Part shown: positions 1 through 64,000 of the stretch, one piece after another
Position numbering within the stretch: position 1 is the first letter of the stretch
Layout of the letters: each line of letters starts with the position of its first letter
NCBI GenBank assembly: GCA_036377715.1
Contig: DASUXW010000226.1
Span: 1,916-65,915, forward strand
Length of the DNA stretch: 64,000 nucleotides
Direction of reading: 5' to 3'
Source of the DNA: Gemmatimonadales bacterium
GTDB lineage: Bacteria > Gemmatimonadota > Gemmatimonadetes > Gemmatimonadales > GWC2-71-9
Notes under the pieces: generated by a model
Databases searched by the model: none
The model's input: only the letters and a program-made list of their open reading frames with translations
Told to the model about the DNA's origin: nothing
Program-made: the position numbers and the translations under genes

Positions 1-265
1 AGTAGGACGTGACCATCGCCACGTCCGCATCGGCAAGCTCCGCGCGGGCGGTCGGCAGGGCGGTGTGCCAGTCGGGGTACAATACCAGACGGCCGCCGGG
101 GAGCTCGCTCAGGTCCCGGTGTGCCGCGTAGTAGGGAAGGTTCCGCTCGAAGAACACCACCCGGTGCCCCAGGGTGTTCAAGCCCCGGATGAGGCCGCGC
201 CAGAGGGTGGCGTGCCCGTTGCCCCAGGACGAGCTGACGGAAAGTCCGAAAACAACCAGCTTCAT
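1..265 (-). CDS. Glycosyltransferase, CgeB/GT1-like (N-terminal 88 codons; gene runs off the left edge)
   Basis: Not in the ORF track because it is edge-truncated. The reverse complement of 265..1 reads MKLVVFGLSVSSSWGNGHATLWRGLIRGLNTLGHRVVFFERNLPYYAAHRDLSELPGG... The SSSWGNGHA..RGL N-terminus is typical of this glycosyltransferase group. Track ORF 65..391(+) is its antisense shadow. Confidence 0.6.
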   Translation of the reverse strand, partial: MKLVVFGLSVSSSWGNGHATLWRGLIRGLNTLGHRVVFFERNLPYYAAHRDLSELPGGRLVLYPDWHTALPTARAELADADVAMVTSY

Positions 266-387
266 TTGATCCGTACGACTGCGGGTTTCGCCAACGTACT
301 TACGTTCTTCAAGCTTCACTTTCGCGCGCTCCGGAGGGATGCCCCACGTCACGCTGCGACTGTGCGGAGTGACCGGGCGGCTCACCC

Positions 388-1002
388 ATGACCTCGACCG
401 TCCTGCTGATCCGCCATGCCGCCTGCGACCACGTGGGGCGACGACTCGCCGGGCGCTCCCCGGGGGTGCACCTGAACCAGGAGGGCCGACGTGAGGCCGA
501 CGCCCTGGCGGGGGCTCTCGCCCGGCTGCCGCTCGAGGCGGTGTACAGCAGCCCCCTCGAGCGGGCCAGGGAGACCGCGTCGGCTCTCGGCAAACGCCTG
601 GATGTGCCGGTCGGCGTGGCCTCGGGCCTGAACGAGCTGGACTATGGGGACTGGACCGGTCGAAGCCTGGAATCGCTGGCCGACGACCCGGTCTGGCGGG
701 CGTACAACGCGTGTCGGAGCTCGACCCGGATTCCGGGCGGCGAGAGCATGGGGGAGGTGGTCGCCCGCGGAGCCGCGGAGCTCGAACGGATCAGACGCGC
801 GCACCCGGACGGTATGGTCGCCGCGGTGAGCCACGGCGATGTGATCCGGGCGCTCCTGCTGCATGCGATGGGCGCGTCGCTCGACCACATCCACCGGCTG
901 GAAGTCGCGCCGGCCTCGGTCAGCGTGCTCCGGCTGTTCGAGGATGCCTGGCAGGTCGTCACGACCGGGTGGATGGCAGGAGGGCCACTTCCACCGGGCT
1001 GA
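388..1002 (+). CDS. Histidine phosphatase family protein (phosphoglycerate mutase-like)
   Basis: ATG start. It has the LLIRHA...G catalytic RH(G/A) motif, SSPLERARETA, and a distal SHGDVIRALL histidine motif. Confidence 0.85.
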   Translation: MTSTVLLIRHAACDHVGRRLAGRSPGVHLNQEGRREADALAGALARLPLEAVYSSPLERARETASALGKRLDVPVGVASGLNELDYGDWTGRSLESLADDPVWRAYNACRSSTRIPGGESMGEVVARGAAELERIRRAHPDGMVAAVSHGDVIRALLLHAMGASLDHIHRLEVAPASVSVLRLFEDAWQVVTTGWMAGGPLPPG

Positions 1003-1130
1003 GCAGTTTCATGCACTCTGCATACGGTGTTGCCGGTTGAGGCGATACAACTGCGCGACCGGCAGCGCTGCTCCGCTGGAGCTCGCAGGCACTGAAATTG
1101 CTCGCTACAGGCCAACCCATCCCCATCGGC

Positions 1131-2900
1131 ATGTCACCCGCACATACCGCGCTTCCGATTCGGTCGCTCGAGTTCGTCCGTCCGTACCACCGCGCGCTCG
1201 CGGCGGTGCTCGCGCTCGCTTTGACGCTGGCCACCCTGAGCGCGCTCGATCCGCTGCTCATGAAGTTTCTTTTCGACCAGCTTGCCCAACCCGGTGGGGG
1301 GCATGGGTTCGCGGTCGGTATGGGGGCGCTGCTCGGCCTGGAGTTGCTCCGCGCGGTGCTCCAGTGGTGGCTCGGCGTCTGGAGCTGGGACGTCCGGCTG
1401 GGGGTGGAGTACGCCGTACGCGAGCGGGTGGTCGGGAAGCTCAATACCCTGCCCCTCGCGTTCCACGAGCGGGAGGGAGTTGGCGGCACCATCAGCCGCA
1501 TGAACCAGGCGATCACCGGCTACGTCGCGGCGTTCAGCGACCTCGCCTTCAATCTGCTCCCCACGGTCCTGTACCTGTGCCTGTCACTGATCGCGATGCT
1601 CCGGCTCGACTGGCGGCTGGCCTGCGTGGTGCTGGTGTTTACCCCGATTCCGGGCCTCATCGGCGCACGCGCGGCACCCGAGCAGATCACCCGCGAGCGC
1701 CGGCTGGTCGAGCGCTGGAGCTCGATCTACGGCCGGCTCAACGAGGTGCTGGCGGGGATGATGACCGTGAAGGGCTTCGGCATGGAGGACGCCGAGAAGC
1801 GGCGGTTCCTCCAGGGCGTGCGCGAGGGCAACGAGGTGGTGAGGCGCGGGGTGCGGGTGGACGGCGTGAACGGCGCGCTCCGGAATCTGGCCGCGACCTC
1901 GGCCCGGCTGGCCGCGCTCGGACTGGGAGGCTATCTCGCCTTCGAGGGGCAGATCGGCATGGGGACGCTGGTGGCGTTTCTCGGCTACATCGGCGGTCTC
2001 TTCGGCCCGGTTCAGGGGCTCACCAACACCTACCAGACGCTGCGCAAGGCGACGGTCTCGCTCGAAATCATCTACGGGATTCTGGACGCGGAGGACAGTG
2101 TGGCCGACAGCCCGGATGCCGCGCCGGTGGCACCGCTCCGCGGTGACGTCCAGTTCAGCGGGGTGGAGTTCGCGTACAAGCCGGGGGTCCCGGTGCTGCA
2201 CGGGATCGACCTGAGCGTACGCCCCGGCGAGACCGTGGCGCTGGTGGGGCCGAGCGGCAGCGGCAAGTCCACCCTGGTGACCCTGCTCCAGCGGCTGCAC
2301 CCGGTCTCGGCGGGCTCGATCCGGATCGACGGCATCGACATTCGCTCGATGACCCAGCGGTCGCTCCGGGGCCAGCTCGGCGCCGTGTTCCAGGATCCGC
2401 ACCTGTTCAACGATACCGTGCGCGCCAACATCGCCTATGGCCGGCCCGAGGCCGCTCAGGAGCAGATCGAGGCCGCGGCGCGAGCGGCGCAGGCGCATGA
2501 CTTCATCGGGAGCCTGCCGGAAGGGTACGACACGATGATCTACGAGCGGGGCACGCGGCTCTCGGGCGGCCAGCGGCAGCGCATCGCGATCGCCCGCGCG
2601 CTGCTCAAGGATCCGCCCATCCTGATACTCGACGAGGCCACGTCGGCGCTCGACGGCGAGTCGGAGTATCTGATCCAGCTCGCGCTGCGACGGCTGCTGC
2701 AGGGTCGCACCGCATTCGTGATCGCCCACCGACTCTCGACGGTCCGGGACGCCGACCGGATCGTGGTCATCGACGGGGGCCGCATCGTCGAGACCGGCAC
2801 CCACGACGAGCTCTGCGCCCAGCGCGGGTATTACGCCTCGCTGGTCGAGCGGCAGCGACTCGGATTTCTGGGGGAGCCGGAGGCGGGGAGGGCGGCGTAG
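1131..2900 (+). CDS. ABC exporter, fused permease/ATPase (MsbA/ABCB-type)
   Basis: The N-terminal half has six predicted TM segments. Walker A is GPSGSGKST, the signature is [15 protein letters not shown], and Walker B is ILILDEATSALD. I chose the internal ATG (MSPAHT...) as the start; the track ORF begins at 1098. Confidence 0.9.
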   Translation: MSPAHTALPIRSLEFVRPYHRALAAVLALALTLATLSALDPLLMKFLFDQLAQPGGGHGFAVGMGALLGLELLRAVLQWWLGVWSWDVRLGVEYAVRERVVGKLNTLPLAFHEREGVGGTISRMNQAITGYVAAFSDLAFNLLPTVLYLCLSLIAMLRLDWRLACVVLVFTPIPGLIGARAAPEQITRERRLVERWSSIYGRLNEVLAGMMTVKGFGMEDAEKRRFLQGVREGNEVVRRGVRVDGVNGALRNLAATSARLAALGLGGYLAFEGQIGMGTLVAFLGYIGGLFGPVQGLTNTYQTLRKATVSLEIIYGILDAEDSVADSPDAAPVAPLRGDVQFSGVEFAYKPGVPVLHGIDLSVRPGETVALVGPSGSGKSTLVTLLQRLHPVSAGSIRIDGIDIRSMTQRSLRGQLGAVFQDPHLFNDTVRANIAYGRPEAAQEQIEAAARAAQAHDFIGSLPEGYDTMIYERGTRLSGGQRQRIAIARALLKDPPILILDEATSALDGESEYLIQLALRRLLQGRTAFVIAHRLSTVRDADRIVVIDGGRIVETGTHDELCAQRGYYASLVERQRLGFLGEPEAGRAA

Positions 2901-2901
2901 G

Positions 2902-2989
2902 GGACAGACGGACAGACGGACAGACGGGCGGACGGTAGAAGCACACCCCACGGTGTGCCGTTTCCGTCCGCCCGTCTGTCCGTCTGTCC
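2902..2989. repeat. Long imperfect hairpin with arms made of tandem 8-mers (GGACAGAC x3 + GGGCGGACGG / complement), plus an inner 7-bp hairpin GCACACC-CCAC-GGTGTGC. Likely a bidirectional terminator or REP-like element.
   Basis: It fills the entire spacer between the convergent stops at 2900(+) and 2991(-). The left arm ggacagacggacagacggacagacgggcggacgg pairs with the right arm ccgtccgcccgtctgtccgtctgtcc. Confidence 0.75.
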
Positions 2990-2990
2990 G

Positions 2991-3518
2991 TTACTCCTCC
3001 AGCCCCGTAAACGCGGGCACGTTCGCCAGCCAGAATCCGGCGAGCCCGCCCTGCTGATCTACTTCCACGTAGAAATTGTCGGCCACGCGGACCACTTCGA
3101 CGGCGCGGCGGGGGCCGATGCGGAGGTGGAAGACGCTCTCGGCGGCGTTGGTTTCGACCGACAGGGTCGTGTCTACCTCGACCGAGGCCACGCCCGGGCG
3201 CGAGGGCCGGGACGGCAGCACCACGCGGCCCACGGTGAGCTGGGCCGGGACCTCGAGCGTGGCGCTGGTGGTCACCTCGGGCCAGACCACCACGTCCAAC
3301 CCGCAGATGACCCCGTTGTTGACGTCCAGCACCGCCACCGAGCCCTCGGCGTCGGTGAGCTCGACGGTGCCGGTGAGACCGCCGGTCTTGCGGTTGCCCT
3401 TGAACGCCCCCGAGAGGATATCGGTCTCGGGATCCCACCGCCAGCCGATGGAGGGGAGGCTCCCCGTCAGCGGCTCGACCCGCGCCTCGACGCTCACGCT
3501 CTGCGCCTCAGGCGGCAC
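2991..3518 (-). CDS. Hypothetical protein (175 aa)
   Basis: GTG start overlaps the stop of the upstream aminotransferase by 11 nt. Amino-acid composition is ordinary and GC3 is high. I recognise no domain. Confidence 0.65.
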   Translation of the reverse strand: MPPEAQSVSVEARVEPLTGSLPSIGWRWDPETDILSGAFKGNRKTGGLTGTVELTDAEGSVAVLDVNNGVICGLDVVVWPEVTTSATLEVPAQLTVGRVVLPSRPSRPGVASVEVDTTLSVETNAAESVFHLRIGPRRAVEVVRVADNFYVEVDQQGGLAGFWLANVPAFTGLEE

Positions 3519-4719
3519 GGGCCGACGCCAGGCGGTGGATCAGTCCGAAGATCCGATCCAGCGCCCGCTCCAGTTCCCCATCGGAGACCGCGTAGCTGAG
3601 CCGGACCCAGCGGTCGTCCGCGAACGCGCCGCCGGGCACCAGGGCGACGCCCTCCTGCTTCATCAACTGCTCGCAGAATGCCGTACCGGTGATCGGGTCC
3701 TGTTCCCGGATGCCGTCCACCCGGAAGAAGAAGTAGAAGGCGCCGTGGGGCTCGACGAATTCCACGCCGGGCGCGTCGCGGCGGAACCGATCGACGAGCA
3801 GATCGCGCCGGCGGCGGAACGCGGCCACCATCCGGGTGACCTCCGCGTCCACCTTCTCGTCCGTAAACGCCGTGGCGGCCGCCCACATCGCCGGCTGATT
3901 GGCGCCCGTCGTGGTGTGCGACTGGAGCGCGGCCATCGCCTTGGTGAGGTGCGGCGGGGCCAGTGCCGCCCCGATGCGCCAACCGGTCATCGCGTAGGCC
4001 TTGCTGGCGCCGTAGATGACGACCACGCGCTCGAGCAGGTCGTCCGGGAGATCGAGCAGCGACGGCGCGGGGCCCGGGCCATAGTTGATGCGGCGATAGA
4101 TCTCGTCCGAGATGATCCACACGTCGTTCGCCTTGGCCCATTCGGCGATGGAGCGCAGCTCGGCGAGCGTATAGACGGCCCCCGTGGGATTGCAGGGCGA
4201 GCAGAGGATGAGCCCCCGCGTGGCCTTGTTGCTGGCCCGGTCCAGGTCGCGTGCGCTCACCTTGAGCCCCCACTCGAGGTCGCCGGGCACCAACACCGGC
4301 TCGGCGCGCGAGAGGTGGACGATCTGCGGGTAGGACACCCAGGCGGGTGCGGGGATCAGCACCCGGTCCTTGGGACCGAACAGGGTGAAGCAGGCGTTGA
4401 AGATCGACTGCTTCGACCCGGAGCTCACGATGATGTGGTCGGGATCCACCGCCCGGCCGCCGGACATGCGGCTCAAATTCTGGGCGATGGCCTTCCGCAG
4501 CTCGGCGATCCCGACATTCGGAGGATAGCGCGTGAGCCCCTTCTGGATCGCCTGGATGCCGGCCTGCGCGGCCGGCGCCGGCGTATCGAAGTCGGGCTCG
4601 CCGACGCCGAGATCGAGCACGTCCTCGCCCGCGGCCTTCCGCCGCTTGGCCTCATTGCTGATGGCGACCGTCTCGGAGGCCTTGAGATTCTGTACGTTGA
4701 TGGAAAGCGGGTCGGGCAT
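3508..4719 (-). CDS. Pyridoxal-phosphate-dependent aminotransferase, class I (aspartate aminotransferase-like)
   Basis: This is the C-terminal 403 codons of the 1309-aa track ORF, starting at MPDPLSINVQNLKASETVAISNEAKRRKAAGEDVLDLGVGEPDFDTP. The PLP-lysine motif is YGASKAYAMTGWRIG. The upstream 900 codons of the track ORF are an Arg/Gly/Pro-rich artefact. Confidence 0.9.
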   Translation of the reverse strand: MPDPLSINVQNLKASETVAISNEAKRRKAAGEDVLDLGVGEPDFDTPAPAAQAGIQAIQKGLTRYPPNVGIAELRKAIAQNLSRMSGGRAVDPDHIIVSSGSKQSIFNACFTLFGPKDRVLIPAPAWVSYPQIVHLSRAEPVLVPGDLEWGLKVSARDLDRASNKATRGLILCSPCNPTGAVYTLAELRSIAEWAKANDVWIISDEIYRRINYGPGPAPSLLDLPDDLLERVVVIYGASKAYAMTGWRIGAALAPPHLTKAMAALQSHTTTGANQPAMWAAATAFTDEKVDAEVTRMVAAFRRRRDLLVDRFRRDAPGVEFVEPHGAFYFFFRVDGIREQDPITGTAFCEQLMKQEGVALVPGGAFADDRWVRLSYAVSDGELERALDRIFGLIHRLASARAA

Positions 4720-4875
4720 GCGCGGGTCCGAAGCGAAGGTGCGATGTGAGGGAAAGTCGGGGGAAAGGTCAAGCCCCAACAAGTCGATGTCAACTGCCGA
4801 GCCGGCCGCTGCATTGCCCGCGCGACCCGGCGCTCTTAGGTTGGCGGGTTCGTATCTCCGACCCTCGAGGGAGCC

Positions 4876-6330
4876 GTGGCCGGCTTCGAAGATCTGCACC
4901 TCTCGCCACCGATCGCCGCCGCGCTCGAGCACCTGGGCTGGAGCCCGGACGACCCGCTCGTGCGTGAGGCCGCGCCGAGCGCCGCGCGCGGCCACAATCT
5001 GGCGCTGGTGCTCCCGCCCTGCCCCGCGGCGGCAACGCCGGCGCTGGCCGGCTTGCTCAGCCGGCTCGGTGAGGGCGCCGCCGGCCTGGTGCTCGCGCCG
5101 GCGGGGCAGCTCGACGAGTGGGGCCGCGTGGTCCACCACGTCGCCGGCCGTGCGGCGCCGCGGGTGCAGGTGGCGCACGGCACCGCCCGCGCCACCCGGC
5201 GTCTGCGCGACGCCGCGGTGGACCTCCTGCTGGCCACCCCGGAAACCGCGCTCTCGCTCCAGCGCCGCTCCGCCCTCCGTGCGGAAGCGTTCGCGTGGGT
5301 GGTGCTCGCCTGGCCGGAGGAATGGGAGGACGAGGAAAGCCTCGCCCCGCTCATGCAGGATCTGAAAGAGGCCCAGCGAGTGGTGCTGACGGCGATCCCG
5401 GAGCAGGCCGCCGGCCTGGTCGAGCGCTACGCCCGGCGGGCGCTCACCCTGGGCGCGACGGGCGCGCCGCCGGAGCCCGCGGGACCGGTTCGGACGGTCA
5501 GCGTGCCGTGGGGCCGCCGGGTAGCCGCGCTCCCCGATCTGCTCGAGCTGCTCGATCCGGCCACGGTGGCCGTGTGGACGGTGGACCGCGGCTACCACGA
5601 GGCGATCGCGGCTGCCGCGGCGCTGCGCGCCCCCGAGGGCGTCGTCGTCACGGGCGATGCCCCCACGGCCCAGGTCGTGGTCGCGTTCGACCTCCCCGAC
5701 GCGGCCCGGCTCCGCCAGCTCACCGGCGCGGGCGCGGTGGTCCTGCTGGTGCCGCCGGGCACGGAGCGGTATGTGGAGCGCATCGCGTCGCCCCGGCGGC
5801 CGATCCGGCTTCCCGGCGCGCTCGACGCGGCCACCACCCTCGCCGCGGCACGGCGCGCGGCGATCGTACGCACGCTGGAGACCACCGCGCCCGAGCGGGC
5901 GCTCCTCACCCTGGCACCGCTGTTCGAGCGGCATGACCCCGCCACCGTCGCCGCGGCGCTGTTCGAGCTCTGGACTACGGCGGCGGGCGCCGCCGCGCCG
6001 GCCCCGATCCCGGATATCCCGGCCACCGCACGCGTCTATGTCGCGATCGGCCGGAAGGACGGCGCCACGGTCAACGATCTCGTCGCGGTCCTCACCAAGG
6101 AGGTGGGCGTGGAGCGCGGGAAGATCGGCCGGGTGGACCTGCGCGACGCCTTTGCGCTGGTCGAGGTGCCGGCGCAGGAGGCCGAGCGCATCGCCTCGTC
6201 GCTCAACGGCACCACGATTCGCCGGCGCCGGATCAGCGCCCGGGTGGATCGCGGCGGACCGCCGCGCCCGTCGGGAGCGCGAGCGGGGGCTCCGCGCCGG
6301 GGACCGCGCCCGCCGCCCGAGACCCGCTAG
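4876..6330 (+). CDS. DEAD-box helicase-like protein with C-terminal DbpA-type RNA-binding domain; catalytic motifs degenerate
   Basis: GTG start. The N-terminus FEDLHLSPPIAAALEHLGW resembles the DEAD-box Q-motif region. The C-terminus ARVYVAIGRKDGATVNDLVAVLTKEVGVERGKIGRVDLRDAFALVEVP matches the DbpA RBD pattern. Walker A, DEAD, SAT and HRIGRTGR are all absent (see finding). Confidence 0.75.
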   Translation: MAGFEDLHLSPPIAAALEHLGWSPDDPLVREAAPSAARGHNLALVLPPCPAAATPALAGLLSRLGEGAAGLVLAPAGQLDEWGRVVHHVAGRAAPRVQVAHGTARATRRLRDAAVDLLLATPETALSLQRRSALRAEAFAWVVLAWPEEWEDEESLAPLMQDLKEAQRVVLTAIPEQAAGLVERYARRALTLGATGAPPEPAGPVRTVSVPWGRRVAALPDLLELLDPATVAVWTVDRGYHEAIAAAAALRAPEGVVVTGDAPTAQVVVAFDLPDAARLRQLTGAGAVVLLVPPGTERYVERIASPRRPIRLPGALDAATTLAAARRAAIVRTLETTAPERALLTLAPLFERHDPATVAAALFELWTTAAGAAAPAPIPDIPATARVYVAIGRKDGATVNDLVAVLTKEVGVERGKIGRVDLRDAFALVEVPAQEAERIASSLNGTTIRRRRISARVDRGGPPRPSGARAGAPRRGPRPPPETR

Positions 6331-6381
6331 ATTCTCCTTCCCCTCCCCCAAAAGCAGCGCACGCGACAGCGGAGCAATGGG

Positions 6382-6987
6382 ATGAACTACGGGTCCCACC
6401 CGGGCTGGATCGAGGTGATCGGCGGGGTCATGTTCTCGGGCAAGAGCGAGGAGCTCATCCGGCGGGTGCGGCGCGCCATCATCGCGCGGCGGCGGGTGCA
6501 GGTGTTCAAGTCCCATCTCGACCGGCGCTACACCGGGCTGTACGCGGTGTCGAGCCATGACGGCACCGAGCTGGAAGCCTCGCCCGTCGACTCGGCGGCC
6601 GAGATCTTCCGGCTGGTCCGCTCGGATACCCAGCTCGTGGCCATCGACGAGGCCCAGTTCCTCGATCCCGACATCGTGACCGTCGCCACCCTGCTGGCCG
6701 GCCGCGGCGTGCGGGTGATCCTCGCGGGTGTAGACACCGATTTCCGCGGCGAGCCGTTCGGCTCGATGGGCGAGCTGATGGCGATGGCGGAGATGGTGGA
6801 CAAGCTGCATGCGATCTGCGTGGTCTGCGGCGACCCCGCCTGCCGCAATCAGCGGCTGCTCGACGGCAAGCCCGCCCGCTACGACTCCCCCACCATCATG
6901 GTGGGCGGCCGCGAGAGCTACGAGGCCCGCTGCCGCCACTGCCACAAGGTGCCGCGGCGGGACGAGGACCAGACCCTGCTCTTGTGA
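6382..6987 (+). CDS. tdk: Thymidine kinase
   Basis: P-loop [15 protein letters not shown], the VAIDEAQF motif, and the C-terminal zinc motif CVVCG...CRHCH. Confidence 0.95.
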
Positions 6988-6999
6988 GGCGCGCCGCTG

Positions 7000-7599
7000 A
7001 TGCTCAATGTCGGCCTGACCGGGAACATCGCGGCCGGCAAATCGGCCGTCGCCGAGCTGTTCCGCGGCTGGGGGGCGACGATCATCGACGCCGACCGGTT
7101 GACCCGGGAGGTCCAGACGCCGGGAAGCCCCGTCCTGCGCGAGATCGCGACCCGGTTCGGTGGCGACGTCCTCGGTCCCGACGGTACGCTCGACCGGCCG
7201 GCGCTCCGTCGGCGCGTCATGGCCGACCCCGCAGCGCTCGCCGAGCTCAACCGGATCGTCCACCCGGCCGTCTACCGACGGCGCGCCGAGCTCCTCGCGG
7301 AGGCCCGGGCACGGGGTGACCGGATCGTCGTGAGCGACATTCCCCTGCTGTTCGAGGCCGCCGATCCGGCGGAGTTCGACGCCATCGTGCTGGTGGACGC
7401 GCCCGAGACGGTGCGCCGCGACCGACTGATGACGCATCGCGGCCTCTCGGCCGAGGAGGCCGGCCGGATGATCGCGGCCCAGGCGCCGAGCGGCCCGAAG
7501 CGCGCCCGCAGCACGTTCGTCATCGACAACGACGGCGACCTCCCCATGCTCGAGGCACAGGCCCGCGCGGTGTGGGACCGGCTCGTGGCCCGCGCTTGA
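7000..7599 (+). CDS. coaE: Dephospho-CoA kinase
   Basis: N-terminal VGLTGNIAAGKS P-loop, IIDADRL, and HPAV motifs. The length (199 aa) is typical. Confidence 0.9.
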   Translation: MLNVGLTGNIAAGKSAVAELFRGWGATIIDADRLTREVQTPGSPVLREIATRFGGDVLGPDGTLDRPALRRRVMADPAALAELNRIVHPAVYRRRAELLAEARARGDRIVVSDIPLLFEAADPAEFDAIVLVDAPETVRRDRLMTHRGLSAEEAGRMIAAQAPSGPKRARSTFVIDNDGDLPMLEAQARAVWDRLVARA

Positions 7600-7654
7600 C
7601 CCCGCCCCGAACCCCGCCTATCCTCCCACGCGCCACCCCAGCCCCGAGCCTCCC

Positions 7655-8044
7655 GTGTCGAACGTTCCGGACGAGCTGGCCTACACTCCCGAGCACGAAT
7701 ACGTCGCCAAGACCGATCAGGACGGTGTCGTTCGCATCGGCATCACCGACTACGCCCAGGGTGAGCTGGGCGACGTCGTGTTCGTAAGCCTGCCCAAGCG
7801 GGGCGAGCGGCTCGACTCCCACCAATCGTTCGGCACCATCGAGGCGGTCAAGGCGGTCTCCGAGCTGTACAGCCCGATTGCCGGCGAGGTGGTGGAAGTG
7901 AACGGCGCGCTCGACGGCGATCCGGCGGCGGTCAACCGCGACCCGTACGGAGCAGGATGGATGATCGAGGTCCGAGTGGCGGACGCCGCGGCGCTCGACG
8001 GCCTGCTGTCGCCGTCGGCGTACCGGAAGCACATCGGGGAGTGA
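7655..8044 (+). CDS. gcvH: Glycine cleavage system H protein
   Basis: YTPEHEYV...[16 protein letters not shown]...[13 protein letters not shown] contains the lipoyl-lysine motif E(A/S)VK. Length is 129 aa. Confidence 0.95.
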
Positions 8045-8071
8045 CACCGATGCGGCTGCCGTCGTTCGATA

Positions 8072-8099
8072 CCCCGGGACAGCGGTCTCGGGGTTTTTT
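8072..8099 (+). terminator. Canonical Rho-independent terminator or attenuator between gcvH and gcvP
   Basis: CCCCGGGAC-AGCG-GUCUCGGGG forms a 9-bp stem with one G-U pair, followed by UUUUUU. This is rare in a 70% GC sequence. Confidence 0.8.
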
Positions 8100-8126
8100 C
8101 ATTCACGTGAGGAGTTCGCTGTTCCG

Positions 8127-11030
<2,904 letters not shown>

Positions 11031-11123
11031 GGCGGACCGGCGGACCGGCGGACGCGGGGACCGAGTCACCCTGAGCGGAGCCGCGTGGGGAGTGACTTCC
11101 GTCCGCCTGTCCGCCCGTCCGCC
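11031..11123. repeat. Long hairpin with tandem 8-mer arms (GGCGGACC x2-3 / GTCCGCCN x3) and an inner AGTCAC...GTGACT hairpin
   Basis: It fills the whole 93-nt spacer from the gcvP stop to the ATG of the next gene. The arms match at about 21 of 23 positions. It shares the GGGCGGACGG / CCGTCCGCCC core with the 2902..2989 element. Confidence 0.7.
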
Positions 11124-11909
11124 ATGAAAGCCATGCGCGACTACATCCTCTGGATAGACCCGATCCCCCGCGCGGGATGGCAGAACATGGCCATCGACAC
11201 GGCGCTCCTGGAGTGCGCCCAGGCTGGGGAGCGGTGGATCCGGCTTTATGGGTGGGAGCCGCATTGCCTCTCGTTTGGACGGCACGAGCCCGCGGCGCGG
11301 CGGTACGATGCGGCGCGCGTGGAGGCGCTCGGGCTGGCCACCGTGCGCCGGCCCACCGGCGGACGAGCGGTGTGGCACGCGCGGGAGCTCACGTACGCGG
11401 TCGCGGCGCCGGGCGAGTGTCTCGGAGCGCTGGACGAAGCGTATCGCGACATTCACCTCGTGCTGCGGGACGCGCTCTGCGCGTTGGGCGTCGAGGCGGC
11501 GCTCGCACCGGCGCAGCGCGCGGCCGGCGTGGACGCGGGCGCCTGCTTCGCGAGCCCGGCCGGCGGTGAGGTGACGGTGGGTGGACGCAAGGTGGTCGGC
11601 AGCGCCCAGCTCCGCGACCGGGGCGCCCTGCTTCAGCACGGCAGCCTCCTGCTGGAAGACGATCAGGCCACGGTGACCAGCGTGACTCGCGGCGAGCCGC
11701 CGCTGGATGCTTCCGCTCCCCTGGCGCGACTGCTCGGCCGCGCCGTACCCCGCGAGCGCGCGGCCGACGCGGTGGCAGCAGCCGCCGCCCGTCGGTGGGG
11801 CCCGCCGGCCGCGCGGGTGGAGACACCGGGCGCCGTGCTTGCCCGCGCCGAGCGCCACGGGCCGTGGTTCCGGTCGCCCGGCTGGACCTGGGCCGGTCGT
11901 GCCGCCTGA
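11124..11909 (+). CDS. Lipoate-protein ligase family protein (BPL/LplA/LipB domain)
   Basis: WQNMAIDTALLE...RLYGWEPHCLSFGRHE...VRRPTGGRAVWHARELTYAV...GRKVVGSAQLR...LQHGSLLL. Start set at ATG 11124; the track ORF starts at 11085 inside the hairpin. Confidence 0.85.
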   Translation: MKAMRDYILWIDPIPRAGWQNMAIDTALLECAQAGERWIRLYGWEPHCLSFGRHEPAARRYDAARVEALGLATVRRPTGGRAVWHARELTYAVAAPGECLGALDEAYRDIHLVLRDALCALGVEAALAPAQRAAGVDAGACFASPAGGEVTVGGRKVVGSAQLRDRGALLQHGSLLLEDDQATVTSVTRGEPPLDASAPLARLLGRAVPRERAADAVAAAAARRWGPPAARVETPGAVLARAERHGPWFRSPGWTWAGRAA

Positions 11910-11971
11910 CGCCGCTCGGCCGCCCTGCTACATTCTCCCATACCCCCGCCATCGCTCACTCCGGAGCTCCT

Positions 11972-13639
11972 GTGACGCGCACGACCTGCCTGGGCGCGTG
12001 CCTCGTCGTGATCGCGGCGGCCGCACACCCGTCCGCCGCGCGCGCGCAGCGCGGCGACGCCGCGCGCCGAAGCATCGTCATCGTGACCGGCCAGGAGGCC
12101 GCGGTCCCGGTGCCGACGCTCATGGAGGGGCCCCAGGCCACCCTGGCCAACTTCGAGATTGCCGACCAGCTCTTTCTCCGCCTGGCTGAGTTGGGGCCCA
12201 CGCTGATGACCGCGGGCGACCGGGCACTTCAGCCGGCCCTGGCCCGGAGTTGGACCCGTCGCGATTCCGTCACGCTCGTCTTCGAGCTCGACCCTCGGGC
12301 CCGCTGGCACGACGGCGTGCCGGTCACCTCGGCGGACGTCCTCTTCACCTTCGCGCGGGCCCGCGACCCGAGGCTCTGTCCCGGACTCGCCAAGCTCCTC
12401 GGCCGGATCGTGTCGGTAACCGCCGAGGACGACCACCGCGTCGTGTTCCGCTATTCGCGTCCCTACGCGGAGCAGCTCTACGACGCCGCCTTCCACGTGG
12501 CGCCGCTCCCGAAGCACCTGCTGGCCGGAATTCCGGCCGACTCGCTCGCGTCCTCGCCGTTCGTCCAGGCACCGGTCGGCGACGGCGCGTACCGCTGGGT
12601 GCGCCGCGCGCCGGGCGAGTTCATCGAGCTCGCGGCGAACGAGCGGTTCTTCCTGGGCGCCCCGGCGATCCGCCGCGTGGTGTTCCGGGTCGCGTCCGAC
12701 GCCGAAACCCGCGTCAACATGGTGCTCGCCGGAGACGCCGACGCCATGGACAACATTCCCCCGCCGCGGGCGAACATCGCGCGGGTCCAGGCCGATCGGG
12801 ATCTCCGCATCATCCCGGTGCCGAGCCCTTCGGTCGGCTATCTGCTCTTCAATCAGCGCGACCCGCGCGACACCACGCGGCCGCATCCGGTGCTCGCCGA
12901 CGTGCGCGTCCGCCGTGCCCTCGGCCTCGCCCTCGATCGGCGGCTGATGGTCCGCGCCACCTTCGGATCCGCCGCCGACGTGCCCTACGGCCCCGCGTCG
13001 CCGGTGCTGTGGATCCGCCACGGCGCCCCGCAGCCACTGCGGCAGAATGTTCCCCAGGCCCGGCGGCTCCTCGCGGCGGCCGGCTGGGCGGACCATGACG
13101 GCGACGGCGTGCTCGACCGGGGCGGCCGGCCGCTGGCCCTCACGATGACGCTCCCCAGCACCAGCGCCATCCGGCAGCAGATGGCGCTCCAGATCCAGGA
13201 GCAGTTGCGCGGGGTGGGCGTCCGGCTCGAGCTCGAGCAGATGGAAGGCCCGGTCTGGAACGAGCGACGCAACGCGGGCGGGTTCGACGTCGACTTCTCC
13301 GCGGTGACCCAGGATCCCTCGCCCAGCGGGCTCTCGCAGGCGTGGTCGTGCGGGGGCCGCACCAACGTCGCCCACTACTGCGATCCCGGCGTGGACTCGC
13401 TGCTCGAGGCGGCGGCGCGCGCCACGGAGAACGCGGGACCGGCCTGGCACGACGTGCTGCGACGGATCGAGGCCAGCGCCCCCGCGGTCTTTCTCTACGC
13501 GCCGAGCTATCTCTACGCCGTCCACCGCCGCTTCACCAACGTGCGGATCCGGCCGGAATCGTCGTGGCTGTCGCTGCGCGAGTGGTCGGTGGCCGCGCCG
13601 GTGGCCGCGCCGGCGGCCGAGCGCGCCGCGAGCTATTGA
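11972..13639 (+). CDS. ABC transporter substrate-binding protein, family 5 (peptide/nickel, DppA/OppA-like)
   Basis: An in-frame GTG precedes the signal peptide TRTTCLGACLVVIAAAAHPSAARAQ. Family 5 SBP length and motifs are present. It is the first gene of a five-gene importer operon. Confidence 0.85.
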   Translation: MTRTTCLGACLVVIAAAAHPSAARAQRGDAARRSIVIVTGQEAAVPVPTLMEGPQATLANFEIADQLFLRLAELGPTLMTAGDRALQPALARSWTRRDSVTLVFELDPRARWHDGVPVTSADVLFTFARARDPRLCPGLAKLLGRIVSVTAEDDHRVVFRYSRPYAEQLYDAAFHVAPLPKHLLAGIPADSLASSPFVQAPVGDGAYRWVRRAPGEFIELAANERFFLGAPAIRRVVFRVASDAETRVNMVLAGDADAMDNIPPPRANIARVQADRDLRIIPVPSPSVGYLLFNQRDPRDTTRPHPVLADVRVRRALGLALDRRLMVRATFGSAADVPYGPASPVLWIRHGAPQPLRQNVPQARRLLAAAGWADHDGDGVLDRGGRPLALTMTLPSTSAIRQQMALQIQEQLRGVGVRLELEQMEGPVWNERRNAGGFDVDFSAVTQDPSPSGLSQAWSCGGRTNVAHYCDPGVDSLLEAAARATENAGPAWHDVLRRIEASAPAVFLYAPSYLYAVHRRFTNVRIRPESSWLSLREWSVAAPVAAPAAERAASY

Positions 13640-13640
13640 G

Positions 13641-14606
13641 GTGGGGCGCTGGCTCGCGCGCAGGACGGCGGAGGCGGTGGTCACGCTCGGGCTCGCGGTG
13701 GTGCTGCTGTTCCTCCTGACTCATATCCTCCCCGGCGATCCGCTCTCCCGCCTCGCCGAAGGGCGGCCCCTCGGCGCCGATGAGATCGCGGCGCTCCGGG
13801 CGCGATATGGGCTCGACCGGCCGCTGCTCTCCCAGCTCGGCGCCTTTCTCGCGGGGCTCGTGCGCGGTGATCTCGGCACGTCCATTGAGTACGGCCGGCC
13901 GGTACGCGCGCTGCTCATGGAGCGGCTTCCCGCGACGCTCCTCCTCGGCGGAACGGTCCTGCTCCTGAATTTTTCCGTGGGCCTGTGGCTCGGCGTGCGA
14001 CAGGCGGTCCGGAAGGGAAGCCTCGAGGATCGCTGGCTCGGGACGCTCTCGCTGGCGGGCTACGCCACGCCGTCGTTCTGGCTCGGCCTGGTGCTGGCGT
14101 GGCTGGTCGGCGTCGAGTGGCGGCTGCTGCCGGCCGGGGGGATGCGTGATCCGCTGGCCGAGAGCGGTGGCCTTGCCGGCACCGCCGACGTGCTGCGGCA
14201 CCTGGCGCTCCCTGCGCTCACGCTCTGCGTCGTGAGCATCGCCGCCACCATGCGCTACCAGCGCGACGCCATGCTCGATGCGCTTCGGCTCCCCTGCGTG
14301 GTGACGGCGCGCGCCAAGGGCGTAAACGAGGGCTCGGTCGTGTGGCGGCACGCCTGGCGCAACGCGCTCTTTCCGGTGCTCACCCTGTTCGGGCTCTGGC
14401 TGCCGGTGCTGGTGACGGGCTCGGTATTCGTCGAGGCGGTGTTCGCCTGGCCGGGGCTGGGGTCCCTGGCCGCCTCCGCGGTGGGCAACCGGGACTACCC
14501 CCTGCTGATGGGGGCCTCGATACTCGTGGCGGTGGTGGTGGTCGTCGCCAATCTGCTCGCCGACCTGGCCTACGCTGCCCTGGATCCCCGGGTCCGACTC
14601 TCGTGA
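13641..14606 (+). CDS. ABC transporter permease (DppB/OppB-like)
   Basis: GTG start 1 nt after the SBP stop. Six TM segments. The EAA-loop region is RAKGVNEGSVVWRHAWRNAL. Confidence 0.9.
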   Translation: MGRWLARRTAEAVVTLGLAVVLLFLLTHILPGDPLSRLAEGRPLGADEIAALRARYGLDRPLLSQLGAFLAGLVRGDLGTSIEYGRPVRALLMERLPATLLLGGTVLLLNFSVGLWLGVRQAVRKGSLEDRWLGTLSLAGYATPSFWLGLVLAWLVGVEWRLLPAGGMRDPLAESGGLAGTADVLRHLALPALTLCVVSIAATMRYQRDAMLDALRLPCVVTARAKGVNEGSVVWRHAWRNALFPVLTLFGLWLPVLVTGSVFVEAVFAWPGLGSLAASAVGNRDYPLLMGASILVAVVVVVANLLADLAYAALDPRVRLS

Positions 14607-15445
14607 GCGGTGCGGCGCGCGCGCTGCGCGCGGTGTGGCGGGCCCCGAGCGGACGCTCGGGGCTGGTGTTCCTGCTCTTCCTCGTGCTCCTCGCCGTGGC
14701 CGGGCCGCTGCTCCTGCCCGACCCCTTCCGCCAGTTCGACATTCTCGAGCTGGCCGGTGCGCCGCCGAGCGCGGACCATCCGTTCGGCACCGACCAGTTG
14801 AGCCGCGACGTCCTGTCGCGGGTGGTGAGCGGCGCCCGGGTTTCGCTGGCGGTGGCGGCGCTGGCCGTGGCGCTCTCGATCACCCTCGGCGCCGGCGTCG
14901 GTCTCGTGGCGGGCTACCAGGGCGGCGCGGTGGACGCGGTGCTCATGCGGCTCGTGGACGGCGCGCTGGCGGTGCCGCGCCTGTTCCTGCTGCTGCTGGT
15001 GCTGGCCGTGCCGGAACGGGTGCCGCTCATCGCGCTGATCGTGCTCATCGGAGCGACCGGCTGGTTCGCCACCAGCCGGCTGGTGCGCGGCGAGGTGCTC
15101 CGGCTCCGCGAGGAGGCGTACGTGCGCGCCGCCGAGGCGCTCGGTGCCACGCGGCGACGGATTATCTTCCGGCATCTGCTGGTGAACACCGCGGGCCCGC
15201 TGCTCGTCGCCGCGACGCTGGGCGTAGGGGACGTGATCCTGCTCGAAGCAGGCCTCTCCTTTCTCGGCCTCGGCGTGCAACCGCCCACGCCATCGTGGGG
15301 CGGGATGATCCTCGACGCGCGCTCCGTGCTGGTGACGGCTCCCTGGGTGGGAATTTTCCCGGGCGTCGCGATCACCCTCACCGTGCTGGCCACCAACCTC
15401 GTCGGCGACGCCCTCCGCGACGCCATCGACCCCCGAGGCGCATGA
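14603..15445 (+). CDS. ABC transporter permease (DppC/OppC-like)
   Basis: GTGA overlap with the upstream stop. [16 protein letters not shown] is the DppC N-terminal hallmark, and the EAA loop is [18 protein letters not shown]. Confidence 0.9.
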
Positions 15446-16413
15446 CCCGAGTCCTCGAAGTCCGCGATCTGGCGGTGTCGTTCCCCGAGCCCGGGGGCGG
15501 GCGCTTCCGTCCGGTGGATGGTGTGAGTTTCACGCTCGACCGCGGGGAGACGCTGGCGCTGGTGGGCGAGTCGGGTTGCGGCAAGAGCCTGACCAGCCTC
15601 GCGCTGCTCCGCCTGGTGCCGCCGCCGGGCCGGGTCGATCCCGGCAGCGTGGTGCGGCTCCGGGACACCGACGTGCTCGCCCTCGACCAGGCCGCGCTCC
15701 GGCGCGTCCGCGGCCGCCGCATCGGGATGATCTTCCAGGACCCGATGACCAGCCTCAACCCGGTCTTCACCGTGGGAGACCAGATCGCGGAGGGGATCCG
15801 GGCGCACTTCCCGGTCTCGCGCCAGGACGCCCGCGCGCGGGCACTGCGGCTCCTGCAGGAAGTGGGCATCCCCGATCCCGCCGGCCGGCTCGACGCCTAT
15901 CCCCACCAATTGAGCGGCGGGATGCGGCAGCGGGTCATGATCGCCATCGCGCTCGCCGCCGAGCCCGAGATCCTCGTCGCCGACGAGCCCACCACCGCGC
16001 TCGACGTCACGGTGCAGGCGCAGATCCTCGAGGTGCTCGACGAGCTGCGGCGGAGCCGCGGGATGGCGGTGCTGCTCATCACCCACGATCTCGGCATCGT
16101 CGCCGGGCGCGCCGATCGCGTGGCGGTGATGTACGCGGGGCAGATCGTCGAGGAGGCACCCACCGCCGAGCTGTTCGCCAACCCGTGCCATCCCTACACG
16201 CAGGGGCTCTTCGCGTCGGTGCCACGCATCTCGGGACCGGTCCAGCGGCTCACGCCGATCAGCGGCACCGTGCCCCCGCCCACCGACTGGCCGACCGGCT
16301 GCCGGTTCCGCCCGCGCTGCCCGCAGGCATTCGAGAAGAGCGTGCTCCCTCCCGACCTGATGCCGGTCGGGCCCGACCACCGGATGCGCTGCTGGCTCGC
16401 GGAGGAGCCATGA
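15442..16413 (+). CDS. Peptide ABC transporter ATP-binding protein (DppD/OppD-like)
   Basis: ATGA overlap. [34 protein letters not shown], and the C-terminal HPYTQGL oligopeptide domain. Confidence 0.93.
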
Positions 16414-17423
16414 CGGCGCTCCTCGAGGTGCGCGATCTCGTCAAGTACTACACCGCCGGCGGACTGTTCCGCGGCAGCGCACCCCCCGTGCGGGCCGTGG
16501 ACGGCGTCTCCTTCGAGGTCGGGCGCGGCGAGACCCTCGCGCTGGTGGGCGAGAGCGGGTGCGGAAAGTCGTCCGTCGGGCGGACCATTCTGCGCCTGCA
16601 GGAGCCCACCGGCGGTCAGGTCGTGTTCGAAGGAAACGACGTGTTCGCCCTCGATCGGACATCGCTTCGCCGGCTGCGCCGGCGCATGCAGATCATCTTC
16701 CAGGACCCCTACAGCAGTCTCAACCCGCGCATGTCGGTGGGCGCGGCCATCGCGGAGGGGATCGAGATCCACCACCTGGCCCGCGGCGCCGAGATCGGCC
16801 GCCGGGTCGGCGCGCTGCTGGAGGAGGTAGGGCTCGACCCCGGCTATGCGCGGCGGTATCCGCACGAGTTCTCCGGCGGGCAGCGCCAGCGGATCGGGAT
16901 TGCGCGCGCGCTCGCGGTGGAGCCCAGCTTCATCGTGTGCGACGAGCCGGTCTCCGCCCTCGACGTCTCGGTGCAGGCGCAGGTGATCAATCTCCTCGCC
17001 GACCTGCAGCGCGACCGCGGGCTCGCCTACCTGTTCATCGCGCACGATCTCGCCGTCGTGCGACAAATCGCGCAGCGAATCGCGGTGATGTACCTCGGCC
17101 GAATCGTGGAGTCCGGGGCGACCGAGGCGCTGCTGGCGGACCCGCGCCACCCGTACACGGTGGCGCTCCTGTCCGCCGTGCCCGAACCCGACCCGGAGCG
17201 GCAGCGGGGCCGGATCGTGCTGACCGGTGACCTGCCGAGCCCGTCGAATCCCCCGCCGGGCTGCCCCTTTCATACCCGCTGCTGGCACCCGTCGAAGAAC
17301 GAGCGGTGCCGGATCGAGGTCCCGGCGCTCCGGCCGGTCGGCGAGACCCTGGCCGCCTGCCACTACGCCGAGCTCACGCCGGCCGCCGAGGCACTGGTCG
17401 AGGCGCCCGAAGCCCAGCCGTGA
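16410..17423 (+). CDS. Peptide ABC transporter ATP-binding protein (DppF/OppF-like)
   Basis: ATGA overlap. [35 protein letters not shown], and HPYT...[10 protein letters not shown]. Confidence 0.93.
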
Positions 17424-17496
17424 GACCGGTCACTTCATCTCACCCCGGTCGGGGCCATGTTGAAGGGCAGCACATGGACTCGAACAGGAGCATAAG

Positions 17497-17718
17497 ATGA
17501 GCGATAATAAGGACCTGGCGACCGAGGGCATGAAGGACCAGCTCGAGGGCGCGGCCAAGCGGGTGGAAGGCCGGGTGCGCGGCACGGCAGGCGCCGCGAC
17601 CGGCGACACCGGCCAGCAGATCAAGGGCAAGGCGCAGGAGATCAAGGGCAAGATCAAGCAGTCGATCGGCCGGGCGAAGCAGGAGAGCGACCCGGAACCC
17701 GGCGTCGACGACGCCTGA
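17497..17718 (+). CDS. CsbD-family stress-response protein
   Basis: 73 aa. The KDQLEGAAKRVEGRVRG...GKAQEIKGKIKQ pattern is typical of CsbD. An AGGAG motif lies 7 nt upstream of the ATG. Confidence 0.85.
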   Translation: MSDNKDLATEGMKDQLEGAAKRVEGRVRGTAGAATGDTGQQIKGKAQEIKGKIKQSIGRAKQESDPEPGVDDA

Positions 17719-17728
17719 CCCCCTCGCG

Positions 17729-17760
17729 TGGCGGCCGCCGGCACATGCCGGCGGCCGCCA
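17729..17760 (+). terminator. Perfect 15-bp GC-rich hairpin after the csbD-like gene (no U-tract)
   Basis: TGGCGGCCGCCGGCA-CA-TGCCGGCGGCCGCCA starts 11 nt after the stop codon. Confidence 0.5.
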
Positions 17761-17929
17761 TCGCATCCTGCCCCTTCACTTCCCCGCCTGCCATTTCTTA
17801 CTTCCATCGCCCTGACCGTACCCGCTCCGCGGCCGCCACGCGGGTTGACCTCGTTGGCGTGCGCCCCGCCGGCGATCGCGTCCAGCTCGGCGGCCCGGCG
17901 GTCAAACTGCTCCGCGGCGAGGTGGTGCA

Positions 17930-18259
17930 ATGAATCCGGTCGAGGCATTCGAGACGTTGGACCTGCGCGTCGGCCGGGTGATCCGGGCCGAGCCCAACGA
18001 GCGCGCCCGCAAGCCGGCGTACAAGCTGTGGATCGACTTCGGCCCACTGGGAGAGAAGACGTCGAGCGCCCAGCTCCGGGCGCTCTACTCGGCGGAGGAG
18101 CTGGTGGGTCGCCTGGTCATCGCGGCGGTGAACCTCGGCACGCGTAACATCGCGGGGTTCACCTCGGAGGTGCTGGTGCTGGGGCTCCCCGACGCGCAAG
18201 GGAATGTCGTATTGCTGGCGAGCGAGCGGGAAGTGCCGGTGGGAGGGCGGGTGTTTTGA
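17930..18259 (+). CDS. csaA: tRNA-binding domain protein (CsaA/YgjH-like chaperone)
   Basis: 109 aa. LDLRVGRVIRAEPNERARKPAYKLWIDFG...VLVLG has the EMAP/CsaA OB-fold signature. Confidence 0.8.
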   Translation: MNPVEAFETLDLRVGRVIRAEPNERARKPAYKLWIDFGPLGEKTSSAQLRALYSAEELVGRLVIAAVNLGTRNIAGFTSEVLVLGLPDAQGNVVLLASEREVPVGGRVF

Positions 18260-18262
18260 GGT

Positions 18263-18330
18263 CAGTCGTGGGTCGTGGGTCGTGAGTCGCCGTCAAACAC
18301 TCACGACTCACGACGTACGACTAACGACTG
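18263..18330. repeat. Hairpin with tandem 7-mer arms (GTCGTGG x2-3 / complement)
   Basis: cagtcgtgggtcgtgggtcgtgagtcg - ccgtcaaaca - ctcacgactcacgacgtacgactaacgactg. It fills the spacer between the convergent stops at 18259(+) and 18321(-). Confidence 0.7.
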
Positions 18331-18737
18331 TCCTCCGGCACCGGCCGCACCACCAACCCCGTCACCGCCCCGTCCCGGGCCAGGCTCCATTCGATCAGGA
18401 CCGGACGGCGGGAGGTGTCGAACGACGCGGTGCGCTTGTAGATGCGGAATGGGGCCACGGAATCGACCCGCTCCTCGAGCGCGCGGCGCTCGGGGCCGAG
18501 GCGGTTCACGGCGCGCCCGGCGAAGCTGGCCAGGTCGGCGACGCTGCCGAAGCTCTGGCGCATTTCGGGAGAGAACCTGTCCCACAGCTTCTGGTACTGA
18601 CTGGCGTAGAGCCAGCTCGTGTAGAGCCGCCCCTGCTCCAGCGTGCGGGGCGACTCCCCGCCCCGCGGGGAGCACGCCCCGAGCACGACCGCGGCGAACA
18701 GTGCCCAGCGCCGGACCCTCACCACGGGAGCAGACAT
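18321..18737 (-). CDS. Lipoprotein, hypothetical (possibly DUF3887-like)
   Basis: Signal peptide with lipobox: MSAPVVRVRRWALFAAVVLGAC. Start taken at the third in-frame Met; the track ORF starts at 18761. Confidence 0.65.
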   Translation of the reverse strand: MSAPVVRVRRWALFAAVVLGACSPRGGESPRTLEQGRLYTSWLYASQYQKLWDRFSPEMRQSFGSVADLASFAGRAVNRLGPERRALEERVDSVAPFRIYKRTASFDTSRRPVLIEWSLARDGAVTGLVVRPVPEDSR

Positions 18738-19560
18738 GCGGGTGTACATCTCCGTCGACATGGAAGGCGTAGCCGGCGTCGTCCACGAGGATCAGACCGA
18801 TCCGATCGACCCCCGGCACGCGGGAGAGTATAACAGGTTTCGCCGTCTGATGACGGGCGAGGCGAACGCGGCCATCGAAGGCGCACTCGCCGCGGGCGCC
18901 GCACGGGTACTCGTGAACGACAGCCACTGGCTCATGATGAACCTGCTCGCCGAGGAGCTGCACCCGGCCGCCGAGCTGCTGAGCGGCGGGCCGAAGATGC
19001 TGTCCATGGTCGAAGGCATCGAGCTCGGGTTCGATGCCGCGCTGTTCATCGGCTATCACGCGCGCGCCGGCACCGGGCACGCGATCATCGACCACACCTA
19101 CACCGACCGCATTCACGAGGCGCGGCTCAACGGCCAGCCGGTGGGCGAGCTCGCCATCAACGCGGCGCTGGCCGGCACGTACGGCGTCCCGGTGGTCATG
19201 GTGAGCGGCGACCAGGCGCTGGCGGCCGAGGCCCGCGCGGTGCTGGGGCCCTCGGTGGAGACGGTGGTGGTGAAGCACGCGGTGGGCCGGTTCGCGGCGC
19301 GGAGTGTGGCGCCTGTCGAGGCGCGCCGGCTGATCCGGGAAGGAGCCGTCGAGGCGCTCCGGCGCCCGCACGTGCCGCTCCGGCTCGCGCCACCCGTCCG
19401 ACTGGAGGCGGAGTTCCGGGCGACGCAGATGGCCGACATGGCCGAACTGGTGCCGGGCTCGGTCCGCACCGCCGGCCGGACCGTGGCCTACGAGCACGAC
19501 GACTTCCGGGAGGTGTTCCGCGCCTGGCGCGCGATGTACAACCTGGCCCTGGTGGATTGA
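18736..19560 (+). CDS. Peptidase M55, D-aminopeptidase (Bacillus DppA-type)
   Basis: MRVYISVDMEGVAGVVHEDQ matches the invariant M55 N-terminus. Followed by NDSHW...GYHARAG. Confidence 0.88.
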   Translation: MRVYISVDMEGVAGVVHEDQTDPIDPRHAGEYNRFRRLMTGEANAAIEGALAAGAARVLVNDSHWLMMNLLAEELHPAAELLSGGPKMLSMVEGIELGFDAALFIGYHARAGTGHAIIDHTYTDRIHEARLNGQPVGELAINAALAGTYGVPVVMVSGDQALAAEARAVLGPSVETVVVKHAVGRFAARSVAPVEARRLIREGAVEALRRPHVPLRLAPPVRLEAEFRATQMADMAELVPGSVRTAGRTVAYEHDDFREVFRAWRAMYNLALVD

Positions 19561-19570
19561 GGGCGCGCGC

Positions 19571-21097
19571 TCAGCCGGTCGCGCGCTCCATCGCAAGCTC
19601 CGACTCGAGGCTCGCCAGGTCGCGACCCACCGTGGCCACGGCCAGCAGGCGGCCGCCGCCGAGATACCGCACCGCGGCGTCGCCGGCCGACAGATCGCCG
19701 TCCAGCTCGAGCTGGTCCCACCGTTCGGCATGGCCGACGTAGTTGATCACCCGGTCGTAGTGCGCGCTCCAGAAGAACGGCACCGCGTCGAACCGTTCCC
19801 CGGCTCCGAGCATGTTGCGGGCGGCCGCCTGGCCCTGGCGCTGCGCCACCACCCAATGCTCCACTCGGATACGGGCCCCGGTGTGCGGATCGGGCCAGCG
19901 CGCGATGTCGCCGGCGGCGAAGATGCCCGGCGCGCTCGTGGCCAGATGCTCGTCCACGCTGACGCCGCGGTCCAGCGCCAGACCCGCAGCCTCGGCCAGC
20001 TCCAGATTCGGCCGTACCCCGATCCCGGCGACCACCAGGTCGGCCCGCAGCCCCTCGCCCGAGTCGAGCGTGACCGTCCCGTCCCGGATCTCACGGGCTT
20101 TCCGCCCCAGGTGGAACACGACCCCGTGCTCCTCGTGCAGCGCGCGGATCCAGTCGCCCAGCTCCGGCCCCATGATTCGGCCCAGCGGCCGGACGTCGGG
20201 CGCGATCACGTGAACCTCCATGCGCCGGGTCCGGAGCGACGCCGCGACCTCGAGACCGATGAAGCTCGCGCCAAGCACGACGGCCTTCCCGCCGGCGCGG
20301 GCCGCGGCCGCGATCCGGCGGCTGTCCGCCAGGGTGCGGAGATAGTGGACGGCCGGCCGGGCGCCGTCGAACTCGGGACCCAGCCGGACCGGACTGGCGC
20401 CCGTGGCGAGCAGCAGCGCGTCGTACGGCAGCTCCGCGCCGTCGTCGAGGCGTACGCGTCGCGCCGAGACGTCGATGGCGGTCACGCGCGGCCCGCGGCG
20501 CAGCTCGATGCCCTTCTTCTCGTAGAAGTCCGGCGGGTGCAGCGGAATCCATTCCTCAGGGGCATTGCCGGCCAGATAGTCCTTGGAGAGGTTGGGGCGG
20601 TCGTAGGGCGCGTCGCGGTCTGGGTCCACGATCACGATCCCGCCCTCGTACCCTTCCCGGCGGAGCGTCTCCGCGGCGCTGTCGCCCGCAGCGCCGGCGC
20701 CGATGATCACCACCCGCTCGGGGACGCGGCCGCGCGCCGCCGGAACCGCCGCCGGTTTGCGCCTGGCACCCACGAGCACCCGCCCATCCCGGCGTTCGAC
20801 CGTCCAGCTCGGAATGTCGTTCAGCGCCGGCGGCCGGAGCACGCGGCCGGTGCGGAGGCTGAAACAGGCATGGTGCCACGGGCAGCGCACGGTTTCGCCG
20901 ACCACGAGCCCCTCGCCGAGCGGACCACTGTAGTGGGTGCACACGGCGCCCACCGCGAACCATTCCTCGCCGCGGCGCGCGAGCAGCACCGCCTCGCCGT
21001 CCACGTGACCGACCAGCGTGCCGCCGTCGGGAACGTCGGTCTCGAGAATTCCCTGCTTCAGGTCGGGGCCGGTGGGACCTTCGTTCTCCGCAGTCAT
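19571..21097 (-). CDS. Rieske [2Fe-2S] domain fused to FAD/NAD(P)-dependent pyridine nucleotide-disulfide oxidoreductase (ferredoxin reductase / AIF-like)
   Basis: The Rieske motifs are CTHYSGPL...CPWHHACF. The dinucleotide folds are VVIIGAGAAG and AVVLGASFIGLEVA. GDIARW is near the C-terminus. A GAGGAG SD precedes the ATG. Confidence 0.9.
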   Translation of the reverse strand: MTAENEGPTGPDLKQGILETDVPDGGTLVGHVDGEAVLLARRGEEWFAVGAVCTHYSGPLGEGLVVGETVRCPWHHACFSLRTGRVLRPPALNDIPSWTVERRDGRVLVGARRKPAAVPAARGRVPERVVIIGAGAAGDSAAETLRREGYEGGIVIVDPDRDAPYDRPNLSKDYLAGNAPEEWIPLHPPDFYEKKGIELRRGPRVTAIDVSARRVRLDDGAELPYDALLLATGASPVRLGPEFDGARPAVHYLRTLADSRRIAAAARAGGKAVVLGASFIGLEVAASLRTRRMEVHVIAPDVRPLGRIMGPELGDWIRALHEEHGVVFHLGRKAREIRDGTVTLDSGEGLRADLVVAGIGVRPNLELAEAAGLALDRGVSVDEHLATSAPGIFAAGDIARWPDPHTGARIRVEHWVVAQRQGQAAARNMLGAGERFDAVPFFWSAHYDRVINYVGHAERWDQLELDGDLSAGDAAVRYLGGGRLLAVATVGRDLASLESELAMERATG

Positions 21098-21185
21098 GCT
21101 GTCACGCTCCTCGTCCGGGTTGCGGTACGAGGGAAGGGTAACCCGTCAAGCGCGAAGGGAAAGGCGGGAGCGGCCGCCGCCGCGC

Positions 21186-21914
21186 TCAGCCCGTAGCGGC
21201 GTCGGGGAGGCCGCCGAAGCGCCGTTCGCGCGAGGCGAACTCGCGCACCGCGTCGTGCAGCGCTTCGGGGCCGAATTCGGGCCACATGAGGGGGGTGAAG
21301 TGCAGCTCGGCGTACGCGGCTTCCCAGAGCAGGAAATCGCTCAGCCGGCGCTCGCCGCCGGTGCGGATGAGCAGGTCCACCTCGCGGACGGGCGTGCCGT
21401 GGTCCACGATCGCGAGCAGCCGCCCGAACGAATCGCGCGAGGGCACGGAGCCGGGCTGCACGCACTGGGCCGCGCGGAGGATCGCGTCGCGCGAGGAATA
21501 GTCCAGCGCGATGCGGAGGTGAAGCCGCCCACCGGACGCGGTGTCGCGCTCGGTCTCTTCCACGGCCGCGCGGAGCGCGCGGCCGATCCGGTCGCGCCGG
21601 CCGATGACTTCGAGCCGGACGCCGTTCGCCACGCACCGGGCGCGCTCGACGCGTAGATACTCGCGGAAGAGCCGCATGAGCCAGCCCACCTCGGCGCGGG
21701 GCCGGCGCCAGTTGTCGGCCGAAAAGGCGTACAGTGTGAGGACGCCGATCCCCGCATCGGGCGCCGCTTCGACGATGCGTCGCACCATCGCCGCTCCCGC
21801 CCGGTGTCCCTCCGCGCGCGAGCGGCCCTGTCGCACGGCCCAGCGCCCGTTGCCGTCCATGATGACGCCGACGTGAAGCGGGGCGGGCCCGGCAGGGGCG
21901 GCGCTTTGCTGCAT
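21186..21914 (-). CDS. uppS: Undecaprenyl diphosphate synthase (cis-prenyltransferase)
   Basis: [13 protein letters not shown]...GHRAG...[14 protein letters not shown]...[19 protein letters not shown]. Start at the internal Met MQQSAAP. Confidence 0.93.
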
Positions 21915-21946
21915 AAAGTGGCTCCTCAAAAAAGAGAGCGCGAAGC

Positions 21947-22330
21947 TCAGCGCTCGCGCGTGACGCGGATGAGCGCTTCCATGTGGTCCAGGTATCGCTC
22001 GAGCGCGCCGCGGCCCGCCGGACTCAGCCGGTACTCGGTCCGGGGCACCCGGCCTTCGAACGTCTTGGTGCACACGATGTAGTCGGCCTCTTCGAGCTTC
22101 CGTGCGTGGACGCTGAGGTTGCCGTCGGTCGTATCGAGCAGGCGCTTGAGCTCGTTGAAGCTGAGCGAGGCGTTCACCGCCAGCGCGCTCACGATCGCGA
22201 GCCGCATCCGCTCGTGGATCAGCCGGTCGAGCTCGAGCGGGGCGTGCGCCGCGTCGCCGCGGACACCGCGGAGCCCCTGGGGGGGAGCTCGCTCGGAACG
22301 ATTCTTGGGGGCAAGACCGGATTCAGCCAC
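21947..22330 (-). CDS. Winged-helix transcriptional regulator (ArsR/MarR-like)
   Basis: [52 protein letters not shown]... The GTG start has a GGAGG SD and overlaps the upstream stop by 8 nt. Confidence 0.8.
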
Positions 22331-22946
22331 CGTACCTCCGTGCAATGATGATGCCGAACACGATGTGGAGCCCACCGAAGCCCGCCGCCATGAGGAGATT
22401 GCCCCAGCCGGCCGGCGCGAACAGCGCCACGCCGCCGAGCGCCATGAAGCAGAGTCCCATCAGCGGGACGACGCGCACCGAATAGGCGCCTCCGGTCACG
22501 ACACCCGTGCCGTAGAGCAGGAGCCAGGTCCCCGGGAGGGCCCGGTAGAGGCCGCCGCGCACCAGCACCGCGGTGAGCAGGACCCCAACGAGGAGCGGCG
22601 GCACGTAGCTCAGGACGAAGCGTCGACCCGAGTACGAGAACACAGTGGTGCCGGCCCGCCGTGCCTTGGTGGTCATGGTCCAGCCGCCGAGCGCAAGCGC
22701 CGCGACCGCCGTTGCCATCCACGTCGTGAGCCACGCCCCCGGAGTGGGCTGCGTGGGGGCGATGGCCGCCGCGGCGAGCGCCAGCCCCCCCATGGCGACG
22801 CCGCCCCACCCCGGCACGGCCGTGAAGGCCGTGGCCCGCTCCATGGTCCGGCGGATGAACGAGAGATTGTCCATCGCCCGGGCGTGGAGCGCCGGGTCCT
22901 CTCGGGGGGGAACGGGCACGCGCTGGGGCGACGCCATGCGGGACAC
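22323..22946 (-). CDS. Integral membrane protein, hypothetical (5-6 TM)
   Basis: Hydrophobic segments run throughout the protein. It is translationally coupled to the downstream regulator. Confidence 0.7.
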   Translation of the reverse strand: MSRMASPQRVPVPPREDPALHARAMDNLSFIRRTMERATAFTAVPGWGGVAMGGLALAAAAIAPTQPTPGAWLTTWMATAVAALALGGWTMTTKARRAGTTVFSYSGRRFVLSYVPPLLVGVLLTAVLVRGGLYRALPGTWLLLYGTGVVTGGAYSVRVVPLMGLCFMALGGVALFAPAGWGNLLMAAGFGGLHIVFGIIIARRYGG

Positions 22947-22978
22947 AATACCCTCTCAGGCCACTCTGATCAAGTACT

Positions 22979-23431
22979 TTACGCAGCAGAGCGCAGGTCG
23001 GACGTGCACTGGGGACACCGGGTCGCCGCCACCGGGATCGCCATCCTGCAGTAGGGGCAGTCCTTCGTGTTGGGCGCTTCGGCCTCCTGCGGCATCATCC
23101 GGTTGGCGGCACGCACCAGCAGAAACACCGCGAAGGCGATGATGAGAAATGCGATGATCGTGTTGATGAAGAGGCCGTAGTTGAGCGTGACCGCGCCGGC
23201 GGCGTGAGCTTCGGCCACCGTGGCGTAGGGAGGCGGCGCCTTGGCTCCCTGCTTGAGCACCAGGAACAGGTTGGAGAAGTCCACGTTGCCCAGCGCCAGG
23301 CCGATCGGCGGCATGATGATGTCGTCCACCAGCGACTTCACAATGGTGCCGAATGCCCCGCCCATGATGAAGCCGACCGCGAGATCCAGCACGTTGCCCC
23401 GCATCGCGAACGCCTTGAATTCCTTCAGCAT
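22979..23431 (-). CDS. mscL: Large-conductance mechanosensitive channel, with C-terminal CxxC...CxxC zinc-ribbon tail
   Basis: MLKEFKAFAMRGNVLDLAVGFIMGGAFGTIVKSLVDDIIMPPIG is the canonical MscL TM1. The tail is KDCPYCRMAIPVAATRCPQCTSDL. Confidence 0.93.
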   Translation of the reverse strand: MLKEFKAFAMRGNVLDLAVGFIMGGAFGTIVKSLVDDIIMPPIGLALGNVDFSNLFLVLKQGAKAPPPYATVAEAHAAGAVTLNYGLFINTIIAFLIIAFAVFLLVRAANRMMPQEAEAPNTKDCPYCRMAIPVAATRCPQCTSDLRSAA

Positions 23432-23581
23432 GTCGCCTCCTTGCGCGTGAGCCTTCCGACCTGCATATCCTGCCGGTCAATCCATAGCTCCAAGCAGGCC
23501 GGTCCGCGAGGGGGTGTGCGGCCGGCGCCGGGGGTCATCGTCTCCCGTCCGATTTCCCCTCCCTCTCCCGAGACGCGCATC

Positions 23582-24727
23582 GTGCCTGGCTCACCGGCAG
23601 TTTCCTGTCGTACGGCCCTGGGCGGCGTACTCCTGCTCGCCCTGGCCTGCGGTCACAGCGACCCGTTCAGCGGCCCCTCTACCGGAACCGACAGCCCCTT
23701 CGACCCGACCCCGCCCGTGCGGCTGACGCTCAACGAGGCGGCCGACCGTGGGCCCTCATGGCTGCCGGACGGCTCCGGCATCCTCTACTCCTCCCACCAG
23801 GTCGGCCGACGGGATCACGATCTCTGCCTTGCCGAGCTGCCGCCCACCGGCGGGACGCAGCGCCGCCTTGTGTGCAACCTCTCGGGCCTGGGCGACGACA
23901 GCACCAACGCCATCGAATCACCGGTGATCTCCGCCGACGGCCGGCTGGCATTCGTCAAGGCTGCCGGCGCCGCCGGCGCCCTGACGCCGAGCCGCGAAGC
24001 CGTGACGGTATCACCCGGCGACGACCCCGCAGCAGGGATCAATGTGCAGCCGATCCCGTTCTCGCTGCCGGGCGAGCCCCGCTACAGTGCGGTGCGCCAG
24101 CTCCGCTGGCAGAATGCCTCGCGTCTGGTCTTCGTCGCCTCGCAGGTGCTCTACCGCGTTCCCTGCCAGTTCTGCCAGTACGATACGATCGTATCGGGAC
24201 TCGATGTCGGCGTGCTGGATCTGTCGCCCGGTGGTGCATCCGTCTTGGTGCTGCCCGGCACCGATCTCGCCACGGGTGTGAGTCCCGGTCCGACCGAGGA
24301 CGAGGTGTACTTCACGCTCGCGGGCGACAGCCGCGTCTACCGCCGCCTCCTCTCCAGCGGTGCCACCGATGTGGTCTACGACTTCGCCGCCGCGGGCGTC
24401 GCGCGCGACGTGCACGTCGCCGCGGGCCGGCTCGCCGCGGTGGTGGGCGGCCGGGTCGCCTTCTCGATCGACCCGGACCTGGGACCGACGCAATGGGACA
24501 GCGGAGGGATCATTCACGTGGTGACGCTCGCCTCCGGGGCCGATGTCGCGCTCGACGGGCCCGGCCTGTTCCGCCGCCCCGCGCTCTCGCCGGATGGGGC
24601 CCGGCTGGTGGCGGAGGGCTACCCGCTGACCATCACCGAAACCCGGGACCCTGTGACCGGAGCGCTCCTCGCGGCCGACACCACGGTCGCTCGGGCGGGA
24701 GACATCTACCTCTTTGGTGCGCCGTGA
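23582..24727 (+). CDS. TolB-like beta-propeller lipoprotein (PD40/WD40-like repeats)
   Basis: An in-frame GTG precedes the lipoprotein signal CRTALGGVLLLALAC. The PD40-like repeats are DRGPSWLPDGSGILYSS and RRPALSPDGARLVAEG. Confidence 0.7.
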   Translation: MPGSPAVSCRTALGGVLLLALACGHSDPFSGPSTGTDSPFDPTPPVRLTLNEAADRGPSWLPDGSGILYSSHQVGRRDHDLCLAELPPTGGTQRRLVCNLSGLGDDSTNAIESPVISADGRLAFVKAAGAAGALTPSREAVTVSPGDDPAAGINVQPIPFSLPGEPRYSAVRQLRWQNASRLVFVASQVLYRVPCQFCQYDTIVSGLDVGVLDLSPGGASVLVLPGTDLATGVSPGPTEDEVYFTLAGDSRVYRRLLSSGATDVVYDFAAAGVARDVHVAAGRLAAVVGGRVAFSIDPDLGPTQWDSGGIIHVVTLASGADVALDGPGLFRRPALSPDGARLVAEGYPLTITETRDPVTGALLAADTTVARAGDIYLFGAP

Positions 24728-27465
24728 GGGCCGCGCGCCTGGCGGGCATGCTCGCCGCGGCCCTCGCGTTCCTGCTCGGTGCCGGAACGCTCGCGGCCCA
24801 GAGCGAGGGCGCCGTCGCGGGCCGGGTTCAGGCCTCCGACGGCCGCCGTCCGCTCGGTGGCGCGCAGGTGCTGCTCGACGACCATGTCAGCGCGGTGACC
24901 GACACCGCGGGAACGTACCGGATCCGCGCGGTACGCACCGGCTGGCACCGGGTCTCGGCCCGGCTGATCGGGTTCCGCAGCGTGGTGCTCGACAGCGTGC
25001 TGGTGCGCGCGGGTGCCACCGTGACCGCGAACTTCCAGCTCACGCCGAGCGCCGTCGAGCTGGCGCCGATCGTGGTCACCGCGCCGGTGGACGAGCTGCT
25101 CGACCCGCTCGCCACCAGCACCGAACAGAAGATCACCGCGCGCGACCTGCGCGACCTGCCGGTCAGCTCGCTCGAGGAGGCAATCGCGCTGAGCGCCGGC
25201 GCCGTCGGACAGAGTTACCGCGGCGGCCGGCTAGGCGAGGAATCGTTCATCCTCGACGGGCTCGGGGTCAAGAACCAGCTCGATGCGGCTACCGGCGGGC
25301 TCGGCCTCCGGCTCCCCCCCGACCTGCTGGGCGAGGCTTCGCTCATCACGAACGGGTTCTCCGCGCGCTACGGGCAGGCGCTGTCGGGCCTGGTGAACGT
25401 GGTCACCCGTGAGCCCGGCGAGAGCTGGGAGGGCCGCGCCGCCGTGGAGACCGACCGCCCGTTCGGCGGCACGCTCGACCACGGGCTCGACCGCCTGGCG
25501 CTGCGCGCGGGTGGCCCGGTCAGCGGCGGCGTCGGGTTCGTCGGCGCGGTGGACATCGCCGGCCGGCTGGATGACGATCCGGTGAACGCCGCACTGGGAC
25601 TGCTCCCGCACAACAGCGGCGAGCAGTGGAACGGCGCCGGCAAGCTGGTCGTGCCGCTGGGCGGCGCCGTGACGCTGCGGGTGCTGGGCGTCCACTCGGA
25701 AGACCAGCGGCTGCTGTTCGATCCGGCCTACAAGTACGACGCGGAGTTCGGACCGGCGCAGCGGCTTCGGGGCGACCTCGTGAGCGGGCACCTGCAGTTC
25801 CGGACGGGGGAGCGGTCGGAGCACCCACTCATCGTGGACCTGCGCGGCAGCCGCTTCGTGCGGGAGTTCCTGCGGGGCACGCTCGCCGACTCGGTGGATT
25901 ACAAGATCGGCGCGCTGACCGGCTCGCGGTTCCACTTCATCGGCGAAGACCAGGCGCGGTCGCAGGATCCGTCGGCCACCCCGGTGCCCGGCCTGTCGCG
26001 GCCGGACCTCAGCGATCGCACGCCCTGGGGGGTCCCGGCCTTCTTCCTGGGCGGCGCCTCCCGCGGCGACCTGGGCTGGAATCGCTTCGGCGAAACGCGC
26101 GCGCAGCTCGACGCCACCTACGGCATGCGGAACGTGGACCTGTTCTTCGGCGGCGAGTTCAGCGCGCAGCAGGTGCGTACCTACCAGCGGGTGCTCGCCT
26201 ATCTGCCGGCGGGCGACACGGTCCCGCCGCCCGCCATCTCGGCGTTCTCCCCCCGGAGCACCTCAGGGTACGTCGAGGCGCAGACCCGCGTTGCCGATCT
26301 CGCCGTGACGCTGGGGATCCGCTACGACCAGTTCGACGCGCACACCACCAGCGCGGGTGAGTCACGCGGCACCAAGCGCGCGCTGAGCCCGCGATTCGCC
26401 GTCTCCACCGTGCTGCAGGGCGCGACCGTGGTGGCCAGCTTCGGCCGCTTCACCCAGGCGCCCGACTACCAGTTTCTGGTGGACGCGGCATTCGACGACA
26501 CCACCCGCACCGGCCGGTTCCGTCGCGGCAACCCCACGCTCGGCTTCGAGCAGGCGACCCAGTACGAGTTCAGCGTGCGCGTGCGGCCGCGGGAAGCGGT
26601 CTCGCTGCGAGTGGGCGTGTACCAGAAGCGGCTCACGGGCCTCGTCGCGTCGGTGCCGATCGGTCTCAATCCGGATTCGACCATCTTCGGCAACGCCGAC
26701 GCGGGAACGGCGCGGGGAATCGAGATCATCGCGGAGCGGGAGCTTCGGAACGGCTTCGGGCTCCGGCTGGCGTACGCGCTGCAGGATGCCAAGGCCACCT
26801 CGACCGACCCCTTCCTGCTCAACCGTCTCATCGTCGTGGACCCGGAGACGGGCGACACCAGCCGGCCCGCACGCGCGGAGTTCCCGCTGGACTTCGACCA
26901 GCGGCACACCCTCACCGTGATCGCCCGGGGGAAGGTCCCCGAGCACGTAGGCCCGATGGTGCTCGGTGCGCGGCCGCTGGCGGGCCTCGAAGGAGCGGTA
27001 ATCGTCCGGGCGCTCTCCGGGCTGCCGTTCACCAGGGTGGACAGCACCGGGACGGTGATTCCGGGGCCGCCGAACGATTCCCGCCTGCCCTGGACGTCGA
27101 GCGTGGACCTGCTGGTGCGCCGCCCGTTCCAGCTGGGCGGCATGCTGGGCGGCGTCTATCTCGACGTGCGCAACCTGCTGAATCGGCGGAACGTCGTCGC
27201 GGTGCGCCGGGACTCGGGCCTGCCCACGGCGGATCAGGCCACGATCACCGGCATGGCCGAGGCGGCGTACGCCGCCCACCCGGAGACGATCCCCTACGAG
27301 TCGGCCCGCTACCGTGCGAGCGCCGACCTGAACGGCGACGGCTACATCACGGGACGCGAGGAGCTCTTCCCGCTGTACCTCGACGCCGCGAAGGACTTCG
27401 TTCAGCCGGTGTTCGCCTACGGACCGCCGCGTCTCGCGAGGCTCGGGTTCGAGCTGCTGTTCTGA
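24724..27465 (+). CDS. TonB-dependent receptor-like outer-membrane protein with N-terminal CarboxypepD_reg domain
   Basis: GTGA overlap with the upstream gene. Signal peptide MLAAALAFLLGAGTLAAQ. The CarboxypepD_reg-like domain is GRVQASDG...TDTAGTYRIRAVRTGWHRVSARLIGF. A plug region follows (ITNGFSARYGQALSGLVNVVT). The long beta-barrel ends in the terminal F (GFELLF). Confidence 0.85.
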   Translation: MRAARLAGMLAAALAFLLGAGTLAAQSEGAVAGRVQASDGRRPLGGAQVLLDDHVSAVTDTAGTYRIRAVRTGWHRVSARLIGFRSVVLDSVLVRAGATVTANFQLTPSAVELAPIVVTAPVDELLDPLATSTEQKITARDLRDLPVSSLEEAIALSAGAVGQSYRGGRLGEESFILDGLGVKNQLDAATGGLGLRLPPDLLGEASLITNGFSARYGQALSGLVNVVTREPGESWEGRAAVETDRPFGGTLDHGLDRLALRAGGPVSGGVGFVGAVDIAGRLDDDPVNAALGLLPHNSGEQWNGAGKLVVPLGGAVTLRVLGVHSEDQRLLFDPAYKYDAEFGPAQRLRGDLVSGHLQFRTGERSEHPLIVDLRGSRFVREFLRGTLADSVDYKIGALTGSRFHFIGEDQARSQDPSATPVPGLSRPDLSDRTPWGVPAFFLGGASRGDLGWNRFGETRAQLDATYGMRNVDLFFGGEFSAQQVRTYQRVLAYLPAGDTVPPPAISAFSPRSTSGYVEAQTRVADLAVTLGIRYDQFDAHTTSAGESRGTKRALSPRFAVSTVLQGATVVASFGRFTQAPDYQFLVDAAFDDTTRTGRFRRGNPTLGFEQATQYEFSVRVRPREAVSLRVGVYQKRLTGLVASVPIGLNPDSTIFGNADAGTARGIEIIAERELRNGFGLRLAYALQDAKATSTDPFLLNRLIVVDPETGDTSRPARAEFPLDFDQRHTLTVIARGKVPEHVGPMVLGARPLAGLEGAVIVRALSGLPFTRVDSTGTVIPGPPNDSRLPWTSSVDLLVRRPFQLGGMLGGVYLDVRNLLNRRNVVAVRRDSGLPTADQATITGMAEAAYAAHPETIPYESARYRASADLNGDGYITGREELFPLYLDAAKDFVQPVFAYGPPRLARLGFELLF

Positions 27466-28364
27466 GCGACGAGGTCCTGTTCGAGGAGGGCCTTGTTGAT
27501 CGCCACCGCCGCTTCGGCGCCTTCCGCGGCGGCCACGATGACGAATTGCACTTCGCGCGAGGCATCACCGCAGACGTAGAGGCCGGAGACGTTCGTGGCC
27601 TCGCACGTCCCGGTGGCCACGGCGCCCCGCTCGGTGAAGGTGCACCCGAGCCGTGCGGGCAACGGTGAGGCCTGGTGCTGGCCGGCCGAGAAGAAGAGCG
27701 CCCGCCGCTCGGCCGGTGCCCCGCGATCGAAGACCACGCGCTCCAGCCGCCCTTCCCTGCCCTCGAGCCGCACCACCCGGTCTTCCCGGACCGGCACGCC
27801 GGCGGTCGCGAGGCGCTGCTGAAGCGCCTCCGGGATGCCGCTCGGCCCGTCGGTGCAGAGCAGCAGGTCCCGGCTCCAACCCGTGAGCGCCAGCGCCAGC
27901 CCGGCCCCTTCCTCACCCCGGCCGTAGATCGCGATCGGCTGGTCGCGCCACTCCCAGCCGTCGCAATAGGGGCAGTGATGGACGCTGGTCCCGTAGAGCG
28001 CGTCGAGCCCTTCGATATCGGGCAGCTCGTCCACCACGCCCGTGGCGAGCAGCAGCTTGCGCGACTGGAGCCGGGTGCCGTCCGCGCAGGTCACGACGAA
28101 CCCGCTCGCTTCGCGCACGGCGTCGGTGACCTCGGCCGACCGGAGCTCGATGGTGGTGTACGGCGCGAGCTGCTCCCGCGCGATGCGAAGCAGCTCGGCA
28201 GGGGCCGTACCGTCTCTGGTGAAGATGCCGTGAGCGGTGCGCGCGCGCCGGTTCCGGGGCCGGCCCGCGTCGCACAGCACGACGCGGCGGCGGCACCGGC
28301 CGAGCACGAGCGCCGCGCTCAGTCCGGCCGGGCCGCCGCCGGCGATGATGCAATCGTAGATCAC
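27417..28364 (-). CDS. Thioredoxin-reductase-like FAD-dependent oxidoreductase (CPYC redox motif)
   Basis: This is the C-terminal 315 codons of track ORF 27417..29012: VIYDCIIAGGGPAGLSAAL..., HHCPYCDGWE, and YVCGDAS. The GTG start overlaps the upstream stop. Confidence 0.85.
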   Translation of the reverse strand: MIYDCIIAGGGPAGLSAALVLGRCRRRVVLCDAGRPRNRRARTAHGIFTRDGTAPAELLRIAREQLAPYTTIELRSAEVTDAVREASGFVVTCADGTRLQSRKLLLATGVVDELPDIEGLDALYGTSVHHCPYCDGWEWRDQPIAIYGRGEEGAGLALALTGWSRDLLLCTDGPSGIPEALQQRLATAGVPVREDRVVRLEGREGRLERVVFDRGAPAERRALFFSAGQHQASPLPARLGCTFTERGAVATGTCEATNVSGLYVCGDASREVQFVIVAAAEGAEAAVAINKALLEQDLVAQNSSSNPSLARRGGP

Positions 28365-29071
28365 ATCGCGGGGGAGGAGACCTCGGCGGCCTCCATGACC
28401 TGCTTGAATCGCCGGAGGTCGTCCGCGATCTGCTGCGCCGGGTCCTCGCCGACCAGATGTCCCACGACGTCTCCGGCCTTGCCGGCGGGCGGCGCGTAGC
28501 GGAGGATCACCCGCACGTCGGTGCCGCCGTTGTGCACCGGCGAGAAATTGACCGACCCGACCTGGTTCACGTCCGACCCGGGAAGCGAGCGCCAGGAGAT
28601 CAGCTCGTTGTCGACCTCCTGATCGATCTCGGCGTCCCACTCCACCTTGGTGCCGGCCGGCCCCTTGGCGACCCAGTGCGAGCGGCGCGGACCGAGGACG
28701 GTCACCGATTCCAGATTGTCCATGAACCGCGGCAGGTTCTCGAAGTTCCGCCAGAACTGGAACAGCTCCTCGCGCGGCCGGTAGATGGTGACGGCCTCCT
28801 CGACCTTGGTGCCCTCGCCCTGCTCCAGCTCGGCCACCGTGCGCGCGCCTTCGTCTCGGGCGGAGTTCCGGCCCAGCATCCGGTTCACTTCGCAGCGTCC
28901 GGTCACCGCCCGGCCGATGAGGGCACCGCCGAGCGGCACCAGGACAGCCCGGAGCCGCCTTCGACCCAGGGAAAAGCCGACCAGGGCCGCACCCGCGAGC
29001 CCCGAGACCCACCGTTCCGTGCGGCCTACGTTGACGCCGCGATCGTCCTCTCCGCCATCGAATGCCTTCAT
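28361..29071 (-). CDS. SRPBCC (START/cyclase-dehydrase) family protein with N-terminal DUF2892/YgaP-like membrane hairpin
   Basis: Internal Met MKAFDGGEDD. The membrane segment is WVSGLAGAALVGFSLG...GGALIGRAVTGRCEVNRMLG. The SRPBCC core is IYRPREELFQFWRNFENLPRFMDNLESV...HWVAKGPAGTKVEWDAEI. Confidence 0.8.
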   Translation of the reverse strand: MKAFDGGEDDRGVNVGRTERWVSGLAGAALVGFSLGRRRLRAVLVPLGGALIGRAVTGRCEVNRMLGRNSARDEGARTVAELEQGEGTKVEEAVTIYRPREELFQFWRNFENLPRFMDNLESVTVLGPRRSHWVAKGPAGTKVEWDAEIDQEVDNELISWRSLPGSDVNQVGSVNFSPVHNGGTDVRVILRYAPPAGKAGDVVGHLVGEDPAQQIADDLRRFKQVMEAAEVSSPAM

Positions 29072-29075
29072 GGCA

Positions 29076-29345
29076 TCATCCTTTCTCGTTGTCCTCGACG
29101 CGCCGCTCGTGCTCCTCGTGATCGAGCAGGGCGGCGGTGCCATCCTGGGCGTCGGGGTGCTCGGTCTCCTCGACGACACGGCCGTAGTGGCGGCCCATCT
29201 TGTCCGGATCGCGCGGCTCGTGCAGATCGAGCTCCTCCCCGCCCTGCTCCGGCATGCTCCCGCCGTGCTCGAGCGCGAACCGGCGGCGCTCCTCATCGGT
29301 CATGGTCGCGAACTCACGACCCGTGTTCTTGGTCATGGCTATCAC
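29076..29345 (-). CDS. Small acidic His/Glu/Asp-rich protein, hypothetical (86-89 aa)
   Basis: MIAMTKNTGREFATMTDEERRRFALEHGG...LDHEEHERRVEDNEKG. It sits 4 nt upstream of the next gene and overlaps the upstream gene's end. I recognise no domain. Confidence 0.55.
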   Translation of the reverse strand: MIAMTKNTGREFATMTDEERRRFALEHGGSMPEQGGEELDLHEPRDPDKMGRHYGRVVEETEHPDAQDGTAALLDHEEHERRVEDNEKG

Positions 29346-30153
29346 TCCTCACGGTAGACTCGAGCAGCGCCTTGAGCCGCGCGAGATCCTCATTCGCCCG
29401 GGCCCGGGGGTCGGCACCGAAGAACTCCCCCAGCGTGCGTCCGGCCCGGCCGCCGGGCGGGTTGTAGCAGAACCTCAGATCGATGCGCGTCCCGTCGCCC
29501 TCGGGTGCGAAGCGCACCACGCCGGCATGCTCCAGCACCGCACCGGACTCGCTCCGCCAGGCCAGGAGGCGATCCGGTTCCCGGTCGGTGAGGACCGAGA
29601 TCCACTCGACGGTCGAGCTCCCCGGCCCGCTCACCACCCAGCGCGAGCGGCCGCCGCCCAGGTCTTCCACTTCCCGCACCTTTGACAGGAACTGCGGGAA
29701 GCTTTCGTAGTTCGACCAGAATGCGTACACTCGCTCGACCGGCGCGGTGACGTGCAGCGTCTTCTGGATATCCACGGTGCGCCGGCGTTCGCCGCCCGGC
29801 GGCGGCGCCGGCGCCGCCGCGCGGCCGACTCCTGCCGCCGCGAGTCCCATCCCGACGCGCCTGAGCACGCCGCCCCGCGCGCCCCGGCGCAGGAGGCCGT
29901 AGGCCACCATGGCGCCTCCCGCCATTCTGGCCAGGCGCCCCAGCGCGCGCCCCGCGCCGCCGGCCCCGAGGTTCGCGGCCTCGAGCCCGTGGATGTCGCC
30001 CAGACGGGAGCCGTACCGCGCCGGGCCGCGGCCGGCCCCGACGCCGAGACGATCGCGCAGCCGCGCGCGCCGGTCGGGCCCGCGCTCGGGGTCGAGGTAA
30101 TACACCAGCCCGGCCCCGACCAGCGCGCCTCCGAGGAAGTCTTTTGCACCCAT
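29314..30153 (-). CDS. SRPBCC (cyclase/dehydrase) family protein with Gly-rich N-terminal region
   Basis: Internal Met MGAKDFLGGALVGAGLVYYLDPERGPDRRARLRDRLG (DPxxGxxRRA motif). The SRPBCC core is VTAPVERVYAFWSNYESFPQFLSKVREV...RWVVSGPGSSTVEW. Confidence 0.8.
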   Translation of the reverse strand: MGAKDFLGGALVGAGLVYYLDPERGPDRRARLRDRLGVGAGRGPARYGSRLGDIHGLEAANLGAGGAGRALGRLARMAGGAMVAYGLLRRGARGGVLRRVGMGLAAAGVGRAAAPAPPPGGERRRTVDIQKTLHVTAPVERVYAFWSNYESFPQFLSKVREVEDLGGGRSRWVVSGPGSSTVEWISVLTDREPDRLLAWRSESGAVLEHAGVVRFAPEGDGTRIDLRFCYNPPGGRAGRTLGEFFGADPRARANEDLARLKALLESTVRSDSHDQEHGS

Positions 30154-30384
30154 CCTGCAAAGGATACCGCGGCGGTGTCCGAGGCTGTGATGCACCTCAC
30201 ACCTTTCACGCGGTTCGCGACGCGGCACCAGCGTGTGCCCGGGTGGATCTTTGGCGCCATCCCGGTCGAAAGGCTCGGGCCAACTTCAGAGGTCGGCCAC
30301 GTCCGTCGTGCTCATCAGCGCAGCCGTGAGGCTTCGCTGCGGCAGTGAGGAGTGGCTCGCGCACCCTCCAGCTCCGAGCACCGC

Positions 30385-31542
30385 ATGGCGTTTGTCTCTC
30401 CTGTGGTCGTCTTCTCGCATCTTCGTTGGGATTTCGTCTTCCAGCGACCGCAGCACATCCTCTCGCGGCTCTCGGTGAGCCGCCCGGTGCTGTTCGTGGA
30501 GGAGCCCGAGCCCGACCCGACGGGGCCTCCCCGGTGGGAGCGCTCGAGCCCCGCTGCCGGGGTGACGGTCCTTCGGCCCCGCACGCCTCGGCCCGAGGCC
30601 GGATTCCATCCGGCCCAGGTGGAGCTCATCGGGCCCATGCTGGACGAGGTCCGCACGGCGGCTGACAGCCCGGAGCTTCTCACCTGGCTGTACACCCCGC
30701 TCGCGCTGCCGCTGGCGCAGCAGCTCGATCCGGCGCTCGTGGTCTATGACTGCATGGACGAGCTCTCGCTCTTCCTCGGGGCACCGCCCGAGCTCGTGCG
30801 CCGCGAGGCGGAGCTGCTCGCGCAGGCCGATATCGTCTTCACCGGCGGCCCGAGTCTGTACCGGGCCAAGCAGGGCCGCCACCCGAACGTGCACTGCTTC
30901 CCGAGCAGCGTGGACGCCGTGCACTTCGGCCGGGCGCACGCGGGCGCGGCGGCGCCTCCGACGGAGCCCGACGACCAGCGCGGTCTGCCGCATCCACGCC
31001 TCGGCTACTATGGGGTGATTGACGAGCGCCTCGACCTGCCGCTGCTCGCCACGCTGGCCGACGGCCACCCGGACTGGCAGATCGTCCTCGTGGGACCGGT
31101 CGTCAAGATCGATCCGGCCGCGCTGCCCCGCCGACCGAACATCCACTACACGGGCCAGCGCCGGTACGAAGAGCTGCCGGCCTACCTGGCCGGATGGGAC
31201 GTCTGCCTGCTGCCGTTCGCGCTGAACGACTCGACCCGGTTCATCAGCCCGACCAAGACGCTCGAATACATGGCCGCCGAGCGGCCGATCGTCAGTACCC
31301 CGATCACCGACGTCGCCGAGCCGTACGGCGAGATCGTCCGCCTGGGCGACAGTGCCGAGAGCTTCGTGCGCGCCTGTGAGCACGCCCTGCGCGCCGACGC
31401 CGAGGACCGGGCGCGGCGTGCGGCGCTCATGCGCGGCGTGCTGGCCCGGACCTCATGGGATGCGACCGTCGCCGCCATGGAGGCGTGTCTCTCGGCGAGC
31501 CTCGCCCGCCGGGGCGTCCCGGCCGCCTCGGCCTCAGCTTGA
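30385..31542 (+). CDS. Glycosyltransferase (GT1/GT4-like, of the type often found next to UGM-like flavoproteins)
   Basis: The ATG start gives MAFVSPVVVFSHLRWDFVFQRPQHILSRL. The C-terminal region is ISPTKTLEYMAAERPIVSTPI. Confidence 0.8.
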   Translation: MAFVSPVVVFSHLRWDFVFQRPQHILSRLSVSRPVLFVEEPEPDPTGPPRWERSSPAAGVTVLRPRTPRPEAGFHPAQVELIGPMLDEVRTAADSPELLTWLYTPLALPLAQQLDPALVVYDCMDELSLFLGAPPELVRREAELLAQADIVFTGGPSLYRAKQGRHPNVHCFPSSVDAVHFGRAHAGAAAPPTEPDDQRGLPHPRLGYYGVIDERLDLPLLATLADGHPDWQIVLVGPVVKIDPAALPRRPNIHYTGQRRYEELPAYLAGWDVCLLPFALNDSTRFISPTKTLEYMAAERPIVSTPITDVAEPYGEIVRLGDSAESFVRACEHALRADAEDRARRAALMRGVLARTSWDATVAAMEACLSASLARRGVPAASASA

Positions 31543-31559
31543 AAGGACGTTCTGCGCAG

Positions 31560-33059
31560 ATGCCATCTTCGACTCCACCGGTCGTCGTCATCGGGGCTGG
31601 TCCCACCGGCCTGAGCGCCGCCTATCACCTCGGCCCGGACTCGCTCCTCCTGGAGCAGGCCGACCGGGTCGGGGGCTGGTGCCGGTCCATCGAGGACCGC
31701 GGCTTCACCTTCGACATGGCCGGCCACATCATGTTCTCGCGCGACCCGTACGTGCACCGGCTGTACGAGCTGCTGCTGGGCGACAACGTCCACTGGCAGG
31801 ACCGCGAGGCGTGGATCTACAGCAAGCAGGTCTATACCAGATACCCCTTCCAGGGCGCCCTCTACGGTCTGCCGCCGGAGGTGATCAAGGAGTGCATCGT
31901 GGGCGCCATCGAGGCCCGGTTCGGCAGCCTCGACGCGAAGAAGCCCGGCGCGGACCCCGCCCCCACGGCCGACTACGCCGGCCCCGAGCGGCGCGGGATG
32001 TTCGAGCCGCTCATGAAACAGCGGGGCAAGCGCCTGGCGTACACCGGGAGCGAGCGCCGGCGCCCCGTCCCGCACAAGGGACCGCCGCGCAATTTCGAGG
32101 AGTTCATCTACAAGGTCTGGGGCGCCGGGATCGCGAAGCACTTCGCCATTCCCTACAACCGGAAACTGTGGGCGGTCCCGCTGGACGAGATGGAGACCTC
32201 GTGGCTGGGCGGCCGGGTGCCGCTGCCCAACCTCGAGGAGATGATCGAGGGGGCGCTGCATCCGGTGGCCAGGCCGATGGGGCCCAACGCCAGATTCGGC
32301 TATCCACTGCGTGGCGGCTTTCAGGCGCTCATGGACGGGTTCCTGCCGCATCTTGAGGGCGAGTTGCGGCTGGGGACCCGCGTCGCCGCCGTCTCGCCGT
32401 CGCGCCACGCGGTCAGGCTGGATGACGGCCGCACGATCCCGTACGAATTCCTCATCAGCACCATGCCCCTGCCCCGGCTGGTGCAGGCCGCGGGCACCGA
32501 AGCCCCCGCGGAGGTGCGGCGCGCCGCCGCGGACCTGCGGCACGTCTCGGTGCGCTGCGTGAATCTCGGGATCGGGCGCGAGGAGCTCACCGAGAAGCAC
32601 TGGATCTACTACCCCGAGGACACGGTGTTCCACCGGATCTTCGTCCAGGGGAACGCCAGCCCGTCCTGCAACCCGCCGGGCGGGTTCGGGCTCACCTGCG
32701 AGATCACCTACTCCGAGGCGAAGCCGCTGCCCTGCGAGGGGGACGCCCTCATCCAGCGGTGCATCGACGACTGCCGCCGGGTGGGGCTGGTCGGGCCCGA
32801 CGACCCAGTGTGGGCCGCTAACCAGGTGGACCTGCCGATCGCCTACGTGGTGTACGACCACGCGCGCGCCCGCAACGTGGAGCTGATCCGCGAGTGGCTG
32901 GCGGCGCACGACATCGTGCTGGCGGGGCGGTACGCGGAATGGGAGTACTACAATTCGGACCACGCCTTCGTGGCGGGCCGGAAGGCCGCCGAGCAGGTGC
33001 GCGACCTGCAGCAGGCGCGGGACGGTGACGTTCGATCTCCGGCGACGGCGACCGGGTGA
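31560..33059 (+). CDS. FAD-dependent oxidoreductase, UDP-galactopyranose-mutase / amine-oxidase-like
   Basis: Internal ATG MPSSTPPVVVIGAGPTGLSAAYHL (GxGxxG). RVGGWCRS...GFTFDMAGHIMFS...YPFQGALYGLP resembles eukaryote-type UGM-like proteins. Confidence 0.75.
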   Translation: MPSSTPPVVVIGAGPTGLSAAYHLGPDSLLLEQADRVGGWCRSIEDRGFTFDMAGHIMFSRDPYVHRLYELLLGDNVHWQDREAWIYSKQVYTRYPFQGALYGLPPEVIKECIVGAIEARFGSLDAKKPGADPAPTADYAGPERRGMFEPLMKQRGKRLAYTGSERRRPVPHKGPPRNFEEFIYKVWGAGIAKHFAIPYNRKLWAVPLDEMETSWLGGRVPLPNLEEMIEGALHPVARPMGPNARFGYPLRGGFQALMDGFLPHLEGELRLGTRVAAVSPSRHAVRLDDGRTIPYEFLISTMPLPRLVQAAGTEAPAEVRRAAADLRHVSVRCVNLGIGREELTEKHWIYYPEDTVFHRIFVQGNASPSCNPPGGFGLTCEITYSEAKPLPCEGDALIQRCIDDCRRVGLVGPDDPVWAANQVDLPIAYVVYDHARARNVELIREWLAAHDIVLAGRYAEWEYYNSDHAFVAGRKAAEQVRDLQQARDGDVRSPATATG

Positions 33060-34308
33060 CTTCGTCTGGGCGACGGGGATCGAGAACACCTTCGTCCCCC
33101 AGACGCGGCCCGGCCACCGCGCCCTCGACGAATACCAGCTCATGGGGCACTACGAGCACTGGCGCGAGGACCTCGCGCTGGCGCGTGACCTCGGACTGCG
33201 CGCGGTCCGCTGGGGGGTGCCCTGGTACCGGGTCGAGCCGTTCGAGCCGGGCCGCTTCGACTGGAGCTGGACCGACCAGGTGGTGCCCTACATGGTCGAG
33301 AAGCTCGGCATCACGCCGATCATCGACCTCATGCACTACGGCTGCCCGTTCTGGCTGCGCCGGGAGTTCGCCAGCGCGGCGTACCCCGAGGCGGTAGCGG
33401 CCTACGCCGAGGCGTTCGCCCGCCGCTACGCCGGTCTGGTGAAGTGGTACACCCCGCTCAACGAGCCGATCGTCACCGCGCTCTACTGCGGCCAGCGGGG
33501 GCTCTGGCCCCCCTATCTTCGCACCGAGCGCGGCTACGTAACGGTGCTCCTCCAGGTGATCGACGGCATCCAGCGCACCGTGGCCGCACTGCGCGAGGTC
33601 GACCCCGAGGTGGTGCTGGTTCACGTGGAGGCCAGCGGCCTGAGCCGGGCCGCGCGCGAGGACCTCCATGCCGTCGCGCGCGAGGAGCAGGCACGCACCT
33701 TCCTGCCGTACGACCTGCTCACGGGCCGCGTCACCCCCGACCATCCGCTCTTCGCCTGGCTGGTGCGGAACGGCGCCTCGCCCGACCGGCTGCTGGACAT
33801 CGCCGCCGCGCCCACCCCGTTCGACCTGATGGGCCTCAACTTCTACCCGCAGTGGTCCACCACCCAGCTCTACATCGATCGGCGCGGCCGGCTGGCGTAC
33901 CAGCCGGTCGAGCAGGACGGAGCCGGGTTCGTCGGACTGATCGAGAGCTACTGGGAGCGGTACCGGATGCCGATCATGGTGACCGAGACCAGCGCGCGCG
34001 GTGACGAGGCGATCCGCGCCCGCTGGCTGGAAGCATCGGTCGCGGCCATTCGCAATCTCCGCGGGCGCGGCGTTCCCGTGCTCGGCTACACCTGGTTCCC
34101 GCTGTTCACCATGATCGACTGGCGCTACCGCTTCGGCCGAGGACCGCTCGAGGAGTATCGCCTGGAGCTCGGGCTGTACACCCTCGATGGTCCCGAAGGC
34201 ACGCGCTGGCGCCCGACCCCGCTGGTGGAACAGTTCCGGAGCTACGTGAGCGATCCGGAGGCCTCGATCGGAGACCTCGGTGATCCGGCCCGGCCGGGAG
34301 GCGGCTGA
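33025..34308 (+). CDS. GH1-like (clan GH-A) glycoside hydrolase
   Basis: FVWATGIENTF...WGVPWYRVEP. The acid/base motif is YTPLNEP and the nucleophile-like motif is IMVTETS. The GTG start overlaps the upstream gene by 35 nt. Confidence 0.78.
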   Translation: MTFDLRRRRPGDFVWATGIENTFVPQTRPGHRALDEYQLMGHYEHWREDLALARDLGLRAVRWGVPWYRVEPFEPGRFDWSWTDQVVPYMVEKLGITPIIDLMHYGCPFWLRREFASAAYPEAVAAYAEAFARRYAGLVKWYTPLNEPIVTALYCGQRGLWPPYLRTERGYVTVLLQVIDGIQRTVAALREVDPEVVLVHVEASGLSRAAREDLHAVAREEQARTFLPYDLLTGRVTPDHPLFAWLVRNGASPDRLLDIAAAPTPFDLMGLNFYPQWSTTQLYIDRRGRLAYQPVEQDGAGFVGLIESYWERYRMPIMVTETSARGDEAIRARWLEASVAAIRNLRGRGVPVLGYTWFPLFTMIDWRYRFGRGPLEEYRLELGLYTLDGPEGTRWRPTPLVEQFRSYVSDPEASIGDLGDPARPGGG

Positions 34309-35435
34309 TGTCGCGGCTGTTCAGCTCGTTCTGGCTTGGCGGGTTCGAGTCGGCCCACCACATCAACCGGGTCGGCACCCGGCTCGACATGATCGCGGCC
34401 ACGCAGCACGACCAGCTGGTGGACCAGGACTACGCGCTGCTTCGCCAGCGCGGGATCCGCACCGTCCGCGAAGGGATGCGATGGCCGCTGATCGACCACG
34501 GCCGGCGGCTCGACTTCTCGTCCGTACGGCCGATGCTCGACGCCGCTGAGCGGTACGGGATCCAGATCATCTGGAGCCTGTGCCATTACGGCTGGCCCGA
34601 GGACGTGGTCCATGACACGGCGGCCTTCGTCGAGCGGTTCGCCCGCTACGCGGCCGCCGCCGCCCGGCTCGTCTCCGAGCACTCCGACGCGGTCCCGTTC
34701 TACACCCCGATCAACGAGATCTCGTTCCTGGCCTGGGCCGCGGCGGAGGTCGGCTACATGCACCCGCGGGAGATCGGGAACGGGGCGCGCCTGAAGGCGC
34801 AGCTCGTTCGCGCGGCGATCGCCGCGATGGAAGCCATCTGGGACGTCGAGCCGCGCGCGCGCATGATGCACGTGGATCCGCTCATCCACGTCGTCACCCC
34901 GGCCGGCCGCCCCGAGCTCGCCCGGGCCGCCGCCGACCAGCGCGCCGCGCAATTCGATGCCTGGGACATGCTGGCCGGCGGGCTCCAGCCCGAGCTCGGC
35001 GGCCACCCGCGCTACCTCGACGTCATCGGGCTCAACTACTACCACGCGAACCAGTGGGAGCACCCCGACCAGCGGCTGCGCTGGGAAGACGAGCCCCGGG
35101 ACCCGCGCTGGGTGCCACTGCACCTGCTGCTTCGGGAGGTGTACCATCGCTACGGTCGGCCGCTCGTCATCTCGGAGACCAGCCACTTCGGCGCGGGACG
35201 CGCACGCTGGCTGCGTGAGGTCGCCGACGAAGTGCAGCGGGCTCGCGACGACGGCATACCGGTGGAAGGGCTCTGCATCTATCCGGTGGTCGATCGTCCC
35301 GATTGGGACGACCCCGGGCACTGGCACCACAGCGGACTGTGGGACCTGCGTCCGGGTGAGGGGCGGCTGGAGCGGGTAGCCTGCGAGGAGTACCTGGCGG
35401 AGCTGGGCCGTATCCAGGCCCGGCTCCGGATCTAG
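34308..35435 (+). CDS. GH1-like (clan GH-A) glycoside hydrolase paralogue
   Basis: TGATG stop/start junction. FWLGGFESAHH...YTPINEIS...LVISETSHFG. It is shorter (375 aa) than its upstream paralogue. Confidence 0.75.
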   Translation: MSRLFSSFWLGGFESAHHINRVGTRLDMIAATQHDQLVDQDYALLRQRGIRTVREGMRWPLIDHGRRLDFSSVRPMLDAAERYGIQIIWSLCHYGWPEDVVHDTAAFVERFARYAAAAARLVSEHSDAVPFYTPINEISFLAWAAAEVGYMHPREIGNGARLKAQLVRAAIAAMEAIWDVEPRARMMHVDPLIHVVTPAGRPELARAAADQRAAQFDAWDMLAGGLQPELGGHPRYLDVIGLNYYHANQWEHPDQRLRWEDEPRDPRWVPLHLLLREVYHRYGRPLVISETSHFGAGRARWLREVADEVQRARDDGIPVEGLCIYPVVDRPDWDDPGHWHHSGLWDLRPGEGRLERVACEEYLAELGRIQARLRI

Positions 35436-38263
35436 CGCGGCGCCGCCTCCGCGGGGGCGCGCGACTTCGCCATCCGGGCGATCATGTCGCGCATCATGAT
35501 GGTGGCCACCGGGTGCGTCCCCAGGTGGTCGCGCAGACGATACGTGCACATCATGAGCCGCCCGCGGTCGATCGGCCGCTCGGCCACGAGCGCCACGATG
35601 TGGTGCACCCAGCCCACGAACAGCCCCGAGTGCACGTTGGCCGCGTAGTCGCGCGGACTCAGCCCGACGATGACCGTCTCGGGGGTGAGGTCGGCGAAGG
35701 CGAAATCCACCGTGCCGCCGCTCGGAATCCCCCCGAAGATCTTGTCCTGCCGGATCCAGCTCATGCTGCTGGCCCAGTCACCCTGCCAGCTCCGTCCGTG
35801 GCGCTGCGCGATGCTGATCGGACCGAGGTGGGCTTGCTGCGAGTCGGGACTCTCGGCCAGCCACAGCACCCGGCCACCGTGCTGGACGTAGGCCCGGAGC
35901 TCGTCGGTCATCTCCTCGACCACGACCAGATCGGCGTCGTCGACGTCGTCCGCCAGCTCGTAGCCCATGCTCGCGAGCCGGGATGCGAGCCGCGGCAGAC
36001 CCGGTGCCGCCACCCGGGCCGTCAGGTCGGCCGGCTCGACCCGCGGGAAGAAGTAGAGCTCGTGATGGTTGTAGGTCACGACGTCGCCCGCCGCGGTGAG
36101 CAGCCGCATCTCCAGCCGGGCGCGGACCGCGGACTCGACCCGCGGCACCTCGAAGACCACCGTGCCGACGTTGGTGAGCTGCGCCCGCTCCGGCCTGAGC
36201 CCGTCGAACCGCCCCCGGATCCCGGGCGAGAAGTCCACCGACCACTCCACCCTGGAGCCGCGCAGGTCGAGCGACGAGAAGTGCGAGAGCCCGAGCCGGA
36301 CCTCGCACCGCTCGCCCGCCCAGAAGGCGATCCGCTCCCAGTCGGTCGGGATGATCGCGTCGGCGCTGTTGACCTGCCCGATGACGTCGAAGTACGCCTT
36401 GGGGTTGCGGCACATGTCGAGCAGGCCGTTGCTCTCCCAGTGCACGTCGGTGAACTCGGTGATGACGTAGCCCACGATGGCCGGATAGCGGCGGATCTGC
36501 TCGATCTGGTACTTGAGCGCGGTGAACTGCATCCGCTGGCTCGCCGCCGACAGGTCGCCGAGCGTGGCAAACACCTTGTCGAGATGGAAGGCCTTGAAGC
36601 GCTGCTCGATTCCGTGCGGGTAGACCACCCCATCGCCCCACTCGATTCCGGTCTCGAACCACCAGGGCTCGCCGCCGTAGCACTCGCGCAGCTTTTCGAC
36701 GTCAGGAAGTCCCCAGTTGCCGAACTCGGAGACCACCATCGGCTCGCTGCCCTTCCGCCGCACCTCGGGCGCAGGCTGGCGCGGGAGCGGGTTCCACGGG
36801 TCGCGCATGTACTCGCGCCACGACTCGATCCCGGCGTACTCGTGCGCGAAGGTCCACGGCGGCCGGCTGGCGAAGGTGCGCACCCAATCCTTCCACATCC
36901 GGTAGTGGTCCGGCATGGCGTAATAGTTGTGGAAGTCCTCGATGTCGGTGACCACGTGGAAGTTGGTGAAGCACGGCGAATTCCCCACGACCAGCCGGTG
37001 CGGGTCGAGCGCCTTGAGCTCCGCGTAGGTCTCCGCCAGCCAGGCGCGGTGCCCGGCGTTGACCGCGAGGTCCACGCCCCAGTTCTCGTTGACGATGGTC
37101 CAGATGATGATCGAGGGGTGGTTCCAGTCCCGCTCCACCATCCCGAACAGCGTCTCGTGCGCGCGGCGCTTGGCGGTCTCGGTCAGCTCCTGCCAGTTGG
37201 GGAGCTCGGTCCAGATCAGGATGCCGGCCCGGTCTGCCGCGTCGTAGTAGCGAGGATCGGTGATCTTGATGTGGGTTCTGAGGCAGTTGAGCCCCATGTG
37301 CTTCGCCTGGGCGAACTGCGCGTCGAGCTCGGCATTGCTGAACGGCGTGTAGATCAGCTCGGGGTAGTAGTCCTGGTCGAGGGCCCCGCGAAGGTACAGG
37401 ATGCGCCCGTTGAGCAGCAGATGCCCGCTCGGCGACGTGGCGATGGTCCGCATGCCGAACCGGGTCGCCTGCACGTCGAGCGGCAGGCCGTCGTCGCCGA
37501 GCAGCTCGCCCCGGAGATCGTACAGGTTGGGCGCGATGGTGTCCCACAGCATCGGCGAGGGCACCGGCAGCTCCAGCTCGGGTGCCGCATCGTCGGGTGG
37601 GAGGGCCATGTGGTGCTCCCGCGCCTGGTCCGCGGGATCGGTCACGGTGAAGCGCACCTCGCGTCCCGGGCCCGGCGGCCCGCTCAGGTGCACGCGCACC
37701 CGGATGCGCTCCTCCGGAACCTCGGGGGTGACACGGAGCCGCTGGATGTGCAAACTCGGGCGGCGCTCGAGGTAGACGCTCTGCCAGATCCCGCCGATCG
37801 GCCCGTACCAGCTCTGCTTGCCGTGGGGGATTTCGGCGAAGGGAAATTCGGGAAGCGTGTCCTCGTCGTTGCCCGGGTCGATCACCCGCACGACGAGCGT
37901 GTTGGGAGCGTCGAAGCGGATGGTGCTGGTGACGTCGAGCTCGAAGGGCAGATACCCGCCTTCATGCTCGCCGACGCGCTCGCCGTTGACCCAGACCACC
38001 GCGTGGTAGTCCACGGCGCCGAAGTGCAGGATCTCCACCGCTTCGCCGGCGTCCGCCGGGTCGGGCGCGGGCACCTCGAACTCGCGGCGGTACCACGCCA
38101 TCCCGCTGTAGCCGCGGAGGTCCTCGAACTGCGCCTGCCACGGACCGGGCACCCGGATCGGCCGGCCCGCGGCCTGGCTGCCGAGCGCATCCGGCGCGAA
38201 GCCGCGGGCCGGGTCAGGAAAGAACTCCCACACGCCATCGAGGTCGATACGTCTGCGTTGCAC
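35432..38263 (-). CDS. Glycoside hydrolase family 2 (beta-galactosidase / beta-mannosidase-like) with large C-terminal extension
   Basis: IDLDGVWEFFPDP...VWVNGERVGEHEGGYLPFELDVT. The acid/base motif is IIIWTIVNENWG and the nucleophile motif is VVSEFGNWG. The start is uncertain: GTG at 38263 or TTG at 38332. Confidence 0.85.
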   Translation of the reverse strand: MQRRRIDLDGVWEFFPDPARGFAPDALGSQAAGRPIRVPGPWQAQFEDLRGYSGMAWYRREFEVPAPDPADAGEAVEILHFGAVDYHAVVWVNGERVGEHEGGYLPFELDVTSTIRFDAPNTLVVRVIDPGNDEDTLPEFPFAEIPHGKQSWYGPIGGIWQSVYLERRPSLHIQRLRVTPEVPEERIRVRVHLSGPPGPGREVRFTVTDPADQAREHHMALPPDDAAPELELPVPSPMLWDTIAPNLYDLRGELLGDDGLPLDVQATRFGMRTIATSPSGHLLLNGRILYLRGALDQDYYPELIYTPFSNAELDAQFAQAKHMGLNCLRTHIKITDPRYYDAADRAGILIWTELPNWQELTETAKRRAHETLFGMVERDWNHPSIIIWTIVNENWGVDLAVNAGHRAWLAETYAELKALDPHRLVVGNSPCFTNFHVVTDIEDFHNYYAMPDHYRMWKDWVRTFASRPPWTFAHEYAGIESWREYMRDPWNPLPRQPAPEVRRKGSEPMVVSEFGNWGLPDVEKLRECYGGEPWWFETGIEWGDGVVYPHGIEQRFKAFHLDKVFATLGDLSAASQRMQFTALKYQIEQIRRYPAIVGYVITEFTDVHWESNGLLDMCRNPKAYFDVIGQVNSADAIIPTDWERIAFWAGERCEVRLGLSHFSSLDLRGSRVEWSVDFSPGIRGRFDGLRPERAQLTNVGTVVFEVPRVESAVRARLEMRLLTAAGDVVTYNHHELYFFPRVEPADLTARVAAPGLPRLASRLASMGYELADDVDDADLVVVEEMTDELRAYVQHGGRVLWLAESPDSQQAHLGPISIAQRHGRSWQGDWASSMSWIRQDKIFGGIPSGGTVDFAFADLTPETVIVGLSPRDYAANVHSGLFVGWVHHIVALVAERPIDRGRLMMCTYRLRDHLGTHPVATIMMRDMIARMAKSRAPAEAAPR

Positions 38264-38346
38264 GCCCGTAAGAGAGACACACCGGTGCGCTTTCGCAAGC
38301 GGATTACCTTTCCACGAGGTGCCCTCACCCAAGGAGCGTCGCGCGC

Positions 38347-38712
38347 ATGGTGCCCGTCTACCTCGGTCTCGGTCTCGCTGCAGGTGTGCTCTCGGGTCTC
38401 TTCGGCATCGGGGGAGGCCTGCTCATCGTACCGGGGCTCATGCTGGCGGCCAGGTTTCCCATCAAGCTGGCGCTCGGCACTTCGCTCGGCGCGCTCCTCC
38501 TGCCGGTCGGGCTCCTGGGCGCCTACACCTACTGGGAGCATGGGCACGTGGACCTCCGCGCGGCCGTACTGATCGCCGTCGGTCTCACGGGGGGCGCCTT
38601 CGTGGGTGCCCGGATGGCGCAGGCAATCCCGGCCGACACGCTCCAACGCATGTTCGCCGTGTTCATGCTGGCCATGGCCGTGCACCTCTGGATCAACGCC
38701 GGGACGGCATGA
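38347..38712 (+). CDS. TauE/SafE-family anion exporter, half-size (121 aa, about 4 TM)
   Basis: LGLAAGVLSGLFGIGGGLLIVPGLML...LGTSL has the TauE signature. It is only one of the two repeats found in the usual ~250-aa proteins. Confidence 0.75.
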   Translation: MVPVYLGLGLAAGVLSGLFGIGGGLLIVPGLMLAARFPIKLALGTSLGALLLPVGLLGAYTYWEHGHVDLRAAVLIAVGLTGGAFVGARMAQAIPADTLQRMFAVFMLAMAVHLWINAGTA

Positions 38713-39164
38713 AGATCACGAGCCCGGCCTTCGCCCCCGGCACGGCGATCCCCGCCGAGCACACCTGTCAGGGCGCCGGCACTTCGCCTCCCCTTGCGTG
38801 GAGCGAGGTGCCGGTGGGCACCCGGAGTCTCGCCGTGGTGGTGGACGATCCCGATGCGCCGCGCGGCACCTGGGTGCACTGGGTGCTGTTCAACCTCCCG
38901 TCCGACGCGGTCGAGCTCTCCCCTGCCGTTCCCCGGTCGCCCGAGCTTCCGTCGGGGGCGCGCCAGGGGCTCAACGACGGGGGTGACGTGGGGTACGGGG
39001 GCCCGTGCCCTCCGCCCGGCGGTCCGCATCGGTACTTCTTCCGGCTGTACGCACTCGACTGCACACTCAACCTCGACCCGGGCGTGAACCGCTCCGACCT
39101 CGATCACTCGATGAGGGGCCACGTTCTGGATCAGGCCGAGCTCATGGGGACATTCCAGCGATGA
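38709..39164 (+). CDS. PEBP / YbhB-YbcL family protein (Raf-kinase-inhibitor-like)
   Basis: ATGA overlap. MKITSPAFAPGTAIPAEHTCQG...SPPLAW...VVDDPDAP...WVHWVLFNLP...GYGGPCPPPGGPHRYFFRLYALD. Confidence 0.9.
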   Translation: MKITSPAFAPGTAIPAEHTCQGAGTSPPLAWSEVPVGTRSLAVVVDDPDAPRGTWVHWVLFNLPSDAVELSPAVPRSPELPSGARQGLNDGGDVGYGGPCPPPGGPHRYFFRLYALDCTLNLDPGVNRSDLDHSMRGHVLDQAELMGTFQR

Positions 39165-39703
39165 TTCAGCACACTGTTGCCGCGCTGCTCGCCTTCGCGC
39201 TCGCCGCGGCCGCCTGCTCCCGATCGCCGGGTGCCGAAGGGACCTCGCCCGAGCCGATCGCCAAGGGCACCTTCCACAACGCCGAAGGGCAGCGGATCGG
39301 GGTCGCCACCTTCACCGACAGCGGCGGGAGACCGCAGCTCGAAGTGAGCGTCTCGCAGCTCCCGCCCGGGGTCCACGGCTTCCACGTCCACGCGGTCGGC
39401 GTCTGCACCCCGCCCGACTTCAAGTCGGCGGGCGGGCACCTGAACCCCGACGACACGCACCACGGCCGACTCAACCCCGACGGACCCCACCTCGGCGACC
39501 TGCCCAATCTCGCGGTCGGCGCCAATGGCTCGGCCGACACCACCTTCGCGGTGTCGGCGGCGCTGCTCGGCTCGGGCGCGGGATCGCTCTTCCAATCCGA
39601 GGGCACGGCGCTGGTGATTCACGCCGATCCCGACGACTACCGCACCGATCCCAGCGGCAATTCGGGGGACCGGATCGCCTGCGCCGTCATCGAGCGCGGC
39701 TGA
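39161..39703 (+). CDS. sodC: Cu/Zn superoxide dismutase, lipoprotein
   Basis: ATGA overlap. Lipobox ALAAAAC. HGFHVHAVGVC...GGHLNP...GDLPNL...HADPDD...GNSGDRIACAVI. Confidence 0.93.
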   Translation: MIQHTVAALLAFALAAAACSRSPGAEGTSPEPIAKGTFHNAEGQRIGVATFTDSGGRPQLEVSVSQLPPGVHGFHVHAVGVCTPPDFKSAGGHLNPDDTHHGRLNPDGPHLGDLPNLAVGANGSADTTFAVSAALLGSGAGSLFQSEGTALVIHADPDDYRTDPSGNSGDRIACAVIERG

Positions 39704-39731
39704 CGCTCGTGCCGCCGGTCTGCCGCATCGC

Positions 39732-40754
39732 ATGACACTGCTCAGCGCTACCGATCGCGGGCTGTTCTGCGAAGCGGGTGGATTCCACGTGGATCCGTGG
39801 AGCGCGGTCGACCGCGCGATCGTCACCCACGCGCACGGCGATCACGCGACCCGCGGCTGCGCCGCCTATCTCGCCGCCGCGCCGGGGGTGGGCGTCCTGC
39901 GCCGGCGGCTCGGGCCCGACGCACGGGTCCGCGGCATCGAGTACGGCGAGTCGCTGGACATCCACGGTGTCAGGGTCTCGCTTCACCCGGCCGGGCATAT
40001 TCTCGGCTCGGCATCGGTGCGGATCGAGCACGGCGGCGAGGTCTGGGTGGTCTCGGGCGACTACAAGACCGAGCCCGACCCCACCTGCGCGCCGTACGAG
40101 CCGATCCGCTGCCACACCTTCGTCACCGAGTGCACCTTCGGACTGCCGATCTACCGCTGGCCCGACAGCGCGCGGGTGTTCGGCGGGATCAACGAATGGT
40201 GGCGTGCCAATCAGGAGGCCGGGCGGGCCACGCTCCTCTTCGGCTATGCGCTCGGCAAGGCACAGCGGCTCATCGCCGGGCTCGATCCGACCCTCGGGCC
40301 GATCCTCACGCACGGTGCGGTCGAGAGCATGACGGCCGCCTACCGCGACGCCGGCGTGGTGCTCCCGCCCACGACGCATGTGGCGGCCGCGGGCCGGACC
40401 GCCTGGACGCGCGGGATCATCGTCGCTCCACCTTCCGCCCATGGATCCACGTGGGCCCGCCGCTTCGGACCGCGATCGACCGGCTTCGCCTCGGGCTGGA
40501 TGGCGCTTCGGGGCGAGCGGCGCCGCAGCTCCGTGGACCGCGGCTTTCCCATCTCGGACCACGTGGACTGGCCCGCGCTCCTGGACGCGATCGCGGCGAC
40601 GGGCGCCGAGCGCGTCTGGGCGACACACGGATACACCGAGTCGCTCGCGCGGTGGCTGCGCGAGCACGGCGTGGACGCGCGGGCGATCGCGACCCGCTAC
40701 CAGGGCGAGTCGGAAGAAACGGCGGAGCCCGGCGACGGTGAGCCGGCGGCGTGA
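39732..40754 (+). CDS. Ligase-associated DNA damage response exonuclease (MBL/beta-CASP fold)
   Basis: FCEAGGFHVDPW...IVTHAHGDHA...VSGDYK...ECTFGLPIYRWP...SDHVDWPALL. It is the first gene of the four-family cassette. Confidence 0.85.
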   Translation: MTLLSATDRGLFCEAGGFHVDPWSAVDRAIVTHAHGDHATRGCAAYLAAAPGVGVLRRRLGPDARVRGIEYGESLDIHGVRVSLHPAGHILGSASVRIEHGGEVWVVSGDYKTEPDPTCAPYEPIRCHTFVTECTFGLPIYRWPDSARVFGGINEWWRANQEAGRATLLFGYALGKAQRLIAGLDPTLGPILTHGAVESMTAAYRDAGVVLPPTTHVAAAGRTAWTRGIIVAPPSAHGSTWARRFGPRSTGFASGWMALRGERRRSSVDRGFPISDHVDWPALLDAIAATGAERVWATHGYTESLARWLREHGVDARAIATRYQGESEETAEPGDGEPAA

Positions 40755-42274
40755 GGACGTTCGCCCGACTCTTCCGCACCCTGGAGGAGACTGCCGAGGC
40801 CGACGGAAAGCTGGCCGCCCTGCTGGCCTACGTTCGAGCCGTCCCGCCGAGCGACGCGGCCTGGGCCGTCTACCTGCTGAGCGGCCGGCGGCCCCGGCGG
40901 CTGGTGAGTCCCGCCTGCCTGCGCGCGTGGGCCATGGAGGCGGCCGGCATTGGTGAGTGGCTGTTCGAGGAGAGCCGCCGCGCGGCGGGTGACCTGGCCG
41001 AGACGATCACGCTGCTCGTATCCGATCCCGCCGAGCCGGCGGAGCGACCGCTCGCCTGGTGGATGGAGCAGCGGCTGCTGCGCCTCTCGGGCGAGGACGA
41101 GGCCATCCGGCATTCGGAGATGCTGGCGAGCTGGAGCGAGCTCGGCCGGGACGAGCGTTTCGTGTGGAACAAGCTCGTCCTCGGCGCCTTCCGGCCGCCG
41201 GTCGCGGTGCGGATTCTGGTGCGCGCGCTGGCCGAGGTGAGCGGCCTCGCGCCCGGGACCATCGACCACCGGCTGGCCGAGCCGTGGGAGCCGTCTCCCG
41301 AATGGATGGAGCGCCTGCTCGCTCCCGCCACCAGAGACGTGGAGGTGAGCCGGCCGTACCCATTTCAGCCCGCGGCCGCGCTCGCGGGCGCTCCTGCGAG
41401 TGCCGTGCTCGGCCCGGCCGGCGCGTGGATCGCGGAGTGGCTCTGGGTGGGCCGGCGCGCGCAGCTCGTGCGGCGCGCGGGGCGGACCTTTCTCTGGTCG
41501 CGGGAGCCGGAGCTGCTCACGTCGCGCTTTCCCGAGATCGAGGCGGCGGCCGCCTTCCTTCCGGACGGCTCCGTGGTGGACGGCGAGCTGGTGACGACGC
41601 AGGGCAAGCCGGCGGCGCTCCTCGCGTACGATCTGCTCGAGGAGCTCGGCCGCGACCTCCGCGACCGGCCCCTGAGCGAGCGGCGTGACCGGCTCGCGGC
41701 GCTCATCGCGGGTACGCCGGCAGCGGCCGACAGGCTCGTCCTCTCACCCGTCCTCGAGGCGGCGGACTGGGACGCGGTGGCTGCGCTTCGGGCGCGAGCG
41801 AGGGCCGAGGGCGCCGGCGGGGTGATCCTCAAGCGCCGTGCGGGTCGGTATGGCGGCGCACCGGACGACTGGCTGGCCTGGCGGCTCGAGCCCCTCTCGG
41901 TGGACGCGGTGCTGATGTACGCCCGGCCGGGTGCCGGCGGCCCGTCCGGGCTCGACGCCGAATACACCTTCGGCGTGTGGGACGGCGACGCCCTGGTGCC
42001 GCTGGCCCGCACCGGGTCGGGACTGAGTGAGTCCGAAGGCCGGCGGCTCGACAGTTTCGTCCGCCGCAACACGCTCGAGAAGTTCGGACCGGTGCGCACG
42101 GTGCGGCCCGCGCTCGTGTTCGAGCTGGCGTTCGACCGCGTGGTGCGCTCGGCCCGGCACAAGGCGGGCGTCGCGGTCCGTGGGCCGCGAATCGTCGGCT
42201 GGCGGACCGACCGGCAGCCGGAGCAGGCCGACACGCTCGAGCGGGTGCGAGCGCTGATCGGGCAACCGGAGTAA
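40751..42274 (+). CDS. ATP-dependent DNA ligase homologue of the ligase-associated damage-response cassette; motif I lysine absent (probable pseudo-enzyme)
   Basis: GTGA overlap. The family N-terminus LAALLAYVRAVPPSDAAWAVYLLSG, VDGELV, LLAYDLLE and the OB tail FGPVRTVRPALVFELAFD are present. Motif I reads EWLWVGRR instead of EWKWDGxR. Confidence 0.8.
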   Translation: MRTFARLFRTLEETAEADGKLAALLAYVRAVPPSDAAWAVYLLSGRRPRRLVSPACLRAWAMEAAGIGEWLFEESRRAAGDLAETITLLVSDPAEPAERPLAWWMEQRLLRLSGEDEAIRHSEMLASWSELGRDERFVWNKLVLGAFRPPVAVRILVRALAEVSGLAPGTIDHRLAEPWEPSPEWMERLLAPATRDVEVSRPYPFQPAAALAGAPASAVLGPAGAWIAEWLWVGRRAQLVRRAGRTFLWSREPELLTSRFPEIEAAAAFLPDGSVVDGELVTTQGKPAALLAYDLLEELGRDLRDRPLSERRDRLAALIAGTPAAADRLVLSPVLEAADWDAVAALRARARAEGAGGVILKRRAGRYGGAPDDWLAWRLEPLSVDAVLMYARPGAGGPSGLDAEYTFGVWDGDALVPLARTGSGLSESEGRRLDSFVRRNTLEKFGPVRTVRPALVFELAFDRVVRSARHKAGVAVRGPRIVGWRTDRQPEQADTLERVRALIGQPE

Positions 42275-42283
42275 GGTTTGCTC

Positions 42284-43105
42284 ATGGCGAATTTCATCTG
42301 CATCACCTGCGGCACCCAGTACCCCGAGTCGGCGCTGCCACCCGACCAGTGCCTCATCTGCGCCGAGGAGCGGCAGTACGTCGGCTGGGACGGTCAGCGC
42401 TGGACCACGCTCGACGAGCTGCGCCGGGACCACACCAACCGGCTCGCGCCCGAGGGTCCGGCGCTGGTCGGGATCGGCACCGAGCCGAGGCTCGCGATCG
42501 GGCAGCGCGCGCTGCACCTCCGGACCGCCCAGGGCGGGTTTCTCTGGGACTGCATCAGCCTGGTGGACGATGCCACGGTCGCGGCGCTCCACGCGCTCGG
42601 CGGCATCGCCGGGATCGCCATCTCCCACCCGCACTTCTACTCGTCCATGATCGAGTGGAGCCGCGCGTTCGGCGGCGTTCCGATCTATCTGCACGCGGCC
42701 GATGCGCAGTGGGTCGTCCATCACGACCGCGCGATCGTGTTCTGGGACGGCGATGCCCGCCAGGTGGCGCCCGGCGTCACCCTGGTCCACTGCGGCGGCC
42801 ACTTCGCGGGCAGCACCGTGCTGCACTGGGCGGACGGCGCGGACGGCGGCGGGGCGATCCTGAGCGGCGACACCATCATGGTGGGCGAAGACCGCCGCAC
42901 CGCCGGCTTCATGTACAGCTATCCCAATTACATCCCGCTGGACGCCCGCAGCGTCGAGCGTATCGGCGCCGCGCTCGAGCCCTACGAGTTCGAGCAGGTC
43001 TACGGCGGCTGGTTTCGTCGCAACATCCTGTCGGAAGCGAAACAGGCGGTGCGCTACTCGGTGCGCCGCTACGTACACGCGGTGTCGGGCCGTGGCGGGA
43101 GCTGA
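42284..43105 (+). CDS. MBL-fold protein with N-terminal CxxC-X15-CxxC zinc ribbon
   Basis: MANFICITCGTQYPES...CLICAEERQYVGWDGQRWTT. The metal motif is reduced to ISHPHFY, and CGGHFAGS is also present. The ATG is 10 nt after the ligase stop, and the gene's end overlaps the helicase start. Confidence 0.8.
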   Translation: MANFICITCGTQYPESALPPDQCLICAEERQYVGWDGQRWTTLDELRRDHTNRLAPEGPALVGIGTEPRLAIGQRALHLRTAQGGFLWDCISLVDDATVAALHALGGIAGIAISHPHFYSSMIEWSRAFGGVPIYLHAADAQWVVHHDRAIVFWDGDARQVAPGVTLVHCGGHFAGSTVLHWADGADGGGAILSGDTIMVGEDRRTAGFMYSYPNYIPLDARSVERIGAALEPYEFEQVYGGWFRRNILSEAKQAVRYSVRRYVHAVSGRGGS

Positions 43106-45767
43106 GGGCGGACGGCCGCCCCGGGGCGGTGGGGCGCTCGCGGTGGACCTGCGGCGCGCGCGGGCCGCGCGTCAGCGGGCGGAGCGCGCGGCTCGCCGGG
43201 TCGCGGCGCCCGCCCCCGCGCCCGAGCCTCGCTATCCGGTCGCCTGCGGTGACCGCGAGCCGCTCGAGTGCATCCGCGAATGGTTCCGGCTGCATGGCTG
43301 GCGCCCGTTCCCCTTCCAGGAAGAGGTCTGGCGCGCCTACCTGAGCGGCCAGAGCGGTTTGCTCCATGCCGCCACCGGCACGGGCAAGACGTACGCGGCC
43401 TGGCTTGGCCCCGTCCTCGAGTGGCTGCGGGACTACCCCCTGCGGCCGCGCCGCCGGGAAGCCGCCCCGCCGCTCCGGGTTCTCTGGATCACGCCGCTGC
43501 GCGCCCTCGCCGCCGACACCGAGGCCGCGCTCCGCGCGCCGATCGAGGATCTGGGTCTCCCCTGGACCGTCGAATCACGAACCGGCGATACGCCGGCCAG
43601 GATCCGCGCACGCCAGCGGGAGCGCCTGCCGACGGCGCTGGTCACGACGCCCGAGAGCCTGGAGCTGCTGCTCACGCGCGAGGACGCACCGTCGCTGTTC
43701 GACCACCTCGAGCTCGTGGTGGTGGACGAATGGCACGAGCTTCTCGCGTCCAAGCGCGGGGTGCAGACGGAGCTCGCGCTCGCGCGGCTGCGCCATTTTC
43801 GGCCGGCGCTCCGGATCCTCGGCCTCTCGGCGACGCTCGGCAACCTCGAGCAGGCGCGCGACACGCTGGTGGGGGTGGACGCGGCCGGGGTGCCGCGGCC
43901 GGGCCGCATCATCCAGGGGCTCATCCCCAAGGCGCTCGAGGTGGAGGCACTCATCCCCGAGACGATGGAGCGGTTCCCCTGGGCGGGACAGATCGGACTG
44001 CGCCTGCTCCCCGAAGTCGTGCGCGCCATGGACCAGGCGGCGAGCACGCTGGTCTTCACCAATACGCGGGCCACGGCGGAGATCTGGTACCAGGCCCTGC
44101 TCGCCGCCCGGCCGGACTGGGCCGGCACGATGGCGCTGCACCACGGCTCGCTCGACCGTAAGACGCGCGAGTGGGTGGAGGACGGCCTCCGCGACGGCCG
44201 GCTCCGCTGCGTGGTCTGCACCTCGACCCTGGACCTCGGCGTGGACTTCACGCCGGTGGACCGCGTCCTCCAGATCGGTAGCCCCAAGAGCGTGGGCCGC
44301 CTGGTCCAGCGCGCGGGACGAAGCGGCCACCAGCCGGGAGCGGTGAGCCGGCTGACCTGCGTTCCGACCAACGCGCTCGACCTGGTAGACGTCGCCGCGG
44401 CGCGGGACGCCCTGGCCGCCGGCCGGATCGAGGCCCGCCGCCCGGTGGAGCGCCCGCTCGACCTGCTGGCCCAGCACGCGGTGACCGTCGCGATGGGCGG
44501 CGGGTTCGTCGCCGACGAGCTCTACGACGAGGTGCGCACCACGTACGCGTATCGCGACCTCACGCCGGCGGAGTGGAGCTGGGTGCTCGATTTCACCACC
44601 CGCGGCGGTCCGGCGCTTCGCGCCTATCCCGAGTACAACAAGGTGGAAACGAGGGACGGTCGCTACGTGGTCACCGACCGGCTCGTGGGCATGCGCCACC
44701 GCATGTCCATCGGCACCATCGTGAGCGAAAGCGCGATGCAGGTCCGGTTTCTCCGCGGACGCGCGCTCGGCTCGGTCGAGGAGAGCTTCATCGCCCGGCT
44801 TCGGCCGGGCGATCACTTCACCTTCGCCGGGCGCACGCTGCAGTTCGTGCGGGTGCGCGGAATGACGGCGTACGTGCGAAAGTCGGCCCGGCCCACCTCG
44901 GTGGTGCCGCACTGGTCGGGCGTGCGGATGCCGATTTCGCCCCCGCTCGCGGCGGGGGTTCGAGCCAAGCTCGACGAGGCCCGGCGCGGGATCTACGCCG
45001 GCGCCGAGATGGAAGCGGTGCGGCCGATCCTCGAGCTGCAGGCCGCGTGGTCCCGGCTCCCCGCCGCTGACGAGCTGCTGGTCGAGCGCGTGCAGACGCG
45101 CGAGGGGCACCACCTGTTCTTCTATCCGGTCGAAGGCCGGCTGGTGCACGAGGGGCTCGCCGCGCTGTTCGCTTATCGCCTCGCCCAGCTGGGGCCGATC
45201 TCGTTCACCCTCGCGGCCAACGACTACGGCCTCGAGCTCCTCTCGGCGGAGCCCGCGCCGGTGGAGGAGGCGATCGAGGCCGGTCTGTTCTCGCCCGAGC
45301 ACCTGCTGCACGACATCCCGGCGAGTCTCAACGCGGCGGAGCTCGCCCGCCGGCAGTTCCGGGAGATTGCACGGGTGGCGGGGCTCATCTTCCAGGGGTA
45401 CCCCGGCGCCGCCAAGTCGGTGAAGCAGGTGCAGGCCTCGAGCGAGCTGCTGTACGACGTCTTCGCCCGCCATGACCCCGACAACCTGCTCCTGTTCCAG
45501 GCGCACCGGGAAGTGCTCGAGCGCCAGCTGGAGCAGAGCCGGCTCGGCGCGGCACTCGCCCGCATCGCCGCCGGACCGATTGCGCTGGTGAACGTCGAGC
45601 GCCCGACGCCGCTCGCCTTCCCGCTGCTGGTGGACCGCGCCCGCGAGCAGGTCAGTTCCGAGCGCCTCCCCGAGCGCATCCGCCGCATGGCCGCCCCGCT
45701 CGAGCGCGCCGCGGGGAGTGCGCGGTTCGCACGCGGGCGGAGCCGCGGCTTCCGGAGCGGCTCGTGA
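43092..45767 (+). CDS. Ligase-associated DEXH-box helicase (Lhr-like)
   Basis: FPFQEEVWRAYLSGQSGLLHAATGTGKTYAAW is Walker A and VVVDEWHEL is the DExH box. SATLGN and QRAGRSGH are also present. It has the family's long C-terminal domain. The N-terminal ~50 Arg/Ala-rich residues make the start uncertain. Confidence 0.88.
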   Translation: MAGAEGGRPPRGGGALAVDLRRARAARQRAERAARRVAAPAPAPEPRYPVACGDREPLECIREWFRLHGWRPFPFQEEVWRAYLSGQSGLLHAATGTGKTYAAWLGPVLEWLRDYPLRPRRREAAPPLRVLWITPLRALAADTEAALRAPIEDLGLPWTVESRTGDTPARIRARQRERLPTALVTTPESLELLLTREDAPSLFDHLELVVVDEWHELLASKRGVQTELALARLRHFRPALRILGLSATLGNLEQARDTLVGVDAAGVPRPGRIIQGLIPKALEVEALIPETMERFPWAGQIGLRLLPEVVRAMDQAASTLVFTNTRATAEIWYQALLAARPDWAGTMALHHGSLDRKTREWVEDGLRDGRLRCVVCTSTLDLGVDFTPVDRVLQIGSPKSVGRLVQRAGRSGHQPGAVSRLTCVPTNALDLVDVAAARDALAAGRIEARRPVERPLDLLAQHAVTVAMGGGFVADELYDEVRTTYAYRDLTPAEWSWVLDFTTRGGPALRAYPEYNKVETRDGRYVVTDRLVGMRHRMSIGTIVSESAMQVRFLRGRALGSVEESFIARLRPGDHFTFAGRTLQFVRVRGMTAYVRKSARPTSVVPHWSGVRMPISPPLAAGVRAKLDEARRGIYAGAEMEAVRPILELQAAWSRLPAADELLVERVQTREGHHLFFYPVEGRLVHEGLAALFAYRLAQLGPISFTLAANDYGLELLSAEPAPVEEAIEAGLFSPEHLLHDIPASLNAAELARRQFREIARVAGLIFQGYPGAAKSVKQVQASSELLYDVFARHDPDNLLLFQAHREVLERQLEQSRLGAALARIAAGPIALVNVERPTPLAFPLLVDRAREQVSSERLPERIRRMAAPLERAAGSARFARGRSRGFRSGS

Positions 45768-46429
45768 CCGACGCCCGGGTGTGCCTCGCGGGCGAGGAGG
45801 TGGTGCTCCTTCCCGAGCGGGCGCTCTTCTGGCCCCGCACCGATACGCTGATCGTGGCCGACCTCCACTGGGGCAAGGCCGCGACGTTTCGGGCGGCCGG
45901 CATCCCGATCCCGGCGGGCTCCACCAGCGATGACCTGGCCCGGCTGGATGCCGCTCTCCTCAGGACCGACGCCGGCCGCCTCGTGGTCCTGGGCGACCTG
46001 TTTCACGCCCGGGCGGGTCGCGTGGCCACCGCGACGCTCGCGGCACTCAGGCGCTGGCGGTCACTGCGCGCCAGCCTCGAGATCACGCTGGTCCGCGGCA
46101 ACCACGACCGCCACGCCGGCGATCCTCCGGCCGACCTGCGCATCAACTGCTGCAACGCGCCCGCGTTCGTTCCGCCGTTCGTGCTCCGCCACGAGCCCTC
46201 CGTCTCGGACGCGGGCTACACGCTCGCCGGCCACGTCCATCCCGGGCTCGTGCTGCGCGGCCCGGGACTGCAGCACGAGCGCCTCCCCTGTTTTCTTGTG
46301 AGGGATCGGCTCGCCGTGCTGCCGGCCTTCACCAGCTTCACCGGCTTCGGGATCGTGACGCCCGGCCCGGCCGAGCGCGCGTTCGTGGTGGCGGATGCGG
46401 AGGTGATCGAGGTCCGCGCCGGGGGCTGA
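45764..46429 (+). CDS. pdeM: Ligase-associated DNA damage response phosphoesterase
   Basis: GTGA overlap. LIVADLHWGKAATFRAAGIPIP, GDLFH, VRGNHD, and HEP...GHVHPG calcineurin-like motifs. Confidence 0.85.
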   Translation: MTDARVCLAGEEVVLLPERALFWPRTDTLIVADLHWGKAATFRAAGIPIPAGSTSDDLARLDAALLRTDAGRLVVLGDLFHARAGRVATATLAALRRWRSLRASLEITLVRGNHDRHAGDPPADLRINCCNAPAFVPPFVLRHEPSVSDAGYTLAGHVHPGLVLRGPGLQHERLPCFLVRDRLAVLPAFTSFTGFGIVTPGPAERAFVVADAEVIEVRAGG

Positions 46430-46455
46430 CCCCGGGGCACCACCTCGAAGACGCG

Positions 46456-47994
46456 CTACTGTCCCGCGCTCGCGACCGGGCGCAACAGCAGCCCCGGATC
46501 GGTCCAGATCCAGCTGCCGGTCAGGTGATCGTGCCACCCGGTGCGGTGAGGATCGTCCAGCAGGTGGACGCCGGCGGTCTCGAGCAGCCGCCGGACCCGA
46601 AGCATCACCGGGTTGTACGACCAGCCGACGTAGTACCAGGGCTCGCCCAACCGGTTCAGCACGCGCCACGTGCCGACATACCCGGCCGTGCCGGCCCACT
46701 GCTGGTCCCGGAGGGGAAGCGGCCCCCATCGCCCGTGCCCGTGATAGCGCGATGTGGGCAGCGCCGTCATCGCCAGGCGAACCCTGGCATGGGGCAGCGC
46801 GAAGCGCAGGAAACAGTAGTCCGAGGTCCACGGCACCAGGATCGTGCCCTGCGGGTGGCGCTGCGCCAGTCCGCCGACGAGTCTCGCCAGGACCACCTGG
46901 TCCACCTCGGACGGCATGATCGGGAGCACCAGCAGCCGGTTCGCGAGCGCCAGCCCGGCGATCCCGCCCGCCCACGCCCAGGCCGGCCGGGGCGCTCGGG
47001 CCGCACACCGCTCCAGGCCGACCGCGGCCACCATGGCGAGCGGCAGCAGCGCCGCGGCGTAATAGCGTGGTTCGTGGCCCGCGAGATATGGCAGGATCGT
47101 CACCGCCAGCCAGACCCAGGCCAGACGGAGACTCGGCGGCCATGGCCGGCGCGCTGCGAAGGGCATCAACAGCGCGGACGCGCCGAGGAAGAGGACGAAG
47201 GCCGTCACGCGCTCGAAAGCCCTGGTGCTCGCCGCGACCGCCTGGGCCAGATGCAGCAGCCGGAGCTCCGAGCCGCCCAACAGCCGCAGGACGGCCCCAT
47301 GCACCGCGAGCGCCAGGGCGGCGACGAAGGCGGCGCGGGCCAGCACCGATCGCGGACGGAACCGGCCGTCGCCGGCGACGAGGAGGCGCGCGCTCAGTCC
47401 GGCGAACCCGACGGCCGCCGTCACCCGGCAGAGCATCGCCGCAGCGAGCGCGAGCCCCGCCGCCATCGCGAGCAGCGCGCGTCGCGGCAGGCTCGCGCGG
47501 AACGAGCGCAGGAAGGCCCAGCACGCCAGCGTCCCAAGGAGCAGCGAGGGGACTTCCGACAGGAGCTTGTAGGCCAGATAGAGCGTGACCGGCAGAAACA
47601 GGAACACCACGGCCGCCCGCCGCGCCGCGGAGGGGGCGAGGAGCTCACGATACAGGCCGAGCGCCGCCGCGGCCGTCGCAAGGACCATGGCGGCATAGGT
47701 CCCTTCGATGGCCAGCAACGCAGGGAGCCCGGGGCCGGTGAGGGCCGACAACGCGTGCAGCAGCGCCACGTGTCCGATCTTTCCGGAGAAGTAGCCGGAG
47801 GGAAACAGGTCGACGGCCGCGTCCAGCCGCATCAGCTCGCGGGGCGTGAACCTGGCCGCTGAAAAGAGATAGAAGAATTCGTCCCAGTAGCGATGCGAGC
47901 TCCAGCCCAGAACGAGGAACGCCGCGGCCACGATGCAACTCCATCCCCACCACTGCCTCGCCACCCGACCACTCCTGCGCTCCCGGGGCTCCAA
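46456..47994 (-). CDS. Polytopic membrane protein, putative GT-C glycosyltransferase (ArnT/PMT-like)
   Basis: About 11-13 TM segments. A WDEFFY (DE-type) motif follows TM1. A soluble C-terminal domain follows the membrane region. Confidence 0.6.
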   Translation of the reverse strand: MEPRERRSGRVARQWWGWSCIVAAAFLVLGWSSHRYWDEFFYLFSAARFTPRELMRLDAAVDLFPSGYFSGKIGHVALLHALSALTGPGLPALLAIEGTYAAMVLATAAAALGLYRELLAPSAARRAAVVFLFLPVTLYLAYKLLSEVPSLLLGTLACWAFLRSFRASLPRRALLAMAAGLALAAAMLCRVTAAVGFAGLSARLLVAGDGRFRPRSVLARAAFVAALALAVHGAVLRLLGGSELRLLHLAQAVAASTRAFERVTAFVLFLGASALLMPFAARRPWPPSLRLAWVWLAVTILPYLAGHEPRYYAAALLPLAMVAAVGLERCAARAPRPAWAWAGGIAGLALANRLLVLPIMPSEVDQVVLARLVGGLAQRHPQGTILVPWTSDYCFLRFALPHARVRLAMTALPTSRYHGHGRWGPLPLRDQQWAGTAGYVGTWRVLNRLGEPWYYVGWSYNPVMLRVRRLLETAGVHLLDDPHRTGWHDHLTGSWIWTDPGLLLRPVASAGQ

Positions 47995-48068
47995 CCTCGA
48001 CGCGCGGCCGGGAGCCGGCGGTGACCTACCGCACGCCGCCCCGCCGCCAATCGTGAGTACTTGACTGC

Positions 48069-49412
48069 ATGTCCGATCTCCTCGCCGCGCGCAGCCAGAT
48101 GGCCGTCTCGCTCGGCTTCCACATCGTGTTCGCCGTGCTGGGCATCGGCATGCCGGCGCTGATGGTGGTCGCCGAGCGCCGATACCGGAAGACCGGCGAC
48201 CCGATCTACCTCGATCTGGCCAAGCGCTGGGCCAAGGGCACCGCCATTCTCTTCGCCGTGGGGGCGGTGTCCGGCACCGTCCTCTCGTTCGAGCTCGGCC
48301 TGCTCTGGCCCTCGTTCATGGAGTTCGCCGGGCCCGTGATCGGCATGCCCTTCTCCCTCGAAGGCTTCGCATTCTTCCTCGAGGCGATCTTCATCGGCGT
48401 CTACCTGTACGGCTGGGACCGGATCTCGCCGCGGGCGCACCTGCTGGCCGGCGTGATGGTGGCCGTGAGCGGGGCGGCGTCGGGGATCTTCGTCGTCATC
48501 GCCAACGCCTGGATGAACGCGCCCACGGGGTTCGATATCGTCAACGGGCGGGTGGCGAACGTGGACCCGATCGCCGGGATGCTCAACCCGATGGCGTTCC
48601 AGCAGACCCTCCACATGACCCTCGCGTCCTACGCCGCCACCGGGTTCGCCGTCGGGGGCATTCACGCGATTCTGCTGCTCGTCGACCGGCAGAACGCATT
48701 CCACCGGCGCGCGCTGGCCATCTCCCTGCTGGTGGGCGCGCCGGCGGCCGTGCTCCAGCCGATCTCGGGCGACCTGAGTGCCCGCGCCGTGGCGGAGAAC
48801 CAGCCGGCCAAGCTCGCCGCGGCGGAGTCCCACTTCGTCACCGCTCGCCGGGTACCGCTCGTGATCGGCGGCATCCCCGACGCCGACCGGCAGGAGACCC
48901 GCTACGCCGTGCGCATTCCGGGCGGGCTCTCGTTCCTCGCCTTTCACGACGTGAATGCCGAGGTAAAGGGCCTCATGGAGTTTCCCCGCGCCGACTGGCC
49001 CAACGTGCTGATCGTCCACACCGCGTTCCAGCTCATGGTGGGGCTCGGCACCTTCCTCGCCCTGGTGTCGCTGTGGGTGGGTTTCCTCGCCTGGCGGCGG
49101 CGGGACCTGGCCGATCACACCTGGCTCCTGCGGGTGCTCGCGGTGGCGACGCCGATGGGCTTCATCGCGATCGAGGCGGGGTGGACGGTGACGGAAGTGG
49201 GCCGCCAGCCCTGGGTGGTCTACAACATCCAGCGCACCGCCGACGCGGTAACGCCGATGCCCGGGCTCATCGTCCCGTTCCTGGGCTTCACGCTGCTCTA
49301 CTGCTTCCTGGGGGCCATCGTGGTGTGGCTGCTCTACCGACAGATCATCCGAAGCCCGCGGCCCACCGAGTGGACCCGGGTGTACGCCCCGCCGAGCGTT
49401 CACCATGCCTGA
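48069..49412 (+). CDS. cydA: Cytochrome bd-type quinol oxidase subunit I (short Q-loop, CIO-like)
   Basis: LLAARSQMAVSLGFHIVFAVLGIGMP..., GWTVTEVGRQPWVV. At 447 aa it belongs to the short-loop class. Confidence 0.93.
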   Translation: MSDLLAARSQMAVSLGFHIVFAVLGIGMPALMVVAERRYRKTGDPIYLDLAKRWAKGTAILFAVGAVSGTVLSFELGLLWPSFMEFAGPVIGMPFSLEGFAFFLEAIFIGVYLYGWDRISPRAHLLAGVMVAVSGAASGIFVVIANAWMNAPTGFDIVNGRVANVDPIAGMLNPMAFQQTLHMTLASYAATGFAVGGIHAILLLVDRQNAFHRRALAISLLVGAPAAVLQPISGDLSARAVAENQPAKLAAAESHFVTARRVPLVIGGIPDADRQETRYAVRIPGGLSFLAFHDVNAEVKGLMEFPRADWPNVLIVHTAFQLMVGLGTFLALVSLWVGFLAWRRRDLADHTWLLRVLAVATPMGFIAIEAGWTVTEVGRQPWVVYNIQRTADAVTPMPGLIVPFLGFTLLYCFLGAIVVWLLYRQIIRSPRPTEWTRVYAPPSVHHA

Positions 49413-50457
49413 GCTCGGCCTGCCCGAGGTCGTCGCCGCCATCCTCGCGCTTTCCCTCACGATCTACGTGCTCTTCGGAGGCGCGGACTTCGGCGGCGGG
49501 GTGTGGGACCTGCTGGCCGGCGGCCCCCGGCGCGACCGGCAGCGCGAGGTGATCGGCCATGCCATCGGTCCGATCTGGGAGGCCAATCACGTCTGGCTCA
49601 TCCTGGTGATCGTGCTGACGTTCACCTGCTTTCCGCCCGTGTTCGCGCGGATGGGTACGCTGCTGCACATCCCCCTCACCCTCATGCTGTTCGGGATCGT
49701 CCTCCGCGGGTCGGCGTTCACCTTCCGGACCTACGACGACGAGCACGACGCGGTGCAGCGGCGCTGGGGCCGCGTCTTCGCCGTCGCGAGCCTCCTGACG
49801 CCGGTGCTCCTGGGCGCCTGCATCGGGGCGGTCGCGGCGGACCGCCTGGGTCCGCTCGATGGGCCGGCGACGTTCACCGAACGGTACCTGGCGCCCTGGC
49901 TCACCCCGTTCAGCCTGGCCGTGGGCCTCCTCGCGCTGGCACTGTTCGCGCTGCTGGCCGCCGTCTTTCTCACCCTGGAGACCGACGACCCCGAGCTGGT
50001 CGAGGATTTCCGGCGGCGCGCGCTCTGGTCGGCCGTTGCGGTCTTCGTCGTCGCCTTCGGTGCCCTCCTCCTCGCGCCCGGGCACGCGCCCCTCGTCAGC
50101 GCCGGCCTGCTCGGCTCGCGGTGGGCGCTACCGTTCCACGTGGCCACCGGCGTGGCCGCCGTCGCGGTACTGGCGGCGCTCTGGTGGCGGCGCTACCATC
50201 TGGCGCGGGTGGCCGTCGGCGCGCAAGTCTCCCTGATCCTCTGGGGGTGGGCGGTGTCCCAGTACCCCTACCTGGTTCCGCCCGACCTGACCATCCGCGG
50301 CGCCGCCGCGCCCGATGCGACCCTGCGGGCGGTGCTCGTCGCCCTGGCGCTCGGCGCCGTGGTGCTGCTGCCTTCGCTGTGGTACATGTTCCGCGTCTTC
50401 AAGGCGGGGCCGTCGCACTCGGTGCGACGCCTGCCCCCGGGAGGACTGGTCCGATGA
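49405..50457 (+). CDS. cydB: Cytochrome bd-type quinol oxidase subunit II
   Basis: 8-nt overlap with cydA. LSLTIYVLFGGADFGGGVWDLL...IGPIWEANHVWLI. Confidence 0.9.
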   Translation: MPELGLPEVVAAILALSLTIYVLFGGADFGGGVWDLLAGGPRRDRQREVIGHAIGPIWEANHVWLILVIVLTFTCFPPVFARMGTLLHIPLTLMLFGIVLRGSAFTFRTYDDEHDAVQRRWGRVFAVASLLTPVLLGACIGAVAADRLGPLDGPATFTERYLAPWLTPFSLAVGLLALALFALLAAVFLTLETDDPELVEDFRRRALWSAVAVFVVAFGALLLAPGHAPLVSAGLLGSRWALPFHVATGVAAVAVLAALWWRRYHLARVAVGAQVSLILWGWAVSQYPYLVPPDLTIRGAAAPDATLRAVLVALALGAVVLLPSLWYMFRVFKAGPSHSVRRLPPGGLVR

Positions 50458-51008
50458 GAACGGATATGCGGGTGCGGGCGGGGCGCCTCGACCTGGCGCC
50501 GATCGCGGGCGACGAGGTGGAGGCGCTGGTGGCCGGCGACGGCGCGCGGCTGCGCGAGCTCACCGGCGTCCTCTTCCCCGATGCGGCGGCGCCGCCGCCC
50601 TACATGGCCGACCCGCTCCCCATCGTGCTCGGGCGCCTGCGCGCCCGGCCCGACGAGGCGCCGTGGTGGAACTGGCTCATGGTGGAGCGGGAGACCCGGC
50701 GCGCGGTCGGCTCGGTGGCCTTCGGCGGCCCGCCCGATGACGATGGCGCGGTGCTGATTGGCTACGCCATGTACCCGCAGTTCGAGGGCCACGGCTACGC
50801 CACCGAGGCGGTACGCGCGATGATCGACTGGGCCTTTCAGCAGCCCGGCGTGCGCGTCGTCCGGGCGCTCGCGCCGGTGTGGAACACCCCGGCGCTGCGC
50901 GTGGCAGAGAACGTGGGCATGCGCCCTGTCGGCGCCAACGAGGACGACGACGTGGGCGAGGTGCTCGTCTACGCGCTCAGTGCGCCAGCATCCGCCGGAT
51001 CGGTCTGA
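50454..51008 (+). CDS. GNAT family N-acetyltransferase
   Basis: ATGA overlap with the cydB stop. The acetyl-CoA region is IGYAMYPQFEGHGYATEAVRAMIDWAF...NTPALRVAENVGM. Confidence 0.8.
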   Translation: MRTDMRVRAGRLDLAPIAGDEVEALVAGDGARLRELTGVLFPDAAAPPPYMADPLPIVLGRLRARPDEAPWWNWLMVERETRRAVGSVAFGGPPDDDGAVLIGYAMYPQFEGHGYATEAVRAMIDWAFQQPGVRVVRALAPVWNTPALRVAENVGMRPVGANEDDDVGEVLVYALSAPASAGSV

Positions 51009-52524
51009 TCAGGAGGGCGAGCACCACCGAGGCACCCAGCGCGTACAGCGTCACCGCGCCGAACAGGTCGGGCAGCGAAAAGGCGTTGTAGAACCCCGCC
51101 ACCCGCCCGCCGATGTAGTTCCCCACCGAGGTCGCCAGGAACCACACGCCCATGGTGAGCGCCGCGATGCGCGCCGGCGCGAGCCGGGTCATGGCGCTGA
51201 GGCCGACCGGACTCAGGCACAGCTCGCCGATCGTATGCAGCAGGTAGGTCCCCACCAGCCACAGCGGGCTCACCTGGATGCCGGCCTCGGCCCGCCGGGC
51301 GGCGAAGATCAGGATGCCGAACCCCAGCGCCACGAAGACGAGCCCCAGCGTGAACTTGGTCGGGCTCGACGGGTCGTGGCGCCCGAGCCGGAACCAGATC
51401 CACGCGAAGACCGGTGCCAGGATGATGAGGAAGAGCGAATTGAGCGACTGGAACCAGCTTGGCGGGAAGTGGAAGCCGAACATCACCGTGTGGGTGTTGC
51501 GGTCGGCGAAGAGATTGAGGGTGGACCCCGCCTGTTCGAACACCGACCAGAAGACCGACGCGGCCAGGAACAGCACCAGGACCACGATCAGCCGTTTGCG
51601 CTCCTCGGCGGTCCAGTGGGCCACCGTGAACATCCAGGCGAAGAAGCCCACCGTGATCACCAGGAGCACCACGCCCAGCCCGTTCGCGATCCCCTCCGCG
51701 CTGACCGGCAAAGCGCCCGTCACGCCGCCGATCACCAGCAGGGCCACCACGGCCGCCACGGCCAGAAGTCCCCAGCGGAGCAGTCGCCGCTGGCTCGCCG
51801 CCGCCGCCGGGCTCTCGGGCGGGACCGGGTTCATCCCGACCGTGCCCAGGTACTTCCACCCGCCGAGGAACTGCACGATCCCGAAGAACATTCCCACCGC
51901 CGCCATGCCGAAGCCCCAGTGCCATGAGCTCTCGGGCGAAAGACCGACCGAGGCGAGGATCCGCCGGAACTGCGCGCTCTGCGCCAGCCACCCGCACACC
52001 AGCGGTGCCGTGAAGGCCCCGACGTTGATGCCCATGTAGTACAGGGAGAATCCCGCGTCGCGCCGTTCGTCGTCCTCGTCGTACAGCCCGCCCACCAGCG
52101 TGCTCACGTTCGGCTTGAGCAGCCCGGTGCCCACGACCACCAGCCCCAGGCCCAGGTAGAACGTGGCCATCGTGGGGATGGCCAGACTGATGTGACCGCA
52201 CATGATGATCACGCCGCCGTACAGCGTCGAGCGCCGCTGGCCCAGGAACCGATCGGCGATCCAGCCGCCGGGCAGCGCGGTCAGGTATACCAGCGCGGCA
52301 TATGTGCCGTAGATCGCCGCCGCCTTGGCCGTGTCGAACGCGAGCCCACCCTGGGCGAGCGGAGCGGTCATGAACAGGATGAGGATCGCCCGCATCCCGT
52401 AATAGCTGAAGCGCTCCCACATCTCGGTGAAGAACAGCGTGGACAGGCCGCGCGGATGTCCGAAGAAGCTGGTGTCGCGGGCAGCGGGGGGAGGAGCAGA
52501 TCTCGCCGGAGTGGCTGTGGCCAC
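50977..52524 (-). CDS. Proton-dependent oligopeptide transporter (POT/PTR2, DtpT-like)
   Basis: FFGHPRGLSTLFFTEMWERFSYYGMRAILILFM is the PTR2 signature. About 14 TM segments. The GTG start (VATATPAR) lies 14 nt downstream of the upstream stop. Confidence 0.9.
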   Translation of the reverse strand: MATATPARSAPPPAARDTSFFGHPRGLSTLFFTEMWERFSYYGMRAILILFMTAPLAQGGLAFDTAKAAAIYGTYAALVYLTALPGGWIADRFLGQRRSTLYGGVIIMCGHISLAIPTMATFYLGLGLVVVGTGLLKPNVSTLVGGLYDEDDERRDAGFSLYYMGINVGAFTAPLVCGWLAQSAQFRRILASVGLSPESSWHWGFGMAAVGMFFGIVQFLGGWKYLGTVGMNPVPPESPAAAASQRRLLRWGLLAVAAVVALLVIGGVTGALPVSAEGIANGLGVVLLVITVGFFAWMFTVAHWTAEERKRLIVVLVLFLAASVFWSVFEQAGSTLNLFADRNTHTVMFGFHFPPSWFQSLNSLFLIILAPVFAWIWFRLGRHDPSSPTKFTLGLVFVALGFGILIFAARRAEAGIQVSPLWLVGTYLLHTIGELCLSPVGLSAMTRLAPARIAALTMGVWFLATSVGNYIGGRVAGFYNAFSLPDLFGAVTLYALGASVVLALLIRPIRRMLAH

Positions 52525-52538
52525 GAATGCCTCGGAGT

Positions 52539-53648
52539 TCAGGTCTGTCGCTTCTTGAGGATGTCGTTCAGGACCACCCGGTCGATCTTCCCGTCCATGC
52601 GGACCCGTACGTCGTAGTTTTCCCAGTACATGAAATCCCGGAGCGCCGTCAGGAACTCCGGCGTCGCCGAGCCCTGCGGTCGGGCCAGCCACTTTTTCGG
52701 CTGGTTGGCCGGCTCGCGCAGCAGGATCGGCTCGAGCTGCCGGACGATTTCGGGGGTGATCGGCACCAGGTCCTTCGGGTCGCTCGGGAAGAAGTGCAGC
52801 TTGTGCAGGGCCAGCAGGCGCTCCAGCTCGGCGATCGGGTCCCTGGCGTCATAGACCCTGATGTCGATGAACCGGTCGTTCGCCCCGAGGTAGCCGCCGT
52901 GCTTCCGCACGACCAGGAGCGCGGCGCTCTGCATCCCGCGCTTGTCGCCGCCACCCGCCTGACCGGCCCTGAGCGCGGCCATCAGCCGGTCCGCCAGCGC
53001 GCCGCTGGTCCGCTCGAACGTCTCGGCCAGGTTCTTCACCGTCTGATCCGACACCATGATGTTCGCCTGCGCCGCGAAACCGCGCCCCACGATCACGTCG
53101 CCCTTGCCACCGGGGACGTTCCCCCGACCCGACGGCGCACCGGTCCGTCCACCGGCCCAGTCGAAGGTCGAGCGCCCGGTGAAGCTCGCCGCGTTCCCGT
53201 GCGCGTCCACCATCCCCACCTGCCGATCCTGCAGCATGGTGTCCGTGCGCATCACGATCCGGAGCGCCTCCTCGGCCGTGGCGCCGAGCGCCATCAGCTC
53301 CAGCCCGCGCTCCCCGTAGGCCGTGTTGCCGAGACTCTGCGTGGCCACCGCGCCGACCCCCGCCCGCGCCCACGGCACGATCCCGCCCACGTTGGGAAAT
53401 TTGGACTCGACCACCACGCCGAGGTCCCCCGTGACCGAGTCATAGGCCACGAGGCTGTAGGTGTGGGCGAGCTTGAGGAAGTGCGGGGGGGAAGTCGTCG
53501 GTTGGGGGGATGCGGGGTGAACGGTGAACGGTGAACGGTGAACGGTCGGTCCCGAACAGGCTGCCATGAGCATGAGGAGTGTGGCGCGAGCACCAGCCCG
53601 GCGCAGGGGCCTCTCGGCTGAAAGCACCCGAATCTCGGAATCCCTCAC
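52539..53648 (-). CDS. DUF1028 (Ntn-hydrolase-like) protein with C-terminal peptidoglycan-binding-like domain; secreted or lipoprotein
   Basis: HTYSLVAYDSVTGDLGVVVESKFPNVGGIVPWARAGVGAVATQS... matches DUF1028. The signal is ATLLMLMAAC. The start is uncertain: GTG 53648 lies inside a repeat arm and ATG 53573 is the alternative. Confidence 0.8.
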   Translation of the reverse strand: MRDSEIRVLSAERPLRRAGARATLLMLMAACSGPTVHRSPFTVHPASPQPTTSPPHFLKLAHTYSLVAYDSVTGDLGVVVESKFPNVGGIVPWARAGVGAVATQSLGNTAYGERGLELMALGATAEEALRIVMRTDTMLQDRQVGMVDAHGNAASFTGRSTFDWAGGRTGAPSGRGNVPGGKGDVIVGRGFAAQANIMVSDQTVKNLAETFERTSGALADRLMAALRAGQAGGGDKRGMQSAALLVVRKHGGYLGANDRFIDIRVYDARDPIAELERLLALHKLHFFPSDPKDLVPITPEIVRQLEPILLREPANQPKKWLARPQGSATPEFLTALRDFMYWENYDVRVRMDGKIDRVVLNDILKKRQT

Positions 53649-53688
53649 CGTTCACCGTTCACTGTTCACCGTTCACCGCCTTCACCGC
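53516..53688. repeat. Inverted arrays of the heptamer GGTGAAC (x4) and GTTCACC (x5-6) separated by about 100 nt
   Basis: The left array (53516-53543) lies inside the DUF1028 coding region and encodes FTVHRSP-FTVHP. The right array (about 53646-53688) is intergenic or 5'-UTR and covers the GTG at 53648. Confidence 0.8.
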
Positions 53689-54224
53689 TTCCCCATCTTC
53701 TTCTTCAGATACGCCAACTGCTCCTCGATCACCCGCTCGTGCCGCTGGCGGTCGGTCTCGGCCCGGAGGCGGTCGTCATCGCCGGGGCGGATGGCGCCGG
53801 CCGACTCGAGATCGCGCCATGCGGCGGAAACCGAGTCGGACGGATGTACCGCGGCGGCGCGTCGGGCCTCGTCCACCATCTCGGCCAGCTCCTGCTCGCC
53901 GAGCGCCAGCTCGTCGCGCTGGACGGTGAGCTTCCGCTCCAGCACGCTGATGCGCTCCCGGTGCCGCCCGGCGAACCGCTCCGCCACGCGCACGGTTTCC
54001 GCGTCGGGCACGGCGGCGGCCAGCCGGCCGCGCCGCTCGGCGTCTTCGAGCCGCTTGCGCTCGCCGGCGAGCTCCCGCTCCGTACCGGCCAGCGCGTCGC
54101 GCATCTGGCCGATGCCGACTCTCGCCTCGAGCAGCGCCTCCCTGATCCCCGCGGCGTAGGCGCGGGCGTCGCCGGACGCGCTGCGCAGGAGCTGGTCCAG
54201 TCGCGCCTTCAGGCCTTCGAGCAC
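53682..54224 (-). CDS. Coiled-coil protein, hypothetical
   Basis: Heptad-rich: LEGLKARLDQLLRSASGDARAYAAGIREALLEARVGIGQMRDALAGTERELAGERKRLEDAERR...EEQLAYLKKKMGKR. The start is uncertain: GTG at 54224, while the ORF is open to 54392. Confidence 0.55.
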   Translation of the reverse strand: MLEGLKARLDQLLRSASGDARAYAAGIREALLEARVGIGQMRDALAGTERELAGERKRLEDAERRGRLAAAVPDAETVRVAERFAGRHRERISVLERKLTVQRDELALGEQELAEMVDEARRAAAVHPSDSVSAAWRDLESAGAIRPGDDDRLRAETDRQRHERVIEEQLAYLKKKMGKR

Positions 54225-54448
54225 GGCCGTCTGATCACGGGCATGGATGACACCTCGGGATGGGCCCTGACGCCGGAGGCGCGGGCCGGCCGCCGGACGG
54301 CGGCCGAAGCACTCGGGAAGACGAATGGTAGGACGGCCATCCGGGAGCGTCAAGCGAGCGAGCGTTTGACAATCACACCGCCATCCAGACACTCTGCGTG
54401 GTGCGATGTCGCGCGCGGTCCGCCTGCCGCGGAGGAAACGAAGAAACG

Positions 54449-54925
54449 ATGCCGACCGAGAACTGCAGCATGTGCGCCGAGGTGGCCGGCCGGATTCCGG
54501 CCCCCGGTGGCGTGGTCTTCGAGGACGCCTGGTGGGTGGTGGCCCATCACACCGGGCAGTGGACCGACCCGGGCGAGCTCATCCTCAAGCTCCGACGCCA
54601 CTCTGAGTCCCTGTCCGAGCTCACGCCGGCCGAAGCGGCCGCGTTGGGCCCGTTGCTCCGGACGGCCGTGGGCGCCATCGAGCGAGTCGTGCGCCCGGAG
54701 CGGGTGTACGTGGCCTCGTGGAACGAGCGCGTGCGGCACGTTCACTTCTTCCTCCTGCCCCGCACCCGGAGCCTGCCGGCCGGGCATGTCACCTCCGACC
54801 TGTACCGTCGCGGCCGAACCCTCCTCCGCCGCTGGCGGGTGGCAGCCAACCCGACGGCGACCGCGCGCGCCGAGACGGTGGCCCGCATCCGGGACGATCC
54901 GGCATGGAAAGCGTTGAGCACCTGA
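54449..54925 (+). CDS. HIT-family protein (histidine triad partly degenerate: HVHFF)
   Basis: The ATG has a GGAGGA motif about 14 nt upstream. CSMCAEV...FEDAWWVVAHH...VRHVHFFLLPR. Confidence 0.75.
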   Translation: MPTENCSMCAEVAGRIPAPGGVVFEDAWWVVAHHTGQWTDPGELILKLRRHSESLSELTPAEAAALGPLLRTAVGAIERVVRPERVYVASWNERVRHVHFFLLPRTRSLPAGHVTSDLYRRGRTLLRRWRVAANPTATARAETVARIRDDPAWKALST

Positions 54926-55944
54926 TCGTGGGCGCGGGCCCCGCCGGGCTCCGGGCCGCGCAGGTCCTGGCCGACGCCGGCCGTGAGGTGCTGGTGCTGG
55001 AAAAGCGCGCGGAGATCGGCCCCAAGACCTGCGCCGGCGGCCTGACCGCGAAAGCAGTGCGCGAGCTGGCGCCGCTGGGCCTGCCGGTCGAAGCAACGCT
55101 CGCCAGCGTGGGACACGTCGCGTTCGCGGGCGGCCGCGCCGTCGCGCTGGATGCCGAGGCCACCGTGGTGCACACCATCGCGCGGCGGGACCTCGGGCGG
55201 CTCCAGCTCGCGTGGGCGCGCCGCGCCGGGGCCGACGTATGCGCCGGCACACCGGCGAGCTCCATCGATCTGGAGCGCCGGCTGATCCGCGCCGCCGGGC
55301 GGCCGCTCCGATGGCGCCATCTCATCGGCGCGGATGGCGCCGACTCTGCCGTGCGCAGGGCGCTCGGGCTCCCGTCCCCCCGCGAGTACTTCGCCGCCGA
55401 GTACAATGTCCCCGGCGTGACCGTCCGGCCGCTTCGCGTCGAGTGCGATCCCGGTCTGCTCGCCAACGGGTACTTCTGGGTGTTCCCGCACGCGGACTAT
55501 ACCTCCGTCGGCGCGGTCGCACCCAAGCATCTGGTACCGCCGGCCGCGCTGCGCCGGTACCTGGATGCGCGCGTGGACCGCCTCGGGCTGCTGCGCGCCG
55601 GCGTACCGTTCGAGGGCGCCACGCTGGAGGTCGCCTATCAGGGCTGCCACTTCCCCGGGGACGTGCACCTCGCGGGCGACGCCGCGGGCGTGCCGTCGTC
55701 GCTGACCGCCGAAGGCATCTATGCCGCGCTCGTCACCGGCGAGGAGGTGGCACGCGCGATTCTGGAGCCGGATGCACCGGCCCCGAAGACGGCGCGGTGG
55801 CTCCGCACCAAACGACGGCACGACCGCCTGGCCGAGTGGCTGTCGCGGCCCCGCGCCCGCGCCTGGACGCTGGGGGCCCTCGCGCGGGCCGCCATGGTTC
55901 CCGCGCTCCGGCGCCCGCTGGCGACCTGGTTTCTTCAGGGGTGA
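54904..55944 (+). CDS. FAD-dependent oxidoreductase, geranylgeranyl-reductase family
   Basis: HLIVGAGPAGLRAAQVLADAGREVLVLEKR...KTCAGGLT...GDAAG. It overlaps the HIT gene by 22 nt. Confidence 0.82.
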   Translation: MESVEHLIVGAGPAGLRAAQVLADAGREVLVLEKRAEIGPKTCAGGLTAKAVRELAPLGLPVEATLASVGHVAFAGGRAVALDAEATVVHTIARRDLGRLQLAWARRAGADVCAGTPASSIDLERRLIRAAGRPLRWRHLIGADGADSAVRRALGLPSPREYFAAEYNVPGVTVRPLRVECDPGLLANGYFWVFPHADYTSVGAVAPKHLVPPAALRRYLDARVDRLGLLRAGVPFEGATLEVAYQGCHFPGDVHLAGDAAGVPSSLTAEGIYAALVTGEEVARAILEPDAPAPKTARWLRTKRRHDRLAEWLSRPRARAWTLGALARAAMVPALRRPLATWFLQG

Positions 55945-56579
55945 CCGGCCTCCGCGACCGGTTCGTGTCGGCCGCCCGGCGGCTCGGCGCGACGGACGAC
56001 CCTGCCCCGCTCGCCGACGCGCTGCTGGCCGCCTGGTCCGAGCCGTCCCGCCGCTATCACGACGTTGCCCACCTGGAGGACTGCCTCGCGCAGCTCGACG
56101 ACTCGGCCGCGGAAGCCACCGAGCGCAGCCTGGTCGAGGCGGCCATCTGGTTCCACGACGCGGTCTACGAACCTCTCGCCTCGGACAACGAGGAACGCAG
56201 CGCCGCGTGGGCGAGGCGCGCGCTGGGCGGTCTTGGGGTGCCCGCGGCGACCGTGGGCGAGGTTGCCCGGCTGGTGCTCCTCACCCGCCACGCCGAGTCG
56301 CCGCCTGACACCGACCGGCGGGGAGCACTGCTCTGCGACATCGACCTGTCCATCCTCGGGCGGGGACGCGAGGCGTTCGAGCGCTATGACCGGAACATCC
56401 GCGCCGAGTACGCCGCGGTGCCCGAAGCGGCGTACCGGGCGGCCCGCCGCCGCGTCCTGGCCGCGCTCCTCGCGCGAAGCCCCCTGTACCTGACGGAACG
56501 GTTCCGAGCCCGGTACGAGGCAGCGGCCCGCGCCAACCTGAGCCGACTGCTGGCCCGTCTCGACTCGGTTGACGGGTGA
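55941..56579 (+). CDS. HD-domain-like metal-dependent phosphohydrolase (COG4339-type)
   Basis: GTGA overlap. RRYHDVAHLEDCL...AIWFHDAVYEP...NEERSA...DIDLSILG...YDRNIRAEY. Confidence 0.75.
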   Translation: MTGLRDRFVSAARRLGATDDPAPLADALLAAWSEPSRRYHDVAHLEDCLAQLDDSAAEATERSLVEAAIWFHDAVYEPLASDNEERSAAWARRALGGLGVPAATVGEVARLVLLTRHAESPPDTDRRGALLCDIDLSILGRGREAFERYDRNIRAEYAAVPEAAYRAARRRVLAALLARSPLYLTERFRARYEAAARANLSRLLARLDSVDG

Positions 56580-57932
56580 TCAGATCCCCGTCGGGTAGGT
56601 CTCCGGCGGCTCGCCCGCCTGCCAGCCCTGGGTGAGATCGAGCGGCTCGACCGCGGCCGTCTCGTCGAAGTGGAGCACCGCGTCGAACTGGTCGGCCATG
56701 CGCGCCGTGAAATAGTGGCTCTGCCGCTCGGTGCGGGGCCGGTAGACCACCCCGATCGCCCGCTCGAGCCGGGGCGGCGTCAGCGCCGCCGCCGCCTCGC
56801 TGCCGCGGATCGGCAGCAGGAAATCCGGAGCCCCCTCGGCGTGGAGCCCGTGGAACAGCGCTTCGTAGCTCTCCCGCAGCGCCGGGCGCACGTTCTTCCG
56901 CTCGGCGGGCGCATCCCAGTCGGATGCCGCGGTCACCGTGCCCGTGTAGGTGCTGAACCCGATCAGCACGGCGTCCGTCCCGTGCCGCTCGCGGACCAGC
57001 TGACCGATGTTCCATTCGCCTTCCTCGCCCATTGCGGTCGCGCGCGCGTCGCCGATGTGCGAGTTGTGCTCCCAAACCACCGCCTTGGTGCGGCCGCCGC
57101 GCTGGTCGAAGTGAGCGAGCAGCGCCTCGAGCGTTTCCGCCATGTGCCGGTCGCGGAGGTTCCAGGAGGAGATCCGGCCCCGGAACATCGTCCGGTAGTA
57201 CTCCTCGGCATTGGCCACCAGCCGCGCGTTCTGCTCGGCATAGAAGTATTCGTCTTCGGGGATCCTGCCATCGCGCCGGGAGAGGTCCGCGGCGCGCCGC
57301 TGCAGCTCGCGGAGCTGCTGCACGGCCTGGTCCTCGCAGGACGGGGTGATGCCGAACCCCGCCGCGTATCCGTACGCCTGCGTGTCCTCGCCGAAGTGCT
57401 CGAAACACGCGTAGCGATACCTCGCCCGCGCGGCGGCCTCGGGGTCCACCTCGTCGAGGTAGCCCAGCACCGCTTCGATCGAGGTGAAGAGCGAGTACAG
57501 ATCCAGCCCGTAGAACCCCACCTGGCGGGCGGAGGGACTCAGCCCGGCGTTGTGCTCGCGGAGGTTCGTGATGAACTCGAGCACATCCCGATTGCGCCAC
57601 ATCCAGCGCGGGAACCGGTTGAAGCCGTCCAGCGCCTCGGTCGGGGAGCCGTCCTCGTCGGCGCCCCGCACCCAGCGGTTCACCCGGTACGCGTCCGGCC
57701 AGTCGGCCTCCACCGCCACTACCGTGAAGCCGCGCTCCTCGATCAGCCGCCGCGTGATCCTGGCGCGCTCGCGATAGAACTCGTGCGTGCCGTGGCTCGC
57801 TTCGCCCAGGAGCACGAGCCGGGCGTCGCCGATCAGGTCAAGCAGGGCATCGTAGTCTTCGGCGGCGCCGGTGAGCGGCTGGACGAGAGAAGAGAGAGTT
57901 CCGGCGGGCGGCGCCGCCATCGCGCGTGCCAT
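56580..57932 (-). CDS. Erythromycin esterase family protein
   Basis: VLLGEASHGTHEFYRERARITRRLIEERGFTVVAVEADWPDAYRVNRWV...VVWEHNSHIGD. An AAGGAG SD lies 6 nt before ATG 57932. Its stop abuts the convergent stop at 56579. Confidence 0.88.
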   Translation of the reverse strand: MARAMAAPPAGTLSSLVQPLTGAAEDYDALLDLIGDARLVLLGEASHGTHEFYRERARITRRLIEERGFTVVAVEADWPDAYRVNRWVRGADEDGSPTEALDGFNRFPRWMWRNRDVLEFITNLREHNAGLSPSARQVGFYGLDLYSLFTSIEAVLGYLDEVDPEAAARARYRYACFEHFGEDTQAYGYAAGFGITPSCEDQAVQQLRELQRRAADLSRRDGRIPEDEYFYAEQNARLVANAEEYYRTMFRGRISSWNLRDRHMAETLEALLAHFDQRGGRTKAVVWEHNSHIGDARATAMGEEGEWNIGQLVRERHGTDAVLIGFSTYTGTVTAASDWDAPAERKNVRPALRESYEALFHGLHAEGAPDFLLPIRGSEAAAALTPPRLERAIGVVYRPRTERQSHYFTARMADQFDAVLHFDETAAVEPLDLTQGWQAGEPPETYPTGI

Positions 57933-58025
57933 ATCCTGCTCCTTCATGAGTCGGCTGCATGGATAGACCGCCTGCCGCGCGGTTGATGTGAGCGCGCTCA
58001 CCCGGACGGGCGTTATCTTCCCGGC

Positions 58026-58511
58026 ATGAAGATCCGGGGGCTCGTTCCGCTGCTGATCGTGCTCGCCGCGTGCGGCAAGCCGGCCGACCGTGGCAACGCC
58101 GCGTGCGGCCTCGCGGCGCTGGCCGGGCCGACCGCCCTCCTCACCCAGTTCAGCGTTCCCCGCCAGACGCTGAGCGTCCCGCCGCGCGCACTTCCCGAGC
58201 GCCTCGTCGCCCGCGTGGTGGCCGGGCCCGCGCTGCCGGCGATCGTGGGGCGCTCGGACTCGCAGCTGGTGGTCGGGGTGGACGGCACGGTTCCTTCCAC
58301 CGTGCGGCCGGGCTACGGTGTGCTGGTGCTGGATACCAGCGGCAAGGCGCGGGGCGTCATGCTCTACGAAGGGCTGCCGGTCGAGGGCGCCCCGCAGATC
58401 GGAACCGTGAGCGCCGGCGACACGACGCTGCCGCTCATCGGCATTCAGCTCGATCCCTCGCGCATCGAAGATCCCCGCTGCCCCTTCTTTCCCGATTCGG
58501 TGCTGCCGTGA
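58026..58511 (+). CDS. Lipoprotein, hypothetical
   Basis: MKIRGLVPLLIVLAACGK is a signal peptide with a lipobox. Composition is ordinary. Confidence 0.7.
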   Translation: MKIRGLVPLLIVLAACGKPADRGNAACGLAALAGPTALLTQFSVPRQTLSVPPRALPERLVARVVAGPALPAIVGRSDSQLVVGVDGTVPSTVRPGYGVLVLDTSGKARGVMLYEGLPVEGAPQIGTVSAGDTTLPLIGIQLDPSRIEDPRCPFFPDSVLP

Positions 58512-59302
58512 GCGCGCCCCGGATAGGGATAAGTGGGGTGGTCCGGAGCTGGGACGGCGCCGAGCGAACCGGGGTGAACGGGGCCTACCTGCGCTCGGTG
58601 CTCGCGGCCGGGGGAGTGCCGGTCATCCTCTCTCCGTTGCTCGGGCCGTCCTTCGCGCCGCGCGCGCTCGACGGGCTCGACGCGCTGCTGCTCACCGGCG
58701 GCGAGGACATCGATCCTGCGTGGTACGGCGCGGACCCGTCACCTCACGATCAGCCGCCCAGCCGCGAGCGGGACCTGTTCGAGCTCGCGCTGTTCGCGAC
58801 GGCAAGACAGCGCGAGCTGCCGATCCTCGGGATCTGCCGCGGCATTCAGATGGTCAACGTGGCGCTTGGCGGCACCCTGTTTCAGCACCTGCCCGCGCAA
58901 CGGCCGGGGCCGGTCCGGCATGACCCCGACGGGGGACGGGAGGCCCGGTCGCATGCGGTCCGGCTCTCGGCGGGCAGCCGGGCCGCCGCCGCACTGGGGA
59001 GCACGCTGCTGTCGGTGAACTCGATCCACCATCAGGGCGTGGACCGGTTGGGCAGCGGTCTGGTGGCGTCGGGATGGAGCGAGGACGGACTGGTGGAGGC
59101 AGTGGAATCGGCGGCCGGCGCACCGTGGCTCCTGGCGGTGCAGTGGCACCCCGAGGAGATGCACGCGGACCGGGCGGCTCCCGAGCGCGGCCTGTTCCGC
59201 GCGCTGATCGAGGCCGCGGCAGCTACATCGCGCCCAGATCCCGCAGAATTCGATCGGGAGACTGGTACCCCGGAAAGAGCAGGCGGTCACTCACCCCGTT
59301 GA
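58508..59302 (+). CDS. Class I glutamine amidotransferase / peptidase C26 (gamma-glutamyl-GABA hydrolase-like)
   Basis: GTGA overlap. LLLTGGEDIDP...ILGICRGIQMVNVALGGTL...NSIHHQGV...AVQWHPE. Confidence 0.85.
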   Translation: MSAPRIGISGVVRSWDGAERTGVNGAYLRSVLAAGGVPVILSPLLGPSFAPRALDGLDALLLTGGEDIDPAWYGADPSPHDQPPSRERDLFELALFATARQRELPILGICRGIQMVNVALGGTLFQHLPAQRPGPVRHDPDGGREARSHAVRLSAGSRAAAALGSTLLSVNSIHHQGVDRLGSGLVASGWSEDGLVEAVESAAGAPWLLAVQWHPEEMHADRAAPERGLFRALIEAAAATSRPDPAEFDRETGTPERAGGHSPR

Positions 59303-59933
59303 GCGCGGCACGGACGGACGGAAAGCGCTCGGCCGCGGTGCGGAAGACGGCCACCAGCCCGTACTGGCCGGCGAGCACATGATCGGATGCCATCCCGAAC
59401 CCGCGGCGCCCCATGGCGTCGTAGTAGGCCACGTTGGGCCCCGCTTTGCGCAGGTGCCGCGCGGCGATATAATCGGGGAACAGACCGGCCAGCCAGAGCG
59501 CGTAGTTCCCGAGATGGGTCATGATGCGAAAGCGGCGTTCGCCTCCGCTCGCTTCGAGGTCGGCCAGGATGTCGACCAGATAGCGATGCCGCTGGTCGTC
59601 GTGCCAGTCGATCCGCCACGCCCGATCGCGCTGCCCGAATTCGAGCAGCAGGGCCGCCAGATAGTCGGCGAGTTCGCGATCGTCGATGCCGGCCTTGCGG
59701 AGCGTGTGGCGGACAACGACGTAGAAGAACAGCGCCTCGGACGGCACCAGCATCGTCCGCACCGTGAGGAGCCGCTCGAGCAGATCGGGCGCGTCGAGGA
59801 GCGGATCGGGCCCCTCCGTCGCCAGCCGCCGCTCGAGGGACGCCCGCCGATGCGCGGAACCCCGGCTCAATAGCAGGATCACCAGATGCAGGTCCGCCGC
59901 AGTCAGGCGGCCCCGCGTATTCGCCTGGATCAT
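59223..59933 (-). CDS. Hypothetical protein (236 aa)
   Basis: Internal ATG with a strong AGGAGG SD. Composition is ordinary. I recognise no domain. Its 3' end overlaps the convergent C26 gene by 80 nt. Confidence 0.65.
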   Translation of the reverse strand: MIQANTRGRLTAADLHLVILLLSRGSAHRRASLERRLATEGPDPLLDAPDLLERLLTVRTMLVPSEALFFYVVVRHTLRKAGIDDRELADYLAALLLEFGQRDRAWRIDWHDDQRHRYLVDILADLEASGGERRFRIMTHLGNYALWLAGLFPDYIAARHLRKAGPNVAYYDAMGRRGFGMASDHVLAGQYGLVAVFRTAAERFPSVRAALNGVSDRLLFPGYQSPDRILRDLGAM

Positions 59934-61890
59934 GGCCACTCCTCCTTCCAATCTAGCCGCGGCCGCCGGCGCCGACGACCTCGCGCTGCTCCGCCGTGTG
60001 ACCGCCTTCGGCCACGAGCTGGCCGGCACCCTCCGCCGCGCCTCGGTGATCGACCTCCTGATGCGCCACATCCGGGAGTGTCTCGCGCCCACCGAAATCG
60101 CGCTCGCGCTGTTTCATGGCGACGCCGACGCTCGCGACTTCGTGCAGGCCTGGCCCACGGGGCGTCCCGACCGGCGTCCGCTGCTGCAACTGGTCGAGAC
60201 CCGCGGGCCGATGCTGCTGCCCGACGGACTGGGGCGGCTGGTCGAGTCGGGCGAGCTCCCTCCGCAGGCCGACGCCCCCGGGTCCTGGCTGCTCGTGCCG
60301 TTCGTCGCGCGCGGGCGGGTGTCGGGCGCCGTGGCCATCGGCGGGGAGGCCGGACGGTTCGGGCCGTCCTCGCTCCGCCTGCTCGAGGGGCTCGTGTCCC
60401 AGGCCAGCATCGCCCTCGAGAGCGCCCGCCTGGTGGACCTCCACGACGACGGCCGCCGGTCCTGGCAGGAGGTGGTGGATGCCATCGCGCCCGCGCTCTG
60501 CATCGTGGATCGCGGCGGCCGCATCCGCCGGGCCAACCGCGCATTCGCCGATCTGGTCAATGCCCCGCCGGCGAGCCTCATCGGAAGGCCCTGGCAGGCC
60601 TTCGTGCCGCCGGAGTGGTCGGGGGAGCTGCAGCGGGCGCTCGATCAGCAAGGAGCGGGCCGCGAGGTCGATCTGCGCACCGGCGACCGCACCTATGCGG
60701 TCACCGCGGTGCCGATCAACAGCACCGACCGCTCCACGCTGGTCCTCCTGTTCGATGACCAGACCGAGCGCCGCCGGCTCCAGGACCAGCTCATCCAGTC
60801 GGAGAAGCTCTCCGCGATCGGGCAGCTCATCGCCGGCATCGCGCACGACCTCAACAATCCGCTCGCGTCGGTGGTCGGCTTCGCCGACTTCCTCACCGAG
60901 GTACCGCACGTGCCGCCGACGCTGCGGGAGCCGCTCACGGTGATCCAGGAGGAGGCCGAGCGGGCGTCCAACATCGTCAAGAACCTGCTGAGCTTCGCCC
61001 GGAAGCAGGAGCACCAGCGCCGGCCCACCGCGCTCAGCCCCCTGCTCGATGCCACCTTCGTGCTGCTGCGAAACCAGCTCATGGCGCATCGGGTCGAGGC
61101 GCGGATCGAGGTCGAGCCCGAGCTGCCGATGCCCGACATCGATCCGAACCAGATCCAGCAGGTCTTCGTCAACCTCATCAACAACGCCGCGCAGGCGATC
61201 GCGAGCACCGGACGCCCGGGACACGTCCTGGTGCGCGCCCGCCGCTGGCTCGACGGCGTGGCCATCGACGTGATCGACGACGGGCCCGGGATGTCCGAGC
61301 CGGTCGCGGCGCAGGTGTTCGAGCCGTTCTTCACCACCAAGCCCGAGGGCGAAGGCACCGGGCTGGGCCTGTCGATCAGCCAGGGCATCCTGCGCGAGCA
61401 CGGCGGCCGCATCATGCTCTCGACCGAAGAGGGACGCGGATCGACCTTCACCGTCCAGCTTCCGCTCGCCAGCCAGCCTCCGGAGCCCGCACCCGAGGCC
61501 GGCGTCGGCCCCGCGACCAGGCGGCTTCGCGTGCTCGTGGTGGACGACGAGCCGCACATCCTGCACTACATGCGCGCCACGCTGGAGGCGTGGGGACACA
61601 TCCCCGTAGTCGCGCGGAACGGCCGCGAGGGGCTCGAGCTCACGGAACGCGAGACGTTCGACCTGGTGATCTCCGATCTCCGCATGCCGGAGCTCGGGGG
61701 CCGGGAATTCTATGAGGAGCTGGCCCGGCGCCGGCCCGCCATGGCCGACCGACTGGTCTTCAGCACCGGCGACACGGTGCGTGGCGACACCCTCGCCTTC
61801 CTCGAGAGCATCGATCGACCCTACCTGCACAAGCCGTTCAGCCTCGCCGAGCTTCGCACGCTGCTCGCCGCCGTGGCCCGGGAGGCGTGA
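59932..61890 (+). CDS. Cytoplasmic hybrid sensor histidine kinase (GAF-PAS-HisKA-HATPase-REC)
   Basis: H-box IAHDLNNPLASV, N-box NLINNAAQA, G1 DDGPGM, G2 GEGTGLGLSIS. The receiver is VLVVDDEPHI...DLVISDLRMPELGG...KPF. No TM segment. The start is uncertain. Confidence 0.88.
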   Translation: MATPPSNLAAAAGADDLALLRRVTAFGHELAGTLRRASVIDLLMRHIRECLAPTEIALALFHGDADARDFVQAWPTGRPDRRPLLQLVETRGPMLLPDGLGRLVESGELPPQADAPGSWLLVPFVARGRVSGAVAIGGEAGRFGPSSLRLLEGLVSQASIALESARLVDLHDDGRRSWQEVVDAIAPALCIVDRGGRIRRANRAFADLVNAPPASLIGRPWQAFVPPEWSGELQRALDQQGAGREVDLRTGDRTYAVTAVPINSTDRSTLVLLFDDQTERRRLQDQLIQSEKLSAIGQLIAGIAHDLNNPLASVVGFADFLTEVPHVPPTLREPLTVIQEEAERASNIVKNLLSFARKQEHQRRPTALSPLLDATFVLLRNQLMAHRVEARIEVEPELPMPDIDPNQIQQVFVNLINNAAQAIASTGRPGHVLVRARRWLDGVAIDVIDDGPGMSEPVAAQVFEPFFTTKPEGEGTGLGLSISQGILREHGGRIMLSTEEGRGSTFTVQLPLASQPPEPAPEAGVGPATRRLRVLVVDDEPHILHYMRATLEAWGHIPVVARNGREGLELTERETFDLVISDLRMPELGGREFYEELARRRPAMADRLVFSTGDTVRGDTLAFLESIDRPYLHKPFSLAELRTLLAAVAREA

Positions 61891-62960
61891 GCACGCGGGT
61901 CGTCCACGTGGCCTCCGGGCGCGAGTGGCGCGGCGGCCAGCGACAGGTGTGGCTGCTCGCGCGCGAGCTGGCGCGGTCGGGTGGCGTGGAGCAGGTGGTG
62001 GTGACCGGCCGTGGGAGCGAGCTGGCGCGGCGGCTCGCGCGCGACGGCGTTCGCATACGGGCGGTGCCGTGGACGATGGGGCTCGACCCGCGTGTCCTGC
62101 CGGGGCTGGTCGCGGAGCTGCTCGCCGCGCCGGCCGTGGCCCACGCACACGACGCGCACGCGCTCACGCTGGCCGGCGTGGGGACGCGCCTCGCCGCGGG
62201 GCCGCTCGTGGTCACCCGGCGAGTGGACTTCCACTTGCGCGGGCCGGGCTTCTGGACCCGTGCCGACCGCGTCATCGCCATCTCCCGCGCGGTGGCGCGG
62301 GTGCTGATCGAGGACGGAGTGCCCGCAGACCGGGTCACGATCATCCCCTCCGGCATCTCGCTGGAGGACGTCCGCTCCACCCCGCGGCTCGGCATCCGGC
62401 CGTGGCTCGGGATCAGCCAGGATGCCGCGATCGCCGCCACGGTCGGCGCGCTGGTGCCGCACAAGGACCACGCGACGCTGCTGCGGGCGGCGGCACACCT
62501 GACCGCGCGATTCCCGTCACTGCACTGGGTGATCGCCGGAGACGGCCCCGAGCGGCCGGTGCTCGAGCGGCTCACGGCCGAGCTCGGGCTCCGCGATCGA
62601 GTGCACCTCGTCGGCTACCTGGAAGACCCCGCCCGGCTCATTGCCGATGCCGACCTCTTCGTGATGAGCTCCCGGGAGGAGGGACTCGGCACGTCGGTGC
62701 TGGAGGCCATGGCCCTTGGCATCCCGGTTGCATCTACCGCCGCGGGCGGTCTTCCCGAGATGCTCGTTGACGGTGCGGGGCTGCTCGCCCCTCCAGGCGA
62801 TCCGAGGGCGCTCGCCGAGGCGATGGCTCGACTGATCGAAGATCCCGGGCTCGCCCGTTCGGTGGCCCAACAGGCCGCCGTGAACCTCACGCGGTTCACG
62901 GCGGCGCGCATGGCAGAGGCGGTCCGGTCCGTGTATCGTTCCTGCGCCCCATTTACTTGA
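61887..62960 (+). CDS. Glycosyltransferase family 4 (GT-B)
   Basis: GTGA overlap with the kinase stop. HVASGREWRGGQRQV..., and the EX7E region SREEGLGTSVLEAMALGIPV. Confidence 0.88.
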   Translation: MSTRVVHVASGREWRGGQRQVWLLARELARSGGVEQVVVTGRGSELARRLARDGVRIRAVPWTMGLDPRVLPGLVAELLAAPAVAHAHDAHALTLAGVGTRLAAGPLVVTRRVDFHLRGPGFWTRADRVIAISRAVARVLIEDGVPADRVTIIPSGISLEDVRSTPRLGIRPWLGISQDAAIAATVGALVPHKDHATLLRAAAHLTARFPSLHWVIAGDGPERPVLERLTAELGLRDRVHLVGYLEDPARLIADADLFVMSSREEGLGTSVLEAMALGIPVASTAAGGLPEMLVDGAGLLAPPGDPRALAEAMARLIEDPGLARSVAQQAAVNLTRFTAARMAEAVRSVYRSCAPFT

Positions 62961-62966
62961 CGGATC

Positions 62967-63755
62967 ATGATTTACGTTTGCATACCGAGCTACAACGAGG
63001 CGACGACGGTGGGCCTCCTGCTGTGGAAGATCCGGCAGGTGTTCGCGGCGTTCCCTCGAGAGTACCACTTGCTCGTGCTGGACGATGCGAGCACCGATTC
63101 CACGGCCGATGTGCTCGAGCCGTACAGCCGGGTGCTCCCGCTCACGGTGCTCCGGCACGGTGAGCGGGAGGGCTACGCACGCTCGGCCGAGGAGCTGCTC
63201 CGGCGGGCCGTGGAGCTGACCGACCGCCCGAAGCGCGACGCGGCCATCCTCATGCATGCCGACTTCACCCACAATCCGCAGCTCATCCCCGACCTCGTGC
63301 GCCGCATCGAAAGCGGGGCCGATCTCGTGGTGGCCGAGGGCCGGCTGACCGGCGAGCCTTCGTGGCGGCGGCGGGTCGCGCGGCGGCACGCGCCGCTCCT
63401 GCTCCGCGGCGTCGTGACCGTGCCCGGGGTGCGCGACCTCGTCACCGGATTCGCGGCGATCCGGCTGGTGGCGCTCCGGAACGCGCTTCGGAGCCAGACC
63501 GACCGGCTGCTCGTCACCGAGGGCTGGGCCGCCAATGCAGAGCTCTATTGGCGCACCGCGCGCTACTCGCGACGGGTCGAAACCGTCGCGTCCGTCGAGC
63601 GGCACGATCTGCGGAGTCGTCCCTCGCGCGCCCAGGTGCGCGAGCTCGCCGCGGAGCTCTGGCGGGCGCGCCGTGCCCTGCGCGCGGCTCCGGTGCCCCC
63701 GGGGACACCGGAGCCCCCGAGCCGGCGTGAGCTCGAGGCCGGCGTCGCGTCGTGA
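62967..63755 (+). CDS. Glycosyltransferase family 2 (polyprenol-phosphate glycosyltransferase-like)
   Basis: IYVCIPSYNEATTVG...LVLDDASTDST... Confidence 0.85.
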   Translation: MIYVCIPSYNEATTVGLLLWKIRQVFAAFPREYHLLVLDDASTDSTADVLEPYSRVLPLTVLRHGEREGYARSAEELLRRAVELTDRPKRDAAILMHADFTHNPQLIPDLVRRIESGADLVVAEGRLTGEPSWRRRVARRHAPLLLRGVVTVPGVRDLVTGFAAIRLVALRNALRSQTDRLLVTEGWAANAELYWRTARYSRRVETVASVERHDLRSRPSRAQVRELAAELWRARRALRAAPVPPGTPEPPSRRELEAGVAS

Positions 63756-64000
63756 TGAGGTCGCTCCTGCTCGCGCTCTCGCTCGTTCAGGGCAGCGGCG
63801 ATCCGCCCGCGCCTCACTATCCCTGGGCCGTGGGCGAGACGCTGACCTATTCGGCCAAGCTGGGCATGCTCTCGCTCGGCTCCGGCACGCTCCAGGTGGC
63901 GGGGATCGATACCGTGCGCGGGGCAGAATCGTTCCGGTTCCGCTTTCGGCTCACCGGGAAGACGGTGTTCTACTCCCTGGACGACGTGCTGGAGTCGTAC
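63755..64000 (+). CDS. DUF3108-like secreted protein (N-terminal 82 codons; runs off the right edge)
   Basis: Not in the track because it is edge-truncated. TGATG junction. MRSLLLALSLVQGSG...YPWAVGETLTYSAKLGMLSLGSGTLQVAGIDTVRG resembles the DUF3108 N-terminus. Confidence 0.55.
   Translation, partial: MRSLLLALSLVQGSGDPPAPHYPWAVGETLTYSAKLGMLSLGSGTLQVAGIDTVRGAESFRFRFRLTGKTVFYSLDDVLESY

Follow-up and report, generated by a model that had tools for sequence, protein, structure and literature searches.

A probable selection-kept pseudo-ligase in the Exo/Lig/Lhr-Core/PdeM repair operon of a soil Gemmatimonadales bacterium

Introduction

In the repair cassette that encodes Exo, Lig, Lhr-Core and PdeM, the Exo nuclease is predicted to be SNM1B/Apollo-like, and the AD-ligases always co-occur with LigA (PMC7470946). 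In end joining, catalytically dead Dnl4/Lig4 provides structural support (PMC3694833, PMC11754673), and human Lig4 binds Artemis, a nuclease of the SNM1 family (PDB 3w1g). No description of a catalytically dead Lig B in the operon was found in the searchable literature, nor any example of a DNA-ligase pseudoenzyme; the term 'pseudoligase' led only to papers on ubiquitin E3 enzymes.

Here we analyse a 64-kb window (the whole stretch of DNA under study) from a soil Gemmatimonadales metagenome-assembled genome (MAG), whose repair operon consists of the Exo/Lig/Lhr-Core/PdeM cassette and one extra open reading frame.

Results

An altered ligase homologue among intact partner genes

The operon genes abut or overlap, the Exo stop and the ligase start sharing 4 bp (GTGA), and the ligase gene has remained in translational coupling with Exo. 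A sequence-only reading of this DNA had placed the ligase gene in its expected cassette slot, and the matches of its neighbours to TIGR04122, TIGR04121 and TIGR04123 bear this out. Every partner-gene motif cited in that reading was also located: HAHGDH in Exo, GTGKT and DEWH in the helicase, and DLHWGK, GDLFH and GNHD in PdeM. The Exo catalytic motifs are intact, with HPAGH, SGDY, SDHVDW and THG also present; SAT and QRAGR were found in the helicase and GHVH in PdeM. The positions of the genes and of the ligase motifs are collected in Table 1.

Table 1. Genes of the repair operon and features of the ligase homologue, in window coordinates.
Feature	Position	Strand	Remarks
Exo, ligase-associated MBL/beta-CASP exonuclease, 340 aa	39732..40754	+	TIGR04122, 475 bits (cutoff 325)
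Pseudo-Lig B, ATP-dependent DNA ligase homologue, 507 aa	40751..42274	+	without the adenylylation Lys and most catalytic residues
N-terminal DNA-binding domain, aa 1-200	40751..41350	+	PF04675 matches aa 2-161
Motif I remnant EWLWVGRR, aa 229-236	41435..41458	+	Lys nucleophile to Leu, Asp to Val; Gly and Arg stay
Motif III VDGELV, aa 276-281	41576..41593	+	kept; Asp and Glu invariant
Junction G285/K286 of 25-aa in-frame deletion	41603..41608	+	between motif III and motif IIIa
Motif IIIa LLAYDLLE, aa 290-297	41618..41641	+	kept; AYDLL invariant
Motif IV remnant GGVILK, aa 356-361	41816..41833	+	canonical AEGLMLK; catalytic Glu to Gly, Lys kept
Motif V remnant WLAWR, aa 374-378	41870..41884	+	canonical WWKWK; both Lys gone; 2-aa deletion just upstream
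Motif VI remnant VRGPRIVGWRTDR, aa 476-488	42176..42214	+	Phe (LIG1 F872 equivalent) to Gly, Lys to Arg
ORF275, conserved, MBL-like, 273-275 aa	42278..43105	+	between ligase and helicase genes; not a ligase
Lhr-Core-type DEXH helicase, 891 aa, intact	43092..45767	+	TIGR04121, 1117 bits (cutoff 850)
PdeM/MPE metallophosphoesterase endonuclease, 221 aa, intact	45764..46429	+	TIGR04123, 219 bits (cutoff 150)

The extra frame, ORF275, matched no Pfam or NCBIfam family, and a PDB sequence search returned only faint beta-CASP/MBL similarity. Its homologues number in the thousands and carry the JGI label 'glyoxylase-like' (MBL hydrolases). We considered ORF275 as a substitute for the lost ligase activity and rejected it, because it is MBL-like and is found beside canonical ligases too (loci L007, L008 and L168).

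The ligase homologue belongs to the Lig B family by profile, scoring 423.9 bits against TIGR04120 (Lig B ATP-dependent ligase; cutoff 400); against the related, stricter equivalog NF006701 it falls below the cutoff (489.8 versus 543). The protein has a DNA-binding domain (DBD, PF04675), a nucleotidyltransferase domain (NTase, PF01068) and an OB domain (PF04679), each above the gathering cutoff. An AF2 model (pLDDT 89.8) predicts the three-domain fold, and Foldseek with this model retrieved archaeal ligases (E ~1e-33) and DNA-bound human LIG1 (TM 0.66); canonical ligases make up most of the alignment on which the model is built, and folding of the deletion-bearing protein is not independently proved by it.

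Loss of catalytic residues throughout a clade

Five lineages of 75-100% identity, from independent assemblies, share the same losses, the 507-residue length and the synteny. Four sequences, P0002-P0005, come from samples of Logan and ENA; their identity is 75-84%, each has 507 residues and the synteny matches. The 90% cluster holds 19 members from JGI metagenomes, and EWLWVG was present in every full-length one read; on one metagenome contig the gene is split into frames of 404 and 92 residues. A metagenome-contig scan with the pseudo-ligase gave only canonical relatives, of at most 49% identity, among the matches listed, and a scan of genome contigs brought up neither the source species nor a member of the clade.

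Residue losses were read from a structure-anchored alignment and from alignments of 18, 73 and 122 sequences. Nucleotides 41435-41452 are GAG TGG CTC TGG GTG GGC, encoding EWLWVG where the canonical motif I is EWKWDG. The codons reported earlier, CTC at 41441 (L231) and GTG at 41447 (V233), are as claimed and differ from the canonical ones at several nucleotides. The claim that they mark the loss of the motif I Lys and Asp is upheld by phmmer, which aligns L231 and V233 with the K and D of 'eiKyDG' in archaeal ligase structures. When 66 and 115 full-length relatives are aligned, K and D prove near-invariant in these columns, and the Lys is present at all 160 non-clade loci fetched. Whether the K-to-L and D-to-V changes are clade-wide had been raised as a point to check; the loss itself occurs in all five lineages, but the replacements are not identical, the Lys position reading L/Q/Q/R/Q and the Asp position V/T/T/T/I.

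The region between motifs III and IV had been thought to lack about 30 residues. A loss is indeed found there, and its size and place can now be corrected: exactly 25 residues are missing before motif IIIa, and a second deletion takes 2 residues from the motif IV-V loop. The 25-residue segment, canonically xxPLPFAQLQRRIGRKxLGRKILxE, includes the equivalents of human LIG1 F635 and R641; all 66 relatives have residues in its alignment columns (301-325), where all 7 clade sequences show gaps. LLAYDLLE, earlier labelled motif IV, is motif IIIa, and VDGELV was rightly reported as a kept motif III, being invariant in the clade alignment. Downstream, the change from KWK to AWR was correctly noticed, although the stretch called the motif V region takes in motif IV as well. 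Column 398 holds the metal-binding motif IV Glu in 65/66 relatives and G or A in 7/7 clade sequences; at the phosphate-contacting motif V Lys pair (columns 420 and 422) 65/66 relatives have K, and the clade has A/V/S and R/Q, respectively. Motif VI, with the consensus RFPRxxRxRxDK, reads RGPRIVGWRTDR, in short a change from RFPR..DK to RGPR..DR: the Phe is G or A in the clade, the Lys has become Arg and the Arg residues stay.

Compared with the ligase patterns KxDGxR, EGxxxK and xKxK, motifs I, IV and V fail as motifs of an enzymatic ligase, as does motif VI; motifs III (DGE) and IIIa (aromatic residue) pass. The NTase domain has lost about 4 net positive charges, and the whole protein contains 6 Lys, none of them close to motif I. 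From this pattern of losses we infer that the 507-residue protein is unable to act as a ligase. Canonical ligases have 276 columns with at least 95% conservation; of these the clade keeps 169 (61%) and has deleted 15, a different residue has become fixed in 24, and the other 68 vary. The catalytic positions all fall among the 68 variable columns, which indicates that constraint was lost there rather than new chemistry gained.

Inactive homologues recur in other Lig B lineages

On the evidence of sequence comparison, ligase inactivation is neither unique to the window gene nor tied to the four-gene cassette. Among 149 diverse Lig B representatives (50%-identity clusters), 46 have lost two or more of six core catalytic residues, and the motif I Lys is missing in 23. 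These inactive representatives are real sequences, sampled repeatedly. Misalignment as the reason for their large number was rejected once the motif frames had been read directly. A single ancient family of inactive paralogues is likewise unsupported: 43 of 45 inactive representatives are nearer to a canonical ligase than to the Gemmatimonadales clade, the replacement residues differ everywhere, and the 25-residue deletion is found in none. A neighbour-joining tree groups most inactive representatives, a grouping that may reflect long-branch attraction. Most of these lineages are isolated long branches, and some could be genes heading for loss. A homology search with P0366 for a second diverged inactive clade returned nothing between its own cluster (at least 90% identity) and about 45% identity.

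The DBD is the best-retained domain in inactive lineages (82% of conserved columns kept), and its identity is nearly the same among inactive (0.334) and active (0.343) representatives. The NTase and OB domains are relaxed and the constraint on the DBD is unchanged; the motif VI Phe is kept in 0% of the 46. At three further loci (L172, L173 and L174; GC 0.50, 0.41 and 0.61) an inactive ligase lies directly behind an Exo homologue that is intact, with neither Lhr nor PdeM found within 10 kb. An inactive ligase adjoins an intact Exo in 4/4 contexts examined.

About one third of the diverse cluster representatives nearest the Lig B family thus seem unable to ligate. Annotation pipelines label such proteins 'ATP-dependent DNA ligase'. 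Inference of ligase repertoires from genomes, and the mining of metagenomes for new ligases, would be misled by them unless the motif I column is checked.

What the spared residues may mean

The Arg of motif I, the Asp and Glu of motif III, the Tyr of motif IIIa and the Lys of motif IV, all adenosine-contacting, are invariant in the clade, and some nucleotide-related function is therefore possible. The NTase domain could be a non-catalytic module that binds or senses a nucleotide (adenosine, AMP, ATP or NAD) and regulates the nuclease and helicase partners. We take the motif I Arg, motif III Glu, motif IIIa Tyr and motif IV Lys, as is general, to contact adenine and ribose; these positions are spared in the clade, and those serving phosphate, metal and nucleophile are all lost. 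However, the same positions erode elsewhere: of the 46 inactive representatives, 24 have lost the motif III Glu, 15 the motif IIIa residue and 9 the motif IV Lys, so that nucleotide binding is no general requirement. The residues retained in the clade are perhaps structural, and we regard a nucleotide module as unlikely.

The protein might instead carry out nucleotidyl transfer or sealing by non-canonical means, either with another nucleophile or only at nicks pre-adenylylated (AppDNA) by another enzyme. Chlorella virus ligase mutants without the Lys still seal pre-adenylylated nicks, and the motif III DGE and the spared Arg, Tyr and Lys are invariant here. Some pseudoenzymes may also have catalytic amino acids that have 'migrated' elsewhere in the sequence, according to a pseudoenzyme review (PMC10211241). 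Such chemistry is nevertheless improbable for the clade. The residues for steps 2 and 3 are gone (the motif I Asp, the motif IV Glu, the motif V Lys pair and both nick-engaging Phe), the residues now at the Lys and Asp positions are variable and chemically inert, none of the few remaining Lys is near motif I, and the 24 fixed switches include no new invariant nucleophile.

Purifying selection on the pseudo-ligase

Pairwise omega (dN/dS) between clade lineages is 0.19-0.29 (bootstrap 95% CI 0.16-0.37), and 0.16-0.35 for the NTase domain alone (CIs up to 0.50). The lineages are separated by dS of 0.41-0.76, with the 507-codon frame intact in all five, and GC3 (0.90) is similar to that of the neighbour genes. 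Omega of Exo within the clade is 0.12-0.17, and that of the ligase is about 1.5-2 times that of its neighbours. Consistently, dN(lig)/dN(exo) ranges over 1.25-1.96 among clade members as against 0.93 in the canonical pair L007/L008, and in comparison with L007, the closest canonical locus, the partner genes are 73-87% identical and the ligase 58-61%. The constraint on the pseudo-ligase is relaxed, yet not lost, and part of the protein may be drifting. Catalytic motifs are thus absent, selection is purifying and the frame is intact over diverged lineages, the combination that defines a pseudoenzyme. The sequence-only reading had raised purifying selection among orthologues as a point to check and had proposed a pseudo-ligase retained within the operon; both find support, the second in the shared changes, the low omega and the predicted fold, which speak against a miscall or a dead gene.

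A decaying remnant, whose frame persists through shortness of time or translational coupling while the protein itself has no role, would account for the elevated omega and dN ratio, for the split cluster member, for the overlapping or abutting genes and for the isolated long branches of many other inactive lineages. But the frame has outlasted the divergence of five lineages, all three domains are under purifying selection, 169 of the 276 family-conserved columns are kept with 24 fixed anew, and selection acting on translation only would leave the amino-acid sequence free to change. We hold decay to be very unlikely. An artefact of sequencing, assembly or gene calling in a single MAG, conceivable because errors can occur in high-GC MAGs, is refuted by independent assemblies: the identical substitutions and in-frame deletion appear in NCBI, JGI, ENA and Logan sequences of 75-100% identity, and the motif differences span several nucleotides.

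Discussion

The pseudo-ligase is probably a non-catalytic part of the Exo/Lig/Lhr-Core/PdeM repair module that selection has kept. Its most likely partner is the SNM1/Apollo-like Exo nuclease, to which it would lend structure or targeting; in the Gemmatimonadales operon Lhr-Core and PdeM are perhaps partners too. Indirect support for such a function comes from the invariant adjacency to Exo and from the constraint that the DBD retains. Sealing of the final nick would then be left to LigA, the NAD+-dependent housekeeping enzyme; that the organism has LigA or another ATP ligase is assumed, since the genome is visible over 64 kb only.

The sequence-only reading had offered two roles, DNA-end binder and scaffold. 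The first is somewhat weakened. F635 and F872 of LIG1 are Phe residues that engage the nick, F635 by wedging it; in the clade the equivalent of the former is deleted and that of the latter is G or A, and the charge lost from the NTase domain points the same way. A scaffold role appears plausible.

The same switch appears to have been repeated in other bacteria, which would imply a non-catalytic role for canonical Lig B as well. Similar losses in many unrelated bacteria suggest that Lig B probably has a second, non-enzymatic job. That naturally inactive ligases are kept by selection, each beside an intact Exo, argues that the ligase protein adds something besides sealing. More tentatively, Lig B might be an obligate partner of Exo, for example loading or positioning the nuclease on damaged DNA through its DBD; this would be the function that selection cannot spare, with a chemistry that is dispensable and was dropped independently in dozens of lineages; the Gemmatimonadales clade could, as part of the same tentative proposal, be the most thoroughly stripped case. 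If this tentative proposal is true, the Exo-Lig(-Lhr-MPE) pathway centres on a scaffold in the shape of a ligase instead of on a sealing step.

Comparison with known systems

The pseudo-ligase has the DBD-NTase-OB architecture of canonical Lig B and occupies the same slot between Exo and Lhr-Core. The characterised members of that family are all autonomous nick-sealing enzymes (PMC7470946), whereas the pseudo-ligase is without several catalytic residues and a 25-residue NTase element. With the Thermococcus and Pyrococcus ligases and human LIG1 it shares the predicted fold and sequence homology across the three domains. It differs from LIG1 in lacking K568-type chemistry, in the deletion of the F635 and R641 equivalents and in the Gly or Ala that stands for F872 in its clade.

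Like pseudoenzymes in general (PMC10211241), it is a homologue without conserved catalytic motifs that is evolutionarily conserved. Further parallels come from eukaryotic end joining. LIG4 with Artemis (SNM1C) pairs a three-domain ligase with an SNM1-family MBL/beta-CASP nuclease, and the inactive Lig B gene always lies next to one for an SNM1-like nuclease, Exo. Dead Dnl4/LIG4 offers, by analogy, a ligase scaffold without ligation. In those alleles, point mutations were engineered into an enzyme that is active in eukaryotic non-homologous end joining, whereas the inactivation of the pseudo-ligase is natural, multi-site and evolutionarily stable.

The ligase gene and its cassette

The ligase homologue scores above the cutoff of TIGR04120, the NCBIfam ligase model of the 'ligase-associated DNA damage response' cassette (423.9 bits, cutoff 400), and below that of the stricter NF006701 (489.8, cutoff 543); both models align to the protein in two stretches. 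The identical NCBI entry is named 'MAG TPA: ATP-dependent DNA ligase [Gemmatimonadales bacterium]' (HEX6617481.1). The cassette genes abut or overlap, with a GTGA common to exo and lig and a further overlap between hel and pdeM, and every catalytic motif that the sequence-only reading had named in the partner genes was found. The window has a G+C content of about 72%. No second ligase homologue was detected by tblastn across its 64 kb, and no ligase or Ku domain was found among 20 further large GC3-supported ORFs in it.

Coordinates of the cassette genes, their surroundings and compared features
Feature	Positions	Strand	Remarks
TauE-family membrane protein, PEBP/YbhB-family protein, Cu/Zn superoxide dismutase (SOD)	38347-39703	+	directly upstream of Exo, same strand
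Cassette exonuclease (Exo)	39732-40754		TIGR04122
Ligase homologue	40751-42274	+	507 aa; Pfam DNA_ligase_A_N, DNA_ligase_A_M, DNA_ligase_A_C; NCBIfam TIGR04120
Extra ORF (ORF273/ORF275)	42278-43105	+	273-275 aa; between ligase and helicase genes
DEXH Lhr-Core-type helicase	43092-45767		TIGR04121
PdeM/MPE	45764-46429		TIGR04123
Hydrophobic ORF	46456-47994	-	512 aa; no Pfam match; downstream of PdeM, opposite strand
Cytochrome bd oxidase subunits I and II	48069-50457	+	after the hydrophobic ORF
Extra ORF counterpart, locus L007	9646-10458
Extra ORF counterpart, locus L008	9683-10486
Extra ORF counterpart, locus L168	11667-12509
Lig B relative P0019, locus L167	519-2150		543 aa
Lig B, locus L058 (Mucilaginibacter MAG)	5527-7140		EWKWEG
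Lig B, locus L151	10001-11593		EWKWNG
Exo and inactive Lig B module, locus L172	8854-11599		adjoins Tn5-type transposase and PIN/DUF2281 toxin-antitoxin pair
Exo and inactive Lig B module, locus L173	8988-11584
Exo and inactive Lig B module, locus L174	9013-11569

The TauE/PEBP/SOD order upstream of Exo is repeated at six compared loci (L001, L004, L005 and L168-L170), belonging to the window's clade and to canonical relatives; this synteny could hint at a tie between oxidative stress and the cassette. The bd oxidase likewise lies downstream of the cassette at L168 and L169.

The extra ORF expands the four-gene cassette to five genes in this Gemmatimonadales group, where its counterparts encode 273-280 residues, and it was not found in the cassettes of other taxa among the loci compared. 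Its product carries an N-terminal CxxC (MPNFICITCG) and is faintly similar to beta-CASP/MBL proteins; it has no match in Pfam or NCBIfam, and its homologues, numbering thousands, are labelled 'glyoxylase-like' MBL hydrolases by JGI. The ORF was considered as a reason for the ligase loss and rejected, since it is also conserved next to canonical ligases.

Loss of the catalytic and nick-engaging motifs

Motif I is encoded at 41435-41452 by GAG TGG CTC TGG GTG GGC (E-W-L-W-V-G), where the CTC at 41441 and the GTG at 41447 agree with the original reading. In a phmmer alignment with solved archaeal ligases, L231 and V233 fall in the columns of the K and D of 'eiKyDG'. The deletion noted after motif III is real and measures 25 residues rather than about 30. 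Two motif labels of that reading had to be reassigned: LLAYDLLE, taken for motif IV, is motif IIIa, and the presumed motif V region covers motifs IV and V together.

Motifs of seven clade sequences (five lineages and two near-identical sequences) compared with 66 full-length relatives
Motif	Relatives	Clade
I, Lys	K in 65/66	L/Q/R
I, Asp	D in 64/66	V/T/I
III (DGEL) to IIIa (AYDLL), 25 columns, xxPLPFAQLQRRIGRKxLGRKILxE	filled in 66/66	gaps in 7/7
IV (AEGLMLK)	E in 65/66	GGVILK; Glu lost, Lys kept
V (GRRRGDWWKWK)	both Lys	A--PDDWLAWR; 2-aa deletion, both Lys lost
VI (RFPRxxRWRTDK)	Phe and Lys	R[G/A]PR...D[R]

The clade retains an invariant Gly and Arg in motif I, D-G-E in motif III, Tyr in motif IIIa and Lys in motif IV; the net charge of the NTase domain shifts from about +1.7 to -2.2. 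An ATP-dependent ligase cannot carry out three-step ligation once the Lys of motif I, the Glu of motif IV and both Lys of motif V are missing. From this general knowledge and the absence of all these residues, the 507-aa protein is predicted with high confidence to be inactive as a ligase.

The deletion was anchored on human LIG1, numbered from the full-length PDB chain 7qnz_A, with two human LIG1 segments matching PDB chains exactly. The Glu of motif III is E621; the Phe residues of QPFQVL and LRFPR are F635 and F872, and R641 comes six residues after F635. Matched by motif, Lig B PLPFAQLQRR corresponds to LIG1 QPFQVLTTR, and RFPR to RFPR; the 25-aa deletion thus takes out the equivalents of F635 and R641. 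The F872 equivalent is replaced by Gly or Ala (position 478) in the clade, so that nick-engaging elements are gone besides the adenylylation chemistry.

The protein was modelled with AlphaFold2 from an alignment of 73 sequences; the mean pLDDT is 89.8, with weaker regions at residues 251-260 and 281-290 (76) and 391-400 (56). Foldseek matched the model to archaeal three-domain ligases (E ~1e-33) and to DNA-encircling human LIG1 (TM 0.66). Because canonical ligases dominate the alignment, the model is no independent proof that the deleted protein folds.

A clade under continued purifying selection

A homology search returned four further clusters at 84, 82, 78 and 75% identity, each of 507 residues and from Logan and ENA samples; the next match is only 60% identical and 530-545 residues long. 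Nineteen members make up the window's own 90% cluster; most come from JGI metagenomes, with contigs as long as 84 kb. EWLWVG stands in each full-length member read, which, together with the 507-aa relatives from independent collections, dismisses an artefact as the source of the missing motifs. The clade contigs have the gene order TauE, PEBP, Cu/Zn SOD, Exo, 507-aa ligase and extra ORF in common. In one member of the 90% cluster, on a 17,047-bp JGI contig, the ligase was called in two jointly near-complete pieces (P0131, 404 aa; P0128, 92 aa), owing either to faulty assembly or to a stop or frameshift carried by that population.

That the gene is merely decaying is unlikely: the 507 codons are intact in five lineages, and omega (Nei-Gojobori, ungapped 507-codon alignments) is 0.19-0.29, with bootstrap 95% CIs of 0.16-0.37, at a dS of 0.41-0.76. 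By domain, omega is 0.18-0.38 for the DBD, 0.16-0.35 for the NTase (CIs up to 0.50) and 0.14-0.21 for the OB; controls from the same loci gave 0.12-0.17 for Exo and 0.14-0.21 for the extra ORF. The ratio dN(lig)/dN(exo) is 1.25-1.96 within the clade versus 0.93 for the canonical pair L007/L008, and the ligase is only 58-61% identical to that of L007, the closest canonical locus, against 73% for Exo, 80% for the extra ORF, 87% for the helicase and 78% for PdeM. Constraint on the ligase has therefore eased by a factor of about two, with a burst of substitutions along the stem, and purifying selection clearly continues.

Among 276 canonical columns conserved at ≥95%, 169 are unchanged in the five lineages; 24 have become fixed for a different residue, 68 vary and 15 have been lost by deletion. 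Among those that vary are the old catalytic positions: K231 [L,Q,Q,R,Q], D233 [V,T,T,T,I], E356 [G,G,G,G,A], K376 [A,A,V,S,A] and F478 [G,A,A,A,A]. The loss, which the sequence-only reading had proposed to check in related genomes, is shared by all five lineages under purifying selection, with replacements that are not uniform. Such variability is the signature of lost constraint and not of a new catalytic residue. It also speaks against residual or non-canonical chemistry, as does the presence of only six lysines in the protein, none close to motif I.

Altered and probably inactive relatives elsewhere

Essential positions are substituted in seven of the 115 nearest full-length relatives. P0024, P0059, P0067 and P0054 form one Gemmatimonadales subclade (88-91% mutual identity, 532-534 aa, full cassette) that retains the motif I Lys and has its Asp replaced by N, A, A and H, respectively; two of the four also have R or N in place of the second motif V Lys. 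Identical copies of P0024 come from four JGI samples (L168-L171), within a complete cassette. Judged by its motifs, this subclade may represent an earlier stage of the same erosion. P0019 does not have the 25-aa deletion and reads EWTWGG in motif I (K to T, D to G); its motif IIIa Tyr is Ser, its first motif V Lys is Met and PLPF is PLPL. It is flanked by Exo and extra-ORF homologues, and an NJ tree does not place it as sister to the clade of the window. At L058 and L151 the motif I Asp is replaced in a Lig B that is otherwise canonical, with motifs IV and V intact.

A profile was searched against 1.84 billion representatives clustered at 50% identity, of which roughly 2,300 match with E ≤ 1e-30; the best 150 matches were aligned and their motif frames checked by eye. 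At least two of six core catalytic residues are missing in 46 of 149 representatives, and the motif I Lys in 23 of 149 (its place taken by L, H, W, T, I, M, C, Q, D, A, R, N, S or E). The sequences are genuine and were sampled repeatedly: four sources contribute the 23 members of one cluster, and a 2.7-Mb contig carries another representative. Forty-three of 45 are nearer to a canonical ligase of Gemmatimonadales than to the clade of the window, and the 25-aa deletion occurs in none of the 45, which makes the clade an independent and unusually thorough case. Inactive forms are rare by abundance; the motif I Lys is present at all 160 loci listed from genome and metagenome scans, and no altered ligase occurs in the 113 clusters nearest P0366, an inactive representative. 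Their excess among 50% representatives arises because every such form is a long branch on its own. About one-third of the representatives among these best matches are without core catalytic residues, a general annotation pitfall, as source pipelines call such proteins 'DNA ligase-1' or 'ATP-dependent DNA ligase'.

In L172, L173 and L174, from distant lineages (GC 0.50, 0.41 and 0.61), an Exo homologue immediately precedes the dead ligase. It shares 47-58% identity with the Exo of the window and has HxHxDH, HPAGH, SGDY, SDHxDW and THG intact; neither Lhr helicase nor PdeM was found within 10 kb. Nearly all canonical loci likewise have Exo and Lig side by side. Identity among the 46 inactive representatives, compared with active ones, drops from 0.458 to 0.383 for the NTase and from 0.569 to 0.430 for the OB; 0% of them keep the motif VI Phe, 15% the motif IV Glu and 22% the F635 equivalent. 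A role as nucleotide sensor would agree with the adenosine-contact residues retained in the window's clade, but these residues erode in the other inactive lineages.

A probable natural pseudo-ligase

The window protein is classed here as a natural pseudo-ligase form of Lig B. The most economical explanation for a maintained dead ligase is a non-catalytic role through the retained scaffold. We infer that the Exo nuclease would be its partner, given their invariant adjacency, the translational coupling of exo and lig and the constraint kept on the DBD, and that nick sealing would be left to LigA, which always accompanies bacterial ATP ligases (PMC7470946). According to reviews, the characterised Lig B-group enzymes are all autonomous ligases, in a pathway whose role is unknown (PMC7470946, PMC10140301), and the open-access literature yielded nothing relevant on inactive or Lys-less ligase homologues or a 'pseudoligase'. 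The wider interest is that such forms apparently arose many times and stay adjacent to Exo in each context examined. There is precedent in the Dnl4/Lig4 system, in which ligase-dead forms retain a structural role in end joining (PMC3694833, PMC11754673); the SNM1-family nuclease Artemis is a binding partner of human Lig4 (PDB 3w1g), and the cassette Exo is itself predicted to be SNM1B/Apollo-like (PMC7470946).
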